Shown here: piece by piece, positions 1 to 64,000 of the stretch
Numbering within the stretch: position 1 is the first letter of the stretch
How the letters are laid out: the number at the start of each line of letters is the position of its first letter
DNA from: an uncultured Spartobacteria bacterium
GTDB lineage: Bacteria > Verrucomicrobiota > Verrucomicrobiia > Chthoniobacterales > JAATET01
DNA: 64,000 nt
Reading direction: 5' to 3'
Assembly (NCBI GenBank): GCA_938011325.1
Contig: CALLUD010000013.1
Location: 7,461 to 71,460, forward strand
Notes under the pieces: generated by a model
The model's input: only the letters and a program-made list of their open reading frames with translations
Database searches by the model: none
What the model was told of the DNA's origin: nothing
Made by a program: the position numbers and the translations under genes

Positions 1-2754
1 GATGAGCCCGATGGCGATGCCGCTGATCGCCGTGAGAGTCATCGCGACGAACAGAATCCAGAACAGTCCGCGCACCGACAGCAGCCAGTTTCCAAGGACC
101 GTGTAGGCAGCGCACTGGACGATCGCAAACAGCGTGAGCGTGAATGCCTTGGCGAACACGTAGTAGCCGAGGCGCACGTTGAGATTTCTCTCGCGAAGCA
201 GCACGGGACGGTCGCGGATGATGTCGTCCACGCTGTTCGTCAGACCGAGGAACATCGCCACGACGAGCGATAGAAACAGATAGGTCGGAATGTGAAACGC
301 CGACGCGAAATCGTAGGTGCCACCCTCGCTGTAGCGAAGGACGACGCCGATGAGGAGCGCCAGCAACGGAGCCTCGACCAGCGTCGTGAGCAGGTTCGCA
401 CGATTGCGGAACTTGCTGATGAACGCGCGTTGCAGAAGCACGGAAAATTGATTCCATTCCTCGCGCCAACGAATCGGCTCCCGGCGACGGATCGAAGGAG
501 TGCTCACCGGCACGGGCGGAGCAGGCGCGGGCTCCTCCTTCTCGACCGGCGTGCTGCGCACGTCCTTCACGAGCCGGTAGGCTTCGTATTTGTCGCGCCA
601 GTAATCCGGCGAATAGCGCCGTGCCGGGACGAGCTGGCCGCGGTTGTTTTCCTCGAAAATGATGTCGCCGCTCAGATCGCGCAGCGGGGTCTCGAGCACG
701 TCGAAAATGAATTCCGGTCGCGCGGTGTCCCCGACGTCGGCGGCGCCGGTCGTGCCGAAATGCTGAAGGTGCTCCGCGTCGGCGAAATACTGCAAGGTTT
801 CGTGCGGCGTGCCGAAGAACACGACCTTCCCCCCCTTGTCCAGCAGCAGGACCTTGTGGAACATGTGGAAGATCCGCGAGGTCGGCTGGTGAATGGTCAC
901 CATCACGATCTTGTTGTGCGACATCGAACGGATGATCTCGATGACGTGCTCGGAATCCTTCGACGACAGTCCCGAGGTCGGCTCGTCGAAAAGAAAGATG
1001 TCCGCCGAGCTGATCATATCGAGCCCGATGTTGAGCCGCTTGCGCTCGCCGCCGGAGAGCGTCTTCTTCTGCGAGCTGCCCACGACACTGGACCGCCGCT
1101 CGTTCAGGCCGAGCTCCGCCAGCTTGCTGTCGATGCGGCGCAGACGCTCGCGACGTGAAAGGTGCGGCGTGCGAATCGCCGCCGCGAAATCGAGGTTCTC
1201 CTCGATGGTCAGATGCTCGTCAAACGCGTCGTATTGCGGCACATAGGTGACGTATTTCCGCAGAGCGTCGTAGTTGGCATACAGCGAGCGGCCATTGAAA
1301 AGCACTTCGCCATGCACCGGCGCGAACTGGCCTGAAAGCATCCGCAGAAGCGTGCTCTTGCCGCATCCGCTCGCGCCCATCACGCACACCATCTCGCCGC
1401 GCTGCACGGTGAAAGACACGCCGTCGAGAGCGACGTCTCCATTGCGGAAGCGGCAGACAACATCGCGCACCTCCATCGTCCGGATGATGTTGCGCTCCTC
1501 CTCGATCAGGCGCTCGGAGAAGTTGCATCGCAACACCTGCCCGGCATCGATGCGGATCGTGTCGCCATCCGCCAGCGGTGCGGAATTTCGGACCGGATTC
1601 CCGCGCACGAGGATCGGACGATCCGACTTCAGCACATCCACGCGGCCTTCCTTGCGGTCGTAGTCGCAGTAGATTTTGAGCAACACGTCTCCGCCGGAGC
1701 CTGGAGAAAGCAGGATGTCGTCCTCGTTCAGGAGCCCCGGGTTGTTCGAGACGAGATACTCCGATTTCGACGCCTTGAGCTGGAAACGGCCGCCGTAGGA
1801 GCGCGCGCGCCGGCGCAGGTCGTCGAGTTCGAGCTCGCTGTCGTCGTGGAAGATGATGCGATCCTCGAGCGACGCCTCGACCGTTGTTCCTTCCGTCAGA
1901 CGCGTGTTCTTCAGCACGGCATCGACATCCTTCAACGCGACCACGCGCACCTTGAGACCGAACGTCACTTCGAGACAGCTGTCCCTCGAGCGATTCTTTT
2001 CGAGCCGCACCTCGTCGTCGTCGCTCACCGCGACGAAAATCGTGGCCACCGACACGTTCTTCTTCGCGTTGAAGTAGAAGACCAGATCCTGATGCGTGAG
2101 GACCTGCTCATCGATGATGATGCGCTGTCCCGGATACAACCGGCAGAAATCGTTCGGCTTGAGGACGCGGCCCTGCACGATGAGGTTCCGCCCGCTCATG
2201 TTCTTGAGAATGATCAGATCGTGATAGCGATAGGCCAGCAACCGCTGGTCTCCCGTGAAATCACGAAGCGCGACGTCCGCGCGATCCTCCGCGCCGAAAC
2301 TCACCGCTTCGAGTGGCGACGTGCCCTCCTGATAAATCAACGCATCACCCTGCTCGTTCGCATTGAGCTGGTAGACGATGTCGATCGCCTGCGCCGCCAT
2401 GCCAAGCTGCGACATGAACGAATAGTAGGCGATCACCTGCTCCTGTTTCAGTCCGGCCTTGGAAATGAGGTCGTAGAGCTGGACGCCAAGCAGGATCTTC
2501 CGGTCATCGCTCAATTCACCCGCGAGCTTCTGCGCGATCGCATTCAAGTCCTGCTGCTCGTGAAGCGCGTCGCGAAACAGCTTCCTCAGCTCGGAATAGA
2601 CCGCATCCGGATAGTCGTAGCGCAGAAATCCGAGGCTCGAGTCGATTTCCTCCTCGAGGACCTCGCCGTCCGCTCGCGCGAAGGCGGCGAGCACCTTGAT
2701 GAGCGTGGGCAGAAGATTCGGGCTCTCCGTGACGGTGCGCGGCTTGCGCATCAT
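1..2754 (-). CDS. ABC transporter with fused ATPase and ABC-2-type permease (ABCG-like), plus an N-terminal TerB-like region and two FHA-like regions; the 3' end runs off the left window edge
   Basis: Hand translation of the minus strand; absent from the ORF track because there is no in-window stop. Starts [38 protein letters not shown]. Walker [10 protein letters not shown], signature LSGGERKRL, Walker [15 protein letters not shown] motif, then hydrophobic permease segments reaching position 1. ATG is the complement of 2752-2754. Confidence 0.85.
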
Positions 2755-2911
2755 CCGACGGAGAAGCCTTCTGCCGGCCTGCCGGGTTCTCGAGGCGAGC
2801 AGGAGAAACCCCTCCAAGCGCTTCTGTAGAGAGGGTTCCTTCACATCTGTGGCCACGGGCGGAACCTAGCACGAGCCGTTCAAGACTCGCAAAGCGATTT
2901 GCAGGTTGGGA

Positions 2912-2940
2912 TTGCACGGAGGGCCAATCAGGCGGATACT
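2912..2940 (+). promoter_or_regulatory. Weak sigma70-like promoter candidate upstream of the DAHP synthase gene
   Basis: TTGCAC (2912-2917), 17-nt spacer, GATACT (2935-2940), 17 nt before the ATG at 2958. Only partial matches to consensus. Confidence 0.25.
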
Positions 2941-2957
2941 GCTCCCCTTTTTCACAT

Positions 2958-4022
2958 ATGACCACCGCCACAGAATCCGCCGGAGCTTCCACCACCGGCG
3001 CCGTGGAAAACCTGCGAATTCGCGGGGTTTCCAAGCTGATCACCCCTGTGCAAATCAAGGAGCAGCTTCCGGCTCCCGAAGCGTCTCTCGAGACCGTTCT
3101 CAATGGCCGTGACGCCGCCCGCAGGATCCTGAATCGCGAGGATCCGCGTCTGCTCGTGATCGTGGGTCCCTGCTCGATCCATGACCCCGCCGCCGCGCTC
3201 GACTACGCGACCCGTCTCGCGGAACTTCGGCAGGAGCTCGCGGATCGCTACGAGATCGTCATGCGCGTTTATTTCGAAAAGCCCCGCACCACGGTGGGCT
3301 GGAAGGGTCTGATCAACGACCCGCATCTCGACGACTCCTGCGACCTCGCCCACGGACTGGCAATCGCCCGCAAATTGCTCATCGACATCACCGCGATGGG
3401 ACTCCCCGCCGCGACGGAATTTCTCGACCCGATCATTCCGCAATACACGGCGGATCTTGTCTCCTGGAGCGCGATTGGAGCCCGCACCACCGAGTCGCAA
3501 ACCCATCGCGAACTCGCCAGCGGCCTTTCCATGCCGGTTGGCTTCAAGAACGGCACCGACGGCAGCGTGCAGACCGCGATTGACGCGATGAAGTCGTCGC
3601 GTTCTCCGCACAGTTTTCTCGGCATCGATCAGGATGGTTCGACGAGCATCGTCAAGACGACGGGCAATCCGCATTGTCACGTCGTTCTGCGCGGCGGCCG
3701 AAACGGCACGAACTACGAAGCTCCGCAGGTCGCGGAGGCTGCCGAGAAGTTGCGTGCGGCCGGACTGCCGGATTCGCTCATGATCGATTGCAGTCATGCG
3801 AACTCCGGGAAGGATCCGCGTCGCCAGCCGGATGTGTGGCGTTCCATCCTCGCGCAACGGGCCAGCGGCACCCGCGAGATCATCGGTGCCATGATCGAGA
3901 GCAACCTGCATTTCGGCAGCCAGCCGAATCCGGGCACCGGGCTTGCCAGCCTGAAATACGGCGTTTCCATCACCGACGCCTGCCTCGACTGGGAATCGAC
4001 CGCCGCACTGCTGCGCGAGTAG
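2958..4022 (+). CDS. aroG: 3-deoxy-7-phosphoheptulonate (DAHP) synthase, class I
   Basis: 354 aa. Contains [42 protein letters not shown] and IDCSHANS, typical of class I-alpha DAHP synthases. The isozyme type is not resolvable. Confidence 0.93.
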
Positions 4023-4028
4023 CCGGCA

Positions 4029-4628
4029 ATGAAGGCCCGCGATCTCGAATTTGCGGCCATTGATTTCGAGAGCGCCGGGGTGCGCCGTGGAGAGACGGAC
4101 GTGCCGATTCAAGTTGGCATTGCCGTCATGTCCGGCGGCGTAATCCGGGACACCTTCAAAAGCTATCTTCGCTGCGACCGGCCGGTCGCCTGGACGGCCC
4201 GGCGTGTGCATGGCATCAGCGAGCACGATCTCGCCGATGCCCCGACATTGCTCGAGCTCTGGCCCGAGCTGCGATCGCGCCTCGCCGGCCGCTGGGTTGT
4301 TTCCCATGGCGCGGGCACCGAGAAACGCTTTCTTCGCGCGTTTCCGGCGCATGGATTTGGACCGTGGGTGGATACCCTGCAGTTGTTTCGCGCGGCCGCC
4401 CCGAAGGCGCCCTCTCACGCACTTTCCGCGCTGGCTGCCTATTGCGGCTGTGAGGCAGCCTGCCTGGAAACCACGCCGGATTTCCGGTGGCACGACGCGT
4501 TGTGCGACGCGGCGGCCACGCTCGTGCTGCTCCGATTTCTGATCGAGCGATTCGAGCTCGACGCCGACGCCCTGCTCAACCCGGACGCGTCGCGGTATCG
4601 GGCATTTCGATCCAGCCGCTTTCTGTGA
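4029..4628 (+). CDS. DEDDh-type 3'-5' exonuclease (DNA polymerase III epsilon-like domain protein)
   Basis: 199 aa. Exo I-like FAAIDFESAG near the N-terminus, VSHGAGTEKRFL in the middle, and H-x4-D-like WHDALCDA near the C-terminus. Confidence 0.7.
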   Translation: MKARDLEFAAIDFESAGVRRGETDVPIQVGIAVMSGGVIRDTFKSYLRCDRPVAWTARRVHGISEHDLADAPTLLELWPELRSRLAGRWVVSHGAGTEKRFLRAFPAHGFGPWVDTLQLFRAAAPKAPSHALSALAAYCGCEAACLETTPDFRWHDALCDAAATLVLLRFLIERFELDADALLNPDASRYRAFRSSRFL

Positions 4629-5154
4629 CCACCGCATCCATGCGGACATCGTGCGGCTCCGACGGCACCTCTTCGACGACCTGCAGGTCGAAGCACACGC
4701 CGATTTTCAGCACCTGCGGTCCGGTCACTGCCAGAAATCGATCGTAGAACCCCCCGCCCCGGCCAAGCCGCCGCCCGAGCCGGTCGAACGCCACTCCCGG
4801 CACCAGCACCGCGCGCGCCGACGAAATCGGCGCCACCGTTCCCAACTCATTCACAGGTTCCCGTGTCCCAAAGGCGCCGGAAACCAGCACATCCAGCGAG
4901 TCTACGTGGTGGAAGACAAGGCGCTCCTGCTCGATTCTCGGGAGTGCAATTTTCCACCCCGCGGCAAGCGCAGCCGTCCAATCCGGCTCCTGCCGCAGCG
5001 GTGCAAATCCGAAGATCGTTCCGGCATTTTCCCCCAGCCGCTGCACCAGATTTGCCGCGACGGCCGCCGAGGCGCGGACCCGTGCATCAGGCGACATCCT
5101 GGAAAGTTCGGCGCCAATGCGGCTGCGCAGCATTTGCTTTTCGGAAGAAATCAT
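4576..5154 (-). CDS. 5-formyltetrahydrofolate cyclo-ligase (MTHFS)
   Basis: C-terminal 192 codons of track ORF 4576..6129, from MISSEKQMLRSRI (ATG is the complement of 5152-5154). Contains VLVPGVAFDRLGRRLGRGGGFYDRFL, the family hallmark. The upstream part of the long ORF is antisense to the MBL hydrolase gene. Confidence 0.85.
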   Translation of the reverse strand: MISSEKQMLRSRIGAELSRMSPDARVRASAAVAANLVQRLGENAGTIFGFAPLRQEPDWTAALAAGWKIALPRIEQERLVFHHVDSLDVLVSGAFGTREPVNELGTVAPISSARAVLVPGVAFDRLGRRLGRGGGFYDRFLAVTGPQVLKIGVCFDLQVVEEVPSEPHDVRMDAVVTESGWIEMPDTATRPG

Positions 5155-5277
5155 GGAAACTGGCGCCAGTTTAGTATGGTTCAGCGCCTCCTCACGAAGG
5201 GAATCCGCAAGGCCCGCCGCAAAATTGCCGTTCGCGCGGGCCGCCGCCGCAAGGATCGCCCGGAGCATCACGCGTCG

Positions 5278-6144
5278 ATGAAACTCGGGCCTGGCTGGCA
5301 CGAGCGGAATTTCCTCACCGAGGTCATCATTCCCACGATGTTCGCCCGCCGGGACGGGTCGAAGCTCAAGCCCGAGTTTCCGGCCGTTAGCGAGGGACAG
5401 GTCTGCATCACCTGGATCGGCCACGCGTCGTTCCTTATCCAGACTTCCCGGACGAGCATCCTGATCGACCCGATCTGGGCGAAGTGGTTGAAGGTTTTCA
5501 AACGGATCAAGCATCCGGGGTTCGAGATTCACGACCTGCCGGACATCGATCTCGTCCTCGTCAGCCACGCGCATTTTGATCACCTCGATCGCAAGACGCT
5601 GCGCACCGTCGCGGCCGAGCAGCCGATTGTCGTGCCGGAGCATGTCGGAAATCTCGTTCATGACCTCGGCTTCAACCGCGTGCATGAGCTCAAGCGCTGG
5701 GAATCCATCGAGCACGAGGACCTCAAAATCACTCTCACGCCCGCCTACCATTGGGGCGCGCGCATGCTCCACGACTCGCATCGTGGGTTCGGCGGATTCC
5801 TGCTCGAGTTCGACGGCCGCTCGATTTTCCACTGCGGCGACAGCGCCTACGTGGAGAATTTCTTCCCAAAGATCGCCGAGCGAAGCGCCGTCGAGATCGC
5901 CTTGCTGCCGATTGGCGCCTACGACGCGCCGACGAAGCGCAATGTGCACATGAATCCCGAGGAGGCCGTCCAGGCGTTTGTCGAGTTGAAGGCGCAGAAG
6001 CTCGTCCCGATGCATTACGGCAGTTTCCGTCTCAGCTACGAGCCGCCTCACGAGCCACCGACGCGATTGATCGAACGGGCTCGGGAAGTCGGCATTCTCG
6101 ACCGCGTGCACGTCCTCACCGAGGGGCAACCGGTGGTTTTCTAA
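5278..6144 (+). CDS. MBL-fold metallo-hydrolase
   Basis: C-terminal part of track ORF 4651..6144. Contains ITWIGHASFLI and VLVSHAHFDHLD (HxHxDH). Start is ATG 5278 (MKLGPGWH) or ATG 5338 (MFARRDG); the earlier part of the ORF is antisense to MTHFS. Confidence 0.8.
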   Translation: MKLGPGWHERNFLTEVIIPTMFARRDGSKLKPEFPAVSEGQVCITWIGHASFLIQTSRTSILIDPIWAKWLKVFKRIKHPGFEIHDLPDIDLVLVSHAHFDHLDRKTLRTVAAEQPIVVPEHVGNLVHDLGFNRVHELKRWESIEHEDLKITLTPAYHWGARMLHDSHRGFGGFLLEFDGRSIFHCGDSAYVENFFPKIAERSAVEIALLPIGAYDAPTKRNVHMNPEEAVQAFVELKAQKLVPMHYGSFRLSYEPPHEPPTRLIERAREVGILDRVHVLTEGQPVVF

Positions 6145-6236
6145 CGGCCCGCCGCCCTATTAAGCGCAATTTCTCCGCCGGGAGAGTGTAAATCCGCGTT
6201 GGCCGATTCGCGGAGCTGTGCCACCATTCCGCGCCA

Positions 6237-7157
6237 ATGGTCACCTACATCCTGCGCAGGTTGCTGGCATTTGTCGTTGTTCTGTTCTGCGTCGTCTCGG
6301 TGACCTTCTTTCTGATCCGCCTCTCTCCCGGCGGGCCGTTCGATGCCGAGCGACGAATTCCCGAGGCGATCGAGAAGCAGCTCCTCGCGAAATACAAACT
6401 CGATGGCACGCTCTGGCAGCAATATTCCGGCTACATCGCCGATCTCGTGCGCGGCGATCTCCGACTCTCGACGAAATACCGGAATCGATCGGTCAACGAA
6501 ATCCTTGCCCAGACCCTGCCGGTCACCTTCGCGCTCGGGAGCATTGCGTTTCTGATTGCCACCGTCGCCGGAGTGTGGATCGGCACCTTCGCCGCCTGCC
6601 GGCGCGGCACGCCCGGCGATACACTGGCGATGCTTGGCGCGCTGTTCGCGATTTCCCTTCCATCATTCGTCACCGGTCCGCTCGCGATCCTCGTCTTTGC
6701 GCTGTGGTTGAAATGGCTGCCCGTGGGCGGCTGGGGCGGCTTCAGCCATCTCGTGCTGCCGGCGATCATTCTGGCCGCCCCTTACGTGGCCTACATCGCG
6801 CGGCTCATGCGCGGCAGCATGCTCGAAACGCTCCAGCAGGATTTCGTGCGCACCGCGCGGGCAAAGGGTCTTGGAGAACGCACCGTCACGTATCGTCACG
6901 CGCTGCGCATCGCCATTCTTCCGGTGGTCTCCTACCTCGGACCGCTCGCCGCGCATTTGCTGACGGGCTCAATCATCGTCGAGACGATCTTCAACATTCC
7001 CGGCGCGGGCGGTTTCTTCGTGAACTCGATCTTGAATCGAGACGGCTTCCTGCTCGGTGGCGTGGTGATCGTCTATTGCACGCTTCTCGTGCTGTTCAAT
7101 CTCCTCGTCGATATCGCCTACACCTTCCTGGATCGGAGGATTCAACTCGATGGTTGA
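6237..7157 (+). CDS. ABC peptide/nickel-type transporter permease (OppB/DppB family)
   Basis: 306 aa. N-terminus MVTYILRRLLAFVVVLF, multiple TM segments, conserved FVRTARAKGL EAA-loop. Confidence 0.88.
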   Translation: MVTYILRRLLAFVVVLFCVVSVTFFLIRLSPGGPFDAERRIPEAIEKQLLAKYKLDGTLWQQYSGYIADLVRGDLRLSTKYRNRSVNEILAQTLPVTFALGSIAFLIATVAGVWIGTFAACRRGTPGDTLAMLGALFAISLPSFVTGPLAILVFALWLKWLPVGGWGGFSHLVLPAIILAAPYVAYIARLMRGSMLETLQQDFVRTARAKGLGERTVTYRHALRIAILPVVSYLGPLAAHLLTGSIIVETIFNIPGAGGFFVNSILNRDGFLLGGVVIVYCTLLVLFNLLVDIAYTFLDRRIQLDG

Positions 7158-8046
7158 GCCGCTCGTCTGGCGCCGACTTCGCCGCAGCCCCGTTGCGTGG
7201 GTGTGCTTCATTCTTCTCGGGTTGATCGCGCTTGCCGCGTTCGTGATTCCTCCGCTCCTCCCGGCGTCCTATGCCCATACGAGCCCGCTTCAATATGCAC
7301 CTCCCTCGTGGCAGCACCCCTTCGGCACCGACCTCAATGGCCGCGACCTCTTCTATCGCGTGCTCACCGGCACCCGCGTCTCGCTGGTCGTTGGGCTATG
7401 CGGCGCATGCGTAAGTCTCTGCATCGGCACGGCCTACGGCCTGATCGCGGGCTATGCCGGCGGACGGGTCGACAACGTGATGATGCGGCTTGTGGACATT
7501 TTCTACTCGGTCCCCCGCCTCATCTTCGTGCTCATCCTCATCAACTCGTTCAACAGCGAGCTGCAGGACTTCGCAGCCGCGCGAGGCTGGCAGTGGCTGG
7601 TTGACTACTCGAGCATCGTCATTCTGATTCTCTCCCTCGGCATCATCGAATGGCTCACGATGGCGCGCATCGTGCGCGGTCAGGTCCTTTCCTTGAAAAC
7701 CCGCCAGTTCGTCACCGCCGCCCGTTCGCTCGGACAATCGCATTTTCTGATTCTCCTCCGGCATCTGCTGCCGAATTTGACCGGCGTGATCGTCATCTAC
7801 CTCACGCTGACCATTCCCGCGGTCATCATCGACGAATCGTTCCTCAGCTTTCTCGGCCTCGGGGTGCAGGCGCCTCAGGCCAGCCTGGGCTCGTTGCTTT
7901 CCGACGGCGCGAGCGCCATCAATCCCCTGCGAAACATCTGGTGGATGATCGTCTTTCCTGCGGCGGCAATGGCCACCACCCTGCTCGCGCTCAATTTCCT
8001 GGGCGACACCCTGCGTGACGCGCTGGACCCGAAGCGCGAGGACTGA
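7150..8046 (+). CDS. ABC peptide/nickel-type transporter permease (OppC/DppC family)
   Basis: 298 aa. Overlaps the upstream permease by 8 nt. Contains HPFGTDLNGRDLFYRV and FVTAARSLG, typical of OppC/DppC. Confidence 0.88.
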   Translation: MVEPLVWRRLRRSPVAWVCFILLGLIALAAFVIPPLLPASYAHTSPLQYAPPSWQHPFGTDLNGRDLFYRVLTGTRVSLVVGLCGACVSLCIGTAYGLIAGYAGGRVDNVMMRLVDIFYSVPRLIFVLILINSFNSELQDFAAARGWQWLVDYSSIVILILSLGIIEWLTMARIVRGQVLSLKTRQFVTAARSLGQSHFLILLRHLLPNLTGVIVIYLTLTIPAVIIDESFLSFLGLGVQAPQASLGSLLSDGASAINPLRNIWWMIVFPAAAMATTLLALNFLGDTLRDALDPKRED

Positions 8047-8712
8047 TCAATGAAAGTGCAGTTCGAAACACTGCCACTCCGCGGTGCGGTGAAAGTCGCG
8101 CTCCGTAAGCAACGCGGTTGAGGAGAGCACCGGACGCAGCCGCCCGCGCGTGTGATCGTAGCGCGCGAAACACATCCGCACCTTGCTCCGTTCCCACGGC
8201 ACATCGCTCTCGAAGATGCGTTTCAGCGGAATCTCCGCCGTCACATCCCAGCCCTGCCGGATCACCCGCGCCTGCGCACGAATTCTCCAGCGATCGATCT
8301 TGTAGGGTGCCAGCGGGTCGGCCGCACCGCTCCAGTCCAGCGGCAGGCTTCGCATCGATGCCGGCCATCGCAGCTGCAGCAACGTCCCTCCCGGCGTCAC
8401 GTGAAACTCGAAGTAGCTTTCCTGCCCTTCGGGCTTGATCAGCATTTCGAAAATATCCCCGTGCGGAAACGCCGCGGTGTTGAACCGCTTCACCGGATTG
8501 AAAACATCGCGATCCTTCAAGGTCGCGTGCACCGCGATCGCCATTCCCGCCAGCCCGACGCGCACCTGCCCCGGCGCAAACAACGGCTCCGGCTCCTCCA
8601 GCCACGACTGACGCAGCGGAAGCGCGGGATGACTCCGCAGCGCGTGGCGTCGGGATTCCCAGTCACGCGTGCCCTTTGGCCCCAGCGGCGTGAGCGGGAT
8701 CGCATCCATCAA
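8047..8712 (-). CDS. Hypothetical protein, possibly carbohydrate-binding family 9-like (DOMON-like) fold
   Basis: 221 aa ORF with coding-like composition. The segment GDIFEMLIKPEGQESYFEFHVTPGGTLLQ resembles the CBM9 core pattern. The family call is from memory only. Confidence 0.5.
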   Translation of the reverse strand: MMDAIPLTPLGPKGTRDWESRRHALRSHPALPLRQSWLEEPEPLFAPGQVRVGLAGMAIAVHATLKDRDVFNPVKRFNTAAFPHGDIFEMLIKPEGQESYFEFHVTPGGTLLQLRWPASMRSLPLDWSGAADPLAPYKIDRWRIRAQARVIRQGWDVTAEIPLKRIFESDVPWERSKVRMCFARYDHTRGRLRPVLSSTALLTERDFHRTAEWQCFELHFH

Positions 8713-9098
8713 TCGAGCACCGCGATCGCCTCGATCTCGACGTCGAAATTCAGCAATTGCGCGCCGAGCGTCGTTCGTGCCGGTTTGTCCGTCCCGAAAA
8801 ACTCCTCATACACGCCGTTCATCTCGGCGAAGGTTTCCTTCGTGAGCGGCTGGAGATAAACGCGGCAATGCACCACGCTGGCCAGCGAAGCCCCGGCGGT
8901 CTTCAGCACACGCTCGAGATTCGTCAGCACGATTCGCGTCTGCTCGGCAATGCTGCCCTTCACAATTCCACCGGCCTGCACGTCGTAGGGAATCTGGCCG
9001 GAGACAAAGAGAAATTTCCCTTCGGCAACGACCGCCGGAGAATAGGGACCAATGGCCGGAGGCCCGTCTGGAATCGTGGAAATACGCTCGCGTGACAT
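8709..9098 (-). CDS. ridA: RidA/YjgF-family reactive intermediate deaminase
   Basis: Contains IGPYSPAVVAEGKFLFVSGQIP, AEQTRIVLTNLERVLKTAG and PARTTLGAQLLNFDVEIEAIA. Preferred start is MSRERIST (complement of 9096-9098) rather than track start 9134. Confidence 0.88.
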   Translation of the reverse strand: MSRERISTIPDGPPAIGPYSPAVVAEGKFLFVSGQIPYDVQAGGIVKGSIAEQTRIVLTNLERVLKTAGASLASVVHCRVYLQPLTKETFAEMNGVYEEFFGTDKPARTTLGAQLLNFDVEIEAIAVLD

Positions 9099-9176
9099 GA
9101 AACGGAGTCTGCGCAACCCGAATCGGCGACGCAAACCAAACCACGAGGCGCGTCCACGGTCAGGTCTCGGGCGGGT

Positions 9177-9204
9177 TTGACTGCCCGCTGATCGGCTCTA
9201 TAGT
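9177..9204 (+). promoter_or_regulatory. Sigma70-like promoter candidate for mnmA
   Basis: TTGACT (9177-9182), 16-nt spacer, TATAGT (9199-9204). The -10 element ends 11 nt before the ATG at 9216. Confidence 0.5.
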
Positions 9205-9215
9205 TTCCGGCTCGA

Positions 9216-10328
9216 ATGAACGGAAACGGCAGGCGCGTGCTCGTCGGCATGAGCGGTGGTGTGGACTCCAGTGTCTGCGCCTGGCTGCTCAAGCGGGACG
9301 GATGGGATGTCATCGGCGTGACCATGAAGGTCTGGCCGCAGGACTGCATTTCGCGCGCCGAGGACAAATGCTGCGGCCCTTCCGCGATCGCCGATGCGCG
9401 CAGCGTCGCGCACAAGCTTGGCATTCCCCATTACGTCGTGGACGAGGCGGACGAATTCGAGAAGCTGGTGATTGATTACTTCTCGAGCGAATACCGCGCC
9501 GGTCGCACGCCGAACCCGTGCGTGATGTGCAACGAGAAGCTGAAGTTCGGCAACCTCTGGACGAAGGCTCAGGCACTCGGCGCCGAATACATCGCGACCG
9601 GCCACTACGCGATCATCGAGCACCACGAAAACCATGCCGTCCTTCGCAAGGGCGTGGACGCGCGCAAAGACCAGTCATATTTCCTGTTCAGTCTGCGCCA
9701 GCCGCAACTTCAGCGTGCACTCGCGCCGCTCGGCGGAATGACCAAGCCGGAGATTCGCGAGATCGCCCGCGAGATCGGCCTCAAGGTCGCCGACAAGGTC
9801 GACAGCCAGGAAATCTGTTTCGTGCCCGGCAACGACTACAAGGCCTTCCTTCGCTCGCATCTCGGTGAAAGCGAATTTCATCGCGGCGGCATCTACGACA
9901 CCGCGGGCAATTTTCTCGCGGAGCACGAGGGCATCGAGATGTTCACGATCGGCCAGCGCAAGGGCCTGCCCGGAGGATCGCCCTACCCGCTCTATGTCAT
10001 CGATATCGATGCGGAGAACTCACGCGTGATCGTTGGCCCGGAAAGCGAACTCGTGCGCGACGAATTTGAGATCAACCAGGCGAACTGGCTCATCGACGAG
10101 CCCACCGAGCCGCTGGAGGTCACGGTCAAGATTCGCTATGCGCATCCCGGCGCAGCCGCGATTGTGGAGCCTGCCGTAAACGGCCAGCACGTGGTGCGTC
10201 TCGTCGAGCCGCAGCGCGCCATCACCCCCGGTCAGGCCGCCGTCTTCTACGTCGGCGACCGTGTGGTCGGCGGCGGCTGGATCGTTCGAAAGGCCTCAAC
10301 CCTCAAGCTGCATGCCGCCGCTGCCTGA
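9216..10328 (+). CDS. mnmA: tRNA 2-thiouridine(34) synthase MnmA
   Basis: 370 aa. PP-loop VLVGMSGGVDSSV, plus RTPNPCVMCN and ATGHYA motifs. Confidence 0.93.
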   Translation: MNGNGRRVLVGMSGGVDSSVCAWLLKRDGWDVIGVTMKVWPQDCISRAEDKCCGPSAIADARSVAHKLGIPHYVVDEADEFEKLVIDYFSSEYRAGRTPNPCVMCNEKLKFGNLWTKAQALGAEYIATGHYAIIEHHENHAVLRKGVDARKDQSYFLFSLRQPQLQRALAPLGGMTKPEIREIAREIGLKVADKVDSQEICFVPGNDYKAFLRSHLGESEFHRGGIYDTAGNFLAEHEGIEMFTIGQRKGLPGGSPYPLYVIDIDAENSRVIVGPESELVRDEFEINQANWLIDEPTEPLEVTVKIRYAHPGAAAIVEPAVNGQHVVRLVEPQRAITPGQAAVFYVGDRVVGGGWIVRKASTLKLHAAAA

Positions 10329-10635
10329 GCTTCGGTGCATCGTCACCACGTTCGAAACGGAGGAGCAGGCCGCGGAGGTGATTCGCACGCTTGTCCGCGA
10401 GCGCCTGATCGCCTGCGGCACGTTTATCCACGGCGCGCGATCCATCTACATCTGGCAGGGGGAAATGCACGACTCTGAGGAGATTGTCGCCATCCTCAAG
10501 ACCACCCGACCCGACGAAGCCGCCTCCCGTCTTGCCGAGCTGCATCCTTACGAGGTGCCGGAGATTCTTGTGATGACTCCCGAATCCGTGAACGAAGCCT
10601 ACCTCGGTTGGACGCGGGATTCGGCGAACGCCTGA
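10312..10635 (+). CDS. cutA: Divalent-cation tolerance protein CutA
   Basis: Contains RERLIACGTFIHGARSIYIWQGEM and HPYEVPEILV. Preferred start is MPPLPELRCIVTT at 10312, overlapping the mnmA end; the track start is 10261. Confidence 0.85.
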   Translation: MPPLPELRCIVTTFETEEQAAEVIRTLVRERLIACGTFIHGARSIYIWQGEMHDSEEIVAILKTTRPDEAASRLAELHPYEVPEILVMTPESVNEAYLGWTRDSANA

Positions 10636-10676
10636 TTTTTCCTGCATTTCGACGGCCCTTTCCGGATACTTCCGCC

Positions 10677-11501
10677 GTGACGTTTCTCGACCAGATTCTC
10701 TCAGACGTGCGCAACGAGCTCTCGTCAACGAAAGCACGCCGCACCGCAGCGGATGTGCGGGCGATGCTTGCCGACGCGCCCGCTCCGCGTGATTTCCACG
10801 CGGCGCTGGAAGGCTCCTTCGGTTTGATCGCCGAGATCAAGGAGCGCTCACCCAGTGTGGGCCCCATGCGCGCCGAAAATGTCGCCGAAGCGCCCGGTGC
10901 CTACGAGGAATCGCCGGTCGTGCGCGCCCTGTCGGTCCTCACAAACATGCAGTATTTCGGGATGAGCATTGAGCGGCTGACCGAGGTGCGGAATCGCGTC
11001 ACGAAGCCCATCCTTCGCAAGGACTTCATGGTCGACGAGTATCAGGTGCGCGAGGCACGTGCATTTGGGGCGGATGCGATCCTGCTCATGGCAAACGTCC
11101 TCGACGCGTCCCGCCTCGCCGGCTTTTACGACCTCGCCCGCGAGCTCGGCATGGAAGCGCTCTTCGAGGTGCATACGGAGGAGGAAATCTCGAAACTGCC
11201 GCGCGACGCGAGCATCGTCGGCATCAACAGCCGCAAGTTCAAATCGACCACTGGTTTCGTCGGTTCCACCGGCTCGTCTTCAAAGGATTTCAGTCTCTCG
11301 CTCGACACCTTCGACCTTGCGGACAAGCTTCCGCAAAACGCACTTCGCGTCGCGGAAAGCGGTCTGTCGATCGACAACATCGGGCTCGTCAGTGAACGAT
11401 TCGACGCCGCGCTGATTGGCACCTCGATCCTCCGCGATCCCGAGGGAGCGCGAAACTGCCTGGCGAAGTTCGAGAGCGCGCTGAATCCCGCCCTGTCCTG
11501 A
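10677..11501 (+). CDS. trpC: Indole-3-glycerol-phosphate synthase TrpC
   Basis: Contains GLIAEIKERSPS, ILRKDFMVDEYQVREARAFGADAILLM and LFEVHTEEE. A GTG start at 10677 gives the typical N-terminus TFLDQILSDV; the alternative ATG at 10608 would overlap cutA by 28 nt. Confidence 0.88.
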   Translation: MTFLDQILSDVRNELSSTKARRTAADVRAMLADAPAPRDFHAALEGSFGLIAEIKERSPSVGPMRAENVAEAPGAYEESPVVRALSVLTNMQYFGMSIERLTEVRNRVTKPILRKDFMVDEYQVREARAFGADAILLMANVLDASRLAGFYDLARELGMEALFEVHTEEEISKLPRDASIVGINSRKFKSTTGFVGSTGSSSKDFSLSLDTFDLADKLPQNALRVAESGLSIDNIGLVSERFDAALIGTSILRDPEGARNCLAKFESALNPALS

Positions 11502-11547
11502 CGCTTTCTCCGTGCTCTCGACGCCTTTCATTGGTTAGCTTCTCCCG

Positions 11548-12573
11548 ATGCTTCCCGAGGAAGTCCGCCACATCAACGACACGCCGGACACGCCGTTCGA
11601 CATCTCATTGCGTCCCCCGCTCTTCGAGGAGTTCTCCGGCCAGGAGAAAACCGTCGAGCGGTTGAAGCTCATGGTCGAGGCGGCGCAGATGCGTGGCGAC
11701 GTGTTGCAGCACATCCTGCTGAGCGGCCCTCCCGGCCTTGGAAAGACGACACTGGCCTACATCATCGGAAATGCCGTCGGCGCGGAGGTCAAGACGACCA
11801 GCGGCCCCATGATCGAAAAAGCGGGCGACCTCGCCGGCCTGCTCACGAATCTCCAGCGTGGTGATGTGCTTTTCATCGACGAAATCCACCGTCTGCAGCC
11901 CGCGATCGAGGAATACCTCTACCCGGCGATGGAGGACTTCAAGGTCGACATCATGATCGACCAGGGCCCCAGCGCTCGCAGCGTCCGGTTGCACCTCGCG
12001 AAGTTCACGCTCGTCGGAGCAACCACCCGCAGCGGCATGATCAGCGCACCGTTGCGCTCCCGGTTCGGCATGAATTGCCGCCTCGACTACTATGCCGTCG
12101 ACGCCCTTGCTGCGATCGTGCAGCGAAGCGCGGGCATTCTCGACATCGAAATCGATCCGGAAGGCGCGATGGAAATTGCCCGCCGCTCGCGCGGAACTCC
12201 TCGCATCGCCAACAACTACCTCCGCTGGGTCCGCGACTACGCCCAGGTTCGCGCACAGGGAAACATCACCGCCGGGGTCGCGGCCGCCGCGCTCGCGATG
12301 CTCGACGTCGACGAGGACGGCTTCGACGAAATGGACAAGCGCATCATCGAGTGCCTGATCATGAAATTTGATGGGGGTCCGGTCGGCTTGAATGCACTCG
12401 CCGTCGCCGCGGGCGAGGAACCCGGCACCCTCGAGGAGGTCCACGAGCCGTATCTGATCATGCAGGGTTATCTGAAGCGAACCCCGCAGGGCCGCGTCGC
12501 CCTCACCCGTGCCTACCGCAAGCTCGGCCTCGACGCCCCCCAAAAAGCGCAGACCGAGCTGTTCTACGAATAG
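11548..12573 (+). CDS. ruvB: Holliday junction branch migration helicase RuvB
   Basis: 341 aa. Contains [33 protein letters not shown] and [16 protein letters not shown]. Confidence 0.95.
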
Positions 12574-12734
12574 GCCGCGCCACGGCCACCCGCGCGTCTT
12601 CTACTGCCGCCAAGATCCCGAATTGTCGCGTCCAGCTTTCGAAGGGCGATCGATTTTCCCAACCAAGTTCCTCCCTTTGAGGGTGTTGAATCCTTCAAGG
12701 GATTACCTTAATACCTGTCTCAGTTTTTGCATCG

Positions 12735-12899
12735 ATGAGACAGCATAGGGTTTGGATGTTGATCCCCCTCCTCTGGATCTTGACTGCCGCGTGGCACACA
12801 CGATCCCGAATTGTCGCCTCCGGCTTTCGAAGCGCGGTTGATTTTCTCTATCAAGTTCCTCCCTTTGAGGGTGTTGCATCCTTCAAGGGATTACTTTAA
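12735..12899 (+). other. Possible decoy or upstream ORF (54 codons) created by the duplication
   Basis: Starts MRQHRVWMLIPLLWI, differing from the start of the 12923 gene only at codon 4 (CAT His vs CAC His, synonymous). It then reads through copy 2 out of register to a TAA at 12897-12899. It is below the track length cutoff, and I have no evidence that it is expressed. Confidence 0.25.
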
Positions 12900-12902
12900 T
12901 AC

Positions 12903-12931
12903 CTGTCTCAGTTTTTGCATCGATGAGACAG
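12903..12931 (+). promoter_or_regulatory. Hairpin that sequesters the start codon (8-bp stem CTGTCTCA/TGAGACAG, 13-nt loop); an identical copy lies at 12715-12743
   Basis: A perfect inverted repeat read directly from the sequence. The TG of the ATG at 12923-12925 sits in the 3' arm. An imperfect 11-bp inverted repeat lies upstream (TCCCTTTGAGG at 12860-12870 and CCTTCAAGGGA at 12880-12890). Confidence 0.45.
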
Positions 12932-15511
12932 CACAGGGTTTGGATGTTGATCCCCCTCCTCTGGATCGTGGGGTCGAGCACTCAGGCGCAGCAGGCCTTT
13001 TACTGGAAGGGCTATGACAGTTGGGGGGCGGAAATTTTCGCCTGGGGAACAAGTCCCTACCCGTATGGAACAGCCCAGTTCAAATGGGGGTATGATTATT
13101 CCATCGCGGTCTTCGACGGAGGCTCGATCCGGAACATCCATGTCGTTGGGCCGGTCAATACAGGCGGAATCGTGTTTCAGAACGGCAGCTGGACGCTCTC
13201 GGGCGGTTCCCTGAGACTTGCGCCTTCCTCCGAAATCGACACGGGCACCGGGGCGGTGACGATTACCTCTGCGCTCACGGATGCCTCGCTCGTGAAGATC
13301 GGTGCCGGATCGCTCACGCTCAGCGGCACAAACACCTACACCGGCCCCACCGTCATCAACCAGGGCACGCTCCAGTTTGCAAAACGAAGCGCGCTCTACA
13401 ACGGCACCACGGCGAACTGGACCGCCGCGAATCTCATCGTCCATCCCGGCACGACGGCCGCGTTCCACATCGGGGGCGAGGGCGAGTTCACGGCCGCCGA
13501 TCTCAACCTCCTCAAGACCCTTGGCACCAATACGGGGGGATTCATGGACGGCGCCTCTCTCGGCCTCGATACCTCGAACGCCTCCGGCGGAAATTTCATC
13601 TACAACTCCTCCATCGGCAATTCGAACGGCGGCGCGAATACCCTCAATCTTGTGAAGCTGGGTTCCGGCACCCTCACCCTCGGCGCCGCAAACACCTACA
13701 CCGGCTCCACCACGATCAACCAGGGCACCCTCGCCATCGCCGCGAATGACCGTCTCCCCACCGCGACGGCGGTCTCCATCGCCTCCGGGGCCACCCTTGA
13801 TCTCGCGGGCTTTGACCAGACCGTCGGCTCCATCGCCGGTTCAGGCAGCATCACCCTGGGGTCCGGCTCGCTCTCCGTCGGCGGCAGCAACGCCTCCACC
13901 ACCTTCTCCGGCGTCATCTCGGGTTCCGGCTCCCTCATCAAGACCGGCTCCGGGACCCTTTCCCTCGGCGGCGTCAACGCCTACACCGGCCCCACCATTA
14001 TCAACCAGGGCAGGCTCACCACCACCTGGCATGAACGTCTCCCCGACTCGACCGCCGTCTTCATTGCCTCCGGGGCCACCTTCGATATCTCTTCCTACAA
14101 CGAAACCGTCGGCTCCATCGCCGGCGACGGCAGCATCAACATCTACGGTGGCGTGCTGACCGTCGGCGGCAACAACACCTCCACCACCTTCTCCGGCGTC
14201 ATCACCGGCACCGGATTCAACGGCGCCCTCACCAAGGTCGGCTCCGGCACCCTCACCCTCTCCGGCGCCAACACCTACAACGGCCCCCTCATCATCCACG
14301 CGGGCACGGTCGCCATGGGGGGCAATGACCGTCTCCATTCCTGGACCGATGTCACCGTCGCTTCCGGAGCCACCTTCGATCTCGCCGGATTCAATCAAAC
14401 CGTCGACGCCATCACCGGCTCGGGCAACATCACCCTGGGCTCCGGCTCCCTCACCGTCGGCTCCTTCATCAGCTACACCCCCTCCACCTTCACGTTCGAC
14501 GGTGTCCTTTCCGGTTCCGGTTCCCTCACCAAGACTGGACTCAGCACCCTCATCCTTGGCGGCGAAAACACCTACACAGGCTCCACCTTGATCAATCAGG
14601 GCACCCTCGCCATCGCCGGCAACGAACGCCTCTCCGACTCCACCAACGTCTCCCTAGGCTCCGGAGCCACCTTCAATCTCGCCGACTTCCACGAAACCGT
14701 CGGCTCCATCGCCGGTTCGGGCAGCATCGCCCTGGGCTCCGGTTCCCTCACCGCCGGCGGCAGCAACACCTCCACCACCTTCTCCGGCGTCATCTCCGGC
14801 TCCGGCTCCTTCACCAAGACCGGCTCCGGCACACTCACCCTCTCCGGCGAAAACACCTACAACGGCCCCACCCTTGTCAACGCGGGCACACTCCGCGTGG
14901 AGGGTTCGATCGTCGGCGCAACAACGGTCAATGCCGGCGGCACGCTGGCCGGAACCGGCTCGGTCGGCCCGGTGACCCTTGCCGCCGGAGGCACCATCTC
15001 GCCCGGAAACAGCCCCGGCACGCTGACGACCGGCTCGCAGACGTGGGAAGGCGGTGCGACCTACATCTGGGAACTCAGCCACGCCTCCGACTCAGATGAC
15101 GCAAAGGGCGTCACCTACGATTGGCTGAACATCTCCGGCACGCTCGACATCGCCGCGACTCCCGAAAACAAATTCATGATTTACGTCACCTCGCTCACCG
15201 AGGACCTCACCCCCGGCGCGACGTCCGGATTCACCCCCGGCCAGAGCTACACTTACATTCTCGTGACCGCCAGCGGCGGCATCACGAATTTCTCCGCCGC
15301 GAAGTTCCACATCGACACCAGCGCCTTCTTCACCGATCCGCCGGGCGACGGGCGTTTCGCGATCTCGCAGATCGGCAACAACCTCGTGCTCACCTACACC
15401 GCCGTTCCCGAGCCCGCGGCATGGAGCGTCCTGCTTTGCCTGGCGCTCGCCGGTCTGGCCCTGCTGCGTCGGAGAAGCGTGCGACGCCCGTCAGTCTCCC
15501 CTCGGTTGTGA
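12923..15511 (+). CDS. Autotransporter-associated beta-strand repeat protein with C-terminal PEP-CTERM sorting signal
   Basis: 862 aa. Signal peptide MRQHRVWMLIPLLWIVGSSTQAQQ. Repeated units of the form GSGTLTL-x-G-x-NTYTG-x-T-x-INQGTL. C-terminus VPEPAAWSVLLCLALAGLALLRRR matches a PEP motif, a TM helix and a basic tail. Confidence 0.9.
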   Translation: MRQHRVWMLIPLLWIVGSSTQAQQAFYWKGYDSWGAEIFAWGTSPYPYGTAQFKWGYDYSIAVFDGGSIRNIHVVGPVNTGGIVFQNGSWTLSGGSLRLAPSSEIDTGTGAVTITSALTDASLVKIGAGSLTLSGTNTYTGPTVINQGTLQFAKRSALYNGTTANWTAANLIVHPGTTAAFHIGGEGEFTAADLNLLKTLGTNTGGFMDGASLGLDTSNASGGNFIYNSSIGNSNGGANTLNLVKLGSGTLTLGAANTYTGSTTINQGTLAIAANDRLPTATAVSIASGATLDLAGFDQTVGSIAGSGSITLGSGSLSVGGSNASTTFSGVISGSGSLIKTGSGTLSLGGVNAYTGPTIINQGRLTTTWHERLPDSTAVFIASGATFDISSYNETVGSIAGDGSINIYGGVLTVGGNNTSTTFSGVITGTGFNGALTKVGSGTLTLSGANTYNGPLIIHAGTVAMGGNDRLHSWTDVTVASGATFDLAGFNQTVDAITGSGNITLGSGSLTVGSFISYTPSTFTFDGVLSGSGSLTKTGLSTLILGGENTYTGSTLINQGTLAIAGNERLSDSTNVSLGSGATFNLADFHETVGSIAGSGSIALGSGSLTAGGSNTSTTFSGVISGSGSFTKTGSGTLTLSGENTYNGPTLVNAGTLRVEGSIVGATTVNAGGTLAGTGSVGPVTLAAGGTISPGNSPGTLTTGSQTWEGGATYIWELSHASDSDDAKGVTYDWLNISGTLDIAATPENKFMIYVTSLTEDLTPGATSGFTPGQSYTYILVTASGGITNFSAAKFHIDTSAFFTDPPGDGRFAISQIGNNLVLTYTAVPEPAAWSVLLCLALAGLALLRRRSVRRPSVSPRL
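13290..14900 (+). repeat. In-frame coding repeats (about 80-95 aa units) of the beta-strand repeat family
   Basis: Near-identical nucleotide blocks occur, for example near 13818 and near 14703: GGCTCCATCGCCGGTTC.GGCAGCATC...ACCTCCACCACCTTCTCCGGCGTCATCTC. The boundaries are approximate. Confidence 0.7.
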
Positions 15512-15642
15512 CCGCCGGGGGCGGGCAATGACAGCCCGTGCAGAGACCCGCCGCAAGGCAGCCGGACCGCGGGGAGCTTTCCCGGAATTCCCGCGCCTCT
15601 TGACTTCCACCCGGCACGCGCGATGCTTTACGTGCAGTTCCG

Positions 15643-16326
15643 ATGATCCACGCCAATTGTCGTGCCCGGCTCACGGCGGACGATTTCGAGTTCATCGTCC
15701 GGTCCCTATCCCGCTCCCCCGAAAGCGCCGTTTCACTGCAGGAACTCCTGCTCGATCCTGAGACACGCGACCAGATTCTCGAACACGACGCCCTCGCCGC
15801 GGCGATCTTCGATTCGACGGACTCGCTGAAGATTTCCACTCCGCTGTATTTCTACGTGCTCTGCCGGCGCGTGCTGAAAAACACCTCCGTCTCGAGTCGC
15901 GACGCCGCCGATTACATCGCCGCGATGCTCGACGCGTTCATGCACACGAGCCGCGTGACGAATCCGCAGGTGGCGAGTCACGACGAGGAGATGCGCTATC
16001 TCTCCGACATTCTGCTGGCAATTCGCAATGCTCCGCCTCGCGAGGCATTTCTTCTACGGATTCATCTGGCGAACTACGCGTTGTTCCTCACCGGATTGTT
16101 CGCCGAAAACATCGACAAACGGGCCCGCCGCGGCGCGCCCGACATGTCGTTCTATGAAAACCTCGGCCGCGCGAGTTTCGGCGAAGCTTCCGAGCACCGG
16201 GAAGCCCGGAAGTTCGATTTGCAGCGGATCTTCCGCGAACTTGCCGATGGCTTTCGTGATGCGCGCCTCGCGCTGAACGACCTCGGCGAGCGGCTGCTCC
16301 ATTTCGAATCACCGGCGATGCCATGA
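15643..16326 (+). CDS. Hypothetical protein with no recognisable domain
   Basis: 227 aa ORF with coding-like codon usage, predicted helical and soluble. Its stop overlaps the start of the next gene (ATGA at 16323-16326). Confidence 0.65.
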   Translation: MIHANCRARLTADDFEFIVRSLSRSPESAVSLQELLLDPETRDQILEHDALAAAIFDSTDSLKISTPLYFYVLCRRVLKNTSVSSRDAADYIAAMLDAFMHTSRVTNPQVASHDEEMRYLSDILLAIRNAPPREAFLLRIHLANYALFLTGLFAENIDKRARRGAPDMSFYENLGRASFGEASEHREARKFDLQRIFRELADGFRDARLALNDLGERLLHFESPAMP

Positions 16327-17042
16327 GAACCCTGTTCAGCGAGATCCAGAGTCTCTTCGAACGAACCTACACGAGCGTGGGAATCAATCTGGAGGAATGC
16401 CTGGTCGACTCGCACCGCAGCCGCCAGCTCACGGCGCTCGCCGGCGCGCAGGCTCGCGAACTCGCCGAGACGGCACGCACCTTTCTTCGCACCACGGACG
16501 ATGGGTGTCTGCGCATCGGGATCTATTACTCACAATGGCTCATCGAGCAGCTCGAGCGACACGACCCCCGGGCCGGATTGAGCGACCACAACATTCGAGA
16601 GCTCATCGCGTTCGTCGAAGAGATCAACCACGCGCTGCATGCGGCGATTCAATTCCGCAACGGCATCGTGCCGGTGAACGACGAGAACTACGCGCGCAAT
16701 CTCGAGCTGCAGGCATCCGTCGACACGTATCTTGTGCTGACGCTCTTCATGGCGTTCTTTCGAAAACCGAAACCTCTCACCGCGTTCGATCGGAAGTGGC
16801 TGCGGTTTCATCTCTTCGAGTCGCGTAATCCAGATGACTACTCCGATCGGGAGCTCCGCGGTCGGTATCTCGAGACGACAGTCCTCGCCCGCAAATACAC
16901 GCGCTTCCTCGAATCGCTTTCCGCATCGCGCCGCGTCGAGGAGATTCGGCGTTTTCACGCCCTTTCCTACGTCGAAAAGAAGGAGCGCATTCTCGCACTC
17001 TGCGACAAACCGCCCGCGCAGAATTCATCGGCTTCCTCCTGA
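16323..17042 (+). CDS. Hypothetical protein with no recognisable domain
   Basis: 239 aa ORF coupled to the upstream gene by a 4-nt overlap. No motif I can name. Confidence 0.65.
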   Translation: MRTLFSEIQSLFERTYTSVGINLEECLVDSHRSRQLTALAGAQARELAETARTFLRTTDDGCLRIGIYYSQWLIEQLERHDPRAGLSDHNIRELIAFVEEINHALHAAIQFRNGIVPVNDENYARNLELQASVDTYLVLTLFMAFFRKPKPLTAFDRKWLRFHLFESRNPDDYSDRELRGRYLETTVLARKYTRFLESLSASRRVEEIRRFHALSYVEKKERILALCDKPPAQNSSASS

Positions 17043-17073
17043 CAAACGTGTGAATCCGCGCTAGTTCACACGC

Positions 17074-17505
17074 ATGAAACTCCTCGGCGGCCTTGCCGCG
17101 TCCTTCGGCATGGGATTCGTGTATTTCATCGGCGCGATCCCGGCCGGCGCCGCATTGAACGTCCCCCTCTGGCTCGCCGCCTTCACAGCGTGGCTCGGTT
17201 ATTCCATGGGCGCGGTGGTCGTCGTGCTTGCCGGAGTTCCGTTTCGCGACTGGCTCACCCGGAAGCTCGGAATTCGCATCGACCAGGAAAATCCCGGCGT
17301 GGTTCTTCGCGCGTGGAACCGCTTCGGCCTTCCGGCTTTGGGCCTGCTTGCGCCGGTCACGGTCGGTCCGCAGGCGGGCTCGCTCATCGCTCTCGCGCTT
17401 GGCGCGCGGCGTGGACCCATCGTTGCCGCCATCGCCTTGGGTGCATTGCCGTGGGCGGTGGGATTTGCCGTGCTCGTCGGCCTTGGCGTGAAGCTCGTGA
17501 AATAA
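17074..17505 (+). CDS. Small integral membrane protein (about 4 TM helices), function unknown
   Basis: 143 aa, Gly/Ala-rich hydrophobic segments (GMGFVYFIGAIPAGAAL, LGYSMGAVVVVLAG, and others). Possibly related to small multidrug-export-like proteins, but this is not verified. Confidence 0.6.
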   Translation: MKLLGGLAASFGMGFVYFIGAIPAGAALNVPLWLAAFTAWLGYSMGAVVVVLAGVPFRDWLTRKLGIRIDQENPGVVLRAWNRFGLPALGLLAPVTVGPQAGSLIALALGARRGPIVAAIALGALPWAVGFAVLVGLGVKLVK

Positions 17506-17508
17506 GTC

Positions 17509-20500
17509 TCAGCCCGCCTTCTCCGGTTCGGCGGATGGCGGCGGATCGCGATGATCCTCCCCCTTCGAAGCAAACTTCTCGACGACGTAGAAGGTGACGG
17601 GAATCAGGAAAATGGCGATGAGTGTCGCGGCCAGCATTCCACCAATGACCGCGGTTCCGAGAATGCGCCGGGAGACGGCGCCGGAACCCGTGGCAGTCCA
17701 GAGAGGCACGCAGCCGAGAATGAACGCAAACGCCGTCATGAGAATCGGCCGCAAGCGCAACCGCGCGCCGGCAAGCGCCGCATCCACGACGGACTTGCCC
17801 TTCTCGTATTCCATCTTCGCGAACTCCACGATGAGGATCGCGTTCTTCGCCGTGAGGCCGATCAGCATCACAAGACCGATCTGCGCGTAAACGTCGTTCT
17901 CGTAAAACGTGCTCTGGAAACGCCGGAGATTCAGCGCGACGTAGGCGCCAAAGACGGCGATCGGCGTGCCGAGCAGCACGCTGAATGGCAGCGTCCAGCT
18001 CTCGTATTGCGCGGCGAGAATCAAAAACACGAAGAGCAGCGATAGCCCGAAGATGACGGCCGGCGACACGCCTTCCGCCGCCTGTTTCTCCTGGTAGGAC
18101 ATGCCGAAATAATCATAACCCATTTCCTCCGGCATCGTTTCGGCAAAGACCTCCTCGAGCGCCGCCATGCCCTGTCCACTGCTATAGCCGGGTGCCATCG
18201 TCGCATCGATCTGCGCGGAGCGATACATGTTGTAGCGCATGGTAAACTCCGGCCCGGTGCGCGGTGTCACTTCCACGACCGAAGAAAGCGGCACAGCCTC
18301 GCCGTTCTTGTTTCGCACATAGAAGAGCCCCATCTGCTGAATCTCCGTGCGGAACGGTCCGTCGGCGGCGAGATACACCTGCCATTGGAGGCCGAAGCGG
18401 TTGAAGTAATTGATCATCGTGCCGCCGAGAAACGCCTGCAGCGTCGTGTAAACGTCGCTGATGTCGACGCCCTGCTTCATCACCTTCTCGATGTTCACGT
18501 TCACGCCGAGCTGCGGCACGGACGGCAGGAGCGTCGTCGAGATGCGACTGAACTCGGGACGCTTCTGCGCGGCCTCGAGGAAGGTCTGCGTATTCTTGGC
18601 GAGAAACTCGACCGTGCTACCCGAGCGATCCTCGAGGATGAACGTCACCCCGCCCGACGTGCCGATGCCGGGAATCGCCGGCGGCGGAAACGCGAAACCC
18701 ACTCCGCCCGGCACCTGCGAGAATGCGGCATTCAAATTTCGGAGGATTGACGGAATCTGCAGGTCCTTCGTCGTGCGCTTGTCCCAATCCGTAAGCCCGA
18801 TGAAAAAGAACGCGCTGTAGGTCATCTGGACCTGGCTCAGCATGTTGAAGCCGACCACGGTCGTGCAGTGTTCGACGCCCGGCGTGGCCCGGATGAGCTT
18901 CTCCATTTGCGCAGCGACCTCGGAGGTGCGTTGCAGCGATGAGGCCTCGGGCAATTGCACGAGACCGTAGAGATAGCCCTGGTCCTCGTTGGGCACGAAT
19001 CCGGGCGGCAGCTTCCCGCCAAGGAAGACCGCCAATCCCGCGATGATCGCCAGGAAGATCAAGGAAAACGCCGACTTGCGAATCAGACGCGCGCAGGTGC
19101 CGACGTAACTGTCCGTGGCGCGTCCGAAGACCTTGTTGAACCAGCGGAAAAACGCACCGAGCGGACCGCGGGCCTCCTTTCTCGGCTTCAAGAGCATCGC
19201 CGCGAGCGCCGGACTGAGGGTCAGCGCATTGAAGGCCGACAACACGACCGAGACCGCGATGGTGACCGCAAATTGCTGATACAGCTCGCCCGTGATTCCC
19301 GGGATGAAGACCGTCGGGACGAACACCGCCGAAAGGATGAGCGCGATGGCCACCACGGGCCCCTGCACTTCCTCCATCGCCTTGAACGCAGCCTCCTTTG
19401 GCGACAAGCCGCGTTCGATGTGCGTTTCCACCGCCTCGACGACCACGATGGCGTCGTCCACCACCAGACCAATCGCCAGCACGAGCCCGAAGAGCGAAAG
19501 GGTGTTGATCGAGAACCCGAGCATCGGGAACAGCGCAAACGTGCCGATGAGCGACACGGGAACCGCCATGAGCGGGATGAGCGTGGCCCGCCAGCTCTGC
19601 AGGAAGACGAACACGACGATGATCACGAGGATCAGCGCCTCGATGAACGTTTTGACGATCTCCTCCATGCCCGCCTTCACGGCGAGGGTCGTGTCGAGCG
19701 CGACATCGTAGGTCAGTCCGTCCGGAAAGCGGTTCGACAGCCGCTGCATCATGTTGCGGCACTGCTGGGCGCAATCCAGTGCGTTTGAGCCGATTTGCTG
19801 GTTGATGACGATGATGGCCGATGGTTCGCTATTGAATCGGCCCTGGAGAAGATAGGTCTCCTCACCGAGCTCCACGCGGGCGACATCCTTGAGCCGAACG
19901 ATCGAGCCATCCGGGTTCTCGCGGACGATGATGTTGCCAAACTGCTCCTCGGTAACGAGGCGTCCCTGGGCGATCACCGAGTAGGTAAACTCCTGCCCCG
20001 GCGGCACCGGCGGGGCGCCAATCTGACCGGCAGGATTCACCGTATTTTGCGTATTTACTGCGTTAACTACCTCATCGACAGTGATATCCAGCTTCGCAAG
20101 TTTATCGGGTTGAACCCAGAACCGCATTGCGTATTGCCCTGCGCCGTAAACGGTGACCTGCCCCACACCGGGCACGCGGGCAAGCTCGTTGGTGAGGTTG
20201 ATGTAGGCGTAGTTCGCCAGAAAGCTGGCGTCAAATTTACCACCCGGCGAGTAGAGCGCGAAGACGATGAGGGGCGAGGAGGCCGCCTGTTTGACGGTGA
20301 TGCCGTAGTTGCGAACCGATGAAGGAAGCTGGGCGGTCGCCTGCCCCTGCTGCATCTGGGTGAGGATCTGGTCGGTCGTCGGCTCGGTATCGATGCCGAA
20401 GATGACGTTGAGGACCATCGACCCGTTGTTCGAGTTGATGGAATACATGTATTCCATGCCCTCGACGCCATTGACCTGCGACTCGATGGGGGTGGCGACG

Positions 20501-20679
20501 GATTCCTCGACCGTAAGCGCGTCCGCACCCACATACGTAGTGCTCACCTGAATCTGCGGGGGAACGATGTTCGGGAACTGCGAGACCGGCAGCCCGAGCA
20601 TGCTGACGACGCCAAAGATCACGAGGATGATCGAAATCACCATCGCGACGATCGGGCGATTGATGAAGAAACGGGACAT
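17509..20679 (-). CDS. RND multidrug efflux transporter, inner-membrane permease (AcrB/MexB, HAE1 family)
   Basis: 1056 aa. N-terminus [23 protein letters not shown], with 12-TM architecture and two large periplasmic loops. Confidence 0.93.
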
Positions 20680-21869
20680 CAGTCCTTCGTGACAGGGGTG
20701 GGAGTCGGAGTGGCATCCGCCTCGGGATCGGAGGCAATCTCCTGCGGATCCTCCTTGTAGGGCTGTGGATTAACCAGAGTTCCCTGTTTCACTTTCTGCG
20801 TGCCCTCGATGATCACCCGGTCCCCCGCTTCGAGGCCCTTGAGCACGATCTGGTCGCTGCCGGTGGTCGGACCGAGGGTCACCTCGCGAATATCCACCTT
20901 GTTCTGCGCATCCACCACGGCGAGCATTGGGATTCCCTGGAGATCGATGACGGCGCGCTGGGGAATCACCATCACACCTTTGTCGATGCGCGTCACGGCG
21001 GTCACGAGGCCGAACTGCCCTGGTCGCAGCAGATTGCCCGAGTTCGGGAACAAGCCCTCCATGAGCAACGATCCGGTGTCCATGCTCACCGTGTTATCGA
21101 CACTGGTGAGCTTCCCCTTCTCCGGATACAGCTCGCCGTTTGCCAGTTGCAGTGTCAGTTCCAGATTCGGCCCGCCGGCCTGTTTGCCGACCGGTGACTT
21201 CGACGGATCATCAAAGAATTGCGAGATGAATCGCACGTAATCCTGCTCGGGCACGGCGAATTTCACCTTGATCGGATCCACCTTCACCACCGTCGCGAGC
21301 ACGCCGCTCGAGGGGCCGACCAGATCGCCAACCTGCACCGTCGCGATGCTCGCGAGGCCCGAGACCGGCGCGACGATTTTTGTGAAGTTCAAATTCAGCT
21401 GCGCCTGTTCGACCTGGGCCGCCGCGGCGTCGTAGGCCGCCTTGCTCGCCTCGTAGGTCTGCATCTGGTCATCGTATTGCTGCTGGCTGATGACCTGCTT
21501 CGCATAAAGCTCGGTCGAGCGCTTGGCATTCAATTCCTCCGCCGTGAGCTTTGCCTGGGCCTGCGCCAGGGTCGCCTTCGCCTGATCCAGCGTCGCCTGG
21601 AATGTCCGCGGATCGATCTGGAACATCACCTCTCCGGCCTGCACGTAGGCGCCGTTTCGATAGAGCTGCGACTGCAGGTAGCCGGAAACCTGCGCGCGAA
21701 TCTCGGCATTCACATCCGCCACCAGCGACGCGACCCATGTCTGCGTGATGGGAACATCCTGCGGTTGCACCTCCATGACCTCCACCAACGGCGGCGGGGG
21801 CGCCTGAGGTTTTGGTTTCTCGCATCCGACAAAAGCCGCCATCAACGCGGTCGCGGTCGTCGTGAACAT
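20679..21869 (-). CDS. RND efflux periplasmic adaptor (membrane fusion protein) lipoprotein
   Basis: Preferred start is [16 protein letters not shown] (lipobox), complement of 21867-21869; the track start is 22049. It has coiled-coil and beta-barrel regions typical of AcrA/MexA. Its stop overlaps the RND start by 1 nt. Confidence 0.88.
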
Positions 21870-22010
21870 CAATGTTGGCGCCCTGAAAACGCGCCGGGGG
21901 TGGCCGGTTGCCGCTTGCACGCTGAATCCCTTAACAACCGGTTGGGACTTCGGGAATGAAAAAGAGAAACGCTTGCCCTCGCGCAAGCCGGTTTCAAGCG
22001 GTCTTTTGCA

Positions 22011-22039
22011 TTGGCACGCACTTTGCCGCCTTGCATAAT
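22011..22039 (+). promoter_or_regulatory. Sigma70-like promoter candidate for the EAL gene
   Basis: TTGGCA (22011-22016), 17-nt spacer, CATAAT (22034-22039), 12 nt before the ATG at 22052. Confidence 0.5.
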
Positions 22040-22051
22040 GCCCGCTCATCC

Positions 22052-23689
22052 ATGCGGAATCGCACAGCCATCCGCCTTTTGTATGTGCTTGCGGTCCTCG
22101 CCGGCATTGTTCCTCCCATCCTTTTCCTCGCCTACGCCTTCCGGCAAAGCGCAGCGCAGGTCGAGCGGGAGATGGACTTTGTGGGCGCCGGCACCGTTGT
22201 GCGCAGTGAATCGGTCGTCGACACCGTCGCGAGCACGCTGCGAAAAGTGGCCACGATCACGCAGGGCAACATCGACGAGTCCACGATCACCACGCTGCGT
22301 CAGGCGGTGTTTCTCGATCGCTATGTGCAGGCGATCGGCATTCGCAACGGCGACAAGCTTGTCTGCACGAGTGAACATTCGCTGATCACCGAAGTGGTCG
22401 ATTCCACGGCGGGCCAGCTCCCGCCAAAAGGCAGTTTCAAAATTGCCGGCCCCGTGGATCGCGATTTTCCGGGCCGCTCGATGGTGCTGCTCTATGCGTT
22501 CGACGAAGATCGCGCAATCGAGGGTCTGGTGAATCCGCAGATCTTCACCGAGTTCTTCGATCACTATGCGCTGGAGTCCAATTGCCGCGTGTTCGTTTAT
22601 TTCGCCGGCAATGCCATCGCGAGTTTCGGCGCGGAGGGATTGACCGTTCCCAACGGCGTGAACCTGGACTCCGACGAATCCCTGCAATGGATCGGCAACC
22701 GGCTCGTGCATATCGCGCGCTCCGACAAATATCCGATCTACACGATCACCGTCGCCAACTCGTCGCTCGTGATGTCGCGCTGGACGCGCAGTGCCACGGA
22801 GTTTGCAATCGCGGGCATTCTTGTCTCGGCGCTGCTTGCATGGCTGGTGATTCGCGTCGCCCAGCGCACGCAATCCCTCGAAGCCGACCTCCGCGAGGCC
22901 GTGCGCTATCACGAGCTCGAGGTGCATTATCAGCCGATCGTCGATCTCGAGACGGGGCGCTGCAAAGGCGCGGAAGCTCTCATGCGCTGGCGGCATCCGC
23001 GCCGCGGCATGATTCCCGCGGCCGAGTTCATCGACGTCGCCGAGCGCACGGGCCTCATTGTGCCAATGACGGAGGTGCTCCTGCACCGGATCGCCAGGGA
23101 GTTTGCCCCGTTGCTCGAGGACAATCCCGACATGACGATTGGAATCAATCTCGCACCACAGCATTTCGTCACCACGACGATCATCGATTCCGTAAAACGG
23201 ACGCTCGGCCGCTGCATTCCACCGGAGCAGATCGTTTTCGAAATCACCGAGCGCGGACTCGTCGCGGAGGAAGACTCGATCGCGCACACGGTCATGACCG
23301 GCCTGAGCGCAAGCGGCGCAAAACTCGCCGTGGACGACTTCGGCACCGGCTATTCGAGTTTGAGCTACCTGCAGCGTTTCCCGCTGGATTTTCTCAAGAT
23401 CGACAAGGCGTTCGTCGACGGCATCGAGTCGGAAACGACCAGCTCCGGACTCGTCGATCAAATCATCCGCATCGCCGACTCGCTGAACATGGCGGTCGTC
23501 GCCGAGGGCGTCGAGCATGCCTGCCAGGCGGTCTATTTGAAAAACCATGGCGTGCGCCTCGCGCAGGGCTGGCACTTCGGCAAGCCGATGCCCATCGACG
23601 AATTCCGAAAATTCGTGCTCACGCGAAACTCGCCGACCACACGCGTGCCGCAGAAGACCGACCCGGCCGTCGCGACTCCGAGAACCTAG
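22052..23689 (+). CDS. Membrane-bound cyclic-di-GMP phosphodiesterase (EAL domain) with periplasmic sensor domain
   Basis: Preferred start MRNRTAIRLLYVLAVLAG (TM1), then a periplasmic region, then TM2. The EAL domain has YQPIVDL, GAEALMRW, DDFGTGYSSLSYL and KIDKAFV. The N-terminal region resembles CSS-motif sensor domains. Confidence 0.88.
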   Translation: MRNRTAIRLLYVLAVLAGIVPPILFLAYAFRQSAAQVEREMDFVGAGTVVRSESVVDTVASTLRKVATITQGNIDESTITTLRQAVFLDRYVQAIGIRNGDKLVCTSEHSLITEVVDSTAGQLPPKGSFKIAGPVDRDFPGRSMVLLYAFDEDRAIEGLVNPQIFTEFFDHYALESNCRVFVYFAGNAIASFGAEGLTVPNGVNLDSDESLQWIGNRLVHIARSDKYPIYTITVANSSLVMSRWTRSATEFAIAGILVSALLAWLVIRVAQRTQSLEADLREAVRYHELEVHYQPIVDLETGRCKGAEALMRWRHPRRGMIPAAEFIDVAERTGLIVPMTEVLLHRIAREFAPLLEDNPDMTIGINLAPQHFVTTTIIDSVKRTLGRCIPPEQIVFEITERGLVAEEDSIAHTVMTGLSASGAKLAVDDFGTGYSSLSYLQRFPLDFLKIDKAFVDGIESETTSSGLVDQIIRIADSLNMAVVAEGVEHACQAVYLKNHGVRLAQGWHFGKPMPIDEFRKFVLTRNSPTTRVPQKTDPAVATPRT

Positions 23690-25101
23690 ACGAATTTCCC
23701 GGGATTCAGGATTGCCTGCGGGTCCACGGCGTTCTTGATGGCCGCGTGAAGCGCGCGGCCTTCCGCCGGCACAGCCTGGTCCCACCAGCGAAGTTTGGCG
23801 AGGCCGACTCCGTGTTCGCCCGTGATTGCTCCGCCCCACTCCAGCACCTTCGCAAAAAGCTCATCGAGCACCCGCTCCACCGCGTCGTGAACTTCGGGCT
23901 TCCCGTAATCCGCGGCCATGACGTTCACGTGGATGTTGCCATCACCGGCATGGCCGAAGCACGCGACGGGAAATCCCGATCGTTTCTCGAGCTTGCGGCA
24001 GAACGCGACGAGATCGACGAGACGTCCGCGTGGCACCACGATGTCTTCGTTCAATTTTGTGAGCCCAGTGGCTTTCAGCGAGTTCGAGAAATTTCGCCGC
24101 AACTGCCAGAGCGCCTCACACGCAGCCTCGTCGAAGGCCAGGTCGATCTGCGTTGCGCCCATCTCCTTCAACACTTTCGAGATCGCGCGTGTCTCCGACT
24201 TCACGCTTTCAAGTTGTCCATCAAGCTCGATGAGCACATGTGCGTCGCCGGGAGGAATGTTCGCCTCGGGGAAGCAGGCGCGCCCGGCCTCGAGCGTGAA
24301 TCGATCCGCCACTTCCATCACCGCCGGAAGATGCCCGCGCTGGAACACGGCCTGTATCGCCGCCGCCGCCGCACGCATGGAACGAAACCCGGCGGAAAGG
24401 ACATTGCGCGCGGGCGGGTGCGGCAGCAGACGCAGCGTCGCCTCCGTGACGATCCCGAGCAATCCCTCCGAGCCGACGAAAAGACCCGTGAGGTCGAACC
24501 CCGTCTTGTTCTTGTGGACGCGGCCACCGGTGCGCACGACCGTTCCATCCGCCAGCACGACCTCCAGTCCGAGAACGTAATTCCGCGTGACGCCGTATTT
24601 GAGACAGCGCGGACCACCGGCATTCGTCGCGATGTTTCCGCCGATGCTGCAGTCCTTCAAACTGGCGGGATCGGGCGGATAGAACAGCCCCCTGCGCCGC
24701 GCCCGCTCCTGCAACGCTCCGGTGATCACACCCGGTTGCACGCGGGCGACAAAATCCTTCGGATGAATTTCGAGAATTTTGTTCATCCGCATCATGTTGA
24801 TCACGATGCCGCCCCGCTCCGGCACACATCCGCCGACGTATCCATAGCCCGCGCCGCGCGTCGTTACGGGAATCCCGAGACTGCTGGCGATGCGCATCAC
24901 GGCCGCCACATCCGCTGTTGAACCGGGGAAAATCACGCCCTCCGGCCGGCGCGCCGCGAACCACTTGTCACCCGCGGCCTGCTCCAACGCCGCGGCATCC
25001 GTCCGCACCGCATCCGCGCCAATGGCATTCCGCAACTTGCGAAGGGCCGTCGCCCATGCACGATCTTTCATGGACAGCAGACTTCCCCGTGCGCAGGACA
25101 T
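23686..25101 (-). CDS. FAD-binding oxidoreductase (GlcD / D-lactate dehydrogenase family)
   Basis: 471 aa. FAD_binding_4-like VIFPGSTADVAAVMRIASSLGIPVTTRGAGYGYVGG and C-terminal GAITGEHGVGLAK. An alternative start at MKDRAW lies 10 codons in. Confidence 0.88.
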   Translation of the reverse strand: MSCARGSLLSMKDRAWATALRKLRNAIGADAVRTDAAALEQAAGDKWFAARRPEGVIFPGSTADVAAVMRIASSLGIPVTTRGAGYGYVGGCVPERGGIVINMMRMNKILEIHPKDFVARVQPGVITGALQERARRRGLFYPPDPASLKDCSIGGNIATNAGGPRCLKYGVTRNYVLGLEVVLADGTVVRTGGRVHKNKTGFDLTGLFVGSEGLLGIVTEATLRLLPHPPARNVLSAGFRSMRAAAAAIQAVFQRGHLPAVMEVADRFTLEAGRACFPEANIPPGDAHVLIELDGQLESVKSETRAISKVLKEMGATQIDLAFDEAACEALWQLRRNFSNSLKATGLTKLNEDIVVPRGRLVDLVAFCRKLEKRSGFPVACFGHAGDGNIHVNVMAADYGKPEVHDAVERVLDELFAKVLEWGGAITGEHGVGLAKLRWWDQAVPAEGRALHAAIKNAVDPQAILNPGKFV

Positions 25102-25203
25102 GTTGTCACGAAAAAATCGTCAGGCCTTTGGTGAAACTCAGCGTTTCCGGGCGGGTTATTTGTTGAACGGCGAATCCCCGGTGCCAACATCCCGCCACCC
25201 CTT

Positions 25204-26688
25204 ATGAAGTCCCGCTCCTCCATCTCGAATCCCCGCCTGTCATGGACACGCCTTGGACACGCGCTGCTCCTCGCGATGATTGGGATTCCGACGGCTCTCG
25301 TTGCGCAACAGGAACCTGCCGCAGAACTCACGATGCAGGACGTGGCCGCGAACCGCTTGCTCTGGCCGCCGCAGGTTCAACTCACGAGGCCGCTCACTCT
25401 TCCCATCGTTGTCAACGGAAAGACCGTCGGAAATGCAAACCACGCCGCAGGCGTGTCGTTCCGCGTCGTCCGGGTGTCCGAAGATTCGGTCGAGGTTTCC
25501 CTGCAAGGCACGAACACGACGATTCCGGCGGACGCCACAAACGTGCTCGAACTCGCCCGCGAGCGACAGCAGAAGATTCTCTCCCGCCCCACACCTCCTC
25601 CCCAGGTCGCCGCCACCCCCAGGCCCACCCCGGAGCCCACCCCCGAAGCCGCAGCATCCGGAAAGTATCTCGCCATGGCGCAGGAGGTCATGGCGGACAT
25701 CCAGAATCGTTTCTACGACGCGGGCGCCGGGCTCTACCGAGCCAAGGAGGACGGCGATCACGACATGATGTGGGGCAATGGCGTGATGTTCTCCGCCGTC
25801 GTCGCGGCGGCGCGTCATGATCCGGGCAAATACCGCAACGTGATGATCAAGTTCTTCGAGGCGATGGACGCCTACTGGGACACGAAGGTGAAGATTCCCG
25901 GCTACGAGCCCGCGAAGACCGCCGGCGGCGGGAACGACAAATACTACGACGACAACGCGTGGATGGTCATCACGTTCATGGAAGCCTATGCACTGACGAA
26001 CCAGCCGCGATTCAAGCGCCGTGCCGAGGAGACGCTGGAATTTGTTCTCAGCGGCTGGGACGACAAGCTCGGTGGCGGCATCTACTGGCACGAGCAGCAC
26101 AAGGGAAATGGCAAGAACACCTGCTCGAACGGCCCCGCCGCCGTCGGCTGCCTCGCCCTCGCGCCCTACCAGACCGCGGCGAAGTCGAAGGAACTCATCG
26201 ACTGGGCAAAGCGGATCGTCGAGTGGACGACGAAAACGTTCCAAGGGTCGAACGGGCTGTTCGGCGATTCCATCAATGTCGAGACGAAGGAAAAGAACAT
26301 GGGGCAGCTCACCTACAATTCCGGGTTGATGCTGCGCGCGAACCTCGGCCTGTATCGCCAGACCGGAGATCGTGCCTACCTGCGGGCCGCGCAGAAGATC
26401 GGCGAGGCCGGGAGGCATTTCCTGAACGATCACGGCGTCTACCGCGACGTGCCGAAGTTCTCGCACCTCATGATCGAGGCCGACCTCGAACTCTATCGCG
26501 AGACGAAGGATCGTTATCTCATCAAGCGGGCCCGCGACAACGCGGACGCACTTTACGAAAAGTGGAAGACGGATCCTCCGGAGGAAATGATCGAGAATGC
26601 CGCAATCGCGCGCACCTTATGGCTGATGGCTGACATGGAGACGGACGTCGGGCGCAAGTTTCACGCGCAGGTCGAGAAGAAGCGCTGA
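25204..26688 (+). CDS. Secreted glycoside hydrolase family 76-like protein (alpha-1,6-mannanase-like)
   Basis: 494 aa. Signal peptide, a small N-terminal domain, and a Pro-rich linker (PTPPPQVAATPRPTPEPTPE). The GH76-like core has YYDDNAWMVITFMEAY, GGGIYWHE and TCSNGPAAV. Confidence 0.75.
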   Translation: MKSRSSISNPRLSWTRLGHALLLAMIGIPTALVAQQEPAAELTMQDVAANRLLWPPQVQLTRPLTLPIVVNGKTVGNANHAAGVSFRVVRVSEDSVEVSLQGTNTTIPADATNVLELARERQQKILSRPTPPPQVAATPRPTPEPTPEAAASGKYLAMAQEVMADIQNRFYDAGAGLYRAKEDGDHDMMWGNGVMFSAVVAAARHDPGKYRNVMIKFFEAMDAYWDTKVKIPGYEPAKTAGGGNDKYYDDNAWMVITFMEAYALTNQPRFKRRAEETLEFVLSGWDDKLGGGIYWHEQHKGNGKNTCSNGPAAVGCLALAPYQTAAKSKELIDWAKRIVEWTTKTFQGSNGLFGDSINVETKEKNMGQLTYNSGLMLRANLGLYRQTGDRAYLRAAQKIGEAGRHFLNDHGVYRDVPKFSHLMIEADLELYRETKDRYLIKRARDNADALYEKWKTDPPEEMIENAAIARTLWLMADMETDVGRKFHAQVEKKR

Positions 26689-26692
26689 CGGA

Positions 26693-27277
26693 TCAGACGC
26701 GGCTCGAGGGGGAATTGGCGCGCCACTCCGCGATGCGGCGCACGGTGAAGTCGTAAAGCTTTCCGCCGAGAAAGTGACTGAATGCCGCGACGATGGCGCC
26801 CATGACGGTTCCACCGAGCATGAGGACGACCGGCGCGGCCTTGAGAATCTCCATCCAGGTCATTTCGTGGACCTGCTCGATAATCCCCGGCCTGCCGAGC
26901 AGGAAGGAGCCGATCACGAGCTGCGCATAGAGGAATGGAGCGAAGGTGAAGGGATTCGTGATCCAGCAACCGGCGATCGCGACCGGAATGTTTGCCCGCA
27001 GCAGAATGGCGATCATCACGGCTGGCAGACTCTGCAGTGGAATCGGGATCTGCGAGAAGAAGCCGCCGATCGCGAGGCCCAGCGCGACGCCCTGCCGGTC
27101 GAAGTGCCACAAATGCGGATCGAGCAGTCGATCGCCGAACGTGCGATGCAGCCACGAACCGCGCATGTGTTTTACACGCGGGAGATGTCGGAGATACTTC
27201 CCGACGGGACTGCGGCGCCACAAATGAGGTTTCACGGAATCGCTACGAGAAACTGACTGCCACCAAAGCGCAACCAC
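26693..27277 (-). CDS. DUF2062-family membrane protein
   Basis: 194 aa. Contains GVALGLAIGGFFSQIPIPLQSLPAVMIAILLRANIPVAIAGCWITNPFT, which matches my recollection of DUF2062. Confidence 0.65.
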   Translation of the reverse strand: MVALWWQSVSRSDSVKPHLWRRSPVGKYLRHLPRVKHMRGSWLHRTFGDRLLDPHLWHFDRQGVALGLAIGGFFSQIPIPLQSLPAVMIAILLRANIPVAIAGCWITNPFTFAPFLYAQLVIGSFLLGRPGIIEQVHEMTWMEILKAAPVVLMLGGTVMGAIVAAFSHFLGGKLYDFTVRRIAEWRANSPSSRV

Positions 27278-27312
27278 GATGTCCGCTTGCCACCCTTCGG
27301 GCTTTTCGGTAA

Positions 27313-27663
<351 letters not shown>

Positions 27664-27724
27664 CGACGTTTTTTCCGCGTTGCCCTCCGCTTTCGGCGGG
27701 TCTCGCGAAGTTTTCTAGTCCCGC

Positions 27725-28570
27725 ATGGAGTGGTGGCACGCCCTCATCCTCGGCATCGTCGAGGGAGTTACGGAATATCTGCCGGTCAGCTCGACCGGTC
27801 ATCTTTTGCTCGCGCAACGCCTGCTCGGCATCGAGTCGAGCGATTCGGCGGACGCTTTTGCGATCTGCATTCAATCCGGCGCGATTCTCGCCGTGCTCGG
27901 ACTCTATTTCCGCCGTGTCCGACAGATGGCGGTGGGTGTTCTCGGCCGGGACCCTGAGGGCCTCCGGCTCGCCATCAACATCATCGTCGCTTTTCTTCCG
28001 GCGGTTGTCGCCGGCCTCGTGCTGGAAAAGCCGATCAAGAAATACCTCTTTGGAGGAGAGGAATTCGGGCTCTGGCCGATCGTTGCCGCCTGGTTTGTGG
28101 GCGGCGTCGCCATCCTCGCCGTGGTCTGGTTTCGACGAAGCCGCGCGGTCGTCATGCGCAAGCCGCTCGGCATCGTGGACCTCACGGTGAAATCCGCCCT
28201 GATCATTGGCGTGATCCAGTGCCTTGCCATGTGGCCCGGGGTGAGTCGCAGTCTGGTAACCATCGTCGGCGGCCTGCTGGTCGGCCTTGGGCTGCCGGCG
28301 GCCGTGGAGTTCAGTTTTCTGCTCGGTGTGCTGACCCTCACCGCGGCGACCGCTTACGACGGCCTGAAATACGGCCAGGAAATGCTGGAGAGCTTCGGCC
28401 CGCTGCCGCTCGCGATCGGTCTCATCGCCTCATGGCTCAGCGCGGTGCTGGCCGTGAAATGGATGGTCGCCTACCTCAACCGTCACGGCATGGCGATCTT
28501 CGGATTTTATCGTATCGCGCTTGCCATTGTCGTGGCGGCCCTCATTCTGGCGGGAGTTTTTCAAGGTTGA
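27725..28570 (+). CDS. uppP: Undecaprenyl-diphosphate phosphatase
   Basis: 281 aa. N-terminal GIVEGVTEYLPVSSTGHL and PGVSRS motifs of BacA/UppP. Confidence 0.92.
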   Translation: MEWWHALILGIVEGVTEYLPVSSTGHLLLAQRLLGIESSDSADAFAICIQSGAILAVLGLYFRRVRQMAVGVLGRDPEGLRLAINIIVAFLPAVVAGLVLEKPIKKYLFGGEEFGLWPIVAAWFVGGVAILAVVWFRRSRAVVMRKPLGIVDLTVKSALIIGVIQCLAMWPGVSRSLVTIVGGLLVGLGLPAAVEFSFLLGVLTLTAATAYDGLKYGQEMLESFGPLPLAIGLIASWLSAVLAVKWMVAYLNRHGMAIFGFYRIALAIVVAALILAGVFQG

Positions 28571-28574
28571 TTTC

Positions 28575-28961
28575 ATGATTCCAGACCTCCAGGCCTGCCT
28601 CCTCTGCGAAGATGTCCGTGCCGAAATGAGCGGCCAGCAAACGCTCGTCGGCATCATCGGTGCCATTCCCGCCCCCGTCCTCCCCGTCGCATTTTTCAAG
28701 CTCTGCGTGTGGACCCGCTGGTGCGGCGGCGTCGGCACCTTCAACCAGCGCACCCTGATCGTTGCCGGCGACGACGAACGCATCCTTGGCGAGGCGAAAG
28801 TGGAATTTCAGCTCGAGAGCGTCGAAGCCCACGCCACGAACGTGAACGTCTTCGGCGGCACGAAATTCGAGAAATACGGACTGCACCACATCGAGATTCA
28901 CCTCGACGATGAACTGCGTCTGCGAATCCCTCTGCCGGTCATTCAGGTCCAGCGCCGATGA
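28575..28961 (+). CDS. Small hypothetical protein
   Basis: Preferred start MIPDLQACLLCEDVRAE at 28575, 4 nt after the uppP stop; the track start is 28521. Beta-rich, with no named domain recognised. Confidence 0.55.
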   Translation: MIPDLQACLLCEDVRAEMSGQQTLVGIIGAIPAPVLPVAFFKLCVWTRWCGGVGTFNQRTLIVAGDDERILGEAKVEFQLESVEAHATNVNVFGGTKFEKYGLHHIEIHLDDELRLRIPLPVIQVQRR

Positions 28962-29042
28962 TTTGCCACCTCTCAATCTTTTTGCAATCCGGGCGCTCCG
29001 GCGCTTGCGCAACCCCCTGACACCGTTTACCCTCCCGCGATC

Positions 29043-29795
29043 ATGCGCAAAAACTGGTTCTGGCTCGCTCTAGCTGCCCTTGTGGCGACGCTGATAGCGG
29101 CTCCGAGCGAGCAGACGGCCCGCACGCGCATTGCTGACGGGTTCGACTTCCCGGTCGGAAAGCCCGATGCGGAAGGCTATTACAAGGCCCGCGGGTTCCG
29201 TCCGAACGGCCATCTTGGCGAGGATTGGAATGGTATCGGCGGTGGAAACACGGACCTTGGCGACCCGATTTACTCCATTGGCCACGGGATTGTCGTCTTT
29301 GCCCGCGACGTCCGGCTCGGCTGGGGCAATGTCGTGATTGTCCGCCATCTCATGCTCGAAAACGGCAAGCTCGTGCCGATTGACAGTCTCTACGGCCACC
29401 TCGACCGCATCATGGTGAAGGAAGGCCAGCAGGTGGTGCGGGGCCAGCAGGTGGGCACGATGGGCACCAACCGCGGCATGTATCCGGCCCATTTGCACTT
29501 CGAAATCCGGAAGAATATTTTCATCGGCATCAACCGATCCGCCTTCAAGCGTGACTTCAGCAATTACTACTCCCCCACCGACTTCATCAATCCCCGCCGC
29601 AAGCTCAACGGCGGAGGCCGCAGCGCTCTGGTGGCCATCAATACCTTCAACGATTCGAGGGTTTTCAGCGCGCCTTCCCAGGGCACCGCAGTGAGCAAGG
29701 TTCAACGCGACACCGGGACGAATCGCATTCCGACGAAAAAGGAGCGTTCGACCGAATTCCGGGTGGATCGCTTCGGGGGTTTGGAGTCTCTTTGA
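29043..29795 (+). CDS. M23-family metallopeptidase
   Basis: 250 aa with a signal peptide. Contains GHLGEDWNG (HxxxD), then LYGHLDRIMVKEGQQVVRGQQVG and AHLHFEIR (HxH). Confidence 0.85.
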   Translation: MRKNWFWLALAALVATLIAAPSEQTARTRIADGFDFPVGKPDAEGYYKARGFRPNGHLGEDWNGIGGGNTDLGDPIYSIGHGIVVFARDVRLGWGNVVIVRHLMLENGKLVPIDSLYGHLDRIMVKEGQQVVRGQQVGTMGTNRGMYPAHLHFEIRKNIFIGINRSAFKRDFSNYYSPTDFINPRRKLNGGGRSALVAINTFNDSRVFSAPSQGTAVSKVQRDTGTNRIPTKKERSTEFRVDRFGGLESL

Positions 29796-29840
29796 CGCCG
29801 GATCCTGTGCGACTTCGCGCCTCCCGCTGAATCGTCTTTC

Positions 29841-31291
<1,451 letters not shown>

Positions 31292-31295
<4 letters not shown>

Positions 31296-32773
31296 TTTCC
31301 CGTCTTCGCCTCTTCGCGCTGGCGCTGGTCCTGCCGGTGGCCGCCATTCAAGCCGAGACCACTGCAGCAAAGGCCGATACCGACTCCGTGGTGCGGGTCA
31401 ACTCGACCAATCAGGCATTCAACTTTGTCCGCCCATGGATCAAGCGCCAGCCATTCACGCGGCGCGGCATCGGCGTCATCCTTCCCGGCAATCGCGTGCT
31501 CGTGACGGCGGAGCTCGTCGCCAATCACAACTACGTCGAGCTTGAGCGCGCAACGAGTTCCGAAAAATCGCCCGCCGAAGTCGTGCAGATTGACTACGAG
31601 TCGAATCTCGCGCTTCTCGAGCCGCAGATTCCGGGATTCCTCGACGACGCGAAACCCGTGCAGCTTGCGGACGACATTCGTGTCGGCAGCAGGGTGGAGA
31701 TCCTTCAGCTCGAAAGTTCCGACGCCATCGCGCTCACGCCCGGGGTGGTCACCACGATCACCGTGCTGCCGTATCCGATGGATGGCGTCGCCCTGCTCAT
31801 CTACAAGCTGAGCGTTCCGCTCCAGTATCGCGACAACAGCTTCACGATGCCGGTGTTCTCCGGCGACAAGCTGGCCGGTCTGCTCATGCGCTACGACATG
31901 CGTTCGCAGACCGCCGACATCGTGCCGGATGTCGTTATTTCCAGTTTCCTGCAGCGCGCCGCGAAGACGCCCTATCAAGGCTTTCCGCGTGCCGGCATCG
32001 CATTTGCCCCGACGCGGGATCCTCAATTCCGTCGCTATCTCGGAATGGCTCCCGGACAAAGCGGCGTTTACATCGTTTCCGTGCAGCATGGCAGCGCGGC
32101 GGAAAAAGCCGGCCTGCGCAAGGGCGACGTCCTGATGCGGATCGACGGCTACGACATCAACGAGGATGGCAACATCGAACATCCCCACTTCGGCCGCATT
32201 CCTTTCAGCCATCTCATTTCCACGGAGCATCTGCCCGGCGAGAAACTGCTGATGCACGTCTTCCGTGGCGGAACGGACTTCGATCTGGAATTGTCGCTGG
32301 AGCCGCGCGATCCGTCCACCGTGATCAGCGAGCCCCTGATTATGGACAAGGCGCCGCGTTATCTCATTCTGGGCGGCGTCGTGTTTCAGGAACTCTCCCG
32401 CTCCTATCTCCGCGAGTGGGGTGCGGACTGGAAGAACAGTGCTCCGCCACGCCTCGTTTACCTCGACGAATTCCAGGACGAACTTCCCGCCGATCGCGGC
32501 AAGATCGTCTTCATCAGCCAGATCCTCCCCGCCGACACCACGATTGGTTACGAGGATGTGGGCACAGTCGTCGTGGAGAAGGTCAACAACCGGGAAATCC
32601 GAAGCCTCGAGGATGTCGCGGAGGCGGTGAAGAATCCCGTCAACGGATTCCACAAGATCGAGCTCGAGTCCGACCCGGGCACGATCTACCTCGATCCCAA
32701 GGCTGTCGAGGAAGGCGCGGAAGCGCTGAAGGCGAGCTACGGACTGCCCGCGTTGCAAAACCTCGCCAGGTAA
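31292..32773 (+). CDS. S1C protease paralogue with a degenerate catalytic triad (predicted pseudoprotease) and a PDZ domain
   Basis: 493 aa. ATGA overlap with the upstream protease. Collinear alignment by eye gives VTAELVA in place of TNAHVV, ESNLALLE in place of DCDLAVLE, and RDNSFTMPV in place of PGNSGGPV. PDZ: GVYIVSVQHGSAAEKAGLRKGDVLMRIDG. Confidence 0.8.
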
Positions 32774-32801
32774 TCCGCTGCAACGGACGCAGCCGCGTCG
32801 A

Positions 32802-33794
32802 TCAGTTTGCGCGTTTCTCCGGCAGGTCGGCGGCGGGCCAGCCATCCACCCAACGGATCGGTATCACTCCAAGCGCGGGCTTGCCATCCATTCGCAGGTC
32901 GGCTTCGAAGTGGCAGCTCAGCCACTCCTCGCCGTCCTTGACGACGATCCCGGCATGACCCGGCGCAACAAGCGGGTCGTTCCGATTTTCGAGAAACAGC
33001 GTGCCACCACCCTCCAGGAGCGACTTGCCATCCTTGTCCACATAAGGTCCCTCGACCGTCCGGCTGCGGCCGACACGAATTTCGTAGGTGCTGTTTGCCC
33101 CCTGGCAGCAGGTGCCACGATTGAAAAACAGATAGTAATAGCCGTCGTGTTTGTGGAGATAGGCGGCTTCGAGCCCCATCTCCGAAGACGCGATGGGAAT
33201 GAGCGGCGCCTCAGGGTCGAGTCGCTTTCCGGTATTCGGATCCAGCTCGACCAGTTTCAACCCGCTCCAATGCGAACCAAACGCCATCCAGAGGCGTCCG
33301 TCGTCGTCCTGAAAAATCGCAGGATCGATCGCGTTCCAGTCGCCCCCCGTTTGTGAGCGCACGACGACGCCCTGATCCTTCCATTCGAAATTCGGATCGT
33401 CGGGATCGAGCGTTGCATTCGTCGCGAGGGCAATCGCGGAATCCATCGAGCCCATCGACGAAACCGAGTAGTAGAGCCGGTATTCGTCGCCGACCTTGAA
33501 AACATCGGGTGCCCAGAAGATCCCCTCCTTGTTGTTCGGCACGGTCTCCGCCACCCAATCCGGCGAGCGGTCGAACACCCGCGGGCCGCGCGTCCAGTTC
33601 ACCAAATCCTTCGAACGATAGCTCGGGATTCCCCTGCCCGTGTAAAAGGTCCAGTATTCATCGCCGCATTTCACGATCGTCGACGGATCGCGCGTGCTGA
33701 TGCCCCGGCTTGCGGATTTCTCGAGCGGCTTCGCGGCATGCATGGATTCCAAAGCGAAAGCGACAGCAGCGATAAAGAACGCAAGACGTGACAT
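32802..33794 (-). CDS. Glycoside hydrolase family 43 (endo-arabinanase-like)
   Basis: Preferred start MSRLAFFIAAVAFALES (signal peptide), complement of 33792-33794. Contains RDPSTIV, FWAPDV, YYSVSSMGS, NAIDPAIF and GSHWSG. Confidence 0.85.
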   Translation of the reverse strand: MSRLAFFIAAVAFALESMHAAKPLEKSASRGISTRDPSTIVKCGDEYWTFYTGRGIPSYRSKDLVNWTRGPRVFDRSPDWVAETVPNNKEGIFWAPDVFKVGDEYRLYYSVSSMGSMDSAIALATNATLDPDDPNFEWKDQGVVVRSQTGGDWNAIDPAIFQDDDGRLWMAFGSHWSGLKLVELDPNTGKRLDPEAPLIPIASSEMGLEAAYLHKHDGYYYLFFNRGTCCQGANSTYEIRVGRSRTVEGPYVDKDGKSLLEGGGTLFLENRNDPLVAPGHAGIVVKDGEEWLSCHFEADLRMDGKPALGVIPIRWVDGWPAADLPEKRAN

Positions 33795-33838
33795 GGGGAA
33801 CGGACATAACGTGATGTCCCGTCCTCCCCGCGTCAAAG

Positions 33839-34753
33839 TCAAAAGAGTTCGGCCTGGGTCTCGCCTGCCGCGCTGCCCGCCGAAGCGGCGGCAGCCTCCT
33901 TCTCGATCTCCGCGAGCAGCCCCTTGAACTCGCATCGCCGGAAGGCCTCGATGAGTTCGGGATAGCGTGGAACGATTTTCAGATCGTCGATCGGCACCGG
34001 CAGCTCGATGTCGAGATCCAGCGAAACCATCTGGCGGTTGTCGATCACCTGTTGCCGCTGTTCGATCAACTTCTCACGAGTTCGCGCGCTGGAGACTTCA
34101 TTGACACGTTCCAGCAGCGCCTCGACGGAACCGAATTCGCGGATCAGTGCGGCGGCGGTTTTCTGGCCGATGCCGCCAACGCCGGGAATGTTGTCCGAGC
34201 TGTCGCCGGTCAACGCAAGCACGTCGCCAATTTGATGCGGCTCCACGCCCCATTTCGCGCGCACGGCATCGGCACCAAGCAGGGCGAACGTCTCACCCGG
34301 AGGCAGATCCACCTTGTTCGTCGAGTAGATGCGGATGCGGCCGTTGACCAGCTGAAGGATGTCCTTGTCGTTCGTCGCGATGATGGTTTCGCCGCTGTGC
34401 TGCGTGGCGTAGGAGCCGATGAGGTCGTCCGCCTCGGTGTCGGGCAGCGACAAACTCGCGACACCGAGCAGCGGAACGATCTCCTGCATGAGCGATTCCT
34501 GCGAGCGCATCTCGTCGGGCATCGACGGCCGGTTTTGCTTGTAATCGGGCTGGAGCTGGACGCGCCGCGCCGGCATTCCGCGATCCCAGATCACCGCGGC
34601 ACGATCCGGCTTCACATCGACGATCATTTTCCGGAGCGCCTTCGAGAATCCATAAATGGCATTCGTGGGCTCGCCCTTGGAATTGCTCAATCCCCGGATC
34701 GCGAAAAACGAGCGATAGAGAAAATAATGTCCGTCGACGAGAAGCAGGCGCAT
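33839..34753 (-). CDS. Stand-alone 5'-3' exonuclease / flap endonuclease (DNA polymerase I N-terminal domain homologue)
   Basis: Preferred start MRLLLVDGHYFLYRSFFA, complement of 34751-34753. Contains EADDLIG, TNDKDILQL and LTGDSSDNIPGVGGIGQKTA. No polymerase domain follows. Confidence 0.88.
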   Translation of the reverse strand: MRLLLVDGHYFLYRSFFAIRGLSNSKGEPTNAIYGFSKALRKMIVDVKPDRAAVIWDRGMPARRVQLQPDYKQNRPSMPDEMRSQESLMQEIVPLLGVASLSLPDTEADDLIGSYATQHSGETIIATNDKDILQLVNGRIRIYSTNKVDLPPGETFALLGADAVRAKWGVEPHQIGDVLALTGDSSDNIPGVGGIGQKTAAALIREFGSVEALLERVNEVSSARTREKLIEQRQQVIDNRQMVSLDLDIELPVPIDDLKIVPRYPELIEAFRRCEFKGLLAEIEKEAAAASAGSAAGETQAELF

Positions 34754-34878
34754 GAGCCGGGTGAGTGCTGAAGGATTGGGAGAAGTGGCTGCCGGGATGA
34801 CGGGCACTTTGCAGGACATCACACGCCCTGCGCAAGCCGTTCATCCCCCGGCGATCGGACTTCCCGGTTCCGCCCCCG

Positions 34879-35913
34879 TTAGTGCGGATACTGCGGCGCA
34901 GGCGGCACGGGAGGTGGCGGCGGCGGCGGAACCGGCTTCGGCTGCTTCGGACCCGGAGGCGGTTTCGGCGGTTTGCACTCGGGCTTGGGAGGTTTTGGCG
35001 GCTTCGGTGGCTTGGGAGGTTTCGGAGGCTCCGGCCGATCGTGATGCTGCCGCACCTGCGGAAGCGTGCGTTGATTCCCGCTCACCGCGGCCACCCTTCG
35101 GACATTGTTGGAAGGCACCTCCGCATCGGTGCGCAATGTCGCCTGGTTGGCCACGCTCGTGACCTGAAGCGTCGGATTCTTCCGCTTGCCCTTGAGCGCG
35201 TAGTTCACGTTGATGAGCTTGCCCTTGGCCTTGAGGATCCGCTGCTCGTTCACCGTCTGCATGATGAACGGCTGGTTGTTCAGCTGCGAAAACTCGCTGC
35301 TCATGAGCCCGGACGTTTTGATGAGACGTCCGACGTCCACCACCATCGGCGCTTCGGGAAACTTCTGCGCATTGGCCGGGATCGTGATCATCTGGCCCGC
35401 CTTCAGCAGCATCGACTCACCGAGCCGGCCTTTCAGGTTCAGGCGCATCGTGCCTTCGAGCACGATGAACTTGACGATTCCCTTGGCGCGGTCCGCCGCC
35501 TTGCGGAACTCGATCATGATCGTCGTTCCGGTCACGGCCGCCGTCACCGCCGCGGTATTGATCGTCGCGCCACCCGCATCCTTCGGCACCTCGAGGAGGA
35601 TCACGCCCTCGTCGAGATTCAGGTCCCGCGTGCCGTGGTCGAAGCTGAAGAGCGAGTTCGCGCCGAGGCGGGCAATGGTTGAATCGTTGAACGCGAGCTC
35701 GGCCCGGGACTTCACGCCGGTCTGCACCGCCGTGCGGCCGCTCACGCGATCACCAACTTTCGCCGGGATCTTCGAGCTTTCGCCGGGAAGGAGTTCGACA
35801 ATGTTATAGACACGAGTCACTTCCGCGCTTTGCAAGGGCCCGGCCGCACGACCGAGCAACGGAACCGCGAGCAGGACCGCGCCCGTCAGGGAGATCTTAC
35901 GCACCAATGTCAT
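34879..35913 (-). CDS. FecR-domain protein with a C-terminal proline-rich (PKPP) tail
   Basis: 344 aa with a signal peptide. FecR-like VGDRVSGRTAVQTGVKSRAELAFNDSTIARLGANSLFSF. The C-terminal 50 residues or so are PEPPKPPKPPKPPKPPKPECKPPKPPPGPKQPKPVPPPPPPPVPPAPQYPH. Confidence 0.8.
   Translation of the reverse strand: MTLVRKISLTGAVLLAVPLLGRAAGPLQSAEVTRVYNIVELLPGESSKIPAKVGDRVSGRTAVQTGVKSRAELAFNDSTIARLGANSLFSFDHGTRDLNLDEGVILLEVPKDAGGATINTAAVTAAVTGTTIMIEFRKAADRAKGIVKFIVLEGTMRLNLKGRLGESMLLKAGQMITIPANAQKFPEAPMVVDVGRLIKTSGLMSSEFSQLNNQPFIMQTVNEQRILKAKGKLINVNYALKGKRKNPTLQVTSVANQATLRTDAEVPSNNVRRVAAVSGNQRTLPQVRQHHDRPEPPKPPKPPKPPKPPKPECKPPKPPPGPKQPKPVPPPPPPPVPPAPQYPH
34882..35034 (-). repeat. Low-complexity proline/lysine repeat with 9-nt periodicity, encoding the FecR-protein tail
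   Basis: The plus-strand sequence reads GGCGGTTTCGGCGG..GGAGGTTTTGGCGGCTTCGGTGGCTTGGGAGGTTTCGGAGGCTCCGG, which gives repeated PKPP codon blocks on the minus strand. Confidence 0.8.
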
Positions 35914-35917
35914 CAGC

Positions 35918-36865
35918 CTAAAAATTTACCAGAATCGCGATTCCGCCACCCAAATTTGCAGAAAAATAGCTGAACTGCTCTTCCGTGGAGCGGTTGATTC
36001 CAATCGTGCTCAACCCCTGCACACTCAACCAGTTCGTGAATGAGACCGTCAACCCGCCGCCGATGAGCTGATTGAAATCCGCCCGATCCTCGTAGCGGTA
36101 GGGCTGCGCGGCCATCCGATAGTAGAGATCGAGCTTCAGCATGCGCGTGAGGCTCGCTTGATAACCGGTGAGCCATGCAAACTCGTGGCGCAGCGCGTAG
36201 TCGGGCCAGCCACCGAGGGAGAAGTCCATGCTGGCCGACGTGTAAAAAAGGTGCGCCCGGCTCAGCACGAATGTCTTGCGCATGCCGGCCATCAACGCGT
36301 GATCGTGATAAATCTCCCGGTTGAGACCCCGCGCCGTGAGCAGGTCGTAGTTGTAATTCGCAAAGAGCGTGAGGTCCTGCAGTTCGCGGATCACGTAAAT
36401 GAAGCCCGCCGTGAGTGTCGTGGCATTGAAGTCGAGGCTGCTGTTCCGCGCGTAGCGGAACATGCTCTGCTCCACCGAAAACTCCGCAAAGAGATTCCCT
36501 CCGAGATGAGGCAGATAACTGCCACCGAGCGAGCCGGTCATGAACGTATCGGAGCCCTGCGTGTCGTCGAGCAGCTCGGCATTGTTCGTCCAGAAAACGT
36601 TCCAGTTCGTCCACGCGCTGAAGGGCTGATACTTCTGCTCGGGCTGAAGCAGAATCTGCTCGCCGATGTCCGGATCGGAAATGCTGGCCGGCGCAAACGA
36701 TTCCGTCGACGTCATCGAGCTCGTCACCAGGCCGCCTTCGACTTCCTGCGTCATCAACGCCTGCTCCTGTGCCTGCACCGCCTGGCTTGCCTGCTGTGCG
36801 GCAACGGGAGAAACAACGGCGGCACCGACGAGCAATACGGCGGCCCACTTCAGGGAGATCGACAT
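35918..36865 (-). CDS. Predicted outer-membrane beta-barrel protein
   Basis: 315 aa with signal peptide MSISLKWAAVLLVGAAVVSPVAAQQ. Alternating aromatic/hydrophilic strands and a C-terminal ...GGGIAILVNF ending in Phe. I chose it over the overlapping track ORF 35913..36932, which has Arg-rich shadow-like composition. Confidence 0.7.
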   Translation of the reverse strand: MSISLKWAAVLLVGAAVVSPVAAQQASQAVQAQEQALMTQEVEGGLVTSSMTSTESFAPASISDPDIGEQILLQPEQKYQPFSAWTNWNVFWTNNAELLDDTQGSDTFMTGSLGGSYLPHLGGNLFAEFSVEQSMFRYARNSSLDFNATTLTAGFIYVIRELQDLTLFANYNYDLLTARGLNREIYHDHALMAGMRKTFVLSRAHLFYTSASMDFSLGGWPDYALRHEFAWLTGYQASLTRMLKLDLYYRMAAQPYRYEDRADFNQLIGGGLTVSFTNWLSVQGLSTIGINRSTEEQFSYFSANLGGGIAILVNF

Positions 36866-36925
36866 GAGCGCGGATACTGAACGACGCCGTGAGAGGAGTC
36901 AATCGGCCATCCGGCGGGCTTTTCA

Positions 36926-39070
36926 ATGCCACCCGGACTCGGCTATCTGTGGCCCGTGCCCTCCGCCGAAGAAAAACGCCTCCGCCGCCGACTGGTGGAG
37001 CTTTTCTGCATTTGTTTCGCGGTTATTCAGATCGGCTGGTTTGTGCTTCCGTCGCTGGAGGTCGTGCGAGGCACCGAATTGCTCGCGCAGGACAAGATTA
37101 TCTCGGTGGACAAAAGTGCCGCGCACGCGGACGAGGTCGTCTTCATCGCGATCGACGAACGCTCACTGAAACTCGATCACCTCTGGCCGGAGGAAATCGA
37201 GGAATCCCCTGCCCTGGCCTCCATGGCGGAAACCGGGTTTCCGTGGAATCGCGCCGTTTATGCCGCCGCTCTCGAGCGAATCTTCGCGGCGGGTGCCCGG
37301 CTTGTTCTGCTCGATCTCATCTTCGACAAGCCACGCGAAGGCGATGCGGAACTTGCGGCGACGCTGGAGAAGTTTCCAGGTCGCGTCGTGCTGGCAGCCA
37401 ACTATTCCCTGGACGAGGCCGATCCAAATATTGCCCATGACGACATACCGGCCTTCACGTTGCCGGTCGAAACCGTTCAGCCGAAGAACGGTCCGCCGGT
37501 GCCGGCCGGTTACGCGAACTTCTGGACGGACAAGCGCGACCCCGTCGTTCGCACGGCGCTCTACCGCACCACCCTGTCGGAGCTGAAAAACGAACGCCCG
37601 AACCCCAGTGAAACGATCTTCGCGTCGCTCTCCTTCCGCGCGATCGAGCTTCTCGGATTGCCGACGGATCGGCTGACCACGCATCGTCCGCTGGCCTTCC
37701 GTTTTGCCGACACATCCGCCGTTCCCGTCTTCCCGTTTCATTCCCTGTTCGTGCCGCAGGAATGGAAGCAGGCGCTGAAAGACGGCGAAGCCCTTCGTGA
37801 CAAAATCGTGATCATCGGTCCGTCTGCCTCGCGCCTGCAGGATTTTCACGTCACTCCGGTGGGGAAGATTCCCGGGCCCATGTTGCACGCGCATGCCCTG
37901 CTCGCCGCGATGAACAACTCGTTCTACGTGCGCGCCGGCTGGCTGGCTCGCGCCGGTCTCATTGCCCTCGCATGTCTGGTGGCATTCGTCATTTGCTGGC
38001 GTTTCCGCCGGCGGCCGGTGCTGGCGTTTGTCTCCCTCATTGCGACGGCGGCGCTTTACGTCGGCATCGTCTATGCCCTCGCCCATTGGGCCGACTATCT
38101 GCTGTATCCGATTCAGCCCACCATTTGTCTTCTGCTTGCCGGCGCATCGTGCACGGCGTGGAATTTCGCGCAGGAGCGCCGCGAGAGCAGTCGCATGCGT
38201 TCGACACTGGAACGTTACGTCTCGCGAAATGTCGTCCGCGAAATTCTCGACAACCGCGAGGACTTCCTCAACGCGCTCGGCGGCACCCGACGCGCGATGA
38301 CCGTCTTCTTCTCCGACGTGCGTGGTTTCACGTCGTTCTCGGAATCCGCCGATGCCTCTGCCGTCGTCGAGCAGCTCAACGAATACCTCGGCGAGATGGT
38401 CAGCGTCATTTTCCGTCACAACGGCACCGTCGATAAATTCATGGGCGACGGCATCATGGCGGTCTGGGGAAACGTGGTGAGCGAAGGGGCTGCCACCGAT
38501 GCGCGACGGGCCGTGGAGGCGGCGTTGGAGATGCAATCGCGCCTCGCGAAGTTGAACGGGGAATGGACCCGGCGCGGATGGAAGACGTTTACCGTCGGCA
38601 TGGGTCTTCACCATGGCGAGGCGGTTTTCGGCAACATCGGCTCGAACGAGAAAATGGAGCCCACGGTCATTGGCGACACCGTCAACCTCGCCTCCCGCGT
38701 CGAGGGACTCACCAAAAAATACGGCGTCTCGATCTGCATCACGCAACCCCTCGCGGAGCTGGTCAGCGACACGTTTCTGCTGCGCTCCGTGGACCTCGTG
38801 CAGGTCGTCGGGAAATCACGCCCGGTCGAGATTTTCACCGTGGTCGGACCGCGAAGCGAGGAGCCGTCGGAGTGGTTGAAGCGCTACGAAGGCGCCATTG
38901 CCGATTTCCGCGCGAGGCGGTTCGAAGAAGCCGCCACAGCGTTCAAGCGATGTCTGGAAGAGAACGCCGGGGATCGGCTCTGCGCCATCCACCTGTTGCG
39001 TTGCGAGACCTTTATCGCAGAGCCGCCGCCCGAAGACTGGACCGGCACCGAAATTGCCACGTCGAAGTAG
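36926..39070 (+). CDS. CHASE2-sensor adenylate/guanylate cyclase (class III)
   Basis: 714 aa. N-terminal TM, a large periplasmic region, and 3 TM helices (CHASE2 topology). The cyclase domain has MTVFFSDVRGFTSFSE, DKFMGDGIMAVWG and VIGDTVNLASRVEGL. Confidence 0.88.
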   Translation: MPPGLGYLWPVPSAEEKRLRRRLVELFCICFAVIQIGWFVLPSLEVVRGTELLAQDKIISVDKSAAHADEVVFIAIDERSLKLDHLWPEEIEESPALASMAETGFPWNRAVYAAALERIFAAGARLVLLDLIFDKPREGDAELAATLEKFPGRVVLAANYSLDEADPNIAHDDIPAFTLPVETVQPKNGPPVPAGYANFWTDKRDPVVRTALYRTTLSELKNERPNPSETIFASLSFRAIELLGLPTDRLTTHRPLAFRFADTSAVPVFPFHSLFVPQEWKQALKDGEALRDKIVIIGPSASRLQDFHVTPVGKIPGPMLHAHALLAAMNNSFYVRAGWLARAGLIALACLVAFVICWRFRRRPVLAFVSLIATAALYVGIVYALAHWADYLLYPIQPTICLLLAGASCTAWNFAQERRESSRMRSTLERYVSRNVVREILDNREDFLNALGGTRRAMTVFFSDVRGFTSFSESADASAVVEQLNEYLGEMVSVIFRHNGTVDKFMGDGIMAVWGNVVSEGAATDARRAVEAALEMQSRLAKLNGEWTRRGWKTFTVGMGLHHGEAVFGNIGSNEKMEPTVIGDTVNLASRVEGLTKKYGVSICITQPLAELVSDTFLLRSVDLVQVVGKSRPVEIFTVVGPRSEEPSEWLKRYEGAIADFRARRFEEAATAFKRCLEENAGDRLCAIHLLRCETFIAEPPPEDWTGTEIATSK

Positions 39071-39093
39071 CCCCCGGCGCGGACCTCCGCGCG

Positions 39094-41265
39094 TTACTTC
39101 GTCCGCACGCCGGCAAGCGCATCCTTCAGCTCGGCAAAATTCAGCGGCTTTCCGACGTAGCCGTCCATTCCCGCTGCGATGCATCGCTGCTCGTCGCCGA
39201 TCATTGCGAATGCCGTCACGGCGATCACCCGGCAGCGCTTGCGATCCGGCTCCCCGGCCTCGATGGCGCGAATTCGGCGTGTCGTCTCGAAGCCGTCCAT
39301 CCCCGGCATCTGCACATCCATCAGCACCACGTCGAACAATTTTGCGCGAAACGTCTCCAGCGCCTGCCCGCCGTTTTCCGCGACCGAAACGTCCAGCTCC
39401 CATTTCGCGAGAATCGTCTCGAGAAGCCGGCGATTCGTCCGGTTGTCCTCGACCACCAGCACGCGCAGTCCGTTTAGCGAAGGATCGCGCACCTCCTCCT
39501 GCATCGATGGCGCCAGCTCGCCGTCATACCGCTCCACCTGAACGGTCGCGACAAAGGTCGAGCCTTCGCCTTCGCGACTTTCGACGACAATGTCGCCGCC
39601 CATCTGAACACAGAGATTCCTCGCGATCACCAATCCCAGACCGCTCCCGCCGAACTTCCGCCCGATCGAATTGTCGAGCTGGCTGAACGGCTTGAACAGT
39701 CGCTGCAGATTCGCTTCGGAGATTCCAATGCCCGTGTCGCGAACCACACAGCGCAGTGCGAGCTGTTTCGTCGCATCAACCTCGGGCGACACCGAGACCG
39801 AAACCCCGCCCTCCGAGGTGAACTTGATCGCATTCGACACGAGATTCCCAAGCACCTGCTCGAGGCGGCGTTCGTCGGCCACAATCTGCGGTGGGGTCTC
39901 CGGTGCCAGTTCGATGGTAAGCTGGAGCCCCTTTTGCTCGGCCTGCGAGGAGAAGCGTCGCCGGATCCGCCCCAGCAAATTACCGATCGCAAACGGCGCG
40001 GGATCCAGGGTCAGCTGTCCCGACTCGATCTTCGAGAGATCGAGAATGTCGTTGATGATCGCCAGCAGCAGCTCGCCATTCTCTTCAACGCACTGCAGGT
40101 ATTCCGGAGCCTTCGCCCCGTTGACTTCATCGCGCAACAATCGCGCGTAGCCGAGAATGCTGTGCATCGGCGTGCGAATCTCGTGGCTCATCATCGCGAG
40201 AAACTCCGACTTTGCGCGATCCGCCGCCTGCAGGCTGTCGGCGAGTTTCTTGCGATCGGTGATATCAATCGACAACCCTGCAATTCCCGCAACCTCGCCG
40301 TTTGCCCGAAAGACGGGATATTTGAACACCTCGTGCCATCGCTCCCGCCCCTTTGGCCCGACGGCGCGCTCCCAGTGAAATTGCCGGCCCGTGCGAAGCA
40401 CCTCGCCATCCTGCGCGCGAAATTCCCGTGCGACGTCCGGCCCGAAAATTTCGACATCGCTCATCGAAAGGATCTCCTCCTGCGTGTGGCCCAGCGCCGC
40501 GGCATAGGGACGGTTCACAGCCAGAAACCGCCCATTGTCGCTCTTCAACCACGCATGGAACGGCAGGTTCTCGAGGATCGCGCGCACGCGCTCCTCTCCC
40601 ATCCGCGCCCGCTCGGCCTGTTCGCGCATTGCCGACTCGTTTTGAAAATTCAAACGTCGCGCCCGGTAAAGGAACCATCCCACCAGAAACGCCACGAGCA
40701 CCCCAAGGCTGCCATTGAGGAACGAGGCACCGAGCACATCGGCACTCCCTTCCGTTTCCCTGGCGCCGAAAAAGAGTACGCAAAACGCGACGAAATAGGC
40801 GAACAACAATCCAGCCAGCAGCCGCGGCGGCAGCAAAATCAGCACCGCGGGCGTGATCGCGCCGAGAATAAACGTCGATGTTTCTCCGAGAATTCTCAGC
40901 CCGGTCGCGTAATAGCCGAACATCAGGATCAACCAGAACGCGAAATACGTCGGCCCGAGCCACCACCTCGCGCGCGGTGAAATCCTCCCCTTTCGCGTCG
41001 CCAGAAAGAGGACGAGGAAAATCAACGAGCCGCCGATATCGAAGGCGCTCCACGGATGAATCCGCCCCTCTCCGACCGCCGCGACATTGTAAACCGCCAA
41101 CAGAATGCTGAGACACGTGCTGGTCAGCAGCAGCCACCACATGCGCTGCAGGTTTTCCCCTGCCATGTGGTCGCGCATGGAATCAGACGGATCAACGCCC
41201 ATGCGGACTTCCCCTGCGGAACCGCAGGGAACGGTGGTCGCAATTTCAGGAAGCAGCACGGACAA
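39094..41265 (-). CDS. Hybrid sensor histidine kinase / response regulator with multi-TM N-terminus and PAS domain
   Basis: 723 aa. HisKA SEFLAMMSHEIRTPM. HATPase motifs DTGIGI and GGSGLGLVI. C-terminal receiver LRVLVVEDNRTNRR...VLMDVQMPGMDG. Several in-frame ATGs near the N-terminus leave the start uncertain. Confidence 0.88.
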   Translation of the reverse strand: MSVLLPEIATTVPCGSAGEVRMGVDPSDSMRDHMAGENLQRMWWLLLTSTCLSILLAVYNVAAVGEGRIHPWSAFDIGGSLIFLVLFLATRKGRISPRARWWLGPTYFAFWLILMFGYYATGLRILGETSTFILGAITPAVLILLPPRLLAGLLFAYFVAFCVLFFGARETEGSADVLGASFLNGSLGVLVAFLVGWFLYRARRLNFQNESAMREQAERARMGEERVRAILENLPFHAWLKSDNGRFLAVNRPYAAALGHTQEEILSMSDVEIFGPDVAREFRAQDGEVLRTGRQFHWERAVGPKGRERWHEVFKYPVFRANGEVAGIAGLSIDITDRKKLADSLQAADRAKSEFLAMMSHEIRTPMHSILGYARLLRDEVNGAKAPEYLQCVEENGELLLAIINDILDLSKIESGQLTLDPAPFAIGNLLGRIRRRFSSQAEQKGLQLTIELAPETPPQIVADERRLEQVLGNLVSNAIKFTSEGGVSVSVSPEVDATKQLALRCVVRDTGIGISEANLQRLFKPFSQLDNSIGRKFGGSGLGLVIARNLCVQMGGDIVVESREGEGSTFVATVQVERYDGELAPSMQEEVRDPSLNGLRVLVVEDNRTNRRLLETILAKWELDVSVAENGGQALETFRAKLFDVVLMDVQMPGMDGFETTRRIRAIEAGEPDRKRCRVIAVTAFAMIGDEQRCIAAGMDGYVGKPLNFAELKDALAGVRTK

Positions 41266-41370
41266 GCCGTTACTTTAATCCTGAAACGCGCTTGCACAAC
41301 TCCGCCGGCGAAAATTGGCGGCAAACCAAGCCCGCTTATTTTCGGGGGTTCGAGACGTATTCTACTCTCG

Positions 41371-41393
41371 AAAATGCCTGCTCCGGAGCGGGC
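41371..41393 (-). terminator. Possible intrinsic terminator downstream of the LamG/PEP-CTERM gene
   Basis: The minus strand reads GCCCGCTCCGGAGCAGGC (a near-palindromic GC-rich hairpin at 41376-41393) followed by ATTTT. It lies 25 nt after the stop at 41418. Confidence 0.4.
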
Positions 41394-41417
41394 GCAGCAG
41401 ACGTGACCGCGAACGCT

Positions 41418-42296
41418 TCAGCTGCGACGGCTGACGTCGAAAGCACGCCTGGTCGCGACGGCGGCAGGCATCAGCAATCCCAGTCCGATCAGCATCCACG
41501 GCTGCGGTTCCGGCACCACTGCGAGAATGGCTGCATTCGATGCATCGGGGCCCAGAAGATACAACTGGGCCACTTGCTCGGCCGAAACAGCGCCACTGTA
41601 GAGTCGGAAGTCGGAAGTGTTTCCGCCGAGCGAAGGATCGTTCCACGGGTTCTGTCCTCCCACCGCCGCTTTGAATCCCTCCATCGCCGCGAGGCTCGGA
41701 AGATCGAACGTTGTGTCGTTCACCAGGACACTCGAGGAAATCAGCTCGCCATTGATGTAGAGGGATGCCGTTCGCGTTTCCGCGTCGTAGGTGGCCAGGA
41801 ATTGCGTGAGTTGATCGAGGTCCGTCTTGAGCCCCGGCAACAACGTCTGCTTCGTAATCGCGTCTCCATCGATGATCGAGAGACTGGAAAGACCCTCGTA
41901 GTTTGGAAGGGCCTCCGGATATTTCGCGCGATCCCGCACGGCGACGAAGGAGAAGTTGGGATGCGTCCCGAATCCGAAAATCGTGAGGTAGGTCCCGGGG
42001 CCGGGATGGGTCGCCGTATACCACGACTCCACGGAAAAGCTCGTCCCTAGGTCGATGAGGCTTTGCGCCGGCAGCAGAAATGCACTCTGCGTCCCTATCG
42101 GGGTGTAAAGCGCCCCTTCGAAAATTTCCGCACCATTGGACAGGACGCCGGCCGGTCCCCCAAAGGAGTCGCTGCCATCCCCTTCGAAACTGTATCGGTG
42201 CTTGATGATCGCGCTGTGAGCGACACTCGTCACCGTCATCACAACGGCCAGTCCCGCCAGCCATCTGTTTGTGCGGAGTCTCATATCCTTCGTCAT
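41418..42296 (-). CDS. LamG/concanavalin-like domain protein with PEP-CTERM anchor
   Basis: 292 aa with a signal peptide. Contains LYINGELISS and DFRLYSGAVSAEQVAQLY, typical of LamG-type laminin-G domains. C-terminus VVPEPQPWMLIGLGLLMPAAVATRR. Confidence 0.8.
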   Translation of the reverse strand: MTKDMRLRTNRWLAGLAVVMTVTSVAHSAIIKHRYSFEGDGSDSFGGPAGVLSNGAEIFEGALYTPIGTQSAFLLPAQSLIDLGTSFSVESWYTATHPGPGTYLTIFGFGTHPNFSFVAVRDRAKYPEALPNYEGLSSLSIIDGDAITKQTLLPGLKTDLDQLTQFLATYDAETRTASLYINGELISSSVLVNDTTFDLPSLAAMEGFKAAVGGQNPWNDPSLGGNTSDFRLYSGAVSAEQVAQLYLLGPDASNAAILAVVPEPQPWMLIGLGLLMPAAVATRRAFDVSRRS

Positions 42297-44300
42297 TCAA
42301 AGAGTTCGGCCATTGCGATTTTTCCAAAAAACCAGCGCACCCAGTCCGAAGAAAAACAGCCCCAGCAAATGCGGTTCCGGCACGGCCACCACACGCAACA
42401 CCCCCGTCTCGAGCAGGGAAGACGTGTCCCAAGCCAGGCCGTCCTGAAGCGCGGGAAGATCGTAGTTCGAGAACTCTCCACTGGCCGAGCCGGACCAGTC
42501 GAAAAGATCAAATTCGTTTCCGGCCTTCGGAGTGAAGCCGCCGATCAAGTTGATTCGAAGCGTTCCACCCTCCAGTTGGAAGTCTCCCGAGATCGTCAAC
42601 TGATCGTAGTTCGCCAATCCGTTCAAATCGAACGCGATCGTGCCGGCATTGCCGAGTTCCAGCCCGCCGATTTGCAGCGCTCCGGTGAAGCCAACGCCCG
42701 CAACGGCCAGAGCGCCTCCCACGATTTCCAATTCACCGGTGCCGAGTGCCTGATTGCTTGCCGAAAGCGTTCCGGCCTCGAGCACGGTTCCTCCCGAGTA
42801 GGTGTTTGCTCCGGTGAGGGTCAACACTCCCGTTCCATTCTTCACCAGATTGCCTGTGCCGCTTATGGCGCCTGCATAAGTCCAGGGATTGGCACGGGAA
42901 ATCACGACGGTCGCGTTGTTCTCGATGTCTCCCGCGATCGAGCCACCCAAGCCGCCCTGTCCAATTTGGAGGGTGCCGCCCTCGACTTTGGTCAGGCCGG
43001 TGTAGGTGTTCTCTCCACTCAGCAGCAACCGGTAGTCGCCACGTTTCGTCAACCCTCCACTCCCCGAGATGCCTGCGTAATAGGAGTAGTCCATCTCCCG
43101 ATTGAAAATCAGCTCTCCATCGTTGATGACACTTCCATTCAGCCCTCCGAATCCCGCAATTTCGACCGCACCTTCGGCGATTGTCATCGTCCCCGTGCCA
43201 TACTTGCCATTCTTCATGACGAAGGTGCCGCTTCCCAATTTGGTGAAATCACCATTTCCTGAGATCCCGTTTTCGTAAACGAAGGTGCCTGAATGGTTCA
43301 CCACCAGGTGCGCTGAATTTATCACGCTTCCCGTGAGCGACGGCAATGAACCGCCGTTCCCGATCTGCAGGGTTCCTTCCTCGACGTAGAGCGTGCTGTC
43401 GATCTTCGCACCCAGCAACGTGAGTTTGTTTTCCCCTACTTTGGTAATCCTACCTCCGGCTCCGGTGACCGTGTTGGTGAAAACAATGTCGTCCGAGCGG
43501 TCAAAGACCAGATTGCCAGAGTTCTCGATCTTTCCCGTAATCCAGCCGGAAGATCCGCCATTTCCAATTTTAAGTGTGGCGTTACTGCCGATGGCCGTGC
43601 CTCCGGTGTGGGAAAGGTTGCCGGTGACGACTACGGTTCCGGTTCCCAACAACTGCACTTGGCCGGTGCCACTCACATTGCTGGCGAGGATGAAATTGTC
43701 ATTGTGGTTGAAGAGAAGGCTCCCGCTCGTCTTGCCAAATTCGATTGCTGCGGCGGAGAGCTTTCCCGACGGAAGCGGCTGCATACCGCTTCTCGCACCG
43801 ATCGTCAAAACGCCGGCATTCCCCACTCCGATTCCGGAAACGATGTGGATCGTTCCCTGCCCATCGCCGACGGACAATTCCCCGCCCGAGTGCAGGTAAA
43901 CATAGCCCTCACCGGATTCTCCGATCTCCAGCGAATCCGTATTCCACACACCTCCCACGTATACCGTGCCCTTCCCTCCCGACTCAGCTCCCAACACGGC
44001 GGATCCACTCTTCAGAGACCCTCCTTCGAGAATATAGACAGAGCCCGAATTGGCCGGGCCAATCATCAGGCTCTCGCCCGCATTCGCAGCAACTCTGCTT
44101 CCGATATTGGCACTCCCATTGCTGCCAATAATCGTGAGACTGGTGCTCTCATCGGGGACTCCGCCGCTCCAATTTTGCTCAGCATCCCACTGACCGCTCC
44201 CCGCGATCCATTGCGAAGTTGCGGCGAAAAGACTGCTCATCCCGGAAATCCACAGCACCGGAACGATAATACGCACCCGAGATGGGAGGACGTGAAGCAT
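42297..44300 (-). CDS. Autotransporter-associated beta-strand repeat protein with PEP-CTERM anchor
   Basis: 667 aa with a signal peptide. Repeats such as GTGVLTLTGANTYSGGTVLEAGTL and LLLSGENTYTGLTKVEGGTLQIG. C-terminus VAVPEPHLLGLFFFGLGALVFWKNR. It abuts the downstream LamG gene with no gap. Confidence 0.88.
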   Translation of the reverse strand: MLHVLPSRVRIIVPVLWISGMSSLFAATSQWIAGSGQWDAEQNWSGGVPDESTSLTIIGSNGSANIGSRVAANAGESLMIGPANSGSVYILEGGSLKSGSAVLGAESGGKGTVYVGGVWNTDSLEIGESGEGYVYLHSGGELSVGDGQGTIHIVSGIGVGNAGVLTIGARSGMQPLPSGKLSAAAIEFGKTSGSLLFNHNDNFILASNVSGTGQVQLLGTGTVVVTGNLSHTGGTAIGSNATLKIGNGGSSGWITGKIENSGNLVFDRSDDIVFTNTVTGAGGRITKVGENKLTLLGAKIDSTLYVEEGTLQIGNGGSLPSLTGSVINSAHLVVNHSGTFVYENGISGNGDFTKLGSGTFVMKNGKYGTGTMTIAEGAVEIAGFGGLNGSVINDGELIFNREMDYSYYAGISGSGGLTKRGDYRLLLSGENTYTGLTKVEGGTLQIGQGGLGGSIAGDIENNATVVISRANPWTYAGAISGTGNLVKNGTGVLTLTGANTYSGGTVLEAGTLSASNQALGTGELEIVGGALAVAGVGFTGALQIGGLELGNAGTIAFDLNGLANYDQLTISGDFQLEGGTLRINLIGGFTPKAGNEFDLFDWSGSASGEFSNYDLPALQDGLAWDTSSLLETGVLRVVAVPEPHLLGLFFFGLGALVFWKNRNGRTL

Positions 44301-44358
44301 AGGAAATATTCCCTACTTCATGCGCAATTCGAGGAAGTAATCAAGCAAATTTGGAAAA

Positions 44359-44697
44359 TCACATTTCGCCCGGTGATGTGGCGCAACGCACAACGGGAAT
44401 CGCCTCGCAACGCTCGCGCCAGCCGGGAAAATTCCACGTGTTGGGGAAGCCGCGGCATTGATGCGGCTTCACGGGCTGGATCGTGCAGTTGTTGCCTTCG
44501 AGGAAGATGCACTCGCCATTCGGCTTGTCGATGAGGGCAAGTCCGTCGCGTTTCGGGCGAAGCCGCGTGTAGCGCTGGATGAAGTCGTATTCATCCAGCG
44601 CGAGGAAATTTGCGATCGCGGTGATGTCCGCGTCGCTGAGTCGCACGAAGCCCGGCCAGCGGCAGCAATTCGCACAGCGCTGGCATTGATACCACAC
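44359..44697 (-). CDS. YkgJ-family (CxxCxxCC) cysteine-cluster protein
   Basis: Only the last 112 codons of track ORF 44359..45681 are plausible. Proposed GTG start (complement of 44695-44697) gives (M)WYQCQRCANCCRWPGFVRLSDADI...ECIFLEGNNCTIQPVKPHQCRGFP. The rest of the ORF is antisense to rfbB. Confidence 0.7.
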   Translation of the reverse strand: MWYQCQRCANCCRWPGFVRLSDADITAIANFLALDEYDFIQRYTRLRPKRDGLALIDKPNGECIFLEGNNCTIQPVKPHQCRGFPNTWNFPGWRERCEAIPVVRCATSPGEM

Positions 44698-44736
44698 GGT
44701 TGCAGCGCCGCTTGCGTCTCTGCTAGAACCGCCGCC

Positions 44737-45723
44737 ATGCGTCTTCTCGTCACCGGCGGAGCCGGGTTCATCGGCAGCAATTTCGTTCGTTTTGTTCTCG
44801 AGCACTATCAGCCGGAATTTGTCACCAACGTGGACGCCCTCACCTACGCGGGCAATCCGGAAAATCTTCACGGCATCGATACGACTTACGAGGGTCGCTA
44901 CGAATTCCACCGCGCCGACATCGCCGATCGCGAGGCGATGGACGCGATCTTTGCGCAGCACAAATATTACGCCGTCATCAATTTCGCCGCCGAGTCGCAC
45001 GTCGACCGCAGCATTGCGTCGCCGGAGAACTTCATTCACACGAACGTCGCCGGCACTCAGGTCCTGCTCGACGCCGCCCGTCGTCATGGCGTGAAGCGCT
45101 TCGTGCAGATTTCGACCGACGAAGTCTACGGATCGCTTGGCGAGGAAGGCCGTTTCACCGAAACGTCGCCGCTCGCGCCGAGTTCGCCGTATTCGGCCAG
45201 CAAGGCCAGCGCCGATCTTCTCGCGCTCGCCGCGTTCAAGACCTACGGCCAGGAGGTCGTCATCACCCGTTGCTCGAACAACTACGGGCCGTATCAGTTT
45301 CCCGAGAAACTCATTCCTCTGATGATCACCAACGCGCTCCGCGACGAGAAACTGCCGGTTTATGGGGACGGCCTCAACGTGCGCGACTGGATTCATGTGG
45401 ACGATCACTGCCGCGCCATCACCGCCGTGCTCTTCGAAGGCACGCCGGGCGAAGTCTACAACGTCGGTGCCGACGCCGAGATGCGAAACATCGACGTCGT
45501 GAAGCTCATCCTGAAAACCCTCGGCAAGCCCGAGTCGCTCATCGAATACGTCGCGGACCGCCCCGGCCACGACCGCCGTTACGCGATCGATTCGACCAAA
45601 CTGCGCGCGCAGCTCGATTGGAAGCCGATCCACGAGGCGAACGCAGGCATCGCCGAGACCGTGCAGTGGTATCTGGACCACGAGGCGTGGTGGCGCCCGC
45701 TTCTCAACCGCGCCCGCTTGTGA
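44737..45723 (+). CDS. rfbB: dTDP-glucose 4,6-dehydratase
   Basis: Start MRLLVTGGAGFIGSNFV at 44737; the track ORF starts earlier at 44458. Contains STDEVYG, YSASKASADL and DGLNVRDWIHVDDH. Confidence 0.93.
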   Translation: MRLLVTGGAGFIGSNFVRFVLEHYQPEFVTNVDALTYAGNPENLHGIDTTYEGRYEFHRADIADREAMDAIFAQHKYYAVINFAAESHVDRSIASPENFIHTNVAGTQVLLDAARRHGVKRFVQISTDEVYGSLGEEGRFTETSPLAPSSPYSASKASADLLALAAFKTYGQEVVITRCSNNYGPYQFPEKLIPLMITNALRDEKLPVYGDGLNVRDWIHVDDHCRAITAVLFEGTPGEVYNVGADAEMRNIDVVKLILKTLGKPESLIEYVADRPGHDRRYAIDSTKLRAQLDWKPIHEANAGIAETVQWYLDHEAWWRPLLNRARL

Positions 45724-46586
45724 AAGTCGCCATTCTCGGATCCCGTGGGCGTCTTGGCGCCGCCTTGCTCCGCGAGTGGAGCGAGAAATTCAACATGCGC
45801 GGCTTTGCACGCCCGGAACTCGATCTGCTTGTTCCCGCGACGATCGATCAATGCCTCGAAGGCGACTTCAACTGGGTCGTCAACTGCGCGGCGCACACGA
45901 ATGTCGACGCCTGCGAACGCCAGCCCGAGGAGGCGCGCCTTGCGAATACCGTCGCGCCCCGCCGGATCGCGGAGATTTGTGCGAAGAAGCGCGCCCGGCT
46001 CATTCACATCAGCACCGACTACGTCTTCGACGGGCGCAATCGCGAGCCCTACGACGAGGAAGCCGCGCCGAGTCCGCTCAGCGTTTACGGACGCTCGAAA
46101 GCGGATGGCGAGGCCGAGGTGCTCGCCGCGCTTCCCAATGCGATCGTCGCGCGGGTTTCTTGGGTGTTCGGACCTGACAAGCCAAGCTTCATCGACATGC
46201 TGCTCGGCCGCGCTTTGGCGAATGACCAGGTCGCCGCAATCGCCGACAAATGGTCCACGCCCACCTACACGATCCATCTCGCACAGTGGCTGCGAATGCT
46301 CATCGAAGCGGACGCCGCCGGTGGCGTGTATCACCTCTGCAACGACGGCGAATGCACCTGGCGTGAATACGGCGCCTATGCCCTCGAATGCGCGCGCGAA
46401 CTCGGCCTGCCGGTCAAGACGACGGAAGTCGCGCCGCTCGAGCTCGCAAGCATGGAGGGCTTCATCGCCGAGCGGCCCGTTTACACGGTGATGTCCACCG
46501 GGCGATTTCGCGAAGCATTCCACTACGATCCGCCACCGTGGCAAACCGCGGTGCGCGAATACCTCCGCGATCACCCGCCCTGCTGA
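45720..46586 (+). CDS. rfbD: dTDP-4-dehydrorhamnose reductase
   Basis: The GTG start at 45720 overlaps the rfbB stop (GTGA) and gives (M)KVAILGSRGRLGAAL. Contains VVNCAAHTNVDACE, ISTDYVFDG and YGRSKADGE. The earlier part of the track ORF is out-of-frame overlap with rfbB. Confidence 0.9.
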   Translation: MKVAILGSRGRLGAALLREWSEKFNMRGFARPELDLLVPATIDQCLEGDFNWVVNCAAHTNVDACERQPEEARLANTVAPRRIAEICAKKRARLIHISTDYVFDGRNREPYDEEAAPSPLSVYGRSKADGEAEVLAALPNAIVARVSWVFGPDKPSFIDMLLGRALANDQVAAIADKWSTPTYTIHLAQWLRMLIEADAAGGVYHLCNDGECTWREYGAYALECARELGLPVKTTEVAPLELASMEGFIAERPVYTVMSTGRFREAFHYDPPPWQTAVREYLRDHPPC

Positions 46587-46625
46587 GAAAACGTCGCGCG
46601 GATTTCAGTCCGGAAAAGAGCCGGA

Positions 46626-46985
46626 CTATAAAAAGAAGCTGACCATCAGCACCGCGAACACGACCGCGGAAACTCCCGCGTAGAGCCAGTCCTTCGACGC
46701 CCCATAGCCGATTCCGGCGAGCAGCACCCGCACGAGCGGATTCAGGAGCAGCAGCAACACGCCGATTTGAATCACCGCCGCGTCGTGTCCGCTCACCGCC
46801 GCCTGGAAGATCGCCACGGGATGCCGCAGGTCCGCCGGCTCACCCGTGAATTTCCGGTCTCCCGGTGTTTGCGAGCCATGTTCTGCGAGAAAAACGACGC
46901 CGCCAGCGAGCAACACCGCCGCCGCGAGCAGCACGCCCCAAAGCATGATCCGCGCAAGAAGGTTTCGAATGCTTTGCTCGTTCAT
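46626..46985 (-). CDS. DUF1634-family small membrane protein
   Basis: 119 aa with 3-4 hydrophobic helices. It lies immediately downstream of a TauE/SafE-like gene, a pairing I recall as typical for this family. Confidence 0.6.
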   Translation of the reverse strand: MNEQSIRNLLARIMLWGVLLAAAVLLAGGVVFLAEHGSQTPGDRKFTGEPADLRHPVAIFQAAVSGHDAAVIQIGVLLLLLNPLVRVLLAGIGYGASKDWLYAGVSAVVFAVLMVSFFL

Positions 46986-47017
46986 ATCAGCCAGGTCCGA
47001 TCCGTGCTCATCCGCGG

Positions 47018-47857
47018 CTACGTGTTCACATGGAAGCCTTTCAGGATCATCTGCACGCCGATCACCGCAATTGCGACGAGGAATATCCCTTTCAGAATTT
47101 TCGTTGGCACGACCGGCAGCAATCGCGCGCCAAGAAACGCTCCGGCCAGCACGCCGAGCGCAACGGGAAACGCAAGCACGGGGTCGAGGTAGCCGTTCTT
47201 CAGGTAAATGCCGACGCTCGCCGCGGCCGTCACCCCGATCATGAAGTTGCTCGTTGTCGTCGTGGCCTTGAATGGAATTCGCATGATCTGATCCATCCCC
47301 AGCACCTTGAACGCCCCCGATCCGATTCCGAGCAGTCCCGAGAGCACACCCGCGATCACCATCACGAAGAATCCCCAGCCCACGTGCTGGACGTGATACT
47401 CGGCTCCTCCGGCGGATGCCGGCAGGCGATCATCGAGTCGCAACAGCTGCGCCGCGCGATTGGCGGGCAGCTCGATGCCCGCGGAATCCTCCTTTTTGCG
47501 CAGCGACAATCCCGCCGTCGCAAGCAGCGCGAGGCCGAAGATCAGTGAGAGCAGCGAGGCGTTCGCAACGCCGGCCATCATTGCACCGCCGACGGCACCG
47601 AACGTCGTCGCCACGCACAGGAAGAGCCCGATGCGCATATTGCTCAAGCCATCCCGCAAATACGCCGCCGCCGCGCCGGACGATGTCGCGATTACGGAAA
47701 CGAGCGCCGCGCCCATCGCATAGCGAATGTCGATGCCGAAAATCAGCACGAGCACCGGCGTGATGATGATCCCTCCGCCAAGCCCGATCAACGCGCCAAT
47801 CAATCCCGCAATGAATGCCGACGCCGCCACCGCGAGATCGAAGCCGAGTTCATTCAC
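47018..47857 (-). CDS. TauE/SafE-family (DUF81) anion exporter
   Basis: Gly-rich TM helices (GLIGALIGLGGGIIITPVLV, GSGAFKVLGMD). Proposed GTG start (complement of 47855-47857) gives 279 aa. The track ATG at 48007 would overlap the divergent gene at 47958. Confidence 0.75.
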   Translation of the reverse strand: MNELGFDLAVAASAFIAGLIGALIGLGGGIIITPVLVLIFGIDIRYAMGAALVSVIATSSGAAAAYLRDGLSNMRIGLFLCVATTFGAVGGAMMAGVANASLLSLIFGLALLATAGLSLRKKEDSAGIELPANRAAQLLRLDDRLPASAGGAEYHVQHVGWGFFVMVIAGVLSGLLGIGSGAFKVLGMDQIMRIPFKATTTTSNFMIGVTAAASVGIYLKNGYLDPVLAFPVALGVLAGAFLGARLLPVVPTKILKGIFLVAIAVIGVQMILKGFHVNT

Positions 47858-47957
47858 GCATTCATTTGAACCCGGGGCGCCAGCCCGAACCAGCAGAAAT
47901 CCCCTCGCCAGAAAATCCGCCGGCAGATAACTTTGCGGTAAGCAACATTGCAAAACT

Positions 47958-49061
47958 ATGAAATCCATTGGTGCATTTCTGGTCGCCCTCGGGATCGCGT
48001 TCTCCACAATACCCGAGGTTCACGCGTTGACCTGCTACCTCCTCACCGAGGACAACAAGATCGTAAGCTTCGACTCCGCCAACCCAACTGCCGCCGGCGC
48101 CGCCGTTGCGATCACTGGAATTCCGGCCGGTTACGACATGGTGGGGATCGACATTCGAACCACGGTCCAGCCCGGATTTTCCAATCCGGGAGTGGGTTCG
48201 CTATGGGGTCTCGCCCATGACGAGGTGGCCAATACCGCCCTGCTTTACGTGATCAACCCGACTACGGGAGCGGCCACCCAGATCGGCCTGCCGCTGGTCG
48301 GGATTCAAAAGGGATCTTCCGGATGGTTCTTTGGATTCAACCCGGCCACGGACCGCATCCGCGTCCTGAACTTCATCTACAATTACGAGATCAACCCGAA
48401 TACCGCGACCTTTGTGAGGCAGGCTGACCTGACCGGGTTTAATCCCAATTCCAGCGGTTCCTCCTTCACCACCGCGTCCTATGGCGGCAGCAGCCGGATC
48501 TATTTTGTCGATCAGAATCCCAACGACAGCCTCCGCACCTCCAACGATATTTCGACCGGCATCACGTCCGTCGTCGGCGATCTTGGTATTCCGTTCACCA
48601 CCGCCGCGGGACTGGACATCGCCGGCGACCTGATGCTTTTCGCATTTAAAGACGGTGCCACGACCACCCTCTACACGGTGAATCGAAATACCGGGGCCGC
48701 GACCCCCGTTGGCAATATCGGCGGAAATCCCACGACGCGCGCGCTCGCCATCGTGCCCGCGAGCTTCCCGCCCAAACTTCAAGTCAAGGTGAAGGTCAAG
48801 GGGCCGAAGTCGTTCTCGACCACCAAGCGAAAGGTCAAAATCAAGGGCACTGCCAGCACGAACTCCGGCGAAGTGGAACTCGTCGAATACAAGGTCGGCA
48901 AGGGCAAATTCAAGAAGGCCAAAGGCACGAAACGCTGGAGGGCAAACGTCAAGCTCTCCCCCGGCCTCAACAAGATTCAGGTGCGGGCAACGGTAGGCAC
49001 CACCAGTTCCAAGCAGGCAAAGCTGAAGATCCGTCAGCTCTTCCCGGCGAACCCCGCCTGA
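47958..49061 (+). CDS. DUF4394-domain secreted protein with a basic C-terminal Ig-like domain
   Basis: 367 aa with a signal peptide. Contains IVSFDSANPTAAGAAVAITGIPAGYDMVGIDIR and LYVINPTTGAATQIG, which fit my recollection of DUF4394. The C-terminal ~90 aa are Lys-rich and beta-type. Confidence 0.65.
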   Translation: MKSIGAFLVALGIAFSTIPEVHALTCYLLTEDNKIVSFDSANPTAAGAAVAITGIPAGYDMVGIDIRTTVQPGFSNPGVGSLWGLAHDEVANTALLYVINPTTGAATQIGLPLVGIQKGSSGWFFGFNPATDRIRVLNFIYNYEINPNTATFVRQADLTGFNPNSSGSSFTTASYGGSSRIYFVDQNPNDSLRTSNDISTGITSVVGDLGIPFTTAAGLDIAGDLMLFAFKDGATTTLYTVNRNTGAATPVGNIGGNPTTRALAIVPASFPPKLQVKVKVKGPKSFSTTKRKVKIKGTASTNSGEVELVEYKVGKGKFKKAKGTKRWRANVKLSPGLNKIQVRATVGTTSSKQAKLKIRQLFPANPA

Positions 49062-49083
49062 CGCATCCTCTTGATTGGAAAAG

Positions 49084-49111
49084 AAAAGGCCCGGCAACCG
49101 CCGGGCCTTTT
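49084..49111. terminator. Bidirectional intrinsic terminator between convergent genes
   Basis: AAAA, GGCCCGGC (49088-49095), loop AACC, GCCGGGCC (49100-49107), TTTT. A perfect 8-bp GC stem flanked by A and T runs, located between the stops at 49061 (+) and 49137 (-). Confidence 0.75.
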
Positions 49112-49136
49112 CGCTGCAAGCGTGAATCGTGCGGGC

Positions 49137-50375
49137 CTACCAGCTCAGCGCCTTCAAGCGCCGGGCGACTTCCTCCGCATTCTCACGGCTGTTGAATGCC
49201 GAGATCCGAAAATACCCCTCGCCCGCGAGTCCGAAGCCGCTGCCGGGCGTGATGACAACATTCGCCTCGTTGAGGATCGTGTCGAACATCTCCCAGCTCG
49301 TGCGTCCCTTCGGACCGCGCACCCAGATGTAGGGAGCGCTTTTCCCGCCAAAAACCTCGAGCCCGCAGGCGCGGACCGCCTCGCTCAGGATCGCGGCGTT
49401 GCCCATGTAGAGCGATACGAGCGCCGCGACCTGCTCGCGTCCCTCTTGCGTATAAAGCGCTTCGGCGCCGCGCTGCGTGATGTAGCTCACGCCATTGAAC
49501 TTCGTCGAAAACCTCCGGTTCCACAGCGGATGCAACGGCTTCTTCTCCCCGCCGTCCGTCGAGCATTCCAGCTCCTTCGGCACGATCGTGAACGCACACC
49601 GCGTTCCGGTGAATCCGCCGTTCTTCGAAAAACTCCGAAACTCGATCGCACACTTCCGCGCGCCGGGAATCTCGTAGATCGAGTGCGGCACATCCGCATC
49701 CTGGATGTAGGCCTCGTAGGCCGCGTCGAAAAGGATCACCGACTCGTTCTCGAGCGCGTATTTCACCCACGCCTCGAGCTGCGCGCGCGTCGCCGTCGCG
49801 CCCGTCGGGTTGTTCGGGTAGCAAAGGTAGATCAGGTCGACCTTCTCGTTCGGGATCTCCGGCACGAAGCCGTTCTCCGCCGTGCAGGCCAGATACACAA
49901 GCCCACCATAGCGGCCCGATTCATCGGCCTCGGTCGTGTGGCCCGCCATCACGTTCGTATCGACGTAGACGGGATAAACGGGATCCATCATCGCGATCCG
50001 GTTGTCGTGACCGAAGATGTCGAGGATGTTTCCGCAGTCGCACTTCGAGCCGTCCGAGACGAACACCTCGTCGTCCGCAACGTCGAGTCCCTTCGCGCGA
50101 TAATCGTTCTCCGCGATCGCGTGACGCAGAAACTCGTAGCCCTGCTCCGGACCGTAGCCGTGAAATCCCTCACGCGTCCCCATCTCATCGACCGCCTTGT
50201 GCATGGCCTCGCGCACCGCGAGCGGCAGCGGCTCGGTGACATCGCCGATTCCGCAACGAATCAGCCGCTTCGCCGCATCGGGATTCGCATCGGTGAACGC
50301 CTTCACCCGCCGCCCGATCTCGGGAAACAGGTAGCCGGCCTTGAGTTTGAGGTAATGGGAATTCAGTCGAGCCAT
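49137..50375 (-). CDS. dapL: LL-diaminopimelate aminotransferase
   Basis: Start [20 protein letters not shown] (complement of 50373-50375); the track ORF extends to 50687. Contains [22 protein letters not shown] and [12 protein letters not shown] (PLP lysine). Confidence 0.9.
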
Positions 50376-50634
50376 GGGAAAGAGCGCTGATGGTTGATAG
50401 TTGGCCGTTGAGAGGAAAGGAAAAATCCACGCCGCACGTGGTGTTTCGCGCCGCCGTGTGAGACCTCCCCGGCTTCGCAAAACAACACGGCCACAGCATG
50501 ACTCGCTTCTCGTCGCCCGACCGACGTCACCCCCGATGTCCCCATACCCTCGACACACCATCTCGCCTGACTCATGCTCCGCATCGCGCCCCGTTTCCCG
50601 ACACGGGCCCTCGTCCCTCGACTCCCTTTTCCCC

Positions 50635-51474
50635 ATGTCTCCCCGCCTTTTCCTTTTCGCCGTTCTCCTGGCCGCCACCAATCTCACCCTCGCCCGCGCC
50701 GGTGAAGCCTGCCGATCCGTCCACCTCTGGTATTCGGATGCCCCCGTGGCGGACGCGTTTTACAACGAGGTCCGTGTCCAGGAATCCGCCGATGGCGCGT
50801 ATTTCGCGGTGTGCGGATGGAGTCGTGGATACTTCGGCATTCAGCAGCTGGGTGACGGACGCAAGGTCGTCATCTTTTCCGTGTGGGATCCGCCCGCCGG
50901 CGATCACCCCGACGAAGTGCCGCCGGAAAAGCGGGTGCAACTCCTCTTCCAGGGCGACGACGTCCGCGTCAATCGATTCGGATACGAGGGCACCGGTGGT
51001 CAGTCCTTCCTGGACTTTCCGTGGAAGACCGACGCCACCTACCGCTTCCTTGTCACCGCCCGTCCGCACGGTTCGACGCATGTCGCCTACGCCGGTTACT
51101 TTTATCTTCCCGAGGAAGGCCGCTGGAAACACCTCGCCACCTTCGCCACGCTCATCCCTCCCGGCGAGGGACTCCGCGGACTCTACTCGTTCGTCGAGGA
51201 TTTCATCCGCAACGACGAAAGCACCCGTCACGTCCGGCGCGCGATCTACGGTCCGGGCTGGGTGCGGACCGGGAATGACGAATGGACCCCGCTCCTGCAG
51301 GCCACCTTCACCGCCGACAACAACCCCGCCCGCAACATCGACGCCGGCCTCGCCCCACCAGGCTTCTTCCTCTCAACCGGCGGCACCACCCCGGAAAACG
51401 CCAGCCTCCTCCAAAAAACATTCCACCTCCCCAAAGCCGGCAAACCACCCGCGGATCTGCCTGAGGGCTCTTAA
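50635..51474 (+). CDS. Secreted DUF3472-like domain protein
   Basis: Start [22 protein letters not shown] (signal peptide) at 50635; the track ORF starts at 50401. Contains [17 protein letters not shown] and VIFSVWDP, which resemble DUF3472. The call is from memory. Confidence 0.6.
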
Positions 51475-51655
51475 CCACAAGGAACAGAGCGAGTTCCACG
51501 ACTCCACGCATCCCGGGACGCCCCGCTTCCCATTTCGGCTTCCGAAATCGGAATTCTGCATTCGAAGATTCCTCGGAAAATTTACACACGGTGTTGAATC
51601 TCCCACTCGGACGCGTATATTCCTGCGCCTGCTTTAACCAGCGCGGGCATTCCCT

Positions 51656-52588
51656 ATGAACAAACCAAGTCTCCCCGCAGTGAGCGCCTTGTTTGGCGCC
51701 ATCTTCCTTGCAACCGCCACCGCCGCCTCGGTCAACGTGCAATTTGGCTCCGACGTTTACATTGGCTGGGGGGCGATCCCCAACGGTGGCATCTATTGGA
51801 ATTTTTATGATGAGCCGTCCAATTCACCGACGCGGCACCTGAAAGACGGCTCTGGAGAGGAAACCCCGGCAGCCATTCACGCCATCTACCAAGGAAAGTT
51901 TAAGGGAGGCCCGCCGCCCACCACCAAAGACGGCAAAGGCCGGAATCCGGGACACCTTCTCGGTAGTGGACTCTACGGTCCAGTCGACCTCCACATCCTT
52001 GGGCTGGACCCCAGCAAGTCTTATGACGTTTACGTCTATGTTTTCAACAGCGATAACAACCCCACCACGGTGACACTCACCGATGCGAAAGGCTCGTCTT
52101 CCCGGAACCCCTCACCGGTCAATCAGGAAGATGATTTTCGGCTGAATGAGAACTACGTGGTATTTTCAAACACCACGCCCTCAAATACCGTTCTCCGACC
52201 ACACTCCGGCAGTTTGCAGATCAAAGTGGAAGGCGCCGAGACGGGATTGAATGGGCTTCAGTTGGTCGAAAAAGCACAATCCGAACCCAACCCGTCACCC
52301 TCGCAGGAACCGAATCCGCCCACTGTCAAAATTCGCCCAAACAGCGGAAAGATCGTCACCCGGAAATCGCGAGTCACTTTGCATGGCACCGCCAGATCCG
52401 ACGTTGGTCTGCGTGCCGTGCGCACATCCCTCAACCGCAATACCTGGCGGAAAGCTCGCGGAACGACTCACTGGACAGCCGTCATCTCCGCGAAAGAGCG
52501 CACCCGCGTCTTTGTCCGCGCCGAGGATGTGAACGGCACCTTTTCCTCCGTGGAATCGGTCGTCATTGTCCCGAAACGGAATCGCTGA
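51656..52588 (+). CDS. Secreted hypothetical protein with a C-terminal Ig-like domain homologous to that of the 47958..49061 product
   Basis: 310 aa with signal peptide MNKPSLPAVSALFGAIFLATATAAS. The C-terminal segment RVTLHGTARSD...WRKARGTTHWTAVI...VFVRAEDVNGTFSS aligns with KVKIKGTASTN...FKKAKGTKRWRANV...IQVRATVGTTSS. Confidence 0.65.
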   Translation: MNKPSLPAVSALFGAIFLATATAASVNVQFGSDVYIGWGAIPNGGIYWNFYDEPSNSPTRHLKDGSGEETPAAIHAIYQGKFKGGPPPTTKDGKGRNPGHLLGSGLYGPVDLHILGLDPSKSYDVYVYVFNSDNNPTTVTLTDAKGSSSRNPSPVNQEDDFRLNENYVVFSNTTPSNTVLRPHSGSLQIKVEGAETGLNGLQLVEKAQSEPNPSPSQEPNPPTVKIRPNSGKIVTRKSRVTLHGTARSDVGLRAVRTSLNRNTWRKARGTTHWTAVISAKERTRVFVRAEDVNGTFSSVESVVIVPKRNR

Positions 52589-52600
52589 GTCTTCAATCAG

Positions 52601-52638
52601 GGACACACGCGTGCTCCAAGCTCGCGGTGTCCATTTCC
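52601..52638 (+). terminator. Possible intrinsic terminator after the 51656..52588 gene
   Basis: GGACAC(A)CGCG, an 11-nt loop, then CGCGGTGTCC (10 bp with one bulge), followed by ATTTCC. The T-run is short. Confidence 0.35.
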
Positions 52639-52654
52639 GTCTAGAGACCGCGGC

Positions 52655-52846
52655 TCACACGCCCGCGTAGTAGTCCAGCTGATCGAGGTCGCTGAGGAGA
52701 TCCGGCCCTGTCGACGTCCAGCCGGGAAGGCGGTGTGTTCGCTCGATGCGCGCATGCCGGCCTCTGCAAAATGCGCGAACCATCCCAAGTGCTCGCGAGG
52801 CCTGTCACCTCTTGCCCCGCGTCGAGCAACTCCTCAACGACCGCCG
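52655..52846 (-). pseudogene. Possible 5'-truncated, frameshifted remnant of an NAD(P)-binding epimerase/NmrA-like gene
   Basis: One minus-strand frame reads SAVVEELLDAGQEVTGLAS, which resembles the conserved helix after the GxxGxxG loop of such proteins. A second frame ends ...PDLLSDLDQLDYYAGV-stop. No intact ORF or N-terminal Rossmann loop is present. Confidence 0.3.
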
Positions 52847-52850
52847 AGCT

Positions 52851-53627
52851 TTATTCCGCCAGCAGCTTCACGGTATTGACGCGCTCGAACATCTCCTGCG
52901 GATTGTCCCGCATCGCCTTCGCCGGGCCGACGCAAATTTCGTCGAGACCGGCAGCCAGTCCCGCCCAGGCCTCCGCGACGAATTCCGAAACGGGAATGCC
53001 GATCTCGCGTCCGCGCGGCCCGATGTAGTCGTGCAGCTCCGTCGCCACCGCGGGCGGCGCGATCTCGATCACCCGCACGTTCGTCTCCCGCAGTTGATGT
53101 CGCAGCGAGAGCGTGAAGGAATGGAGCGCCGCCTTCGTCGCGCAATACACCGGCACCTGCGCGAGCGGCACGAACGCGAGTCCGCTCGAGATGTTGATGA
53201 TCGTCGCGCGCGGCTGCTGGAGCAGGTGCGGAAGAAACGCCGCCGTGGCGCTGAAGAGCGCGCGCAGGTTCGTGTCGAGTTCCAGATCGCAGAAATCCAG
53301 CGGCGTCGGCTGCGTCAGGTCAAACACGCGCTGCACGCCGGCATTGTTGATGAGGCAGTCGACCGGGCCAAACTTTGCCGGAATCCCCTCCGCGGCGCGG
53401 GCGAGCGCGGCGCGGTCGGTGATGTCGAGCGGATACGCCTGGATGCCCGGCGTCCCGCGGGAGACCTCCTCCAGCGCCGCCACGCGCCGGCCGGTGATGG
53501 TCACGCGGGCGCCGTGCCTGGCCAGGGTTTCAGCCAGCGCGCGGCCAATGCCGGAGCCGCCGCCGGTGATCACTGCGTGCTGTGTGGAAAACTTCGAGTC
53601 GTCGTGAACTTGATTTTCGGTGCTCAT
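52851..53627 (-). CDS. Short-chain dehydrogenase/reductase (SDR) family oxidoreductase
   Basis: The last 258 codons of track ORF 52851..54662, from MSTENQVHDD (complement of 53625-53627). Contains ITGGGSGIGRA, NNAG and YCATKAA. Confidence 0.88.
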   Translation of the reverse strand: MSTENQVHDDSKFSTQHAVITGGGSGIGRALAETLARHGARVTITGRRVAALEEVSRGTPGIQAYPLDITDRAALARAAEGIPAKFGPVDCLINNAGVQRVFDLTQPTPLDFCDLELDTNLRALFSATAAFLPHLLQQPRATIINISSGLAFVPLAQVPVYCATKAALHSFTLSLRHQLRETNVRVIEIAPPAVATELHDYIGPRGREIGIPVSEFVAEAWAGLAAGLDEICVGPAKAMRDNPQEMFERVNTVKLLAE

Positions 53628-53690
53628 GGTTGTCAGTGAACGATCGCTCGTTCTTTTCCTGACGCATGCACCCGCTTCGCCAAATCCGCA

Positions 53691-54692
53691 ATGTCCGCTC
53701 CTCCGGAAGGATTGCCTGATTCTCCGGCACCCTGTTTTCGACCGATGCCAAACGCCCTCACCGTCCCGGTTCCCCGACAACGTCGCGTGCCGCCCGCCGT
53801 CCGGCCATCGGGCACGAATGCGCGGATGGTCCAGCTCCTTTCCGAGCTCGCGCGCGGTGAAGGCTTCCTGCCGTCGCGCCTGCCCGGAGTGCGGTTCATG
53901 CGGACCGTGCGGCACATTCCCCGCGCGCCGATTGTCTACGAGCCAAGCATCGTGATCATTGCCCAGGGACGAAAGATCGGCCACCTCGCCGGGCGCCGCT
54001 TCGTCTACGATCGCGACCACTTTCTCGTCCTTTCCATCCCCCTGCCGTTTGAATGCGAAACCTTCGGCACCCCTGACGAACCGGTCCTCGGCGTGAAGAT
54101 CGGCGTCACTCCCGCGCTCGTCACCGAGTTGCTTCTCGAAATGAACGCGACGCCGCCCGACAACGGCGCGGAAACCCTCCGCACCGCGCGCCTCGACGCG
54201 CCCATCGCCGACGCCACCGTGCGTCTCCTCGAGAGCCTGCGTTCCGACGCCGACGCACGCATTCTCGGCTCGCAGATCATCCGCGAGATCACCTACCGCG
54301 TGCTGCTCAGCGAAGCCGGCGAAATGCTGCACCCGCTCGCCGCGCCCGACAGCACGGCCGGCCGGATCCACCGCGTGCTGCATCGCATCCACACCGATTT
54401 CGCCCGCCCCCTCGACGTGCCCACCCTCGCCCGCGAAGCCGGGATGAGCGTTTCGACGTTTCACGAGCGGTTCAAGGCGGCCACCTCGTCCCCGCCCCAC
54501 CAATACCTCAAATCGATCCGCCTGCACCGCGCGCGCACGCTCATGGTCAACAACGGCATCAGTGCCGCCGAAGCCGCCGCCCGGGTCGGCTACGAGAGCG
54601 CGTCGCAATTCAGCCGCGAATTCAAACGCTTCTTCGGCACCACCCCCGCCGCCGCCGCCCAATCCCTCCGCCAGACCCTCACGCGGTTGTAA
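53691..54692 (+). CDS. AraC-family transcriptional regulator (AraC N-terminal sensing domain plus HTH)
   Basis: 333 aa, divergent from the SDR gene. C-terminal HTH: LAREAGMSVSTFHERFK...VGYESASQFSREFKRFFG. An alternative start MPNALT lies at 53745. Confidence 0.85.
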   Translation: MSAPPEGLPDSPAPCFRPMPNALTVPVPRQRRVPPAVRPSGTNARMVQLLSELARGEGFLPSRLPGVRFMRTVRHIPRAPIVYEPSIVIIAQGRKIGHLAGRRFVYDRDHFLVLSIPLPFECETFGTPDEPVLGVKIGVTPALVTELLLEMNATPPDNGAETLRTARLDAPIADATVRLLESLRSDADARILGSQIIREITYRVLLSEAGEMLHPLAAPDSTAGRIHRVLHRIHTDFARPLDVPTLAREAGMSVSTFHERFKAATSSPPHQYLKSIRLHRARTLMVNNGISAAEAAARVGYESASQFSREFKRFFGTTPAAAAQSLRQTLTRL

Positions 54693-54829
54693 CTCACGTC
54701 ACGGACGCGGAAGGGCGCGGAAGGTGCGCGCTGCAGGTTTATCGCCCTCGACGCCCGTCACCCGCCCTGGTCGCCTTTCGATTGAACGCGATTACCTCGC
54801 GCTGCATGGTCTGCTCCGGGAGGCAAACA

Positions 54830-55597
54830 ATGAAGGTTCATTCACAGGTGCCGGGTTCACCCCTGCGCGGAGTCGTCAGTCGATTTCTCGTGGTCGAATC
54901 GCCCGAGGAACGAAGTGACATGCATTTGCCCGAGACAGGATTCATCGCCGCCTTTCGTCTGAGCGGAGAATGCCAGGTTGGCGATCGGCGATTTGCCTCG
55001 CCGGCGATTCTGACCGGCTTGACCGATCATCTGCGTCGCCACCAACACGGTCGCAACAACACGACACTGGTCGTTCATTTCACGCCGCTGGGGGCGTCGG
55101 CATTCACGCACGAAGCACTCGACGGATTGTGGAATGCCAGCGTGGATCTCGGCAACGTGATCGGCAGCGCCGCCGAGGTCAGCGAAGTCGTCGAGCGTCT
55201 CTTAGAGGCGCCTGATCCCACGCAGCGCATCGAAATTGTCGAGCGCTTCTTGCTCGCCCGGCTCGACAGGCACAAGCCTGATCCTTTGGTGAGCGCCGCG
55301 ATCGATTGGATGGCCGAGCATGTGCCGGCCCCCGCGCGCGTTAGGGACTTGGTGCGCCACATCGGATTGAGCCAAAGCGCGCTCGAACGCCGCTTCCGCC
55401 GGGTGGTGGGCGCCGCGCCGAAGCGTTTTCTCTCCCTGCTCCGCCTCAAGCGGGCTGCGCAACTCCTTCAAAGCGGGACGTCGCTGACGACAGCTGCGCA
55501 CGCCGCCGGCTACTGCGACCAGGCACATTTCAATCATGAGTTCCGACGCATGGCCGGTCTCACGCCGGGCGAGTATTTTACCCAGGCACGAGCCTGA
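54830..55597 (+). CDS. AraC-family transcriptional regulator
   Basis: Preferred start MKVHSQVPG at 54830; the track start is 54782. C-terminal HTH: VRHIGLSQSALERRFRR...AGYCDQAHFNHEFRRMAGLTPGEY. Confidence 0.82.
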   Translation: MKVHSQVPGSPLRGVVSRFLVVESPEERSDMHLPETGFIAAFRLSGECQVGDRRFASPAILTGLTDHLRRHQHGRNNTTLVVHFTPLGASAFTHEALDGLWNASVDLGNVIGSAAEVSEVVERLLEAPDPTQRIEIVERFLLARLDRHKPDPLVSAAIDWMAEHVPAPARVRDLVRHIGLSQSALERRFRRVVGAAPKRFLSLLRLKRAAQLLQSGTSLTTAAHAAGYCDQAHFNHEFRRMAGLTPGEYFTQARA

Positions 55598-55656
55598 GCG
55601 CATCGAACGCCGAATTCTTACAATTCGCCGGCCTCGCCCTTTGCTAGACGTGGGGC

Positions 55657-56100
55657 ATGCACCAGTTTCCATCATCGCTGTTTTTCTTCGCGCTCGGGCT
55701 CACCGCCTTGTCTGCGCACGCAGACAGCGGAACCGGAGCAGGATCGCCGGAACGCAACTCCTACGTGATCATTTTCCGCCAAGGGCCCATCACGCTGACG
55801 GAAGAAGAAAAGGCACTTCGCCAGCAGGCCATCGTCGGGTGGGCCGTGAAGCATCACTATGCCGGGCACGCGCTGGATCCACGCGGACTCGAAGATGATG
55901 TCCGGCGTCCGGGCGTGGTCGCCCCTGCCGAGGCCAATGGGACGTGGCCAATTGTTGCGTTGGTCTTTCTCGAGGCGCGCAACATCGACGAAGCTGCCGC
56001 CATCGCAGCCGACCACCCCGCCAGGCACTACAATGTCAGCACGGAAGTCCGCCCTTATGTGGTCCGCAAAGTGCCGCCGGCCCCTGAAGCGGAAAAGTGA
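55657..56100 (+). CDS. YCII-related domain protein with signal peptide
   Basis: 147 aa with signal peptide MHQFPSSLFFFALGLTALSAHA. The segment VFLEARNIDEAAAIAADHPARHYNVSTEVRPY fits the C-terminal YCII pattern. Confidence 0.6.
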   Translation: MHQFPSSLFFFALGLTALSAHADSGTGAGSPERNSYVIIFRQGPITLTEEEKALRQQAIVGWAVKHHYAGHALDPRGLEDDVRRPGVVAPAEANGTWPIVALVFLEARNIDEAAAIAADHPARHYNVSTEVRPYVVRKVPPAPEAEK

Positions 56101-56567
56101 ACTGCCGTCGAGGCTCACAAGTTGAGCCGAACAAGGAACGTCGAGGGCGGCAACCTGCATCCCGCATATCCCGACCTCTGCCGCATGTCCTTTGGCTCAT
56201 GTGCCCATTGCGCCTCTTTGCGGCGATTCCTCGTCACGTTCCGCGCGTGAGCATCACTCGACCTTCAAGCCTGTGATATTCCGCCCGAACTCTCCCCGAT
56301 CCTGCAAACGGCTTCCCCAATCGGCGGCGCTATTTCCGCTGCGTCGATGACCTCACCCGCCCTGCGGCAATTCGGCGCCGGATGGCGAACCCGAGGAATG
56401 CGAGAACCCCAAGGCAACCACGGAAGGCTCCGGCACCAGTTCACACTCACTGGCCCCGGCCTGATCTCCGTCCTCTCCACCCTTGGCAGCAACCTGCAAC
56501 TCGCAACAGCACACCCCAAACCTCGTGCCTTCTGCCCTCGACTCTCGTCCTCGTCCGCGTTTCGATT

Positions 56568-57407
56568 CTAAAACTCGCGCCAGATGGCCACTTTGAATCC
56601 TCCTCCGCCACCGGTCGCCCGGCCCGCCACGGAAAAATACGGTCCGGCCTGAATCGTCCAGTGCCGCGCCGGGTGCACGAGCAGAGAGCCGCCAATCTTG
56701 ATGAGGTCGAAATCAGTGGTGAGCAGGATGTTGTTGCCGACGTATTGAGGCTGGTCATTGCCCAGGCCGTGAATGCCACTTGCCTCGAGGTAGTAAATTT
56801 CCAGCCAATCGGTGAGGTGCAACCCCGCGGTGACATACCAGCGCAGCTCGTCGGCGGGCGCACCCGTGCGCAGGCGAAAGCCGGCTCCCGCGTCCACAAA
56901 GCCCCAACGCTCGAACACCTTGTAACTCGAACCAATATAGTAGGCGAGTTCCACGTCCGTCTGCCCGTTGCCCAGCGCCGGCTGCACGTTCACATAATAG
57001 GGTCCGGGAATTTTCACCGTGAGCTGGAGCGACTGCGGAATTCGTTCGAAAAGCTGATAGCGCAATCCGACCTCCTGGTCGGCGGGGCCAAAGTTGTTCT
57101 GACGTCCAAAGCGATTCTCGAACGTCAACGCGTCGAGGAAGAAGTTCCCGATCAAGGTGAGCCGCTTGAAGAGGCCGTATTCGACATAGAGGTTCAGCTC
57201 GTTCTTGATGAACCGCCCCTCGTAGCCAAACGGCTCGAGATGCCAGCCGTCTCCGAATTGAGTGTCCGTGCCGTAGAAGTAATACGTCAGAATCGAGAGA
57301 CCGCGCCCCTCGGGTTGTGCCCAGGCTCCTGCGTGCAGGTTTCCCGGTAGAAGAAGAAGAACGAGCCCTGTCGCGAGGGTGGATAATTTCCGGCAAATAG
57401 GCGGCAC
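56568..57407 (-). CDS. Predicted outer-membrane beta-barrel protein, divergent from the synthase operon
   Basis: Alternating-pattern strands (LSILTYYFYG, LNLYVEYGL, VELAYYIGSSYKV, ...) and a C-terminus GFKVAIWREF ending in Phe. A GTG start (complement of 57405-57407) gives signal peptide (M)PPICRKLSTLATGLVLLLLPGNLHA. The track ATG at 57479 adds 24 non-signal residues. Confidence 0.65.
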   Translation of the reverse strand: MPPICRKLSTLATGLVLLLLPGNLHAGAWAQPEGRGLSILTYYFYGTDTQFGDGWHLEPFGYEGRFIKNELNLYVEYGLFKRLTLIGNFFLDALTFENRFGRQNNFGPADQEVGLRYQLFERIPQSLQLTVKIPGPYYVNVQPALGNGQTDVELAYYIGSSYKVFERWGFVDAGAGFRLRTGAPADELRWYVTAGLHLTDWLEIYYLEASGIHGLGNDQPQYVGNNILLTTDFDLIKIGGSLLVHPARHWTIQAGPYFSVAGRATGGGGGFKVAIWREF

Positions 57408-58662
57408 GGCGCGGATTCTTAGCTTGCCTGACCGGAGTCGCAAGGCACTATCTGCACGGATTTGCTCAACAGAAGCCAACGAATTGGAAGCATCCCCGAA
57501 TCGTCAAGCCATCGTCCACTATCTCCAGACGAATCGTTTCTGTGAAGGACTGCCGTTTCCGATCCTCGAGGCTCTGGCCAGCTCGATCACCGTCCTGGAA
57601 ATGGAAAAGGATGCCGTTCTTTTCGAGGACGAGGACCTCACGCACTCCGTCCATCTCGTCGCCTCGGGGGAAATCGGGTTTCTGATTCGCATGACCCCCA
57701 GCTCGGGCTTCACGGAAATCGCCCGCGTCGGGAAGAACGAATTTTTTGGCGAAGGCGCGGCCATCGACGACCTCGCCGCCCAGGAACAGAGTCCCGGCGC
57801 AAACGGCTTCATCCGCCGCTCGGCGCGCAGCGCGCGCATCATCTGCCGGGAAAAGGCGCTCCTTCTCCGGCTGCCGGCCACGGAGTTTGAGCGCCTGCTC
57901 CGCGAGCACCCCCTGCTGCTCTGCCGGAATCTTCTGCGTTCGTCGTCCGACAAGCTCCGCATGGGCGTGCAGCGCACGTTCGACGAAGCCCTCGCCCGGG
58001 AAAGCCGGCACCTGCTGGCCCACATCAGCCACTGGCTCGCGCGCCGCATGGAGAATCCGGTGTCCACCCTCCGCCTCCAATCGGGCCTCCTCGCGGAACA
58101 GGACGCCGCCCGATCGGCAGCCCCCATCGCCGCCGCAACCGACGACCTCGCGGCCACCCTCCATTCCGTGGCGCGCCTGGCCGGCACCGCCCGGCAACGC
58201 CTCACGTGGGAAACCTTCGCCGTGCGCGACTGGTGGAACGAGACCGAATCCGGGGTCCTCGACCAACTCGAGCCGCGCGGGATCGCTCTCGACAGCTACC
58301 TCGAGGACTTCACCGTGGAATCGAGCCGTCCCCTGCTGCGCGACGCCATGCTCGACCTGCTCGCGGGTGTCGCCCGGCTCAACCCCGGGGAGGGTCGGAT
58401 CGGCCTCCGGGCCGGCCGCCACCACGGGCATGCCGAGATTCACGTCCACGCCATCCTGCCCGGTTTCAATGACGTCGTGGCCCGACGGCTGTTTGAGCCC
58501 TTCTCCGGCGACGGGATCGACCACGAAGCCGCCGTCCGCTTCGCGCTTGCCCGTCAGACCGCCCGGCGCCTGGGCGGCGACACCACGGTGAAGCGTCGCG
58601 ATGGCGAACGCGTCACCTTCGCCCTTACCCTGCCCACCCGTCGCCCTGATGCATCTGTTTGA
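57379..58662 (+). CDS. Cyclic-nucleotide-binding domain protein fused to a histidine-kinase-like module with a degenerate ATP-binding domain
   Basis: 427 aa. CAP_ED-like LEMEKDAVLFEDEDLTHSVHLVASGE...FFGEGA...RSARIIC. DHp-like LLAHISHWLARRMENPVSTL. The C-terminal HATPase-like fold ends ...GERVTFALTLP, but I could not find the canonical N, G1 or G2 boxes. The start is uncertain (ATG 57379 or TTG 57424). Confidence 0.7.
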   Translation: MDNFRQIGGTARILSLPDRSRKALSARICSTEANELEASPNRQAIVHYLQTNRFCEGLPFPILEALASSITVLEMEKDAVLFEDEDLTHSVHLVASGEIGFLIRMTPSSGFTEIARVGKNEFFGEGAAIDDLAAQEQSPGANGFIRRSARSARIICREKALLLRLPATEFERLLREHPLLLCRNLLRSSSDKLRMGVQRTFDEALARESRHLLAHISHWLARRMENPVSTLRLQSGLLAEQDAARSAAPIAAATDDLAATLHSVARLAGTARQRLTWETFAVRDWWNETESGVLDQLEPRGIALDSYLEDFTVESSRPLLRDAMLDLLAGVARLNPGEGRIGLRAGRHHGHAEIHVHAILPGFNDVVARRLFEPFSGDGIDHEAAVRFALARQTARRLGGDTTVKRRDGERVTFALTLPTRRPDASV

Positions 58663-59143
58663 TCACGGCCACCGCCATCCGCTCCTGATCGTCTGCAGCG
58701 ATGAAGCTCTGGCAAAATCCATGGCCCGGGCGGCGCCGGAGGACGTGTTCGAGATCACGATCGTTCCCACCCGCGGGGCCGCCCTGGACGCCCCGTCTCT
58801 CGGTGATTACCGCAGCTTCATTGTCGATTCGGTCCTGCCCGACGCGACCGGGGCGGACTTCGTTCACGAGCTTCGCGGGAAAAGGATCCAGGCACCGGTG
58901 CTGTTGTTGCGCTCGCTCGACTCCCCCGCCGGGCCCCGCGAGGCGGACGCCACTCTCACGAAACCGCTTTCGCTGCCGGAATACCGCCGCACCGTCGCGG
59001 AGCTGTTCCTCGACGGCGAGCCATTACGGGAACTCGGCCGCCGCCCGCAGCGGCGCCTGGCCCTTCACCCCGCGGCGGTCGTCGTTCCCCTCCTCCTCGG
59101 CGCCGGCATCGTTCTCACCTGGTGGCTCCTTCAAATCCCGTGA
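58649..59143 (+). CDS. Receiver (REC)-like domain protein with a C-terminal transmembrane anchor
   Basis: Preferred start MHLFDHGHRHPLLIVCSDE at 58649, overlapping the upstream gene by 14 nt. Contains FIVDSVLPDATG (phospho-Asp position), LLLRS and TKPL. C-terminal TM: LALHPAAVVVPLLLGAGIVLTWWLL. Confidence 0.65.
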   Translation: MHLFDHGHRHPLLIVCSDEALAKSMARAAPEDVFEITIVPTRGAALDAPSLGDYRSFIVDSVLPDATGADFVHELRGKRIQAPVLLLRSLDSPAGPREADATLTKPLSLPEYRRTVAELFLDGEPLRELGRRPQRRLALHPAAVVVPLLLGAGIVLTWWLLQIP

Positions 59144-61119
59144 ACACACTCCGCCTGCTCCTCATCCTCCTGCTCGTGGCCCGCGTGGCTGCGGCCCGGC
59201 CGATCGAAGTTCCGACCACGCTCGACGATGCCGGCATCGCGCAACCCGACCGCGTCCACGGCACGCAAACCATAAAGGACTACTTTCTGCCGCTGCCCTC
59301 GCGTGTCTTCGACGCCGCGCGCTCCCGCATCCTGGTCGAGGTGCAGCCCTCTCCGTTCGTCCACCCCGCCTCGCTGATCACGATTCTCATCAACGACCGT
59401 CCCGTCGACACCGCTCGCGCGGGCACAGGCGGAGTCGTCGTTCTCGAAGGTCCCATCCCTCCCGGCACCCGCAACGACGACCCGAGCCGGAACATCCTCA
59501 AGCTTTCGGTAAAGACCCACCTCCGCCCCGTCGATCCCAACACCGAGCTCGACGACGAATCCGCCTGGGTGGAAGTGCTGCCGTCCTCCACCTTCACCTG
59601 CCGGTTCGACGCGTCGTCGCCCGACTGGACCGCGCTCGGACGACTTGCAATCACGCTGCGTCCGCAAATCGAGGTCGTGCTCCCGAAGGAATCCGCCGCC
59701 CCGCAGATCGACCTCGCCCTCAAGACCGCCGCCTGGGCCGCCCGCCACGCTCCGGCGAGCCGGCTGCGGTTTCTCGACGAGGACGCTCCCGACGCCAAAG
59801 ACGCGGACCGCTTCGTGATCGAGGCCGCGACCGCCGGCCGCCCGCCGGTTGACATCACCATCTCGGAAACAGGCCGCATAATTCATTTGCGTGCCGGCAA
59901 CGAAGCCGAAGCTGCCAACACGTGGAGCACGCTGCTCGCCGCCGCGAACGTTCCGCTGCCCGGACCCGCGTGGAACGCATCGCAGGCCGCTCCGGAGGCC
60001 ACCTCGGCGGACGGCGGCCGCTTCGTCGGCGATCTCGACGCATCAGCGCTGGCCATAAACCGCGGCGCCGGCGACACGAGCCGGAGCTTCCGGTTCGACG
60101 CTGCAAAAATTTCTCCGAAACCCGCCAGCCTCTCGCTGCACCTGGCCGGCACGATTTCCCCGATCCACAAAGGCGCCGAGCCCATCGTCGCAGTGCTCCT
60201 CAACGACGAGTTGGTGTTCTCCGAGCGGCTTCCCGCCGGCTCGCGCGCGTTCGACTGGGAGATCCCGCTTGCCGCATCCCAGCTCCGCGGCAACAACGAA
60301 GTCACCGTGCGGATCAGCCCGCCCGCCGGTGACCGCACCCCGTATCTCTGGCAGATCAGCCGGGCAAGCACGCTCCGTGTGCGGGAACCCGCCGAGGCGA
60401 AGAAACCCACCGGCCTCCTCGAAGCGGCGCGGTATTTCGCGCCCGAGCCGTTCCTAGTCTGGCTCGCGCGACCCACGGACTGGCGCGTCGCCGCGTTCGC
60501 AGTCGCCTGGCTCCAACGTGTGAATCCGGCCGTCCAGCTCACGCCGCGCCTGACGACAGCGCTGGACGAAAACGTGTCTGCCGTCGTCGTGGGCGGACTT
60601 ACCGGCAAACAGCCGGAGGCCCTCACGCAACCGCCGGTCACATTTGGAGAAAACACGCTGACAATCCACTCGCGGCCCGGCATGCCCGCGCTGACGCTCT
60701 CGCCTGCGACGTCGCTCGGCATCTGGCAGCTTGGGGAGTCCGCGAAGGGCGCTCCGGTTCTGCTCGCCGACGGCTGGGGGCCCGCCGCTGCCGCCGCGCT
60801 TGAAAGCGTCTCCGCGCAGATGGCCGACTCGGCCTGGGTCGAGGGCGGGGACGCCATCGTCGGCGACGGCTCGACCCCGGTGCTCACCTTTGCCACGCGC
60901 GACACGCCTCTGCCACCCGTCGACGCCCTGCCCGAGGCGCTCGCCGCACCGACTTCCGCCGGGGCCATGCAAAACGCTCCGGCCCCGGCCGGCGGAATCG
61001 AATCCGCCCACGACGGCACACGGCATCTACGCTGGGTGGTGATCGCCGCACTCTGGATCGTGTTATCGGCCGTCATTGTCTGGATCTTCGAGCAGGGACG
61101 CCGCCGGGCGGTGAACTGA
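59140..61119 (+). CDS. BcsB-like periplasmic synthase subunit candidate (signal peptide plus C-terminal TM anchor)
   Basis: A GTG at 59140 overlaps the upstream stop (GTGA) and gives (M)NTLRLLLILLLVARVAAA; the alternative ATG is at 59122. Two internal segments fit the BcsB pattern (ASLITILINDRPVD and IVAVLLNDELVFSERLP). C-terminal TM: LRWVVIAALWIVLSAVIVWIF. The family call is tentative. Confidence 0.55.
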   Translation: MNTLRLLLILLLVARVAAARPIEVPTTLDDAGIAQPDRVHGTQTIKDYFLPLPSRVFDAARSRILVEVQPSPFVHPASLITILINDRPVDTARAGTGGVVVLEGPIPPGTRNDDPSRNILKLSVKTHLRPVDPNTELDDESAWVEVLPSSTFTCRFDASSPDWTALGRLAITLRPQIEVVLPKESAAPQIDLALKTAAWAARHAPASRLRFLDEDAPDAKDADRFVIEAATAGRPPVDITISETGRIIHLRAGNEAEAANTWSTLLAAANVPLPGPAWNASQAAPEATSADGGRFVGDLDASALAINRGAGDTSRSFRFDAAKISPKPASLSLHLAGTISPIHKGAEPIVAVLLNDELVFSERLPAGSRAFDWEIPLAASQLRGNNEVTVRISPPAGDRTPYLWQISRASTLRVREPAEAKKPTGLLEAARYFAPEPFLVWLARPTDWRVAAFAVAWLQRVNPAVQLTPRLTTALDENVSAVVVGGLTGKQPEALTQPPVTFGENTLTIHSRPGMPALTLSPATSLGIWQLGESAKGAPVLLADGWGPAAAAALESVSAQMADSAWVEGGDAIVGDGSTPVLTFATRDTPLPPVDALPEALAAPTSAGAMQNAPAPAGGIESAHDGTRHLRWVVIAALWIVLSAVIVWIFEQGRRRAVN

Positions 61120-62951
61120 TGCAGCTCGTCAACCATCTCTTCGAACGCGGAATCATCGACCCGGCTGCGCGCCGTCATGTCGAGCGACAGGCGGAAAGAT
61201 GGGGCGTGCCTGCCCACGGGCTTCTCCGCACGCTCGGCCTCGTCTCGGCCGAGTGCTACCTCGAACACTACGAACGCGTGTATCGCATCCCGCGTGCCGA
61301 GGCCGCGAACCTGCGGCTCTCGGAGGAGCTCGCGTCCATGGCTCCCTGGGAAACCTGGCGCGACGCGCTCGCCCTACCGGTCGCCCTCCCCGACGGCACG
61401 CCGCGCATCGCAGCGGTCGATCCCGTGAACCTGCCGCCTGCCCTGCGTGGAACGGAGGCGGTCCTCATCCTCGAGGAGGAATGGGTGGAACTCGCCGGAC
61501 GCTTCTACGGAACACCCTTTCTCGACGAGGCGATCCACGGCCTCGCCCGCGCGCATCCCCGCCTCTCCGCGCAACGCACGTTCACGACCTCCCAGCTGGT
61601 TATCGCGTGGCTGGCCGGCACCGCGATGCTCCTCGCGATCGGGCTCGCCCCCCGCATCTCATTCATCGCGCTCAACTGCGTGCTGAATGTCTTCTTCGCC
61701 ATGTGCGTCGGCTTCAAGACGCTGCTCGCCTTCGTCGGCTCCACGCGCAACGTCTCGCAAAAGGTCTCCCCGCTCGAAATCGAGCGCCTGGATGAGCGTT
61801 CGCTGCCCGTCTACACGATCCTCGTCCCGGTCTACAGGGAACCGACGGTCGTTCCGAATCTCATCCGCCAGCTCACCAGGCTCAACTACCCGCTCTGCAA
61901 GCTGGACGTGAAGGTGCTGCTTGAAGAGGGCGACGACGAAACGATCGCCGCCTTCCGCAGCGCCGCGCCACCGCCGAATTTCCACGCCCTCATCGTTCCG
62001 AACGCCCAGCCGAAGACAAAGCCCAAGGCCTGCAACTACGGCCTCTTCTTTTCCCGCGGCGAATACCTCGCCATCTACGACGCGGAGGATTTTCCCGAGC
62101 CCGACCAGCTCGAAAAGGTCGTCGCCGCCTTCCGCAAGCTCCCCGATCGCGTCGTCTGCATCCAGGGCTGCCTCAATTATTTCAACTGGCGCGACAACCT
62201 GCTCACGCGCCTGTTCACGCTCGAGTATTCGGGCTGGTTCGACTACAACCTGCCCGGCATGGAGGCGCTCAAGGTGCCGATCCCGCTCGGCGGCACGAGC
62301 AACCATTTCAAAATCGACCGCCTCCGCGAACTCGGCGCCTGGGACCCCTACAACGTCACCGAGGACGCCGACCTCGGCGTGCGCGCGAGCGCCCGCGGCT
62401 ACACCGTCGCCACGATCGACTCCACGACCTACGAGGAGGCCAACTGCGCCTACGGCAACTGGATCCGGCAGCGCTCGCGCTGGATCAAAGGCTACATGCA
62501 GACGTTCCTCGTGCACATGCGCGACCCGGTGCGGCTCATCCGCACGATCGGCCTGCGCGCCTTCCTCGGCTTCGTCCTTTTCATCGGCGGCACGCCGCTC
62601 GTCTTTCTCCTCAATCCCATTCTCTGGCTGCTCCTCGTCGTCTGGATCGCCACCGGCGCCACCGCAATCGCCGAGATCTTTCCGCCGTGGTTGTTCTACC
62701 TCGCGTTCGCCAATCTCGCGTTCGGCAACCTCATGGCGATCTACACCTGCGTGCTCGCCGTCTTCCGGCGCGGCAACTACCCGCTCGGCCTCTACGCCCT
62801 GCTGAATCCGCTTTACTGGATCCTCCACTCGATCGCCGCCTACAAGGGCCTGTGGCAGCTCATCGTGCGGCCGTTCTATTGGGAAAAAACGGTCCACGGC
62901 CTCTCGGCGCTGCCGGCGTCGTTCCACAGCGTCACGAAATCCCATGCGTAG
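61119..62951 (+). CDS. Processive family-2 glycosyltransferase (synthase type, multi-TM) with an N-terminal T2SSE_N/MshEN-like domain
   Basis: 610 aa; TGATG overlap with the upstream gene. Residues 1-115 are collinear with the GspE/PilB N-domain pattern (LVNHLFERGIIDPAARRHVERQ...LLRTLGLVSAECYLEHYERVYRIP...LALPVALPDGTPRIAAVDP). GT2 motifs: ILVPVYREP, YDAEDFP, VTEDADLG and QRSRWIKG. TM helices flank the catalytic domain. Confidence 0.85.
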   Translation: MQLVNHLFERGIIDPAARRHVERQAERWGVPAHGLLRTLGLVSAECYLEHYERVYRIPRAEAANLRLSEELASMAPWETWRDALALPVALPDGTPRIAAVDPVNLPPALRGTEAVLILEEEWVELAGRFYGTPFLDEAIHGLARAHPRLSAQRTFTTSQLVIAWLAGTAMLLAIGLAPRISFIALNCVLNVFFAMCVGFKTLLAFVGSTRNVSQKVSPLEIERLDERSLPVYTILVPVYREPTVVPNLIRQLTRLNYPLCKLDVKVLLEEGDDETIAAFRSAAPPPNFHALIVPNAQPKTKPKACNYGLFFSRGEYLAIYDAEDFPEPDQLEKVVAAFRKLPDRVVCIQGCLNYFNWRDNLLTRLFTLEYSGWFDYNLPGMEALKVPIPLGGTSNHFKIDRLRELGAWDPYNVTEDADLGVRASARGYTVATIDSTTYEEANCAYGNWIRQRSRWIKGYMQTFLVHMRDPVRLIRTIGLRAFLGFVLFIGGTPLVFLLNPILWLLLVVWIATGATAIAEIFPPWLFYLAFANLAFGNLMAIYTCVLAVFRRGNYPLGLYALLNPLYWILHSIAAYKGLWQLIVRPFYWEKTVHGLSALPASFHSVTKSHA

Positions 62952-64000
62952 AAACCTCACGCCGGCCGCCGGTTTCCTCTTCCTCGGACTGTGGGCCACC
63001 TATTGCGCCTTCGGCCTGCTGCTGGCGGAGGACTTCGGATTCCTCACCCGCGAGAATGCCGCCATTTCCGCCCGGGCCATTCTTGCCGCACACGGCGCCC
63101 CACTCTCGATGCTCACGCTCGGCGTGCCGAATCCGCCCCTCCCCTACGTTCTCGCCGTGCCCTTCGCGGCCCTTCATCTTCCCTTCCCGGCGATCTGGGT
63201 TTCGTCGCTCATGGGTGCGCTTCTCTGCACGTGGTTTTTCGTGTGGTTTCGCCGCGACGTCGCCCAGGCACCGGTCCTGATCCTTCCCCTTCTCCTGCTG
63301 CCCGTGCTCCCCGGCGTGCTCCACAGCTCGGCGGCGGGAACCCCCGCGATCGCGGCGATGGCGTTTCTCGTCTTTGCCGTTCATCTCGCGGCGCGGTTCG
63401 CGCTCGAACAGCAGACGTGGAACGACCTGCGGCGCGACGGCCGGCTGCCGGCGTGGTCCCATTCCGCGCAGGAGCAGGCCCATGCGATCCGCTTTCTCTG
63501 GGCTTCGGCCCTCCTTCTCGGCCTTGCCTCTTGCGCGCAGCCCGGTCTCCTTCTCGCGCTGCCCGTGTTTCTCCTCGCCACGCCATTCCTCCTGCCGCCG
63601 GCCGAGCGTCGAAACTGGCCGCGCATCCTCACCACGGCACTTCTCCTCTACCTTCCCATCCTCACGCTGCACGTCGCCACCGCCTCGCTGGGCGGATTGT
63701 TCACCGGCGATTTCTTTGCGCTGATGAAACCGCAGGGGGAAACGACTTTCACCGCCTGGTCACCCTCCGTCGCAAGCCTTCGCGAGCCGCTTGTGGGATT
63801 TCTCCTCACCGCACCCGTGCTCCTCTATGTCGTGATTCGCCTTCGCAACGCCGCCGTCGCGTTGCTGTGCGGCGTTCCCTTTCTCGTTCCGCTCATCGAG
63901 ACTGCGCTCGGCGGATCCCCCGACTGGCGAACGCTGCTCACCACCGCCCCGCTTCTCGCAACCGCCCTTCTCTTCCTCGGCTTTCGCTCGAACCGTTTTT
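62944..64000 (+). CDS. Polytopic membrane protein, possibly GT-C-like or a polymer-modifying/export component; the 3' end runs off the right window edge
   Basis: Hand translation, absent from the ORF track: MRRNLTPAAGFLFLGLWATYCAFGLLLAEDFGFLTRENA... The frame stays open for all 352 codons to the window end, with at least 8 hydrophobic helices. The ATG at 62944 overlaps the GT2 stop by 8 nt. Confidence 0.75.
   Translation, partial: MRRNLTPAAGFLFLGLWATYCAFGLLLAEDFGFLTRENAAISARAILAAHGAPLSMLTLGVPNPPLPYVLAVPFAALHLPFPAIWVSSLMGALLCTWFFVWFRRDVAQAPVLILPLLLLPVLPGVLHSSAAGTPAIAAMAFLVFAVHLAARFALEQQTWNDLRRDGRLPAWSHSAQEQAHAIRFLWASALLLGLASCAQPGLLLALPVFLLATPFLLPPAERRNWPRILTTALLLYLPILTLHVATASLGGLFTGDFFALMKPQGETTFTAWSPSVASLREPLVGFLLTAPVLLYVVIRLRNAAVALLCGVPFLVPLIETALGGSPDWRTLLTTAPLLATALLFLGFRSNRF

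Follow-up and report, generated by a model that had tools for sequence, protein, structure and literature searches.

A Doubled Leader Between ruvB and a PATR/PEP-CTERM Gene as a Probable Scar of Allele Exchange Between Spartobacteria-Like Lineages

Introduction

In homology-facilitated illegitimate recombination (HFIR), incoming DNA is joined through one homologous and one illegitimate end, with microhomology that is usually 3–10 bp and amounts to 0–1 nt in the Escherichia coli cases; it has been described in Streptococcus pneumoniae, Acinetobacter baylyi, Pseudomonas stutzeri, and E. coli (PMC3240628). A related outcome is seen in displacement arrays at polymorphic loci, where the insertion of a new module leaves behind orphaned immunity genes or Rhs/CDI 3′ ends, and the left-over orphans of Vibrio T6SS loci have been proposed as a natural analogue (PMC5361080). 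The present locus can also be compared with gene-specific sweeps, or introgression between bacterial species, that involve alleles of surface proteins, and with control by upstream ORFs (uORFs), leader peptides, and start-codon hairpins.

The locus lies in the window (the whole stretch of 64,000 nt that was analyzed) and consists of a 188-bp unit present twice, head to tail, between ruvB and the gene for an 862-aa PATR/PEP-CTERM protein. It is most likely a recombination scar of one strain and not a built-in regulatory device. As in HFIR, one side is homologous (the common gene or cassette, beyond which the flanks of the native lineage, here termed A, are restored), whereas the other is a novel joint in which non-homologous positions meet at a very short overlap, and the net result is an insertion of donor DNA. 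The overlap of 2 nt differs from the usual 3–10; in addition, what counts as ‘foreign’ is another, diverged allele of this leader, which gives the product the appearance of a tandem duplication, and, unlike the HFIR experiments, the case is deduced from natural metagenome variants. As in displacement arrays, the incoming allele takes the locus and a resident remnant adjoins it, with clean replacement in sister strains (L013 and L015). However, this remnant (a promoter or leader with 15 codons) is a 5′ end lying upstream of the new allele instead of a 3′ orphan lying downstream, and it measures only 188 bp in a single layer. Gene-specific sweeps are matched by 3.3 kb at 96–98% identity between flanks at ~80%, by sharp edges, and by raised within-lineage diversity in the PATR gene. 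The likeness to uORF or leader-peptide control is that a short ORF ends just 5′ of an AUG held in an 8-bp hairpin; here, by contrast, the uORF is missing from all relatives and follows an accidental frame, the hairpin belongs to the ordinary single leader, and neither covariation nor a family match was found.

Architecture of the Tandem Leader

The two units occupy positions ~12592–12779 and ~12780–12967 of the forward strand, to which all features below belong unless stated otherwise. A repeat search aligned 12611–12782 with 12799–12970 (172 nt, 92% identity, spacing 188), and TRF returned a period of 188, 1.9 copies, 93% matches, no indels, and a score of 631. The preliminary description of this DNA had reported two 166-bp copies with about 11 differences, mostly in the 5′ third; exactly 11 positions differ between 12614–12779 and 12802–12967, with eight in 12630–12663 and the remaining three at core positions 12689, 12707, and 12746. 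Once an 8-nt and a 1-nt indel are allowed, the homology extends 5′ to ~12597/12784 (TCTT[CT/G]ACTGCCGC), and the full 188-bp unit is therefore doubled. The 115-bp cores of the two units are 97% identical. Core strings of 30 nt and 17 nt occur at these two sites only in 64 kb, against chance expectations of 0.00 and 0.14, so that the tandem repeat lies far above chance expectation and further core copies are absent from the rest of the 64-kb window.

Unit 1 (12592–12779) consists of a lineage-A-type leader, divided into a 5′ part (12592–12664) and the core (12665–12734), followed by an ATG (12735) and the opening 15 codons of an A-type gene. In unit 2, the 5′ 100 nt (12780–12879) are 100% identical to the leader found downstream of ruvB in the second lineage, B (L011, L012, L013, L014, and L015), and the remainder (12880–12967) contains the core, the ATG (12923), and the opening 15 codons of the real gene. 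The intergenic distance from ruvB to the gene is 349 nt in the window, versus 161–167 nt in contigs with a single unit.

Hairpins, Start Codons, and the 54-Codon ORF

Both inverted repeats described earlier were located in each copy, repeated at +188. The imperfect one (12672–12702 in unit 1, arms 12672–12682 and 12692–12702, TCCCTTTGAGG-N9-CCTTCAAGGGA; 12860–12890 in unit 2) folds as RNA at −15.8 and −16.7 kcal/mol in the two units, with z scores of −2.7 and −3.4. In the alignment, its right arm differs from allele to allele, and the left arm shows no change that would compensate. The unit 2 repeat received the one terminator-like call of a scan, a number no higher than in shuffled sequences. 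The perfect 8-bp inverted repeat (12715–12743 in unit 1, arms 12715–12722 and 12736–12743, CTGTCTCA-N13-TGAGACAG) encloses the ATG at 12735, and its twin (12903–12931) encloses the real ATG at 12923. This hairpin folds at −10.5 kcal/mol (z −3.1) and is invariant in 11/11 alleles; covariation cannot show because there is no variation among them. Both hairpins are already part of the single-copy leader and are not products of the doubling.

The joint between the units forms an ORF of 54 codons (12735–12899; product starting MRQHRVWMLIPLLWI), the translation of which agrees with the preliminary description: 15 signal-peptide codons are followed by an out-of-frame reading of the non-coding unit 2 leader. 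Its stop codon (TAA, 12897–12899) lies 23 nt 5′ of the real ATG and 3 nt upstream of the 5′ arm of the AUG hairpin. No record of the 54-aa product exists in public gene collections. Rfam 15 gave no match at gathering score over the whole window, and only chance-level matches (E 0.57 or worse) when E values up to 10 were admitted over 12400–13200. A scan for sigma-70 consensus promoters gave no match at its threshold, and a sigma-54 reading of TGGCAC in the B-type block was rejected by eye, TTGC being absent at the correct spacing. Among features of phase variation, no short-unit tract was found in 12574–12970 and no recombinase among the neighbors (ruvB and unannotated ORFs).

Two Lineages at One Locus

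The region from ruvB into the gene is spanned by seven related contigs from samples other than that of the window (L003, L004, L011, L012, L013, L014, and L015), and all seven carry a single unit. The leader alignment comprises 11 alleles. In it, the counterparts of unit 1 are the single lineage-A leaders of L003, L004, L006, L007, and L008. Unit 1 has no private mutation, every base state being found in some other allele; the doubling is therefore recent. The 12780–12879 segment is the lineage-B leader, including its 8-nt GTGGCACA block and all eight substitutions relative to unit 1, so that what might be taken for a ‘junction’ stretch (TTGACTGCCGCGTGGCACACAC) is, together with the eight differences of the 5′ third, the native leader of the other lineage (L011–L015). 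From 12880 onward, unit 2 resembles L004 and L008 and lacks both the three B-specific core changes and the 3-nt downstream deletion of lineage B. The three core differences between the units are alleles that already segregate in single-copy strains.

On both outer sides, the window is 99–100% identical to L003 of lineage A, whereas identity to lineage B is 60–94% upstream and 62–85% downstream (~80% overall). Because lineage A lies on both sides, the B-type piece is an insert and not the product of a contig chimera. Between these flanks, the segment 12665–15935 (leader core, gene, and ~420 nt beyond) is shared by the two lineages at 96–98% identity in sliding windows; within lineage A, no other stretch varies as much. 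Its right edge is sharp at ~15935, inside a 227-aa ORF, after which the lineage-A flank resumes at 100% identity to L003. Judged from these identity profiles, the segment is a recently exchanged cassette of ~3.3 kb. A reading of it as a mobile element was rejected, no repeat of at least 9 nt being common to both ends.

L013 and L015 combine lineage-A flanks with a tract, from ~12280–12430 to ~14100, that is 100% lineage B; here lineage-B sequence was imported independently, by clean homologous exchange, at the locus of the tandem. The PATR gene allele of the window has many sites unique to it, and none of the sampled genomes has exactly unit 2 together with this gene allele; either the donor has not been sampled or part of the import was overwritten by later conversions. 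The change of unit 2 from B-type over 100 nt to L004/L008-like sequence, with no exact donor sampled, was counted against the reading of the tandem as an exchange scar. Twenty-one contigs with the 227-aa neighbor provided no additional crossing of the leader, most of them ending inside the repeat-rich gene.

The Joint and the Proposed Exchange

At 12779|12780, the last base of A-type codon 15 (…CTCTGGATC) adjoins the B-type leader at its start (TTGACTGCC…). The parental sequences in the alignment are …CTCTGGATC|GTGGGG for A and …CACGCGTC|TTGACTGCC for B, and they overlap in ‘TC’ only, or at 4/5 positions if TCGTG/TCTTG is counted with its mismatch. Since the joint connects non-homologous positions (codon 15 of the gene and the start of the leader), it appears to be illegitimate. 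It is present in two assembled contigs, JGI 3300002531 (56,472 nt; window positions 1915–58386) and the longer record from which the window comes, which constitute its physical support and possibly derive from the same data. The overlap, falling short of the 3–10 bp typical of HFIR, was also counted against an exchange scar.

The tandem leader is probably the scar of an allele exchange between two related Spartobacteria-like lineages and not a self-duplication. In such an exchange, the core and gene, common to A and B at 96–98%, would serve as the homologous anchor for further transfer between the lineages. A single event in the strain of the window would have been resolved by homology at one side and, at the other, by an illegitimate joint of A-type codon 15 (12779) to the B-type leader (12780) through the 2-nt ‘TC’ overlap. 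This layout would be that of HFIR, with a net gain of 188 bp; in the product, the A-type leader would remain intact with its start codon and 15 codons and would precede a complete leader of B/A-mosaic type and then the real gene. As to polarity, either a B-type leader entered an A-type gene or an A-type ruvB–leader fragment entered an L013-like recipient. HFIR products arise by RecA-dependent integration of linear DNA that the cell has taken up, and the route of uptake may here have been transformation, transduction, or conjugation.

Alternative Explanations

The head-to-tail arrangement, the 188-nt period, and the lack of indels within the 166-bp copies are what an in situ tandem duplication would leave, in which slippage or unequal crossing-over within one genome is followed by divergence of the copies, and the preliminary description had proposed a duplication of the leader and 15 codons. 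The doubling itself, with its second intact start, is borne out; nevertheless, the copies represent two alleles and not sister copies because the differences of unit 2 are those of the lineage-B leader, which it matches exactly over 100 nt (eight substitutions, the 8-nt block, and the 1-nt indel). Single-copy lineage-A strains differ by <1% in the flanks, which leaves no time for a divergence of 7–8%; the three core differences segregate already among single-copy strains; and later conversion cannot extend to within 3 nt of the joint, given that there is no homology to its left. In situ duplication is accordingly extremely improbable. The companion proposal of a recent duplication on its way to decay was right as to recency (unit 1 being free of private mutations) and wrong as to a simple duplication followed by divergence, with no decay visible in unit 1. 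An old duplication, ancestral to A and B and repeatedly lost by core-to-core recombination in all other sampled strains, would fit the 97% identity of the cores, the collapse of which would produce the observed chimeric single leaders. At least 4–5 independent losses would nevertheless be needed, in lineage-B genomes the B-type leader follows immediately 3′ of that lineage's ruvB and any trace of a joint is missing, the left side of the joint is gene sequence of the type shared by A and B, and unit 1 is undecayed; this history is thus highly improbable.

Two further explanations concern the assembly and the function of the tandem. A metagenome assembler, or a chimeric read, might have strung together the variants of two strains that occur side by side: the window stems from a metagenome, public samples contain both A-type and B-type alleles, the tandem is seen in contigs of one strain only, several Logan contigs break inside the leader region, and the older JGI record may derive from a merged multi-assembler pipeline. 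Yet with a parental overlap of 2 nt, a k-mer graph or an overlap merge cannot make the joint unless reads contain it; a merge in the 115-bp core would yield one unit instead of two; lineage A on both outer flanks does not fit a simple end-to-end join of two genomes; and the same joint occurs in two contigs of different length, all of which makes an artefact quite unlikely. A selected regulatory device (tandem promoters, a uORF or leader peptide acting via the AUG hairpin, or a copy-number switch via the 115-bp core) is favored by the retention in both units of an intact ATG, the AUG-enclosing hairpin, and the upstream hairpin with the z scores given above, by the 23-nt spacing from uORF stop to true AUG, which is compatible with coupling, and by the nature of the locus, which encodes a variable surface protein with a frameshifted signal peptide in L004. 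It is very unlikely, however, because the tandem is absent from 7/7 related contigs spanning the region, the body of the uORF is leader DNA read out of frame, Rfam yields no match, variation in the upstream hairpin's right arm is uncompensated, and the hairpins belong to the single-copy leader. The uORF-type attenuator suggested earlier is, as a conserved element, not supported by the single-unit contigs, which have no such ORF; of the suggested recombination-prone switch, the recombination-prone surface-protein locus is supported and a programmed switch is not.

Consequences of the Doubling

If the tandem leader is an exchange scar, the real gene should remain expressed because it retains its own complete leader. 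If a promoter lies inside the unit, there would now be two tandem promoters, and transcripts from the upstream one would bear the translatable 54-codon ORF, which could couple to, or interfere with, initiation at the true AUG, given the proximity of its stop to that AUG and to the hairpin arm. The 97% identity of the 115-bp cores means that the extra unit can presumably be removed by RecA-type recombination, and the collapse product would be an A-type 5′ leader with core and gene, as in single-copy lineage-A strains. The two-unit arrangement is most likely neutral and short-lived, and any regulatory effect of the doubling is probably incidental; its regulatory importance is small, as relatives manage without it.

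The tandem could also be an intermediate of interspecies allele replacement among uncultured Verrucomicrobia, in which an HFIR-type import leads to a two-leader tandem and then to a core/core deletion, although we regard this as unlikely. If it were so, core/core recombination would remove the 15-codon remnant together with the foreign 5′ leader and fuse the resident 5′ leader to the imported gene; the coincidence of the A/B cassette's left edge with the start of the core in single-copy strains would thereby be explained. The tandem would then temporarily provide two promoters and a translated upstream ORF, altering the expression of a variable surface protein.

The value of the locus is modest: it offers a natural, base-resolved example of the movement of diverged surface-protein alleles between related lineages of uncultured Verrucomicrobia, with two outcomes at one place, a clean homologous import (L013 and L015) and an import with an illegitimate end (the window). 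To our knowledge, natural HFIR-type scars have rarely been documented outside model transformable bacteria. It also advises caution, as what looks in a metagenome contig like a ‘tandem duplication’ of diverged copies may consist of two joined alleles.

The PATR/PEP-CTERM Gene and Its Neighbors

The upstream neighbor, ruvB (11548–12573; NCBIfam RuvB equivalog, 3.8e-143; Pfam RuvB_N/lid/C), is native to lineage A, with 99–100% identity to L003 and L004 and 87.5% to lineage B. The gene downstream of the tandem (12923–15511) encodes, by its family matches, a secreted protein of 862 aa with six PATR repeats (PF12951/TIGR02601; Pfam 1.3e-51, NCBIfam 1.6e-52) and a PEP-CTERM tail. No autotransporter beta-barrel domain was found in this protein. 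The PEP-CTERM assignment made earlier holds for the C-terminal 45 aa (PF07589, 25.1 bits against a cutoff of 20.7; sequence VPEPAAWSVLLCLALAGLALLRRR), and the label ‘adhesin’ is suggested by the family names.

Close relatives of the protein form a single 6-member cluster at ≥90% identity; a full-length search beyond that cluster gave repeat-driven matches, the next homologs being at ≤50% identity, and a search with the N-terminal 129 aa gave no match. No intermediate orthologs, in which covariation of the hairpins might show, were found in these searches. A second PATR/PEP-CTERM gene (42297–44300, reverse strand) has an upstream region unrelated to the tandem leader.

The gene order ruvB, leader, PATR/PEP-CTERM gene, 227-aa ORF, and 239-aa ORF is common to lineages A and B. 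The PATR gene contains an internal array of 285-nt repeat units (13664–14893), and the signal-peptide frameshift of L004 results from the loss of a single G in a GG pair and not in a tract.

Structure of the Tandem Leader

The spacer between ruvB (11548–12573, plus strand) and the 862-aa PATR/PEP-CTERM gene (PATR gene; 12923–15511, plus strand) is 349 nt in the window and, together with 45 nt at the start of the gene, contains a 188-nt unit repeated head to tail (unit 1, about 12592–12779; unit 2, about 12780–12967). A repeat search aligned 12611–12782 with 12799–12970 at 92% identity, and TRF reported a period of 188, 1.9 copies, 93% matches, no indels and a score of 631. The 166-bp copies are where the preliminary description had placed them, with exactly 11 differences, eight in 12630–12663 and three in the conserved 115-bp core (12689, 12707, 12746). 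The imperfect inverted repeat (12672–12702) and the perfect 8-bp repeat around the ATG (12715–12743), each recurring at +188, as well as the 54-codon ORF (12735–12899), also lie at the positions claimed. RNA folding gives −15.8 and −16.7 kcal/mol for the upstream hairpin in the two units (z −2.7 and −3.4 vs shuffles) and −10.5 kcal/mol for the ATG hairpin (z −3.1 vs shuffles). The 862-aa product has six PATR repeats, and its C-terminal tail, scanned alone, passes the Pfam PEP-CTERM cutoff. The gene also contains an internal array (13664–14893; 285-nt repeat, 4.2 copies, 72% matches). It is a likely reason why many public contigs break off in assembly, and it may serve as a substrate for conversion within the gene.

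Copy Number in Related Contigs

Related contigs were found by exact-protein look-ups and by two scans of sequence collections that used the invariant 30-mer of the core. All seven that span the entire spacer have a single unit: two of the window's own lineage (lineage A; L003 and L004, 98.4–99.5% nt identity to the window, spacer 161 nt) and five with the leader type of a second lineage of the same gene order (lineage B; L011–L015, spacer 166–167 nt), including L012, a MAG labelled 'uncultured Spartobacteria bacterium'. Three further lineage-A contigs (L006, L007, L008; about 99% nt identity) end inside the unit, leaving the spacer incomplete. Among the contigs compared, two units occur only in the window and in the JGI 3300002531 contig (56,472 nt), which is 100% identical to the window; as that contig maps to 1915–58386, within the window, the window must derive from another record of greater length.

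Two Leader Alleles and Their Joint

Alignment of the leaders of all loci reveals two 5′ types. Type A (L003, L004, L006, L007, L008) matches unit 1. Type B (L011–L015), which in lineage-B genomes directly follows their own ruvB stop, equals the first 100 nt of unit 2 (12780–12879) with zero differences. The eight substitutions of the 5′ third all lie in this stretch, as does the junction string TTGACTGCCGCGTGGCACACAC. The three core differences are segregating polymorphisms, with L003 carrying the unit 1 states and L004, L008 and lineage B the unit 2 states, and unit 1 has no private mutations in this alignment. From the leader matches, the shared core polymorphisms and the unmutated unit 1, we infer that neither unit was derived from the other within the window's genome. 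Beyond 12879, unit 2 is L004/L008-like and has neither the three B-specific core changes nor the 3-nt deletion of B, which implies that the donor is unsampled or that conversion came later.

At the joint (12779/12780), exactly 3′ of codon 15, the window reads …CTCTGGATC/TTGACTGCCGCG…, the A parent (gene) …CTCTGGATC/GTGGGGTCG and the B parent (leader) …CACGCGTC/TTGACTGCCGCG, and the parents overlap in the leader alignment by TC only. Since both outer flanks are of lineage A and B-type identity starts at the joint, the simplest history suggested by the sequences is a single recombination event, which would have ended homologously on one side, in the shared gene or flank, and illegitimately on the other, at 12779/12780, the layout of homology-facilitated illegitimate recombination (HFIR; as defined in PMC3240628). 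A natural analogue with orphans left over has been proposed for Vibrio T6SS loci (PMC5361080). Both polarities are compatible with the data: an allele with the B leader may have entered an A-type gene, or a ruvB–leader fragment of A type may have entered an L013-like recipient. The mechanism class, comprising illegitimate or HFIR-type joints, displacement remnants and surface-protein allele introgression, is already known, and the tandem is a new natural instance of it in an uncultured verrucomicrobial lineage.

In L004, one G is missing in CTCTGGATC (L004:7180–7240, equivalent to window 12770–12780), which results in a TGA stop at signal-peptide codon 14 and a restart by the gene caller at an in-frame GTG, codon 16. 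Only 3–4 nt separate this site, which overlaps a GATC, from the joint of the tandem. The contigs L006 and L008, which come from sister runs within one accession series, both terminate exactly at this base, which suggests heterogeneity within the sample.

Allele Exchange at the Locus

Lineage B (L011, L012, L014) is 60–94% identical to the window over trmU–trpC–ruvB and 62–85% over the downstream ORFs and acrB, but 96–98% from about 12665 to about 15935. This stretch takes in the leader core, the PATR gene and about 98 codons at the start of the following ORF (227 aa), inside which lies its sharp right edge (about 15935). It is also the most variable stretch within lineage A, where the flanks are 99–100% identical and the PATR gene just 94.7–100%; many sites in the gene are private to the window. 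L013 and L015 have lineage-A flanks (99–100%) around a tract 100% identical to lineage B, running from about 12280–12430 (inside ruvB) to about 14100 and spanning the ruvB 3′ end (which yields a 340-aa RuvB), the leader and the PATR gene's 5′ half. This tract represents B DNA imported cleanly by homologous recombination at the locus of the tandem and, with the pattern in the window, indicates that A/B exchange occurred here more than once. The shared cassette supplies the homology for such exchange. L003 differs from the window by two patches of 93–95% identity, 12429–12600 (ruvB 3′ end) and 15757–15906 (227-aa ORF), in a genome otherwise 99.5–100% identical; these are probably further small recombination tracts.

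Regulatory Potential and Alternative Explanations

As the real gene has a complete leader, its expression should persist. A promoter consensus scan found none; by eye, TTGAAT (12686–12691) and TAATAC (12709–12714), with a 17-nt spacer, form a weak promoter candidate within the core, which, if real, is present in both units. Transcripts starting in the upstream unit would include the 54-codon ORF, which ends 23 nt 5′ of the true AUG and 3 nt 5′ of the 5′ arm of the AUG hairpin (12903–12910), and a ribosome terminating on it could open the hairpin or reinitiate. The proposal that this ORF is a uORF attenuator is not supported: relatives have no tandem, and the bulk of the ORF is a chance reading frame. 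Rfam gave no match. In the leader alignment the upstream hairpin has a variable right arm with no compensating changes, and no intermediate orthologues usable for covariation were found. The tandem leader is outside all known cis-regulatory RNA families and is not a conserved uORF system. Nothing points to selection for the two-unit arrangement, and it is very unlikely that the tandem is a selected device, whether a uORF, tandem promoters or a switch. Homologous recombination between the two 115-bp cores (3 differences) makes loss of the extra unit easy, and the collapse product would resemble the single-copy leaders of lineage A. It is unlikely that the tandem captures interspecies allele replacement at an intermediate stage, with regulatory side effects that are transient.

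Duplication in situ followed by divergence, as the preliminary description had suggested, is contradicted by the identity of the first 100 nt of unit 2 with the B allele and by the A/B identity profile. An ancient duplication with repeated loss is most improbable. An assembly artefact is unlikely, because a graph or overlap merge cannot yield a joint with a 2-nt overlap, both flanks are of lineage A and the joint is common to two contigs; a small chance is retained for it, as the joint was judged from assembled contigs.

Other Features of the Window

A second PATR-repeat protein (667 aa; 42297–44300, minus strand) has the PEP-CTERM-like tail VAVPEPHLLGLFFFGLGALVFWKNRNG, and no similarity to the leader core was found upstream of its gene. 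Directly 3′ of the PATR gene are two conserved ORFs of 227 and 239 aa (15643–17042, plus strand), which are syntenic in lineages A and B and have no match in Pfam or NCBIfam; the public collection lists the 227-aa protein in 76 blocks. Inside a long minus-strand ORF (34879–35913), a short GGCTTCGGA-like repeat with 9/18/27-nt periodicity (34961–35034) is probably a Gly-rich low-complexity stretch.

What the first reader, a model, noticed from the sequence alone, without database searches (positions are those of the whole stretch)
56568..64000. Uncharacterised synthase-dependent exopolysaccharide-like system: cNMP-sensor pseudo-kinase, anchored REC, BcsB-like protein, MshEN-GT2 and a polytopic membrane protein, with a divergent beta-barrel
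Five same-strand genes are joined by start/stop overlaps: 14 nt at 58649/58662, GTGA at 59140-59143, TGATG at 61117-61121, and 8 nt at 62944/62951. That pattern argues for a single translationally coupled unit. The catalytic core is a multi-TM processive GT2 with D, DxD, TED and QRSRW motifs, next to a periplasmic protein with BcsB-like topology and repeats. There is no PilZ domain and I see no BcsC/TPR, BcsZ, PgaA/B or Wza/Wzc-type partner. The input layer is instead a cyclic-nucleotide-binding kinase-like protein, a membrane-anchored receiver and an N-terminal MshEN-like domain on the synthase. The only outer-membrane candidate is a small divergent beta-barrel at 56568..57407. I do not recognise this combination as any described cellulose, PNAG, alginate, Pel, curdlan or NfrB-type system.
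Basis: partly seen in the sequence, partly recalled or inferred. Interest (0 to 1): 0.85.

Follow-up and report, generated by a model that had tools for sequence, protein, structure and literature searches.

The report
Xag/Sfz-type exopolysaccharide operon, rewired regulation
This is a real sugar-polymer synthesis and export operon from a soil verrucomicrobium. It belongs to an already described but biochemically unsolved family, Xanthomonas xagABCD and the "stalk" genes of iron-oxidising bacteria. Its unusual feature is a pair of degenerate signalling proteins where relatives have a c-di-GMP sensor.

Summary
All four start/stop overlaps, the domain calls and the divergent beta-barrel are real.

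The window cuts the unit short. On the same contig the operon continues with:
- the rest of a 502-aa polytopic membrane protein;
- a GH113 beta-mannanase-family lipoprotein;
- a 1600-aa PEP-CTERM repeat protein.

The cluster is not an unrecognised system. It is a full homologue set of the sfz/sfb "stalk" cluster of Fe-oxidisers, which the literature equates with Xanthomonas xagBCD:
- GT2 vs Sfz2: 41% identity over 620 aa, E 5e-137;
- GH113 vs Sfz4: E 4e-33;
- the BcsB-like protein, the membrane protein and the barrel link to Sfz1, Sfz3 and Sfz5 through shared HMM hits.

The GT2 family has at least 559 relatives in more than 10 phyla. In the 80 best loci a BcsB-like gene lies directly upstream in 62 and the membrane protein directly downstream in 62.

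What is specific to this Chthoniobacterales-like clade (6 lineages):
- a cNMP-binding pseudo-kinase with no conserved His, N, G1 or G2 boxes;
- a membrane-anchored, partly degenerate receiver;
- an MshEN-like domain that has lost the c-di-GMP motif.

I infer a beta-1,4-mannan-like product. Verdict: new variant of a known kind, of moderate interest.

The parts
56568..57407 (-). XagA/Sfz5-like outer-membrane beta-barrel (279 aa). It has a signal peptide and a C-terminal ...WREF beta-signal.
   Evidence: No Pfam or NCBIfam hit. The AF2 model has pLDDT 89.4 and pTM 0.81 and is all-beta, with about 12 long strands. Best PDB folds are the COG4313 channel 4rl8 (TM 0.67-0.70, E 2e-9) and FapF. Of 29 homologues, some are from Chthoniobacterales MAGs and two are named 'protein XagA' by JGI. 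The HMM of this family and Sfz5 hit the same ORFs in L014, L028, L029, L074 and L080.
57408..57483 (.). Divergent intergenic region between the barrel gene and the operon; presumed bidirectional control region.
   Evidence: Inferred from position only. The start of the plus-strand gene is uncertain (GTG 57379, TTG 57424 or TTG 57484); JGI calls 57484. The consensus scan found nothing convincing here.
57484..58662 (+). Cyclic-nucleotide-binding pseudo-histidine-kinase (392 aa). CNB cassette FFGEGA...RRSARSAR at 57742-57837; former H-box at 58021-58038; degenerate HATPase_c at about 58336-58640.
   Evidence: cNMP_binding 35.6 bits (GA 27.5); HATPase_c 23.2 bits, below GA. In five homologues the H-box His reads H/R/R/R/R. 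The N-box Asn, the G1 DxGxG and the G2 box are all absent. It sits next to the cluster in all six lineages.
58649..59143 (+). Receiver-like protein (164 aa) with a C-terminal transmembrane anchor (59078-59131).
   Evidence: Response_reg E 0.012 in Pfam; NCBIfam receiver models reach E 4e-8. The Asp at the acceptor position (IVDSV, 58820-58834), Ser and Lys-Pro are present here. In homologues the N-terminal acidic pair is DE/GN/GS, and the acceptor Asp is Ala in L090. The TM helix scores 2.25 on hydropathy. The gene is absent in L007, where the pseudo-kinase carries its own C-terminal TM helix.
59140..61119 (+). BcsB-family periplasmic partner (659 aa; Sfz1 counterpart) with a signal peptide and a C-terminal TM anchor (61033-61089).
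   Evidence: PF03170 23.6 bits (GA 21). An exhaustive profile search found 19 representatives at E<=1e-30, then a tail of true BcsB proteins. hhalign against a BcsB alignment gives probability 100%, E 3.7e-41, 615 columns including the TM anchor. A BcsB-like gene lies directly upstream of the GT2 in 62 of 80 genome loci.
61119..62951 (+). Sfz2/XagB-family processive GT2 synthase (610 aa). N-terminal MshEN-like domain at about 61119-61523; DAED 62079-62090; TED 62358-62366; QRSRW 62469-62483; TM helices around residues 160-198 and 471-546.
   Evidence: Pfam GT2 models score 77, 68 and 46 bits; MshEN 23.6 bits. Identity to M. ferrooxydans Sfz2 is 40.6% over 620 aa, E 5e-137. It is far below the CelA and PgaC NCBIfam cut-offs. 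The N-terminus aligns to the T. thermophilus PilB/PilF N-domain, E 0.007. The c-di-GMP motif is absent. At least 559 relatives occur in genome contigs.
62944..64000 (+). XagC/Sfz3-like polytopic membrane protein, cut by the window end (full length 502 aa; it would end at window-equivalent 64452).

Beyond the window on the same contig:
- GH113 lipoprotein, 64449-65534;
- 1600-aa PEP-CTERM repeat protein, 65531-70333;
- convergent GH5 endoglucanase, 70247-71413 (minus strand).
   Evidence: L001 is the same contig, with an offset of 51118. The protein has no Pfam hit. The AF2 model has pLDDT 61.7, is helical in the membrane part and is poorly defined in the roughly 100-aa C-terminal domain. This family's HMM and Sfz3 hit the same ORFs in L013, L015, L018, L029, L081, L086 and L087. 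One family member (L029) passes PMT_2, a GT-C family, at 29.8 bits against GA 26.1. The gene is directly downstream of the GT2 in 62 of 80 loci. GH113: PF22612 200.6 bits; all PDB hits are endo-beta-1,4-mannanases and both catalytic Glu are kept; the lipobox is LASC.

Best explanation
The locus is a synthase-dependent exopolysaccharide biosynthesis and export operon of the Xag/Sfz type, in a Chthoniobacterales-like verrucomicrobium.

Shown by homology:
- An inner-membrane processive GT2 (Sfz2/XagB family) is paired with a membrane-anchored BcsB-family periplasmic protein.
- It is followed by a ~500-aa polytopic XagC/Sfz3-family protein, probably a divergent GT-C-fold protein.
- Next comes a periplasmic GH113 lipoprotein with an intact retaining-hydrolase active site.
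- A 12-strand XagA/Sfz5-family outer-membrane barrel is encoded divergently.

Inferred mechanism:
- The GT2 polymerises a beta-linked chain from a nucleotide sugar and threads it through its own channel.
- The BcsB-like protein guides the chain across the periplasm.
- The GH113 enzyme trims or releases it, as BcsZ and PslG do in their systems.
- The small barrel is the outer-membrane exit.
- Because the dedicated hydrolase belongs to a family known only for beta-1,4-mannanases, the backbone is most likely beta-1,4-mannan-like (about 45% likely).

Inferred regulation (about 35% likely):
- Relatives carry a canonical c-di-GMP-binding MshEN domain on the synthase. In this clade the motif is lost.
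- The operon has instead gained a cNMP-binding pseudo-kinase and a membrane-tethered, partly degenerate receiver.
- These would act without phosphotransfer, as a ligand-controlled protein-protein switch on the synthase complex.

The conserved 1600-aa PEP-CTERM beta-repeat protein is probably a surface partner of the polymer.
For: Gene set and order:
- six lineages share the order with unrelated flanks.

Homology to Sfz proteins:
- GT2 vs Sfz2 E 5e-137; GH113 vs Sfz4 E 4e-33.
- co-hits link Sfz1, Sfz3 and Sfz5 to the BcsB-like protein, the membrane protein and the barrel.
- Sfz4 is itself GH113, 134.7 bits.
- The literature chain from sfz to xag is in PMC4643136 and PMC8250860. The xag biofilm phenotype is in PMC3609779 and PMC8042644.

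Individual components:
- BcsB membership.
- Processive-synthase motifs.
- Barrel.
- GH113 active site and lipobox.

Support for a mannan-like product:
- All seven PDB relatives of the GH113 are beta-1,4-mannanases.
- In Xanthomonas the beta-1,4-mannanase ManA disperses the biofilm (PMC8042644).
- A phosphomannose isomerase flanks sfz in Zetaproteobacteria (PMC8250860).

Regulation:
- MshEN motif lost here but kept in 13 of 89 loci, with motif cores 29 residues apart.
- Pseudo-kinase and degenerate receiver.
- The TM anchor is swapped onto the kinase where the receiver is absent.
- The regulator pair is found only with this cluster in everything retrieved.
- A CHASE2-nucleotide cyclase is encoded in the same window.
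Against: - No polymer, phenotype or transcript data exist for this organism.
- Similarity to the Xanthomonas Xag proteins themselves was not tested here. It rests on two papers and a JGI label.
- GH113 is absent from most loci of the wider family (5 of 80), so the product may differ between clades.
- A GH5 endoglucanase is conserved next to the cluster in two lineages, which would fit a glucan or glucomannan as well.
- The GT-C assignment of the membrane protein rests on 2 PMT_2 and 2 DUF2142 hits among 35 members. The structural search found nothing.
- A 12-strand barrel is narrower than the 16-18-strand porins of known synthase-dependent systems.
- The CNB domain's ligand is unknown. CRP-type domains can bind c-di-GMP (Xanthomonas Clp, from my own knowledge).
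- The MshEN-like domain could still bind a ligand in a non-canonical way.
Confidence: 0.8

Rival explanations
1. It is a divergent cellulose (or other beta-glucan / glucomannan) synthase: a BcsA-BcsB pair that lost PilZ, with GH113 and GH5 standing in for BcsZ.
For: The BcsB homology is full length. The best NCBIfam GT2 hit is the CelA domain, E 1.7e-14. A GH5 endoglucanase (PDB relatives at E 5e-89 are cellulases) lies convergent to the operon and is conserved at 57% identity in L090.
Against: - The GT2 scores 52.8 bits against a CelA cut-off of 699 and has no PilZ.
- There is no BcsC and no GH8.
- The in-operon hydrolase is GH113, whose solved members are all mannanases.
- The GH5 gene is on the other strand and is absent in L007.
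- The GT2 is orthologous to Sfz2 rather than BcsA.
Confidence: 0.12
2. It is a periplasmic glycosylation pathway rather than a secreted polymer. The GT2 would charge a polyprenyl phosphate, and the GT-C-like membrane protein would transfer the sugar to the giant PEP-CTERM protein or another envelope acceptor.
For: GT2 plus GT-C is the classical pairing of such pathways (GtrB/GtrC, ArnC/ArnT; from my own knowledge). The membrane protein family has weak GT-C signals. A giant surface protein is co-transcribed and conserved in four lineages.
Against: - The GT2 carries the QxxRW and TED motifs, about six TM helices and a BcsB partner. These are hallmarks of processive synthases, not of polyprenyl-phosphate glycosyltransferases.
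- The core BcsB-GT2-XagC triad occurs without any giant protein in most of the 80 loci.
- A dedicated endo-hydrolase and an OM barrel make little sense for protein glycosylation.
Confidence: 0.05
3. One reading: a categorically undescribed synthase-dependent system whose input is an MshEN c-di-GMP sensor plus a cNMP sensor.
For: No curated NCBIfam or Pfam model names the system. The membrane protein and the barrel have no family hits.
Against: The whole core is homologous to the published sfz/sfb/xag-like cluster. The MshEN motif is degenerate.
Confidence: 0.03

Closest known systems
sfz1-6 / sfb1-4 'stalk formation' cluster of Fe(II)-oxidising Zeta- and Betaproteobacteria (Kato 2015, PMC4643136; Koeksoy 2021, PMC8250860)
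   Same: - The order matches: BcsB-like (Sfz1), T2SSE_N/MshEN-GT2 (Sfz2), a ~500-aa unknown membrane protein (Sfz3), a ~340-aa hydrolase (Sfz4).
- There is also a ~300-aa unknown protein (Sfz5) and a giant protein at the end (Sfz6).
- Sequence links: Sfz2 41% identity (E 5e-137); Sfz4 29% identity (E 4e-33); Sfz1, Sfz3 and Sfz5 through shared HMM targets.
- Sfz4 is GH113 like the hydrolase here.
   Different: - Sfz2 keeps two canonical c-di-GMP motifs; here they are lost.
- The barrel gene is divergent and upstream here, not downstream.
- The giant protein here is a PEP-CTERM beta-repeat protein. I did not compare it with the SH3-CotH protein Sfz6; the domain descriptions differ.
- The pseudo-kinase and receiver pair is absent from sfz.
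- The sfz function is itself only a genomic inference.
Xanthomonas xagABCD (Tao 2010, cited in PMC3609779 and PMC8042644)
   Same: It is the only genetically tested relative. xagA and xagB are needed for the enhanced biofilm of rpf mutants (PMC3609779). Kato 2015 equates xagBCD with the GT2, membrane protein and hydrolase genes of the FeOB cluster. JGI labels the barrel homologues XagA. A beta-1,4-mannanase disperses the Xanthomonas biofilm, which fits a GH113 in the operon.
   Different: - The published operon has four genes (xagABCD), with no BcsB-like gene among them.
- It is regulated transcriptionally by DSF/RpfG.
- The polymer is unknown there too.
Bacterial cellulose synthase BcsA-BcsB-BcsZ-BcsC
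   Same: A processive GT2 with QxxRW and TED motifs, a BcsB-family partner with a C-terminal TM anchor, a dedicated periplasmic endo-hydrolase and an OM barrel.
   Different: No PilZ. The GT2 is far below the CelA cut-off. The hydrolase is GH113, not GH8. The barrel has 12 strands and no TPR scaffold, where BcsC has 16 strands plus TPR.
NfrB-NfrA c-di-GMP-controlled EPS synthase of E. coli (PMC8669469)
   Same: A GT2 synthase fused to an MshEN-type domain; a non-cellulose, non-PNAG product.
   Different: In NfrB the MshEN domain is C-terminal and binds c-di-GMP. Here it is N-terminal and the motif is degenerate. NfrA is a large TPR-barrel protein. NfrB has no BcsB partner.
Listeria PssA-E and B. 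subtilis YdaJKLMN (from my own knowledge, not checked here)
   Same: A GT2 plus a BcsB-like protein plus a glycoside hydrolase, with a separate degenerate signalling protein as the receptor. The Listeria product is a beta-1,4-ManNAc chain.
   Different: These are Gram-positive systems with no OM component. The hydrolase is GH8, and the receptor is a degenerate GGDEF protein that binds c-di-GMP.

Membership tests
Xag/Sfz-type EPS cluster | Sfz2/XagB-type GT2 with an N-terminal T2SSE_N/MshEN-like domain | tested here: met
   40.6% identity over 620 aa to Sfz2 of M. ferrooxydans PV-1, E 5e-137, covering residues 7-607. The N-terminal domain is alignable across the family.
Xag/Sfz-type EPS cluster | BcsB-like gene directly upstream of the GT2 (Sfz1) | tested here: met
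   hhalign probability 100% to BcsB proteins. The BcsB-like HMM and Sfz1 hit the same ORFs, for example in L012, L013, L017, L018, L074 and L079. Adjacent in 62 of 80 loci. Direct BLASTP to Sfz1 is only E 0.026.
Xag/Sfz-type EPS cluster | A ~500-aa polytopic membrane protein directly downstream (Sfz3/XagC) | tested here: met
   The link is transitive. This clade's HMM and Sfz3 both hit the downstream ORF in L013, L015, L018, L029, L081, L086 and L087. Direct BLASTP gives E 0.14. Length and position match.
Xag/Sfz-type EPS cluster | Glycoside hydrolase Sfz4/XagD | tested here: met
   29% identity over 330 aa, E 4e-33. Both proteins are PF22612 GH113.
Xag/Sfz-type EPS cluster | XagA/Sfz5 ~280-300-aa protein | tested here: met
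   The barrel HMM and Sfz5 hit the same ORFs in L014, L028, L029, L074 and L080. JGI names P0105 'protein XagA'; it is 45% identical and sits in an identical cluster, L092.
Xag/Sfz-type EPS cluster | Direct similarity to Xanthomonas XagA-D sequences | not tested
The claim rests on PMC4643136, PMC8250860 and the JGI label.
Xag/Sfz-type EPS cluster | Required for biofilm or extracellular polymer | not testable with these tools
   Needs genetics; shown only for Xanthomonas (PMC3609779).
Cellulose synthase (Bcs) | BcsA equivalog with a C-terminal PilZ domain | tested here: not met
   TIGR03030 scores 52.8 bits against a cut-off of 699. There is no PilZ hit, and the protein ends right after the last TM helix.
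Cellulose synthase (Bcs) | BcsC (TPR + 16-strand barrel) and BcsZ (GH8) | tested here: not met
   Neither was found in the 20 kb around the GT2. The cluster has a 12-strand barrel and a GH113 instead.
PNAG synthase (Pga/Ica) | PgaC equivalog plus PgaA/B/D | tested here: not met
   TIGR03937 scores 48.1 bits against a cut-off of 422. There is no deacetylase and no PgaA.
MshEN c-di-GMP receptor domain | T2SSE_N/MshEN fold | tested here: met
   PF05157 scores 23.6 bits (GA 23.1). The PilB N-domain 9g1w matches at E 0.007. This is marginal, but it is supported by the family alignment with canonical members.
MshEN c-di-GMP receptor domain | Two tandem 24-residue RLGxxLLxxGLLxxxxLxxxLxxQ motifs | tested here: not met
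   There is no match to the strict, relaxed or core patterns in this clade. The triads read QLV and PAH. 13 of 89 loci keep the motif.
Two-component histidine kinase | Conserved phospho-accepting His and N, G1 and G2 ATP-binding boxes | tested here: not met
   The His is present only in this sequence; the other four homologues have Arg. There is no N-box Asn, no DxGxG and no GxGxG. HATPase_c is below GA.
Response regulator receiver | Acidic pair, acceptor Asp, Thr/Ser and Lys all conserved | tested here: inconclusive
   This protein has DE, D, S and K. In homologues the acidic pair is GN or GS, and the acceptor Asp is Ala in L090. Pfam scores 16.2 bits against GA 30.2.
GH113 beta-mannanase family | Family HMM match plus both catalytic glutamates | tested here: met
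   PF22612 scores 200.6 bits. The sequence aligns to 7dv7 and 3civ at E 7e-44 and 8.5e-40. The acid/base Glu (vgsEm, at the position mutated in 7dvj) and the nucleophile Glu (ffaElg) are both kept. Substrate not testable.
GT-C glycosyltransferases (PMT_2/ArnT-like), for the 502-aa membrane protein | Family HMM match or GT-C fold | tested here: inconclusive

The most novel reading that the evidence does not exclude
In this verrucomicrobial clade the ancestral c-di-GMP/MshEN switch on a widespread EPS synthase has been replaced by a phosphotransfer-dead two-component pair: a cNMP-binding pseudo-kinase docked to a membrane-tethered pseudo-receiver. The pair would gate the synthase post-translationally in response to cAMP or cGMP. 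The product would be a bacterial beta-1,4-mannan-type exopolysaccharide, exported through an unusually small 12-strand barrel.
Probability: 0.25. Interest if true: 0.75.

Novelty: new variant of a known kind. Interest (0 to 1): 0.5.

Why it matters
The Xag/Sfz-type machinery is one of the most widespread synthase-dependent polysaccharide systems with no known product. At least 559 genomes in more than ten phyla encode the GT2, usually with the BcsB-like and XagC-like partners.

This locus adds three testable points:
1. The dedicated hydrolase of both the verrucomicrobial clusters and the sfz (Zetaproteobacteria-type) clusters is GH113. It was annotated as GH10 in the sfz paper. This points to a beta-1,4-mannan-like backbone and links it to the old observation that a mannanase disperses Xanthomonas biofilms.
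2. The partner membrane protein may be a divergent GT-C enzyme.
3. Signal input is modular. Canonical c-di-GMP-binding MshEN domains occur in some lineages and degenerate ones in others. Here a cNMP-binding pseudo-kinase and pseudo-receiver pair has been added.

If the third point holds, it would be a rare case of a dead two-component pair acting as a second-messenger receptor for a polysaccharide synthase.

Tried and rejected
- **Profile searches against PDB sequences.** The BcsB-like family and the XagC-like family returned nothing useful.
- **Word-indexed search with the BcsB-like protein.** It found only 4 close relatives. The exhaustive search was needed.
- **Context of P0115.** This 30%-identical protein labelled 'XagA' sits in an unrelated neighbourhood, so that label is broad and weak on its own.
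- **Metagenome scan with the pseudo-kinase alignment.** It used a single peptide pattern. It returned only the already known locus plus four unrelated CNB proteins, so it says little about distribution.
- **Promoter and terminator scan of the divergent region.** Uninformative.
- **Rejected reading: an NfrB-type system.** The domain order is reversed, there is no NfrA, and the motif is lost.
- **Rejected reading: the GT2 as a polyprenyl-phosphate glycosyltransferase.** QxxRW, TED, multiple TM helices and a BcsB partner argue against it.
- **Literature searches.** Searches for GH113 in EPS operons and for xagB with c-di-GMP found no biochemical characterisation.

Full report
**1. Observation**

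I read each junction from the sequence:
- ATG 58649 against stop 58662, a 14-nt overlap;
- GTGA at 59140-59143;
- TGATG at 61117-61121;
- ATG 62944 against stop 62951, an 8-nt overlap.

- cNMP_binding 35.6 bits (GA 27.5);
- HATPase_c 23.2 bits, below its cut-off;
- Response_reg only E 0.012 in Pfam, but up to E 4e-8 against NCBIfam receiver models;
- BcsB 23.6 bits (GA 21);
- MshEN 23.6 bits (GA 23.1);
- three GT2 models at 46-77 bits.

The DAED, TED and QRSRW motifs are at 62079-62090, 62358-62366 and 62469-62483.

**2. The window cuts the unit**

The GT2 protein is on record on a 102-kb JGI contig (L001). The first 12,882 bases of L001 are identical to the end of the window. On that contig:
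- the fifth gene runs to 502 aa;
- a 361-aa GH113 protein follows (PF22612, 200.6 bits);
- a 1600-aa PEP-CTERM protein with four repeats of about 252 aa comes last.

Both extra junctions are ATGA overlaps. A GH5 endoglucanase with a PEP-CTERM tail lies convergent to the end of the operon.

**3. Conservation**

The same order recurs in five further lineages at roughly 25-60% protein identity with unrelated flanking genes. The order is: divergent ~280-aa gene, then cNMP protein, receiver, BcsB-like, GT2, ~500-aa membrane protein, GH113, and usually a giant protein.
- L005/L006, L091, L090 and L092 have the full order.
- L007 is a variant without the receiver and without the giant protein.
- The giant protein is 45-50% identical between L001, L005/L006 and L090. 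The GH5 gene is 57% identical between L001 and L090.

Named relatives of the barrel and the GT2 come from Chthoniobacterales and Methylacidiphilales MAGs.

**4. What each protein is**

*BcsB-like protein.* The word-indexed search found only four relatives. The exhaustive profile search found 19 cluster representatives at E<=1e-30, followed by a tail of proteins. All six tail proteins that I scanned are PF03170 members, with E-values down to 9e-59. Profile-profile comparison with eight tail proteins, the six scanned ones among them, gives probability 100%, E 3.7e-41, over 615 columns including the C-terminal TM anchor.

*Divergent 279-aa protein.* It has no family hit, but with 27 homologues it folds at pLDDT 89.4 into a 12-strand barrel. 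The closest folds are the COG4313 channel (TM 0.67-0.70) and the amyloid exporter FapF. It has a signal peptide and a terminal Phe.

*GH113.* It carries a lipoprotein signal, LASC. All seven of its PDB relatives are endo-beta-1,4-mannanases (E down to 7e-44). Both catalytic glutamates are conserved, including the one mutated in entry 7dvj.

*The 502-aa membrane protein.* It has about 11 helices and a C-terminal domain of about 100 aa. The model is poor (pLDDT 61.7) and has no structural match. Within a 35-member family alignment, two members hit PMT_2 and two hit DUF2142. One PMT_2 hit is above the gathering score, at 29.8 against 26.1 bits. To my knowledge both are GT-C families. I treat a GT-C fold as a lead, not a result.

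**5. It is a described kind of cluster**

Two homologues of the barrel are named 'protein XagA' by JGI. That led to three sources:
- Xanthomonas xagABCD (PMC3609779, PMC8042644);
- the 'xag-like' cassette bcsB-xagB-xagC-xagD of Fe-oxidisers (Kato 2015, PMC4643136);
- its renaming as sfz1-6/sfb1-4 (Koeksoy 2021, PMC8250860).

The Sfz description matches this operon gene for gene:
- Sfz1 is BcsB-like with a signal peptide and a C-terminal TM helix.
- Sfz2 is an 'EpsE-like T2SS' N-domain fused to a GT2 with QxxRW, DxD and TED.
- Sfz3 is an unknown protein of about 500 aa.
- Sfz4 is a hydrolase of about 340 aa.
- Sfz5 is an unknown protein of about 310 aa.
- Sfz6 is a giant protein.

I took the PV-1 sequences from the paper's supplement and compared them with this operon:
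- GT2 against Sfz2: 40.6% identity over 620 aa, E 5e-137.
- GH113 against Sfz4: 29% identity over 330 aa, E 4e-33.
- The other three pairs are too diverged for BLASTP.

A scan of one genome per species with a GT2 alignment returned at least 559 relatives. The 80 best come from these groups:
- Bacteroidota (many Mucilaginibacter);
- Cyanobacteria;
- Ignavibacteria;
- Chloroflexi;
- Synergistota;
- Thermotogota;
- Aquificota;
- Gemmatimonadota;
- Proteobacteria.

I ran HMMs of each of this operon's proteins, plus the Sfz sequences, over all ORFs of those loci:
- The BcsB-like HMM and Sfz1 hit the same ORFs.
- The membrane-protein HMM and Sfz3 hit the same ORFs.
- The barrel HMM and Sfz5 hit the same ORFs.

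Counts over the 80 loci:

| Partner | Loci (of 80) |
|---|---|
| BcsB-like, directly upstream of the GT2 | 62 |
| XagC/Sfz3-like, directly downstream | 62 |
| Barrel, anywhere in the locus | 21 |
| GH113 | 5 |
| Pseudo-kinase or receiver | 1 weak hit each |

Sfz4 is itself a GH113 member (134.7 bits), although the sfz paper called it GH10.

I could not compare directly with the Xanthomonas proteins. That link rests on the two papers and the JGI label.

**6. What is particular here: the input layer**

*MshEN-like domain.* The family alignment of the GT2 N-terminus shows canonical MshEN sequences in some lineages. One example is RLGEALVARGLLTQQDLNRALEYQ...RIGRILIALGLI. The motif cores lie 29 residues apart, as in the 24+5+24 arrangement of Wang 2016 (PMC5013675). 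Only 13 of the 89 loci held at that point (L001-L089) match even the relaxed published motif. No locus of this clade or of the Bacteroidota does. In the window protein the two Arg-hydrophobic-Gly triads that contact the guanines read QLV and PAH. Canonical c-di-GMP binding is therefore unlikely. This is an inference from sequence.

*The cNMP protein is not a kinase.*
- The H-box His is present only in this sequence and is Arg in the four other homologues.
- The N-box Asn, the G1 DxGxG and the G2 box are missing in all five.
- A real hybrid kinase elsewhere in the window scores 76-99 bits on the same models.

*The receiver.* It keeps Asp, Ser and Lys here. Its homologues lose the acidic pair, and in L090 the acceptor Asp as well.

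*The membrane anchor.* In L007 the receiver gene is absent, and the pseudo-kinase has acquired a C-terminal TM helix resembling the receiver's anchor. This suggests that the receiver's main role is to hold the pseudo-kinase at the membrane.

I saw this pair only next to this cluster. My search for it elsewhere was shallow.

**7. Most likely mechanism**

Shown:
- the homologies above;
- the predicted locations, from signal peptides, the lipobox, TM anchors and the barrel fold;
- the conserved order.

Inferred:
- The GT2 polymerises and translocates a beta-linked chain.
- The BcsB-like protein guides the chain through the periplasm.
- The GH113 lipoprotein trims or releases it.
- The 12-strand barrel lets it out.
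- The XagC-like protein modifies the chain or scaffolds the complex.
- The PEP-CTERM protein is a surface partner of the polymer.

Three independent hints point to a beta-1,4-mannan-like backbone:
- the GH113 family specificity;
- dispersal of Xanthomonas biofilm by the mannanase ManA (PMC8042644);
- a phosphomannose isomerase beside sfz.

The conserved neighbouring GH5 endoglucanase keeps a glucan or glucomannan in play.

For regulation I propose ligand-dependent, phosphotransfer-independent control by the pseudo-kinase and receiver pair. A CHASE2-nucleotide cyclase 18 kb upstream shows the organism can make a cyclic nucleotide. It is not linked to the cluster in relatives.

**8. Verdict**

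- The core is a member of a known but biochemically unsolved family. The regulatory module and the degenerate MshEN domain make it a new variant.
- Interest is moderate, 0.5. It is not low, because the family is very widespread, its polymer is unknown, and this variant offers concrete tests of both chemistry and signalling.

Noticed in passing
window 36926-39070 (+): A CHASE2 sensor domain fused to a class III adenylate/guanylate cyclase (PF05226 E 1e-33, PF00211 E 4e-18). It is a possible source of the nucleotide sensed by the operon's CNB protein. No cyclase lies within 10 kb of the cluster in L005, L090, L091 or L092.
   Followed up: partly
L001 19129-20295 (-), window-equivalent 70247-71413: A GH5 endoglucanase with a PEP-CTERM tail lies convergent to the operon. 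Its PDB relatives are cellulases at E 5e-89. It is conserved at 57% identity in the same position in L090. It may act on the same polymer or be unrelated.
   Followed up: partly
L001 14413-19215 (+), window-equivalent 65531-70333: A 1600-aa Gly/Thr/Ser-rich protein with four repeats of about 252 aa (DIDHTF at residues 318, 570, 824 and 1075) and a PEP-CTERM anchor. It is joined to the GH113 gene by an ATGA overlap. It is conserved in L005/L006 and in L090 (there split into 1184 + 415 aa), and a giant gene follows GH113 in L091. It occupies the same position as the giant Sfz6 of Zetaproteobacteria; I did not compare the sequences.
   Followed up: partly
L007 5032-6216 (+): In this lineage the receiver gene is missing. 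The pseudo-kinase has lost the H-box segment and gained a C-terminal TM helix (...VAIFVGGAVGLTAWMLQ) resembling the receiver's anchor.
   Followed up: partly
L010-L089 (GT2 N-termini): Canonical tandem MshEN c-di-GMP motifs survive in only 13 of 89 loci (Chloroflexi, Thermocrinis, Gemmatimonadota and some Proteobacteria). They are lost in all Bacteroidota and cyanobacterial loci sampled. The pattern suggests repeated loss of c-di-GMP control in this synthase family.
   Followed up: partly
Sfz4 of M. ferrooxydans PV-1 (sequence from PMC8250860 supplement): The sfz paper describes Sfz4 as a family 10 glycosyl hydrolase. Against current Pfam it is GH113 (134.7 bits, E 5.6e-39), the same family as the hydrolase here.
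   Followed up: yes
L012, L019, L034, L055, L060 (cyanobacterial loci): The GT2 ORFs are 764-773 aa, about 150 aa longer at the N-terminus than elsewhere. The start codons were not checked, so this may be an ORF-calling artefact or an extra domain.
   Followed up: no
window 12923-15511 (+), 42297-44300 (-), 17509-22049 (-), 39094-41265 (-): Two PATR-repeat (autotransporter-passenger-like) proteins, an AcrB/HlyD RND efflux pair, and a bona fide hybrid PAS-HisKA-HATPase-REC kinase. These look like ordinary neighbours.
   Followed up: no
window 53691-54692 (+) and 54782-55597 (+); 52851-53627 (-): Two adjacent AraC-family regulators and a short-chain dehydrogenase lie just upstream of the cluster (JGI calls). 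They are not conserved next to the cluster in other lineages.
   Followed up: no

Follow-up and report, generated by a model that had tools for sequence, protein, structure and literature searches.

Two overlapping genes in the window, by which we mean the whole stretch of 64,000 nucleotides analysed here from an uncultured Spartobacteria bacterium, probably encode a two-component pair whose kinase and receiver have degenerated together, and which serves a synthase-dependent exopolysaccharide machine as a dedicated accessory module, an adaptor independent of phosphorylation. The first product is a pseudo-histidine kinase with an N-terminal CAP-type cNMP-binding domain, and the second a pseudo-receiver that ends in a membrane anchor (Table 1). 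The machine would consist of a BcsB-like subunit, a family-2 glycosyltransferase (GT2) synthase, a polytopic membrane protein, a GH113 hydrolase and an outer-membrane barrel.

Both genes are genuine, with starts that had to be moved downstream of a first reading. The open reading frames given earlier (57379-58662 and 58601-59143) do exist but begin too far upstream, and we chose TTG 57484 and ATG 58649, where the homologues and the majority of gene calls start. All strings quoted in the earlier note were found in the two frames (FFGEGA, RSARIIC, AHISHWLARRMENPVSTL, DLLAGVARLN, HAILPGFN and AAVRFALA; CSDE, FIVDSVLPD, LLLRS and TKPL). The receiver gene overlaps the stop of the pseudokinase gene by 14 nt and the BcsB-like gene by 4-22 nt, the lower figure corresponding to an alternative start of the latter at GTG 59140, which gives a GTGA overlap with the receiver stop; this is the pattern of translationally coupled operons. 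The divergent barrel gene, whose product has no Pfam or NCBIfam match, probably starts about 20 codons downstream of the longest frame. Rfam gave no riboswitch or other RNA within the window, and the score of the promoter and terminator scan of the window was not above that of shuffles.

Table 1. Features of the locus (positions are those of the window).
Feature	Position	Strand	Details
Predicted outer-membrane beta-barrel gene, divergent	56568..57479	-	signal-peptide-like N-terminus, C-terminal end ...WREF
Pseudo-histidine kinase gene, N-terminal cNMP-binding domain	57484..58662	+	392 aa, TTG start
CAP-type cNMP-binding beta-barrel domain	57532..57906	+	Pfam PF00027, 35.6-35.9 bits
Phosphate-binding cassette, FFGEGA ... 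ARSARIIC	57742-57846	+	low-confidence insertion of ~16 residues
Signalling helix LLCRNLLRSSSDKLRMGVQRTFD, sensor-to-DHp linker	57916..57984	+	invariant in 8 close family members
Degenerate H-box WLARRMENPVSTL	58033..58071	+	alignment with canonical H-D-[FL]-[KR]-[NS]-P kinases
CA-like (Bergerat-fold) domain without ATP-binding residues	58210..58638	+	column table, Pfam HATPase_c
Tail-anchored pseudo-receiver gene	58649..59143	+	164 aa, ATG start
C-terminal TM helix AAVVVPLLLGAGIVLTWWLLQ	59069..59131	+	predicted helix 141-161
BcsB-like periplasmic subunit, C-terminal tail anchor	59122..61119	+	Pfam BcsB 23.6 bits, above cut-off 21
Processive family-2 glycosyltransferase (synthase)	61119..62951	+	Pfam Glyco_trans_2_3 77 bits
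Polytopic inner-membrane protein, no known family	62944..64000	+	cut by window end

The pseudokinase keeps the architecture of a histidine kinase, since its AF2 model (mean pLDDT 70.7), searched with Foldseek, has the DHp four-helix-bundle hairpin and the alpha/beta CA fold, with DivL, ZraS, CpxA and RetS as best matches (E about 1e-11, as also for HK853); the protein is soluble and presumably dimeric. Its catalytic residues are gone. The column of the phospho-acceptor His holds Arg187 (58042-58044), five residues before the conserved Pro, and R, Q, E, T, C or G across the pseudo-clade, and the His residues of the DHp helix to which the earlier note had pointed lie outside this column and are not conserved (homologues read ARITRW). 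Pfam HisKA matched neither the window protein nor any other pseudo-clade member; its matches in 7 of the 19 aligned members equal the number of canonical ones, as a total rather than member by member. The CA-like domain scores 23.2-23.4 bits against HATPase_c, below the Pfam cut-off of 26.4; the N-box Asn is replaced by Asp291, the G1 box D-x-G-x-G reads A-I-L-P-G, the three glycine columns of G2 hold E, A and R, and the F-box RRLFEPF is retained. The degeneracy of the N, G1 and G2 boxes, earlier suspected by eye, is borne out by alignment with canonical cNMP-kinases, and an HMM/structure alignment run to seek intact boxes found them absent. At the His, N-box Asn, G1 Asp and G2 Gly positions, all 20 pseudo-clade members have none of the four canonical residues, and 129 of the 157 sequences scored are canonical at three or more. 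Judging by these columns, the pseudokinase should be unable to bind ATP canonically or to accept a phosphoryl group. Its identity as an anti-sigma-type GHKL kinase was rejected because such kinases generally retain N, G1 and G2 boxes, which are absent here, and a role of the pair as transcription factors was also set aside, neither protein having a DNA-binding domain in Pfam or NCBIfam. With the fold kept, the catalytic residues lost and a dN/dS of 0.116, the protein is a pseudo-histidine kinase as the term is defined (PMC12632262).

The receiver has undergone a similar loss. Its Response_reg score of 16.2 bits is below the Pfam cut-off of 30.2, its similarity to receivers is evident from NCBIfam (E 4e-8) and from the CtrA receiver in the PDB (E 8.5e-5), and its AF2 model has the (beta-alpha)5 receiver fold followed by a terminal helix (TM-score 0.73-0.83 to the CtrA and PhoB receivers by Foldseek), with helix alpha4 shortened and absent from the model. 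Three residues of the active-site quintet (DD, D, T/S, K) are missing: both acidic metal ligands, which are C-S here and A-G in close homologues, as the earlier note had proposed in reading CSDE at this site, and the Thr/Ser, whose column holds Arg in the window and Asp or Glu in close homologues. D60, at the phospho-acceptor position, and K105 are retained, and in this the same note was right; the Ser that it also counted as kept sits one residue after the Thr/Ser column. A receiver by computation with at least one quintet residue missing is a pseudo-receiver, or PsR (PMC12632262), and the window protein is one. Across the family the quintet ranges from fully canonical (loci L083 and L088) to lacking the Asp (Ala in L085, Ser in L086, a gap in L089), a spread that fits the expectation when phosphotransfer is no longer selected; phosphorylation by another donor would be possible in the L083 and L088 lineages because their receivers are fully canonical.

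These residues also bear on whether the pair could be a phosphorelay still at work, through non-canonical chemistry or through a receiver that takes its phosphate from an unlinked kinase or from acetyl phosphate, the pseudokinase serving as phosphatase or modulator. The invariance of the receiver Asp and Lys-Pro in the close clade would agree with this, as would the full quintet of the two distant family members and the His that two relatives (P0011, P0013) have one residue beyond the canonical column. We nevertheless regard it as very improbable, considering that neither the two Mg-binding acidic residues nor the Thr/Ser is present in the window receiver, that His, N, G1 and G2 are jointly missing from the pseudokinase, that in the close clade Asp mostly occupies position H+4, where the HisKA phosphatase motif has its T/N residue, and that other family members have no receiver Asp at all. 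The phosphorylation independence suggested earlier is supported by the clade-wide absence of the phospho-accepting His, by the receiver devoid of acidic pair and Thr/Ser, and by the loss of the Asp in L085, L086 and L089, and the case for it is stronger than when first put forward.

The pair is not a product of chance, because it is conserved in the 12 loci compared and its dN/dS is about 0.12 (pseudokinase 0.116, receiver 0.119), similar to the 0.131 of the BcsB-like gene. Both genes are under purifying selection. A barrel orthologue stands directly upstream of the pseudokinase gene in 12 of 12 loci, as a conserved third member of the module. The unit of barrel, pseudokinase and TM-anchored receiver is directly followed by the BcsB-like gene in the nine loci whose contig reaches that point, and then by the GT2, membrane protein and GH113 genes as far as the contig extends; one further contig (L087) stops inside the gene after the pseudokinase and is uninformative beyond it, and in MAG SKW161 the three-gene unit is intact with the synthase cluster on a different contig. 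That the genes are decaying, functionless remnants of a two-component system, as the key catalytic residues lost from both proteins might suggest, is barely credible: the frames are intact in the 12 loci at 20-60% identity, many new invariant motifs are present (GRHHG, VKRR, HLFDHGHR, GAGIxLTWWLL), and gene decay is rejected because of the dN/dS of about 0.12.

The single TM helix with which the receiver was said to end was confirmed as a C-terminal hydrophobic helix; it is preceded by the basic stretch RRPQRR, and its motif G-x-G-I-x-L-T-x-W-L-L is kept in A2/A6. One lineage (P0014/P0185, seen in three assemblies, in one of them on a 1.19-Mb contig) has lost the receiver gene. The TM tail of the receiver, VGGAVGLTAWMLQ, which resembles the tail VGGAISLTLWLLQ in the sister lineage, is there a fused part of the pseudokinase, and a Gly-rich linker stands in place of the second DHp helix. 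This fusion argues for joint action of the two proteins, with the membrane tether as the essential output, and together with the gene order kept in the 12 loci it supports the earlier proposal of a tether beside the synthase. No homologue of the pair was found beside the related BcsB-like/GT2 clusters of other phyla, hence the synthase has no general need of such a module. A search of the contigs of GTDB species representatives with the pseudokinase alignment gave no relative, the genome of the window and those close to it being apparently absent from that set, although NCBI has relatives among its MAG proteins. In a metagenome contig search with the close alignment, the generic EFFGE pattern drowned the signal, and the 13 proteins obtained were all distant cNMP proteins.

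As for the input, the assignment of a CAP-type cNMP domain in the earlier note stands, the pseudokinase scoring 35.6 bits against cNMP_binding (Pfam cut-off 27.5). The family profile matches the cNMP domains of PKG, PKA and CRP (E 1e-22 to 1e-9), the consensus a-r-r-a-r being aligned to P-R-S-A-T, and the cassette residues G-E ... R-[ST]-A are found as FFGE and ARSAR, invariant in the close clade; over a wider set, G-E is invariant in 19 of 19 aligned sequences, and R-S/N-A in the close clade of the window. The insertion within the cassette, first put at about 20 residues, is a net 16 or so, with 22 residues between FFGEGA and RSARIIC against about 6 in canonical relatives. It varies from 16 to 25 residues across the family with low model confidence (pLDDT < 50 at residues 91-116 of the AF2 pseudokinase model), and the phosphate-binding Arg is absent in four relatives (P0013, P0015, P0016, P0019). 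Because of the insertion and of the Arg loss in relatives, cNMP binding may be altered or lost, and the responsiveness of the sensor domain to cyclic nucleotides is uncertain. The signalling helix that follows is the best-conserved stretch of the pseudokinase, and its RNLL motif is common to canonical cNMP-kinases in the alignment.

The pair could instead, although we consider this unlikely, be a structural or assembly subunit that senses no ligand, with a cNMP-like domain as degenerate as the kinase core. It would then only scaffold or localise the export apparatus, for instance by coupling the inner-membrane synthase to the outer-membrane barrel, and would respond to no second messenger. A cassette insertion so large, variable and poorly modelled, and an Arg lost in several relatives, would agree with this, and it is with the barrel gene that the pair is most tightly linked, even where the synthase cluster is elsewhere. 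Against this, the cassette G-E is invariant in all aligned sequences and R-S/N-A in the close clade, and the conservation of the sensor-to-DHp helix is hard to explain without signal transmission.

The genes that the module accompanies are themselves a recurrent set. The BcsB-like gene adjoins the GT2 gene in most of the loci fetched, which come from several phyla, and in other phyla the barrel orthologue is placed between these two. Orthologues of the membrane protein (495-535 aa, no Pfam match) follow the GT2 gene in L001, L002, L083, L084, L089, L091 and the Bacteroidota loci. In the GT2 alignment, QRSRW and NVTEDADL are taken to represent the QxxRW and TED motifs of processive synthases of this family, and residues 1-130 form an N-terminal MshEN-like module (Pfam MshEN 23.6 bits); in NfrB the MshEN domain is reportedly C-terminal. 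The published c-di-GMP motif (2 x 24 residues) was unmatched, even in relaxed form, in the module of this clade, and is retained in GT2 orthologues from Thermus, Aquificota and others. A module without this motif leaves room for another regulatory input. It is conceivable, although we would put it forward only tentatively, that in this Chthoniobacterales lineage the synthase is gated post-translationally by cAMP or cGMP instead of c-di-GMP, through a fully catalytically dead kinase-receiver pair whose conserved docking interface and tail anchor replaced the ancestral MshEN switch; an entire two-component system would then have been turned into an allosteric adaptor. The literature searched held nothing specific on a cNMP-pseudokinase/EPS system or on the GH113/BcsB-like cluster.

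In the adaptor that we favour, a ligand at the sensor domain, with cAMP or cGMP as a first guess, would alter the conformation of the DHp and CA domains and so change how the pseudokinase engages the membrane-tethered receiver, the former docking interface of kinase and receiver being retained as a protein-protein interaction. The pseudo-receiver would be held at the inner membrane by its C-terminal anchor, and the output would be passed on by the conserved TM helix, or by the module touching the cytosolic domains of the synthase directly. The module would in this manner switch or assemble the synthase complex post-translationally, without phosphotransfer. The folds, the lost catalytic residues, the conservation, the gene linkage and the natural fusion are what the analysis shows; which ligand is bound, which proteins touch and whether the synthase is activated or inhibited belong to the inferred part. 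A different target is also imaginable: the pseudokinase might act on an active histidine kinase, by DHp heterodimers of the RetS-GacS type or by titration, and so control transcription, with the receiver as a decoy or sink and the link to the synthase a matter of co-expression only. Partners might be found among the nearest relatives, which are many canonical cNMP-HisKA-HATPase kinases of equal length and architecture, and the best structural matches include RetS and DivL; yet none of the 12 loci has a canonical paralogue or a DNA-binding regulator linked to the module, and both the TM-tail fusion and the fact that the pseudokinase is strictly paired with a TM-anchored receiver point to a membrane-proximal target, which makes this improbable.

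To our knowledge, joint degeneration of the kinase and the receiver of one two-component system has not been well described before, and no example was found in the literature searched. Pseudo-kinases and pseudo-receivers are each known, and how they are switched is largely unknown (PMC12632262). The present pair is a compact test system, with a putative input domain, a membrane tether and a genomic target (the synthase operon) all defined, and with natural variants for comparison in which the receiver is canonical, lacks the Asp or is deleted. Synthase-dependent secretion of polysaccharides is controlled predominantly by c-di-GMP, and a cyclic-mononucleotide input at the protein level would, if true, represent a different regulatory logic. 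The BcsB-like/GT2/membrane-protein cluster is moreover widespread and appears uncharacterised in the literature searched.

The pair can be regarded as a variation on known themes, namely pseudo-histidine kinases, pseudo-receivers and a logic like that of BcsE and BcsF. The closest relatives of the pseudo-clade, canonical cNMP_binding-HisKA-HATPase_c kinases of ~370 aa (among them P0023 and P0025-P0030, from the representative search), have the same domain order, length and RNLL helix and can be aligned end to end, but have retained H-D-x-[KR]-x-P, N-L-x-x-N-A, D-x-G-P-G and G-T-G-L-G, of which the window clade has none, and the window pseudokinase, unlike them, is paired with a tail-anchored receiver in a polysaccharide operon. 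Among pseudo-histidine kinases, a concept due to Collins & Childers 2021 in the summary given by PMC12632262, DivL of Caulobacter is alike in keeping the HK fold, losing catalysis and reusing the kinase-receiver interface for signalling without phosphotransfer (PMC4211667), and its structure 4q20 is among the top structural matches of the pseudokinase. DivL retains its CA domain and senses the phosphorylated canonical receiver DivK (PMC4211667), whereas here both partners are degenerate, the input is of cNMP type, the partner is membrane-anchored and the setting is a polysaccharide synthase. The receiver resembles PsR domains (PMC12632262) in being recognisable with DD and T of DD/D/T/K missing, and differs in standing alone, in having alpha4 shortened and a tail anchor at the C-terminus, and in being encoded with a matching pseudokinase. 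The adjacent GT2, like the MshEN-GT2 synthases regulated by c-di-GMP (MshEN domain, PMC5013675), of which NfrB is one, joins a MshEN-like module to a processive GT2; it differs from them in that the 2 x 24-residue motif is unmatched in this clade. In E. coli, the degenerate NTPase*, REC* and GGDEF* domains of BcsE serve as a second-messenger sensor, and BcsF, a single-pass membrane polypeptide, recruits BcsE to the cellulose synthase near the BcsB tail anchors (PMC11470070). No GGDEF or GIL domain was matched in either window protein (Pfam, NCBIfam), and the likeness is a functional analogy only, of shared logic with no sequence relationship; BcsE-BcsF relies on a c-di-GMP I-site where the window pair has a CAP-type ligand domain, and the tether is here part of the receiver protein itself.

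The protein encoded by the first gene of the pair, hereafter the pseudokinase, exceeds the Pfam threshold for cNMP_binding (35.6 bits vs. 27.5), falls under that for HATPase_c (23.2 bits vs. 26.4), and gives no detectable Pfam HisKA match. In its AlphaFold model (mean pLDDT 70.7) the sensor forms a beta-barrel, accompanied by a long region of helical hairpin and a domain of alpha/beta type; Foldseek retrieved DivL, ZraS, CpxA, RetS, and HK853 from the PDB (E ~1e-11). A family-profile search of 1.84 billion representative proteins recovered a small clade of relatives (10 representatives at E<1e-30 and a few weaker ones), behind which cNMP-HisKA-HATPase kinases of the ordinary type, some 370 residues long, number in the hundreds. 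When catalytic columns were read from a joint alignment of both groups, all seven aligned canonical kinases carried H-D-x-[KR]-x-P, N...N, D-x-G-x-G, and G-x-G-x-G, and in the window protein the His column is occupied by Arg, the N-box Asn is replaced by Asp, G1 reads A-I-L-P-G, and the three G2 glycine columns read E/A/R. The earlier note had placed a His on the helix of the DHp (dimerisation/H-box) domain; that fold holds, but the His cannot be taken as the acceptor, since the AHISHW His residues sit outside the acceptor column and homologues carry Arg/Thr there instead (ARITRW). Across the window protein and 156 proteins from the searches, scored at four positions each, none of the four was canonical in 20 proteins (the window protein, P0001-7, P0011-19, P0022, and P0024), and at least three were canonical in 129. 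Pfam HisKA matches seven of the 19 aligned members, which equals the canonical count as a number, individual members not being identified. The clade-wide score of 0/4 shows that the loss is no alignment slip but an ancient trait common to the clade. Intact N, G1, and G2 boxes were sought by alignment and are absent, so that the degenerate ATP-binding site proposed earlier survives its own test, and the kinase is deader than had been thought.

The second protein, the receiver, scores only 16.2 bits for Response_reg, well under the Pfam threshold of 30.2. Its model (mean pLDDT 69), which ends in a 21-residue helix, superposes on the CtrA and PhoB receivers with TM-scores of 0.73-0.83 (Foldseek). 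The sensor with kinase-like core and the receiver with terminal helix described in the earlier note are therefore borne out by AlphaFold and Foldseek, and every string quoted there from the two proteins is present. In alignments to solved receivers, the acidic pair that follows beta1 corresponds to C-S, the phosphorylated Asp to D60, and the active-site Lys to K105-P106. Of the Asp, Ser, and Lys thought to be retained, the first and last stand; R88 occupies the Thr/Ser column and the conserved Ser lies one residue further on. By the definition in PMC12632262 the protein is a pseudo-receiver. Decay of every grade was found among 11 family members: the receivers at loci L083 and L088 retain the canonical residues (E-D-D or D-D-D; D; S; K), DD and T are both lost in the clade close to the window protein, and the Asp site is Ala in L085, Ser in L086, and a gap in L089, where the Lys is also missing. 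In the window clade, helix alpha4 is about five residues shorter and is absent from the model. Every member ends in a hydrophobic helix preceded by basic residues, predicted to be a tail anchor that leaves the receiver domain cytoplasmic. Three invariant motifs have no counterpart in canonical relatives, namely GRHHG and VKRR in the CA-like (ATP-binding) domain of the pseudokinase (residues 311-315 and 370-372) and HLFDHGHR before beta1 of the receiver (residues 2-9, window 58652-58675); they could represent new binding surfaces for a metal, an anionic ligand, or a partner.

Both genes belong to a series of overlapping, co-directional genes running from the pseudokinase through a polytopic membrane protein. 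The gene starts assumed earlier were too far upstream. For the pseudokinase, the GTG at 57379 called by the ORF tool was replaced by the TTG at 57484, which is favored by homologues and by 9/12 full-length members of the 90%-identity cluster (the other three are called at 427 aa) and leaves the gene clear of its divergent neighbour; the receiver starts at the ATG at 58649. The divergent product has no Pfam or NCBIfam match and is read, tentatively, as an outer-membrane barrel, and the polytopic protein is likewise without family assignment. A few kb upstream of the operon, the adjacent ORFs at 53691-54692 and 54782-55597 (+) have by eye an AraC-type helix-turn-helix look at the C-terminus (e.g., ...SQFSREFKRFFGTTP).

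Genes and modules at the end of the window
Feature	Position	Strand	Remarks
Barrel gene product, ~280 aa	56568-57479	-	signal peptide; ends ...WREF
Pseudokinase, 392 aa	57484-58662	+	TTG start
Receiver, 164 aa	58649-59143	+	ATG 14 nt before pseudokinase stop
BcsB-like protein	59122 or 59140 to 61119	+	
Family-2 glycosyltransferase (GT2), 610 aa	61119-62951	+	
MshEN-like module of GT2, residues 1-130	61119-61508	+	
Polytopic membrane protein, ~500 aa	62944-64000	+	continues past window end

Gene context was compared for 12 family members, the window included. On contigs of sufficient length the genes follow one another as barrel, pseudokinase, receiver, BcsB-like, GT2, ~500-aa membrane protein, and GH113, with the barrel gene divergent except at L087 (the P0015 locus), where it is co-directional and the contig stops inside the gene after the pseudokinase. 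In MAG SKW161 the genes are split between two contigs, contig 9 (L086) carrying the barrel-pseudokinase-receiver unit and contig 18 (L003) the cluster from BcsB-like to GH113; at L086, a convergent REC-GGDEF diguanylate cyclase gene directly follows the receiver gene. Between two orthologous loci, dN/dS was 0.116 for the pseudokinase, 0.119 for the receiver, 0.131 for the BcsB-like protein, and 0.062 for GT2. The pair is very probably functional and probably belongs with the synthase. In the lineage of relative P0014 (L084, 6854-8071) the receiver gene is absent and the pseudokinase C-terminus is the receiver's TM tail (VGGAVGLTAWMLQ vs. VGGAISLTLWLLQ in sister locus L085), the second DHp helix having given way to a Gly-rich stretch. 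Because this fusion occurs in three assemblies, one of them on a 1.19-Mb contig (P0185), an assembly artefact is ruled out. Nothing else in the data speaks as strongly for joint action of pseudokinase and receiver, and for membrane tethering as the required output.

Two strings in the GT2 alignment, QRSRW and NVTEDADL, are read as the QxxRW and TED motifs known from processive synthases. Relatives of GT2 number more than 587, share roughly 45-55% identity, and occur in Bacteroidota, Cyanobacteria, Thermus, Aquificota, Synergistota, and other groups; in 80 loci they are usually flanked by BcsB-like and polytopic membrane proteins, and the barrel gene often separates BcsB-like from GT2. The pseudokinase-receiver pair was found in 0/80 of these loci and is therefore a lineage-specific add-on to a widespread, apparently uncharacterised cluster. 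The co-occurrence of barrel and ~500-aa membrane protein with the GT2 family across several phyla, and GH113 downstream in related loci, suggests an uncharacterised synthase-dependent polysaccharide system, possibly beta-mannan-like, given that CAZy lists GH113 as beta-mannanases. Residues 1-53 of GT2 are the equivalent of the MshEN half that binds c-di-GMP. A relaxed form of the published 24-residue c-di-GMP motif was matched in Thermus, HR37, Aquificota, and Desulfobacterales MAG orthologues (the GT2 set compared includes L073, L037, L018, L030, and L023) and in none of the window-clade, Bacteroidota, or cyanobacterial proteins; in the window GT2, QLV (first half) and PAH (second half) stand where the motif has RLG. 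One possibility is that the synthase has lost the ability to sense an input itself and receives it through the dead two-component pair, a speculative reading since the pair-less Chthoniobacterales locus L003 is equally degenerate in this motif.

In the sensor domain, the G-E of the phosphate-binding cassette is invariant, and the window's clade also keeps an R-S/N-A triplet whose counterpart in PKG is P-R-S-A-T. The most conserved segment of the pseudokinase is the sensor-to-DHp helix, LLCRNLLRSSSDKLRMGVQRTFD; the cassette insertion is variable (16-25 residues) and modelled at low confidence. As four relatives lack the cassette Arg, which is R115 in the 392-aa protein, the ligand is uncertain. 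We infer a mechanism in which ligand binding would still be passed to a DHp/CA core that is no longer catalytic. This core would bind the membrane-anchored pseudo-receiver by the surface once used between kinase and receiver, and would thereby modulate the neighbouring synthase complex with no phosphotransfer. The comparative data strengthen the earlier note's reading of the pair as a phosphorylation-independent scaffold tethered beside the synthase.

In NCBI, relatives carry no annotation beyond "cyclic nucleotide-binding domain-containing protein", and we found no description of the pair or of the synthase cluster in the literature searched. Since the residues that define the histidine-kinase and receiver families were tested for and found wanting, the pair would lie outside both in a functional sense. 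It represents a new form of systems already known, not a category of its own. DivL-type pseudokinases reuse the kinase-receiver interface (PMC4211667), as the window pair may do. In E. coli BcsE/BcsF, a second messenger is sensed by NTPase*, REC*, and GGDEF* domains that are themselves degenerate, and a single-pass peptide recruits the sensor to cellulose synthase near the BcsB tail anchors (PMC11470070); with no sequence relationship to it, the window pair would resemble this system in its working mode.
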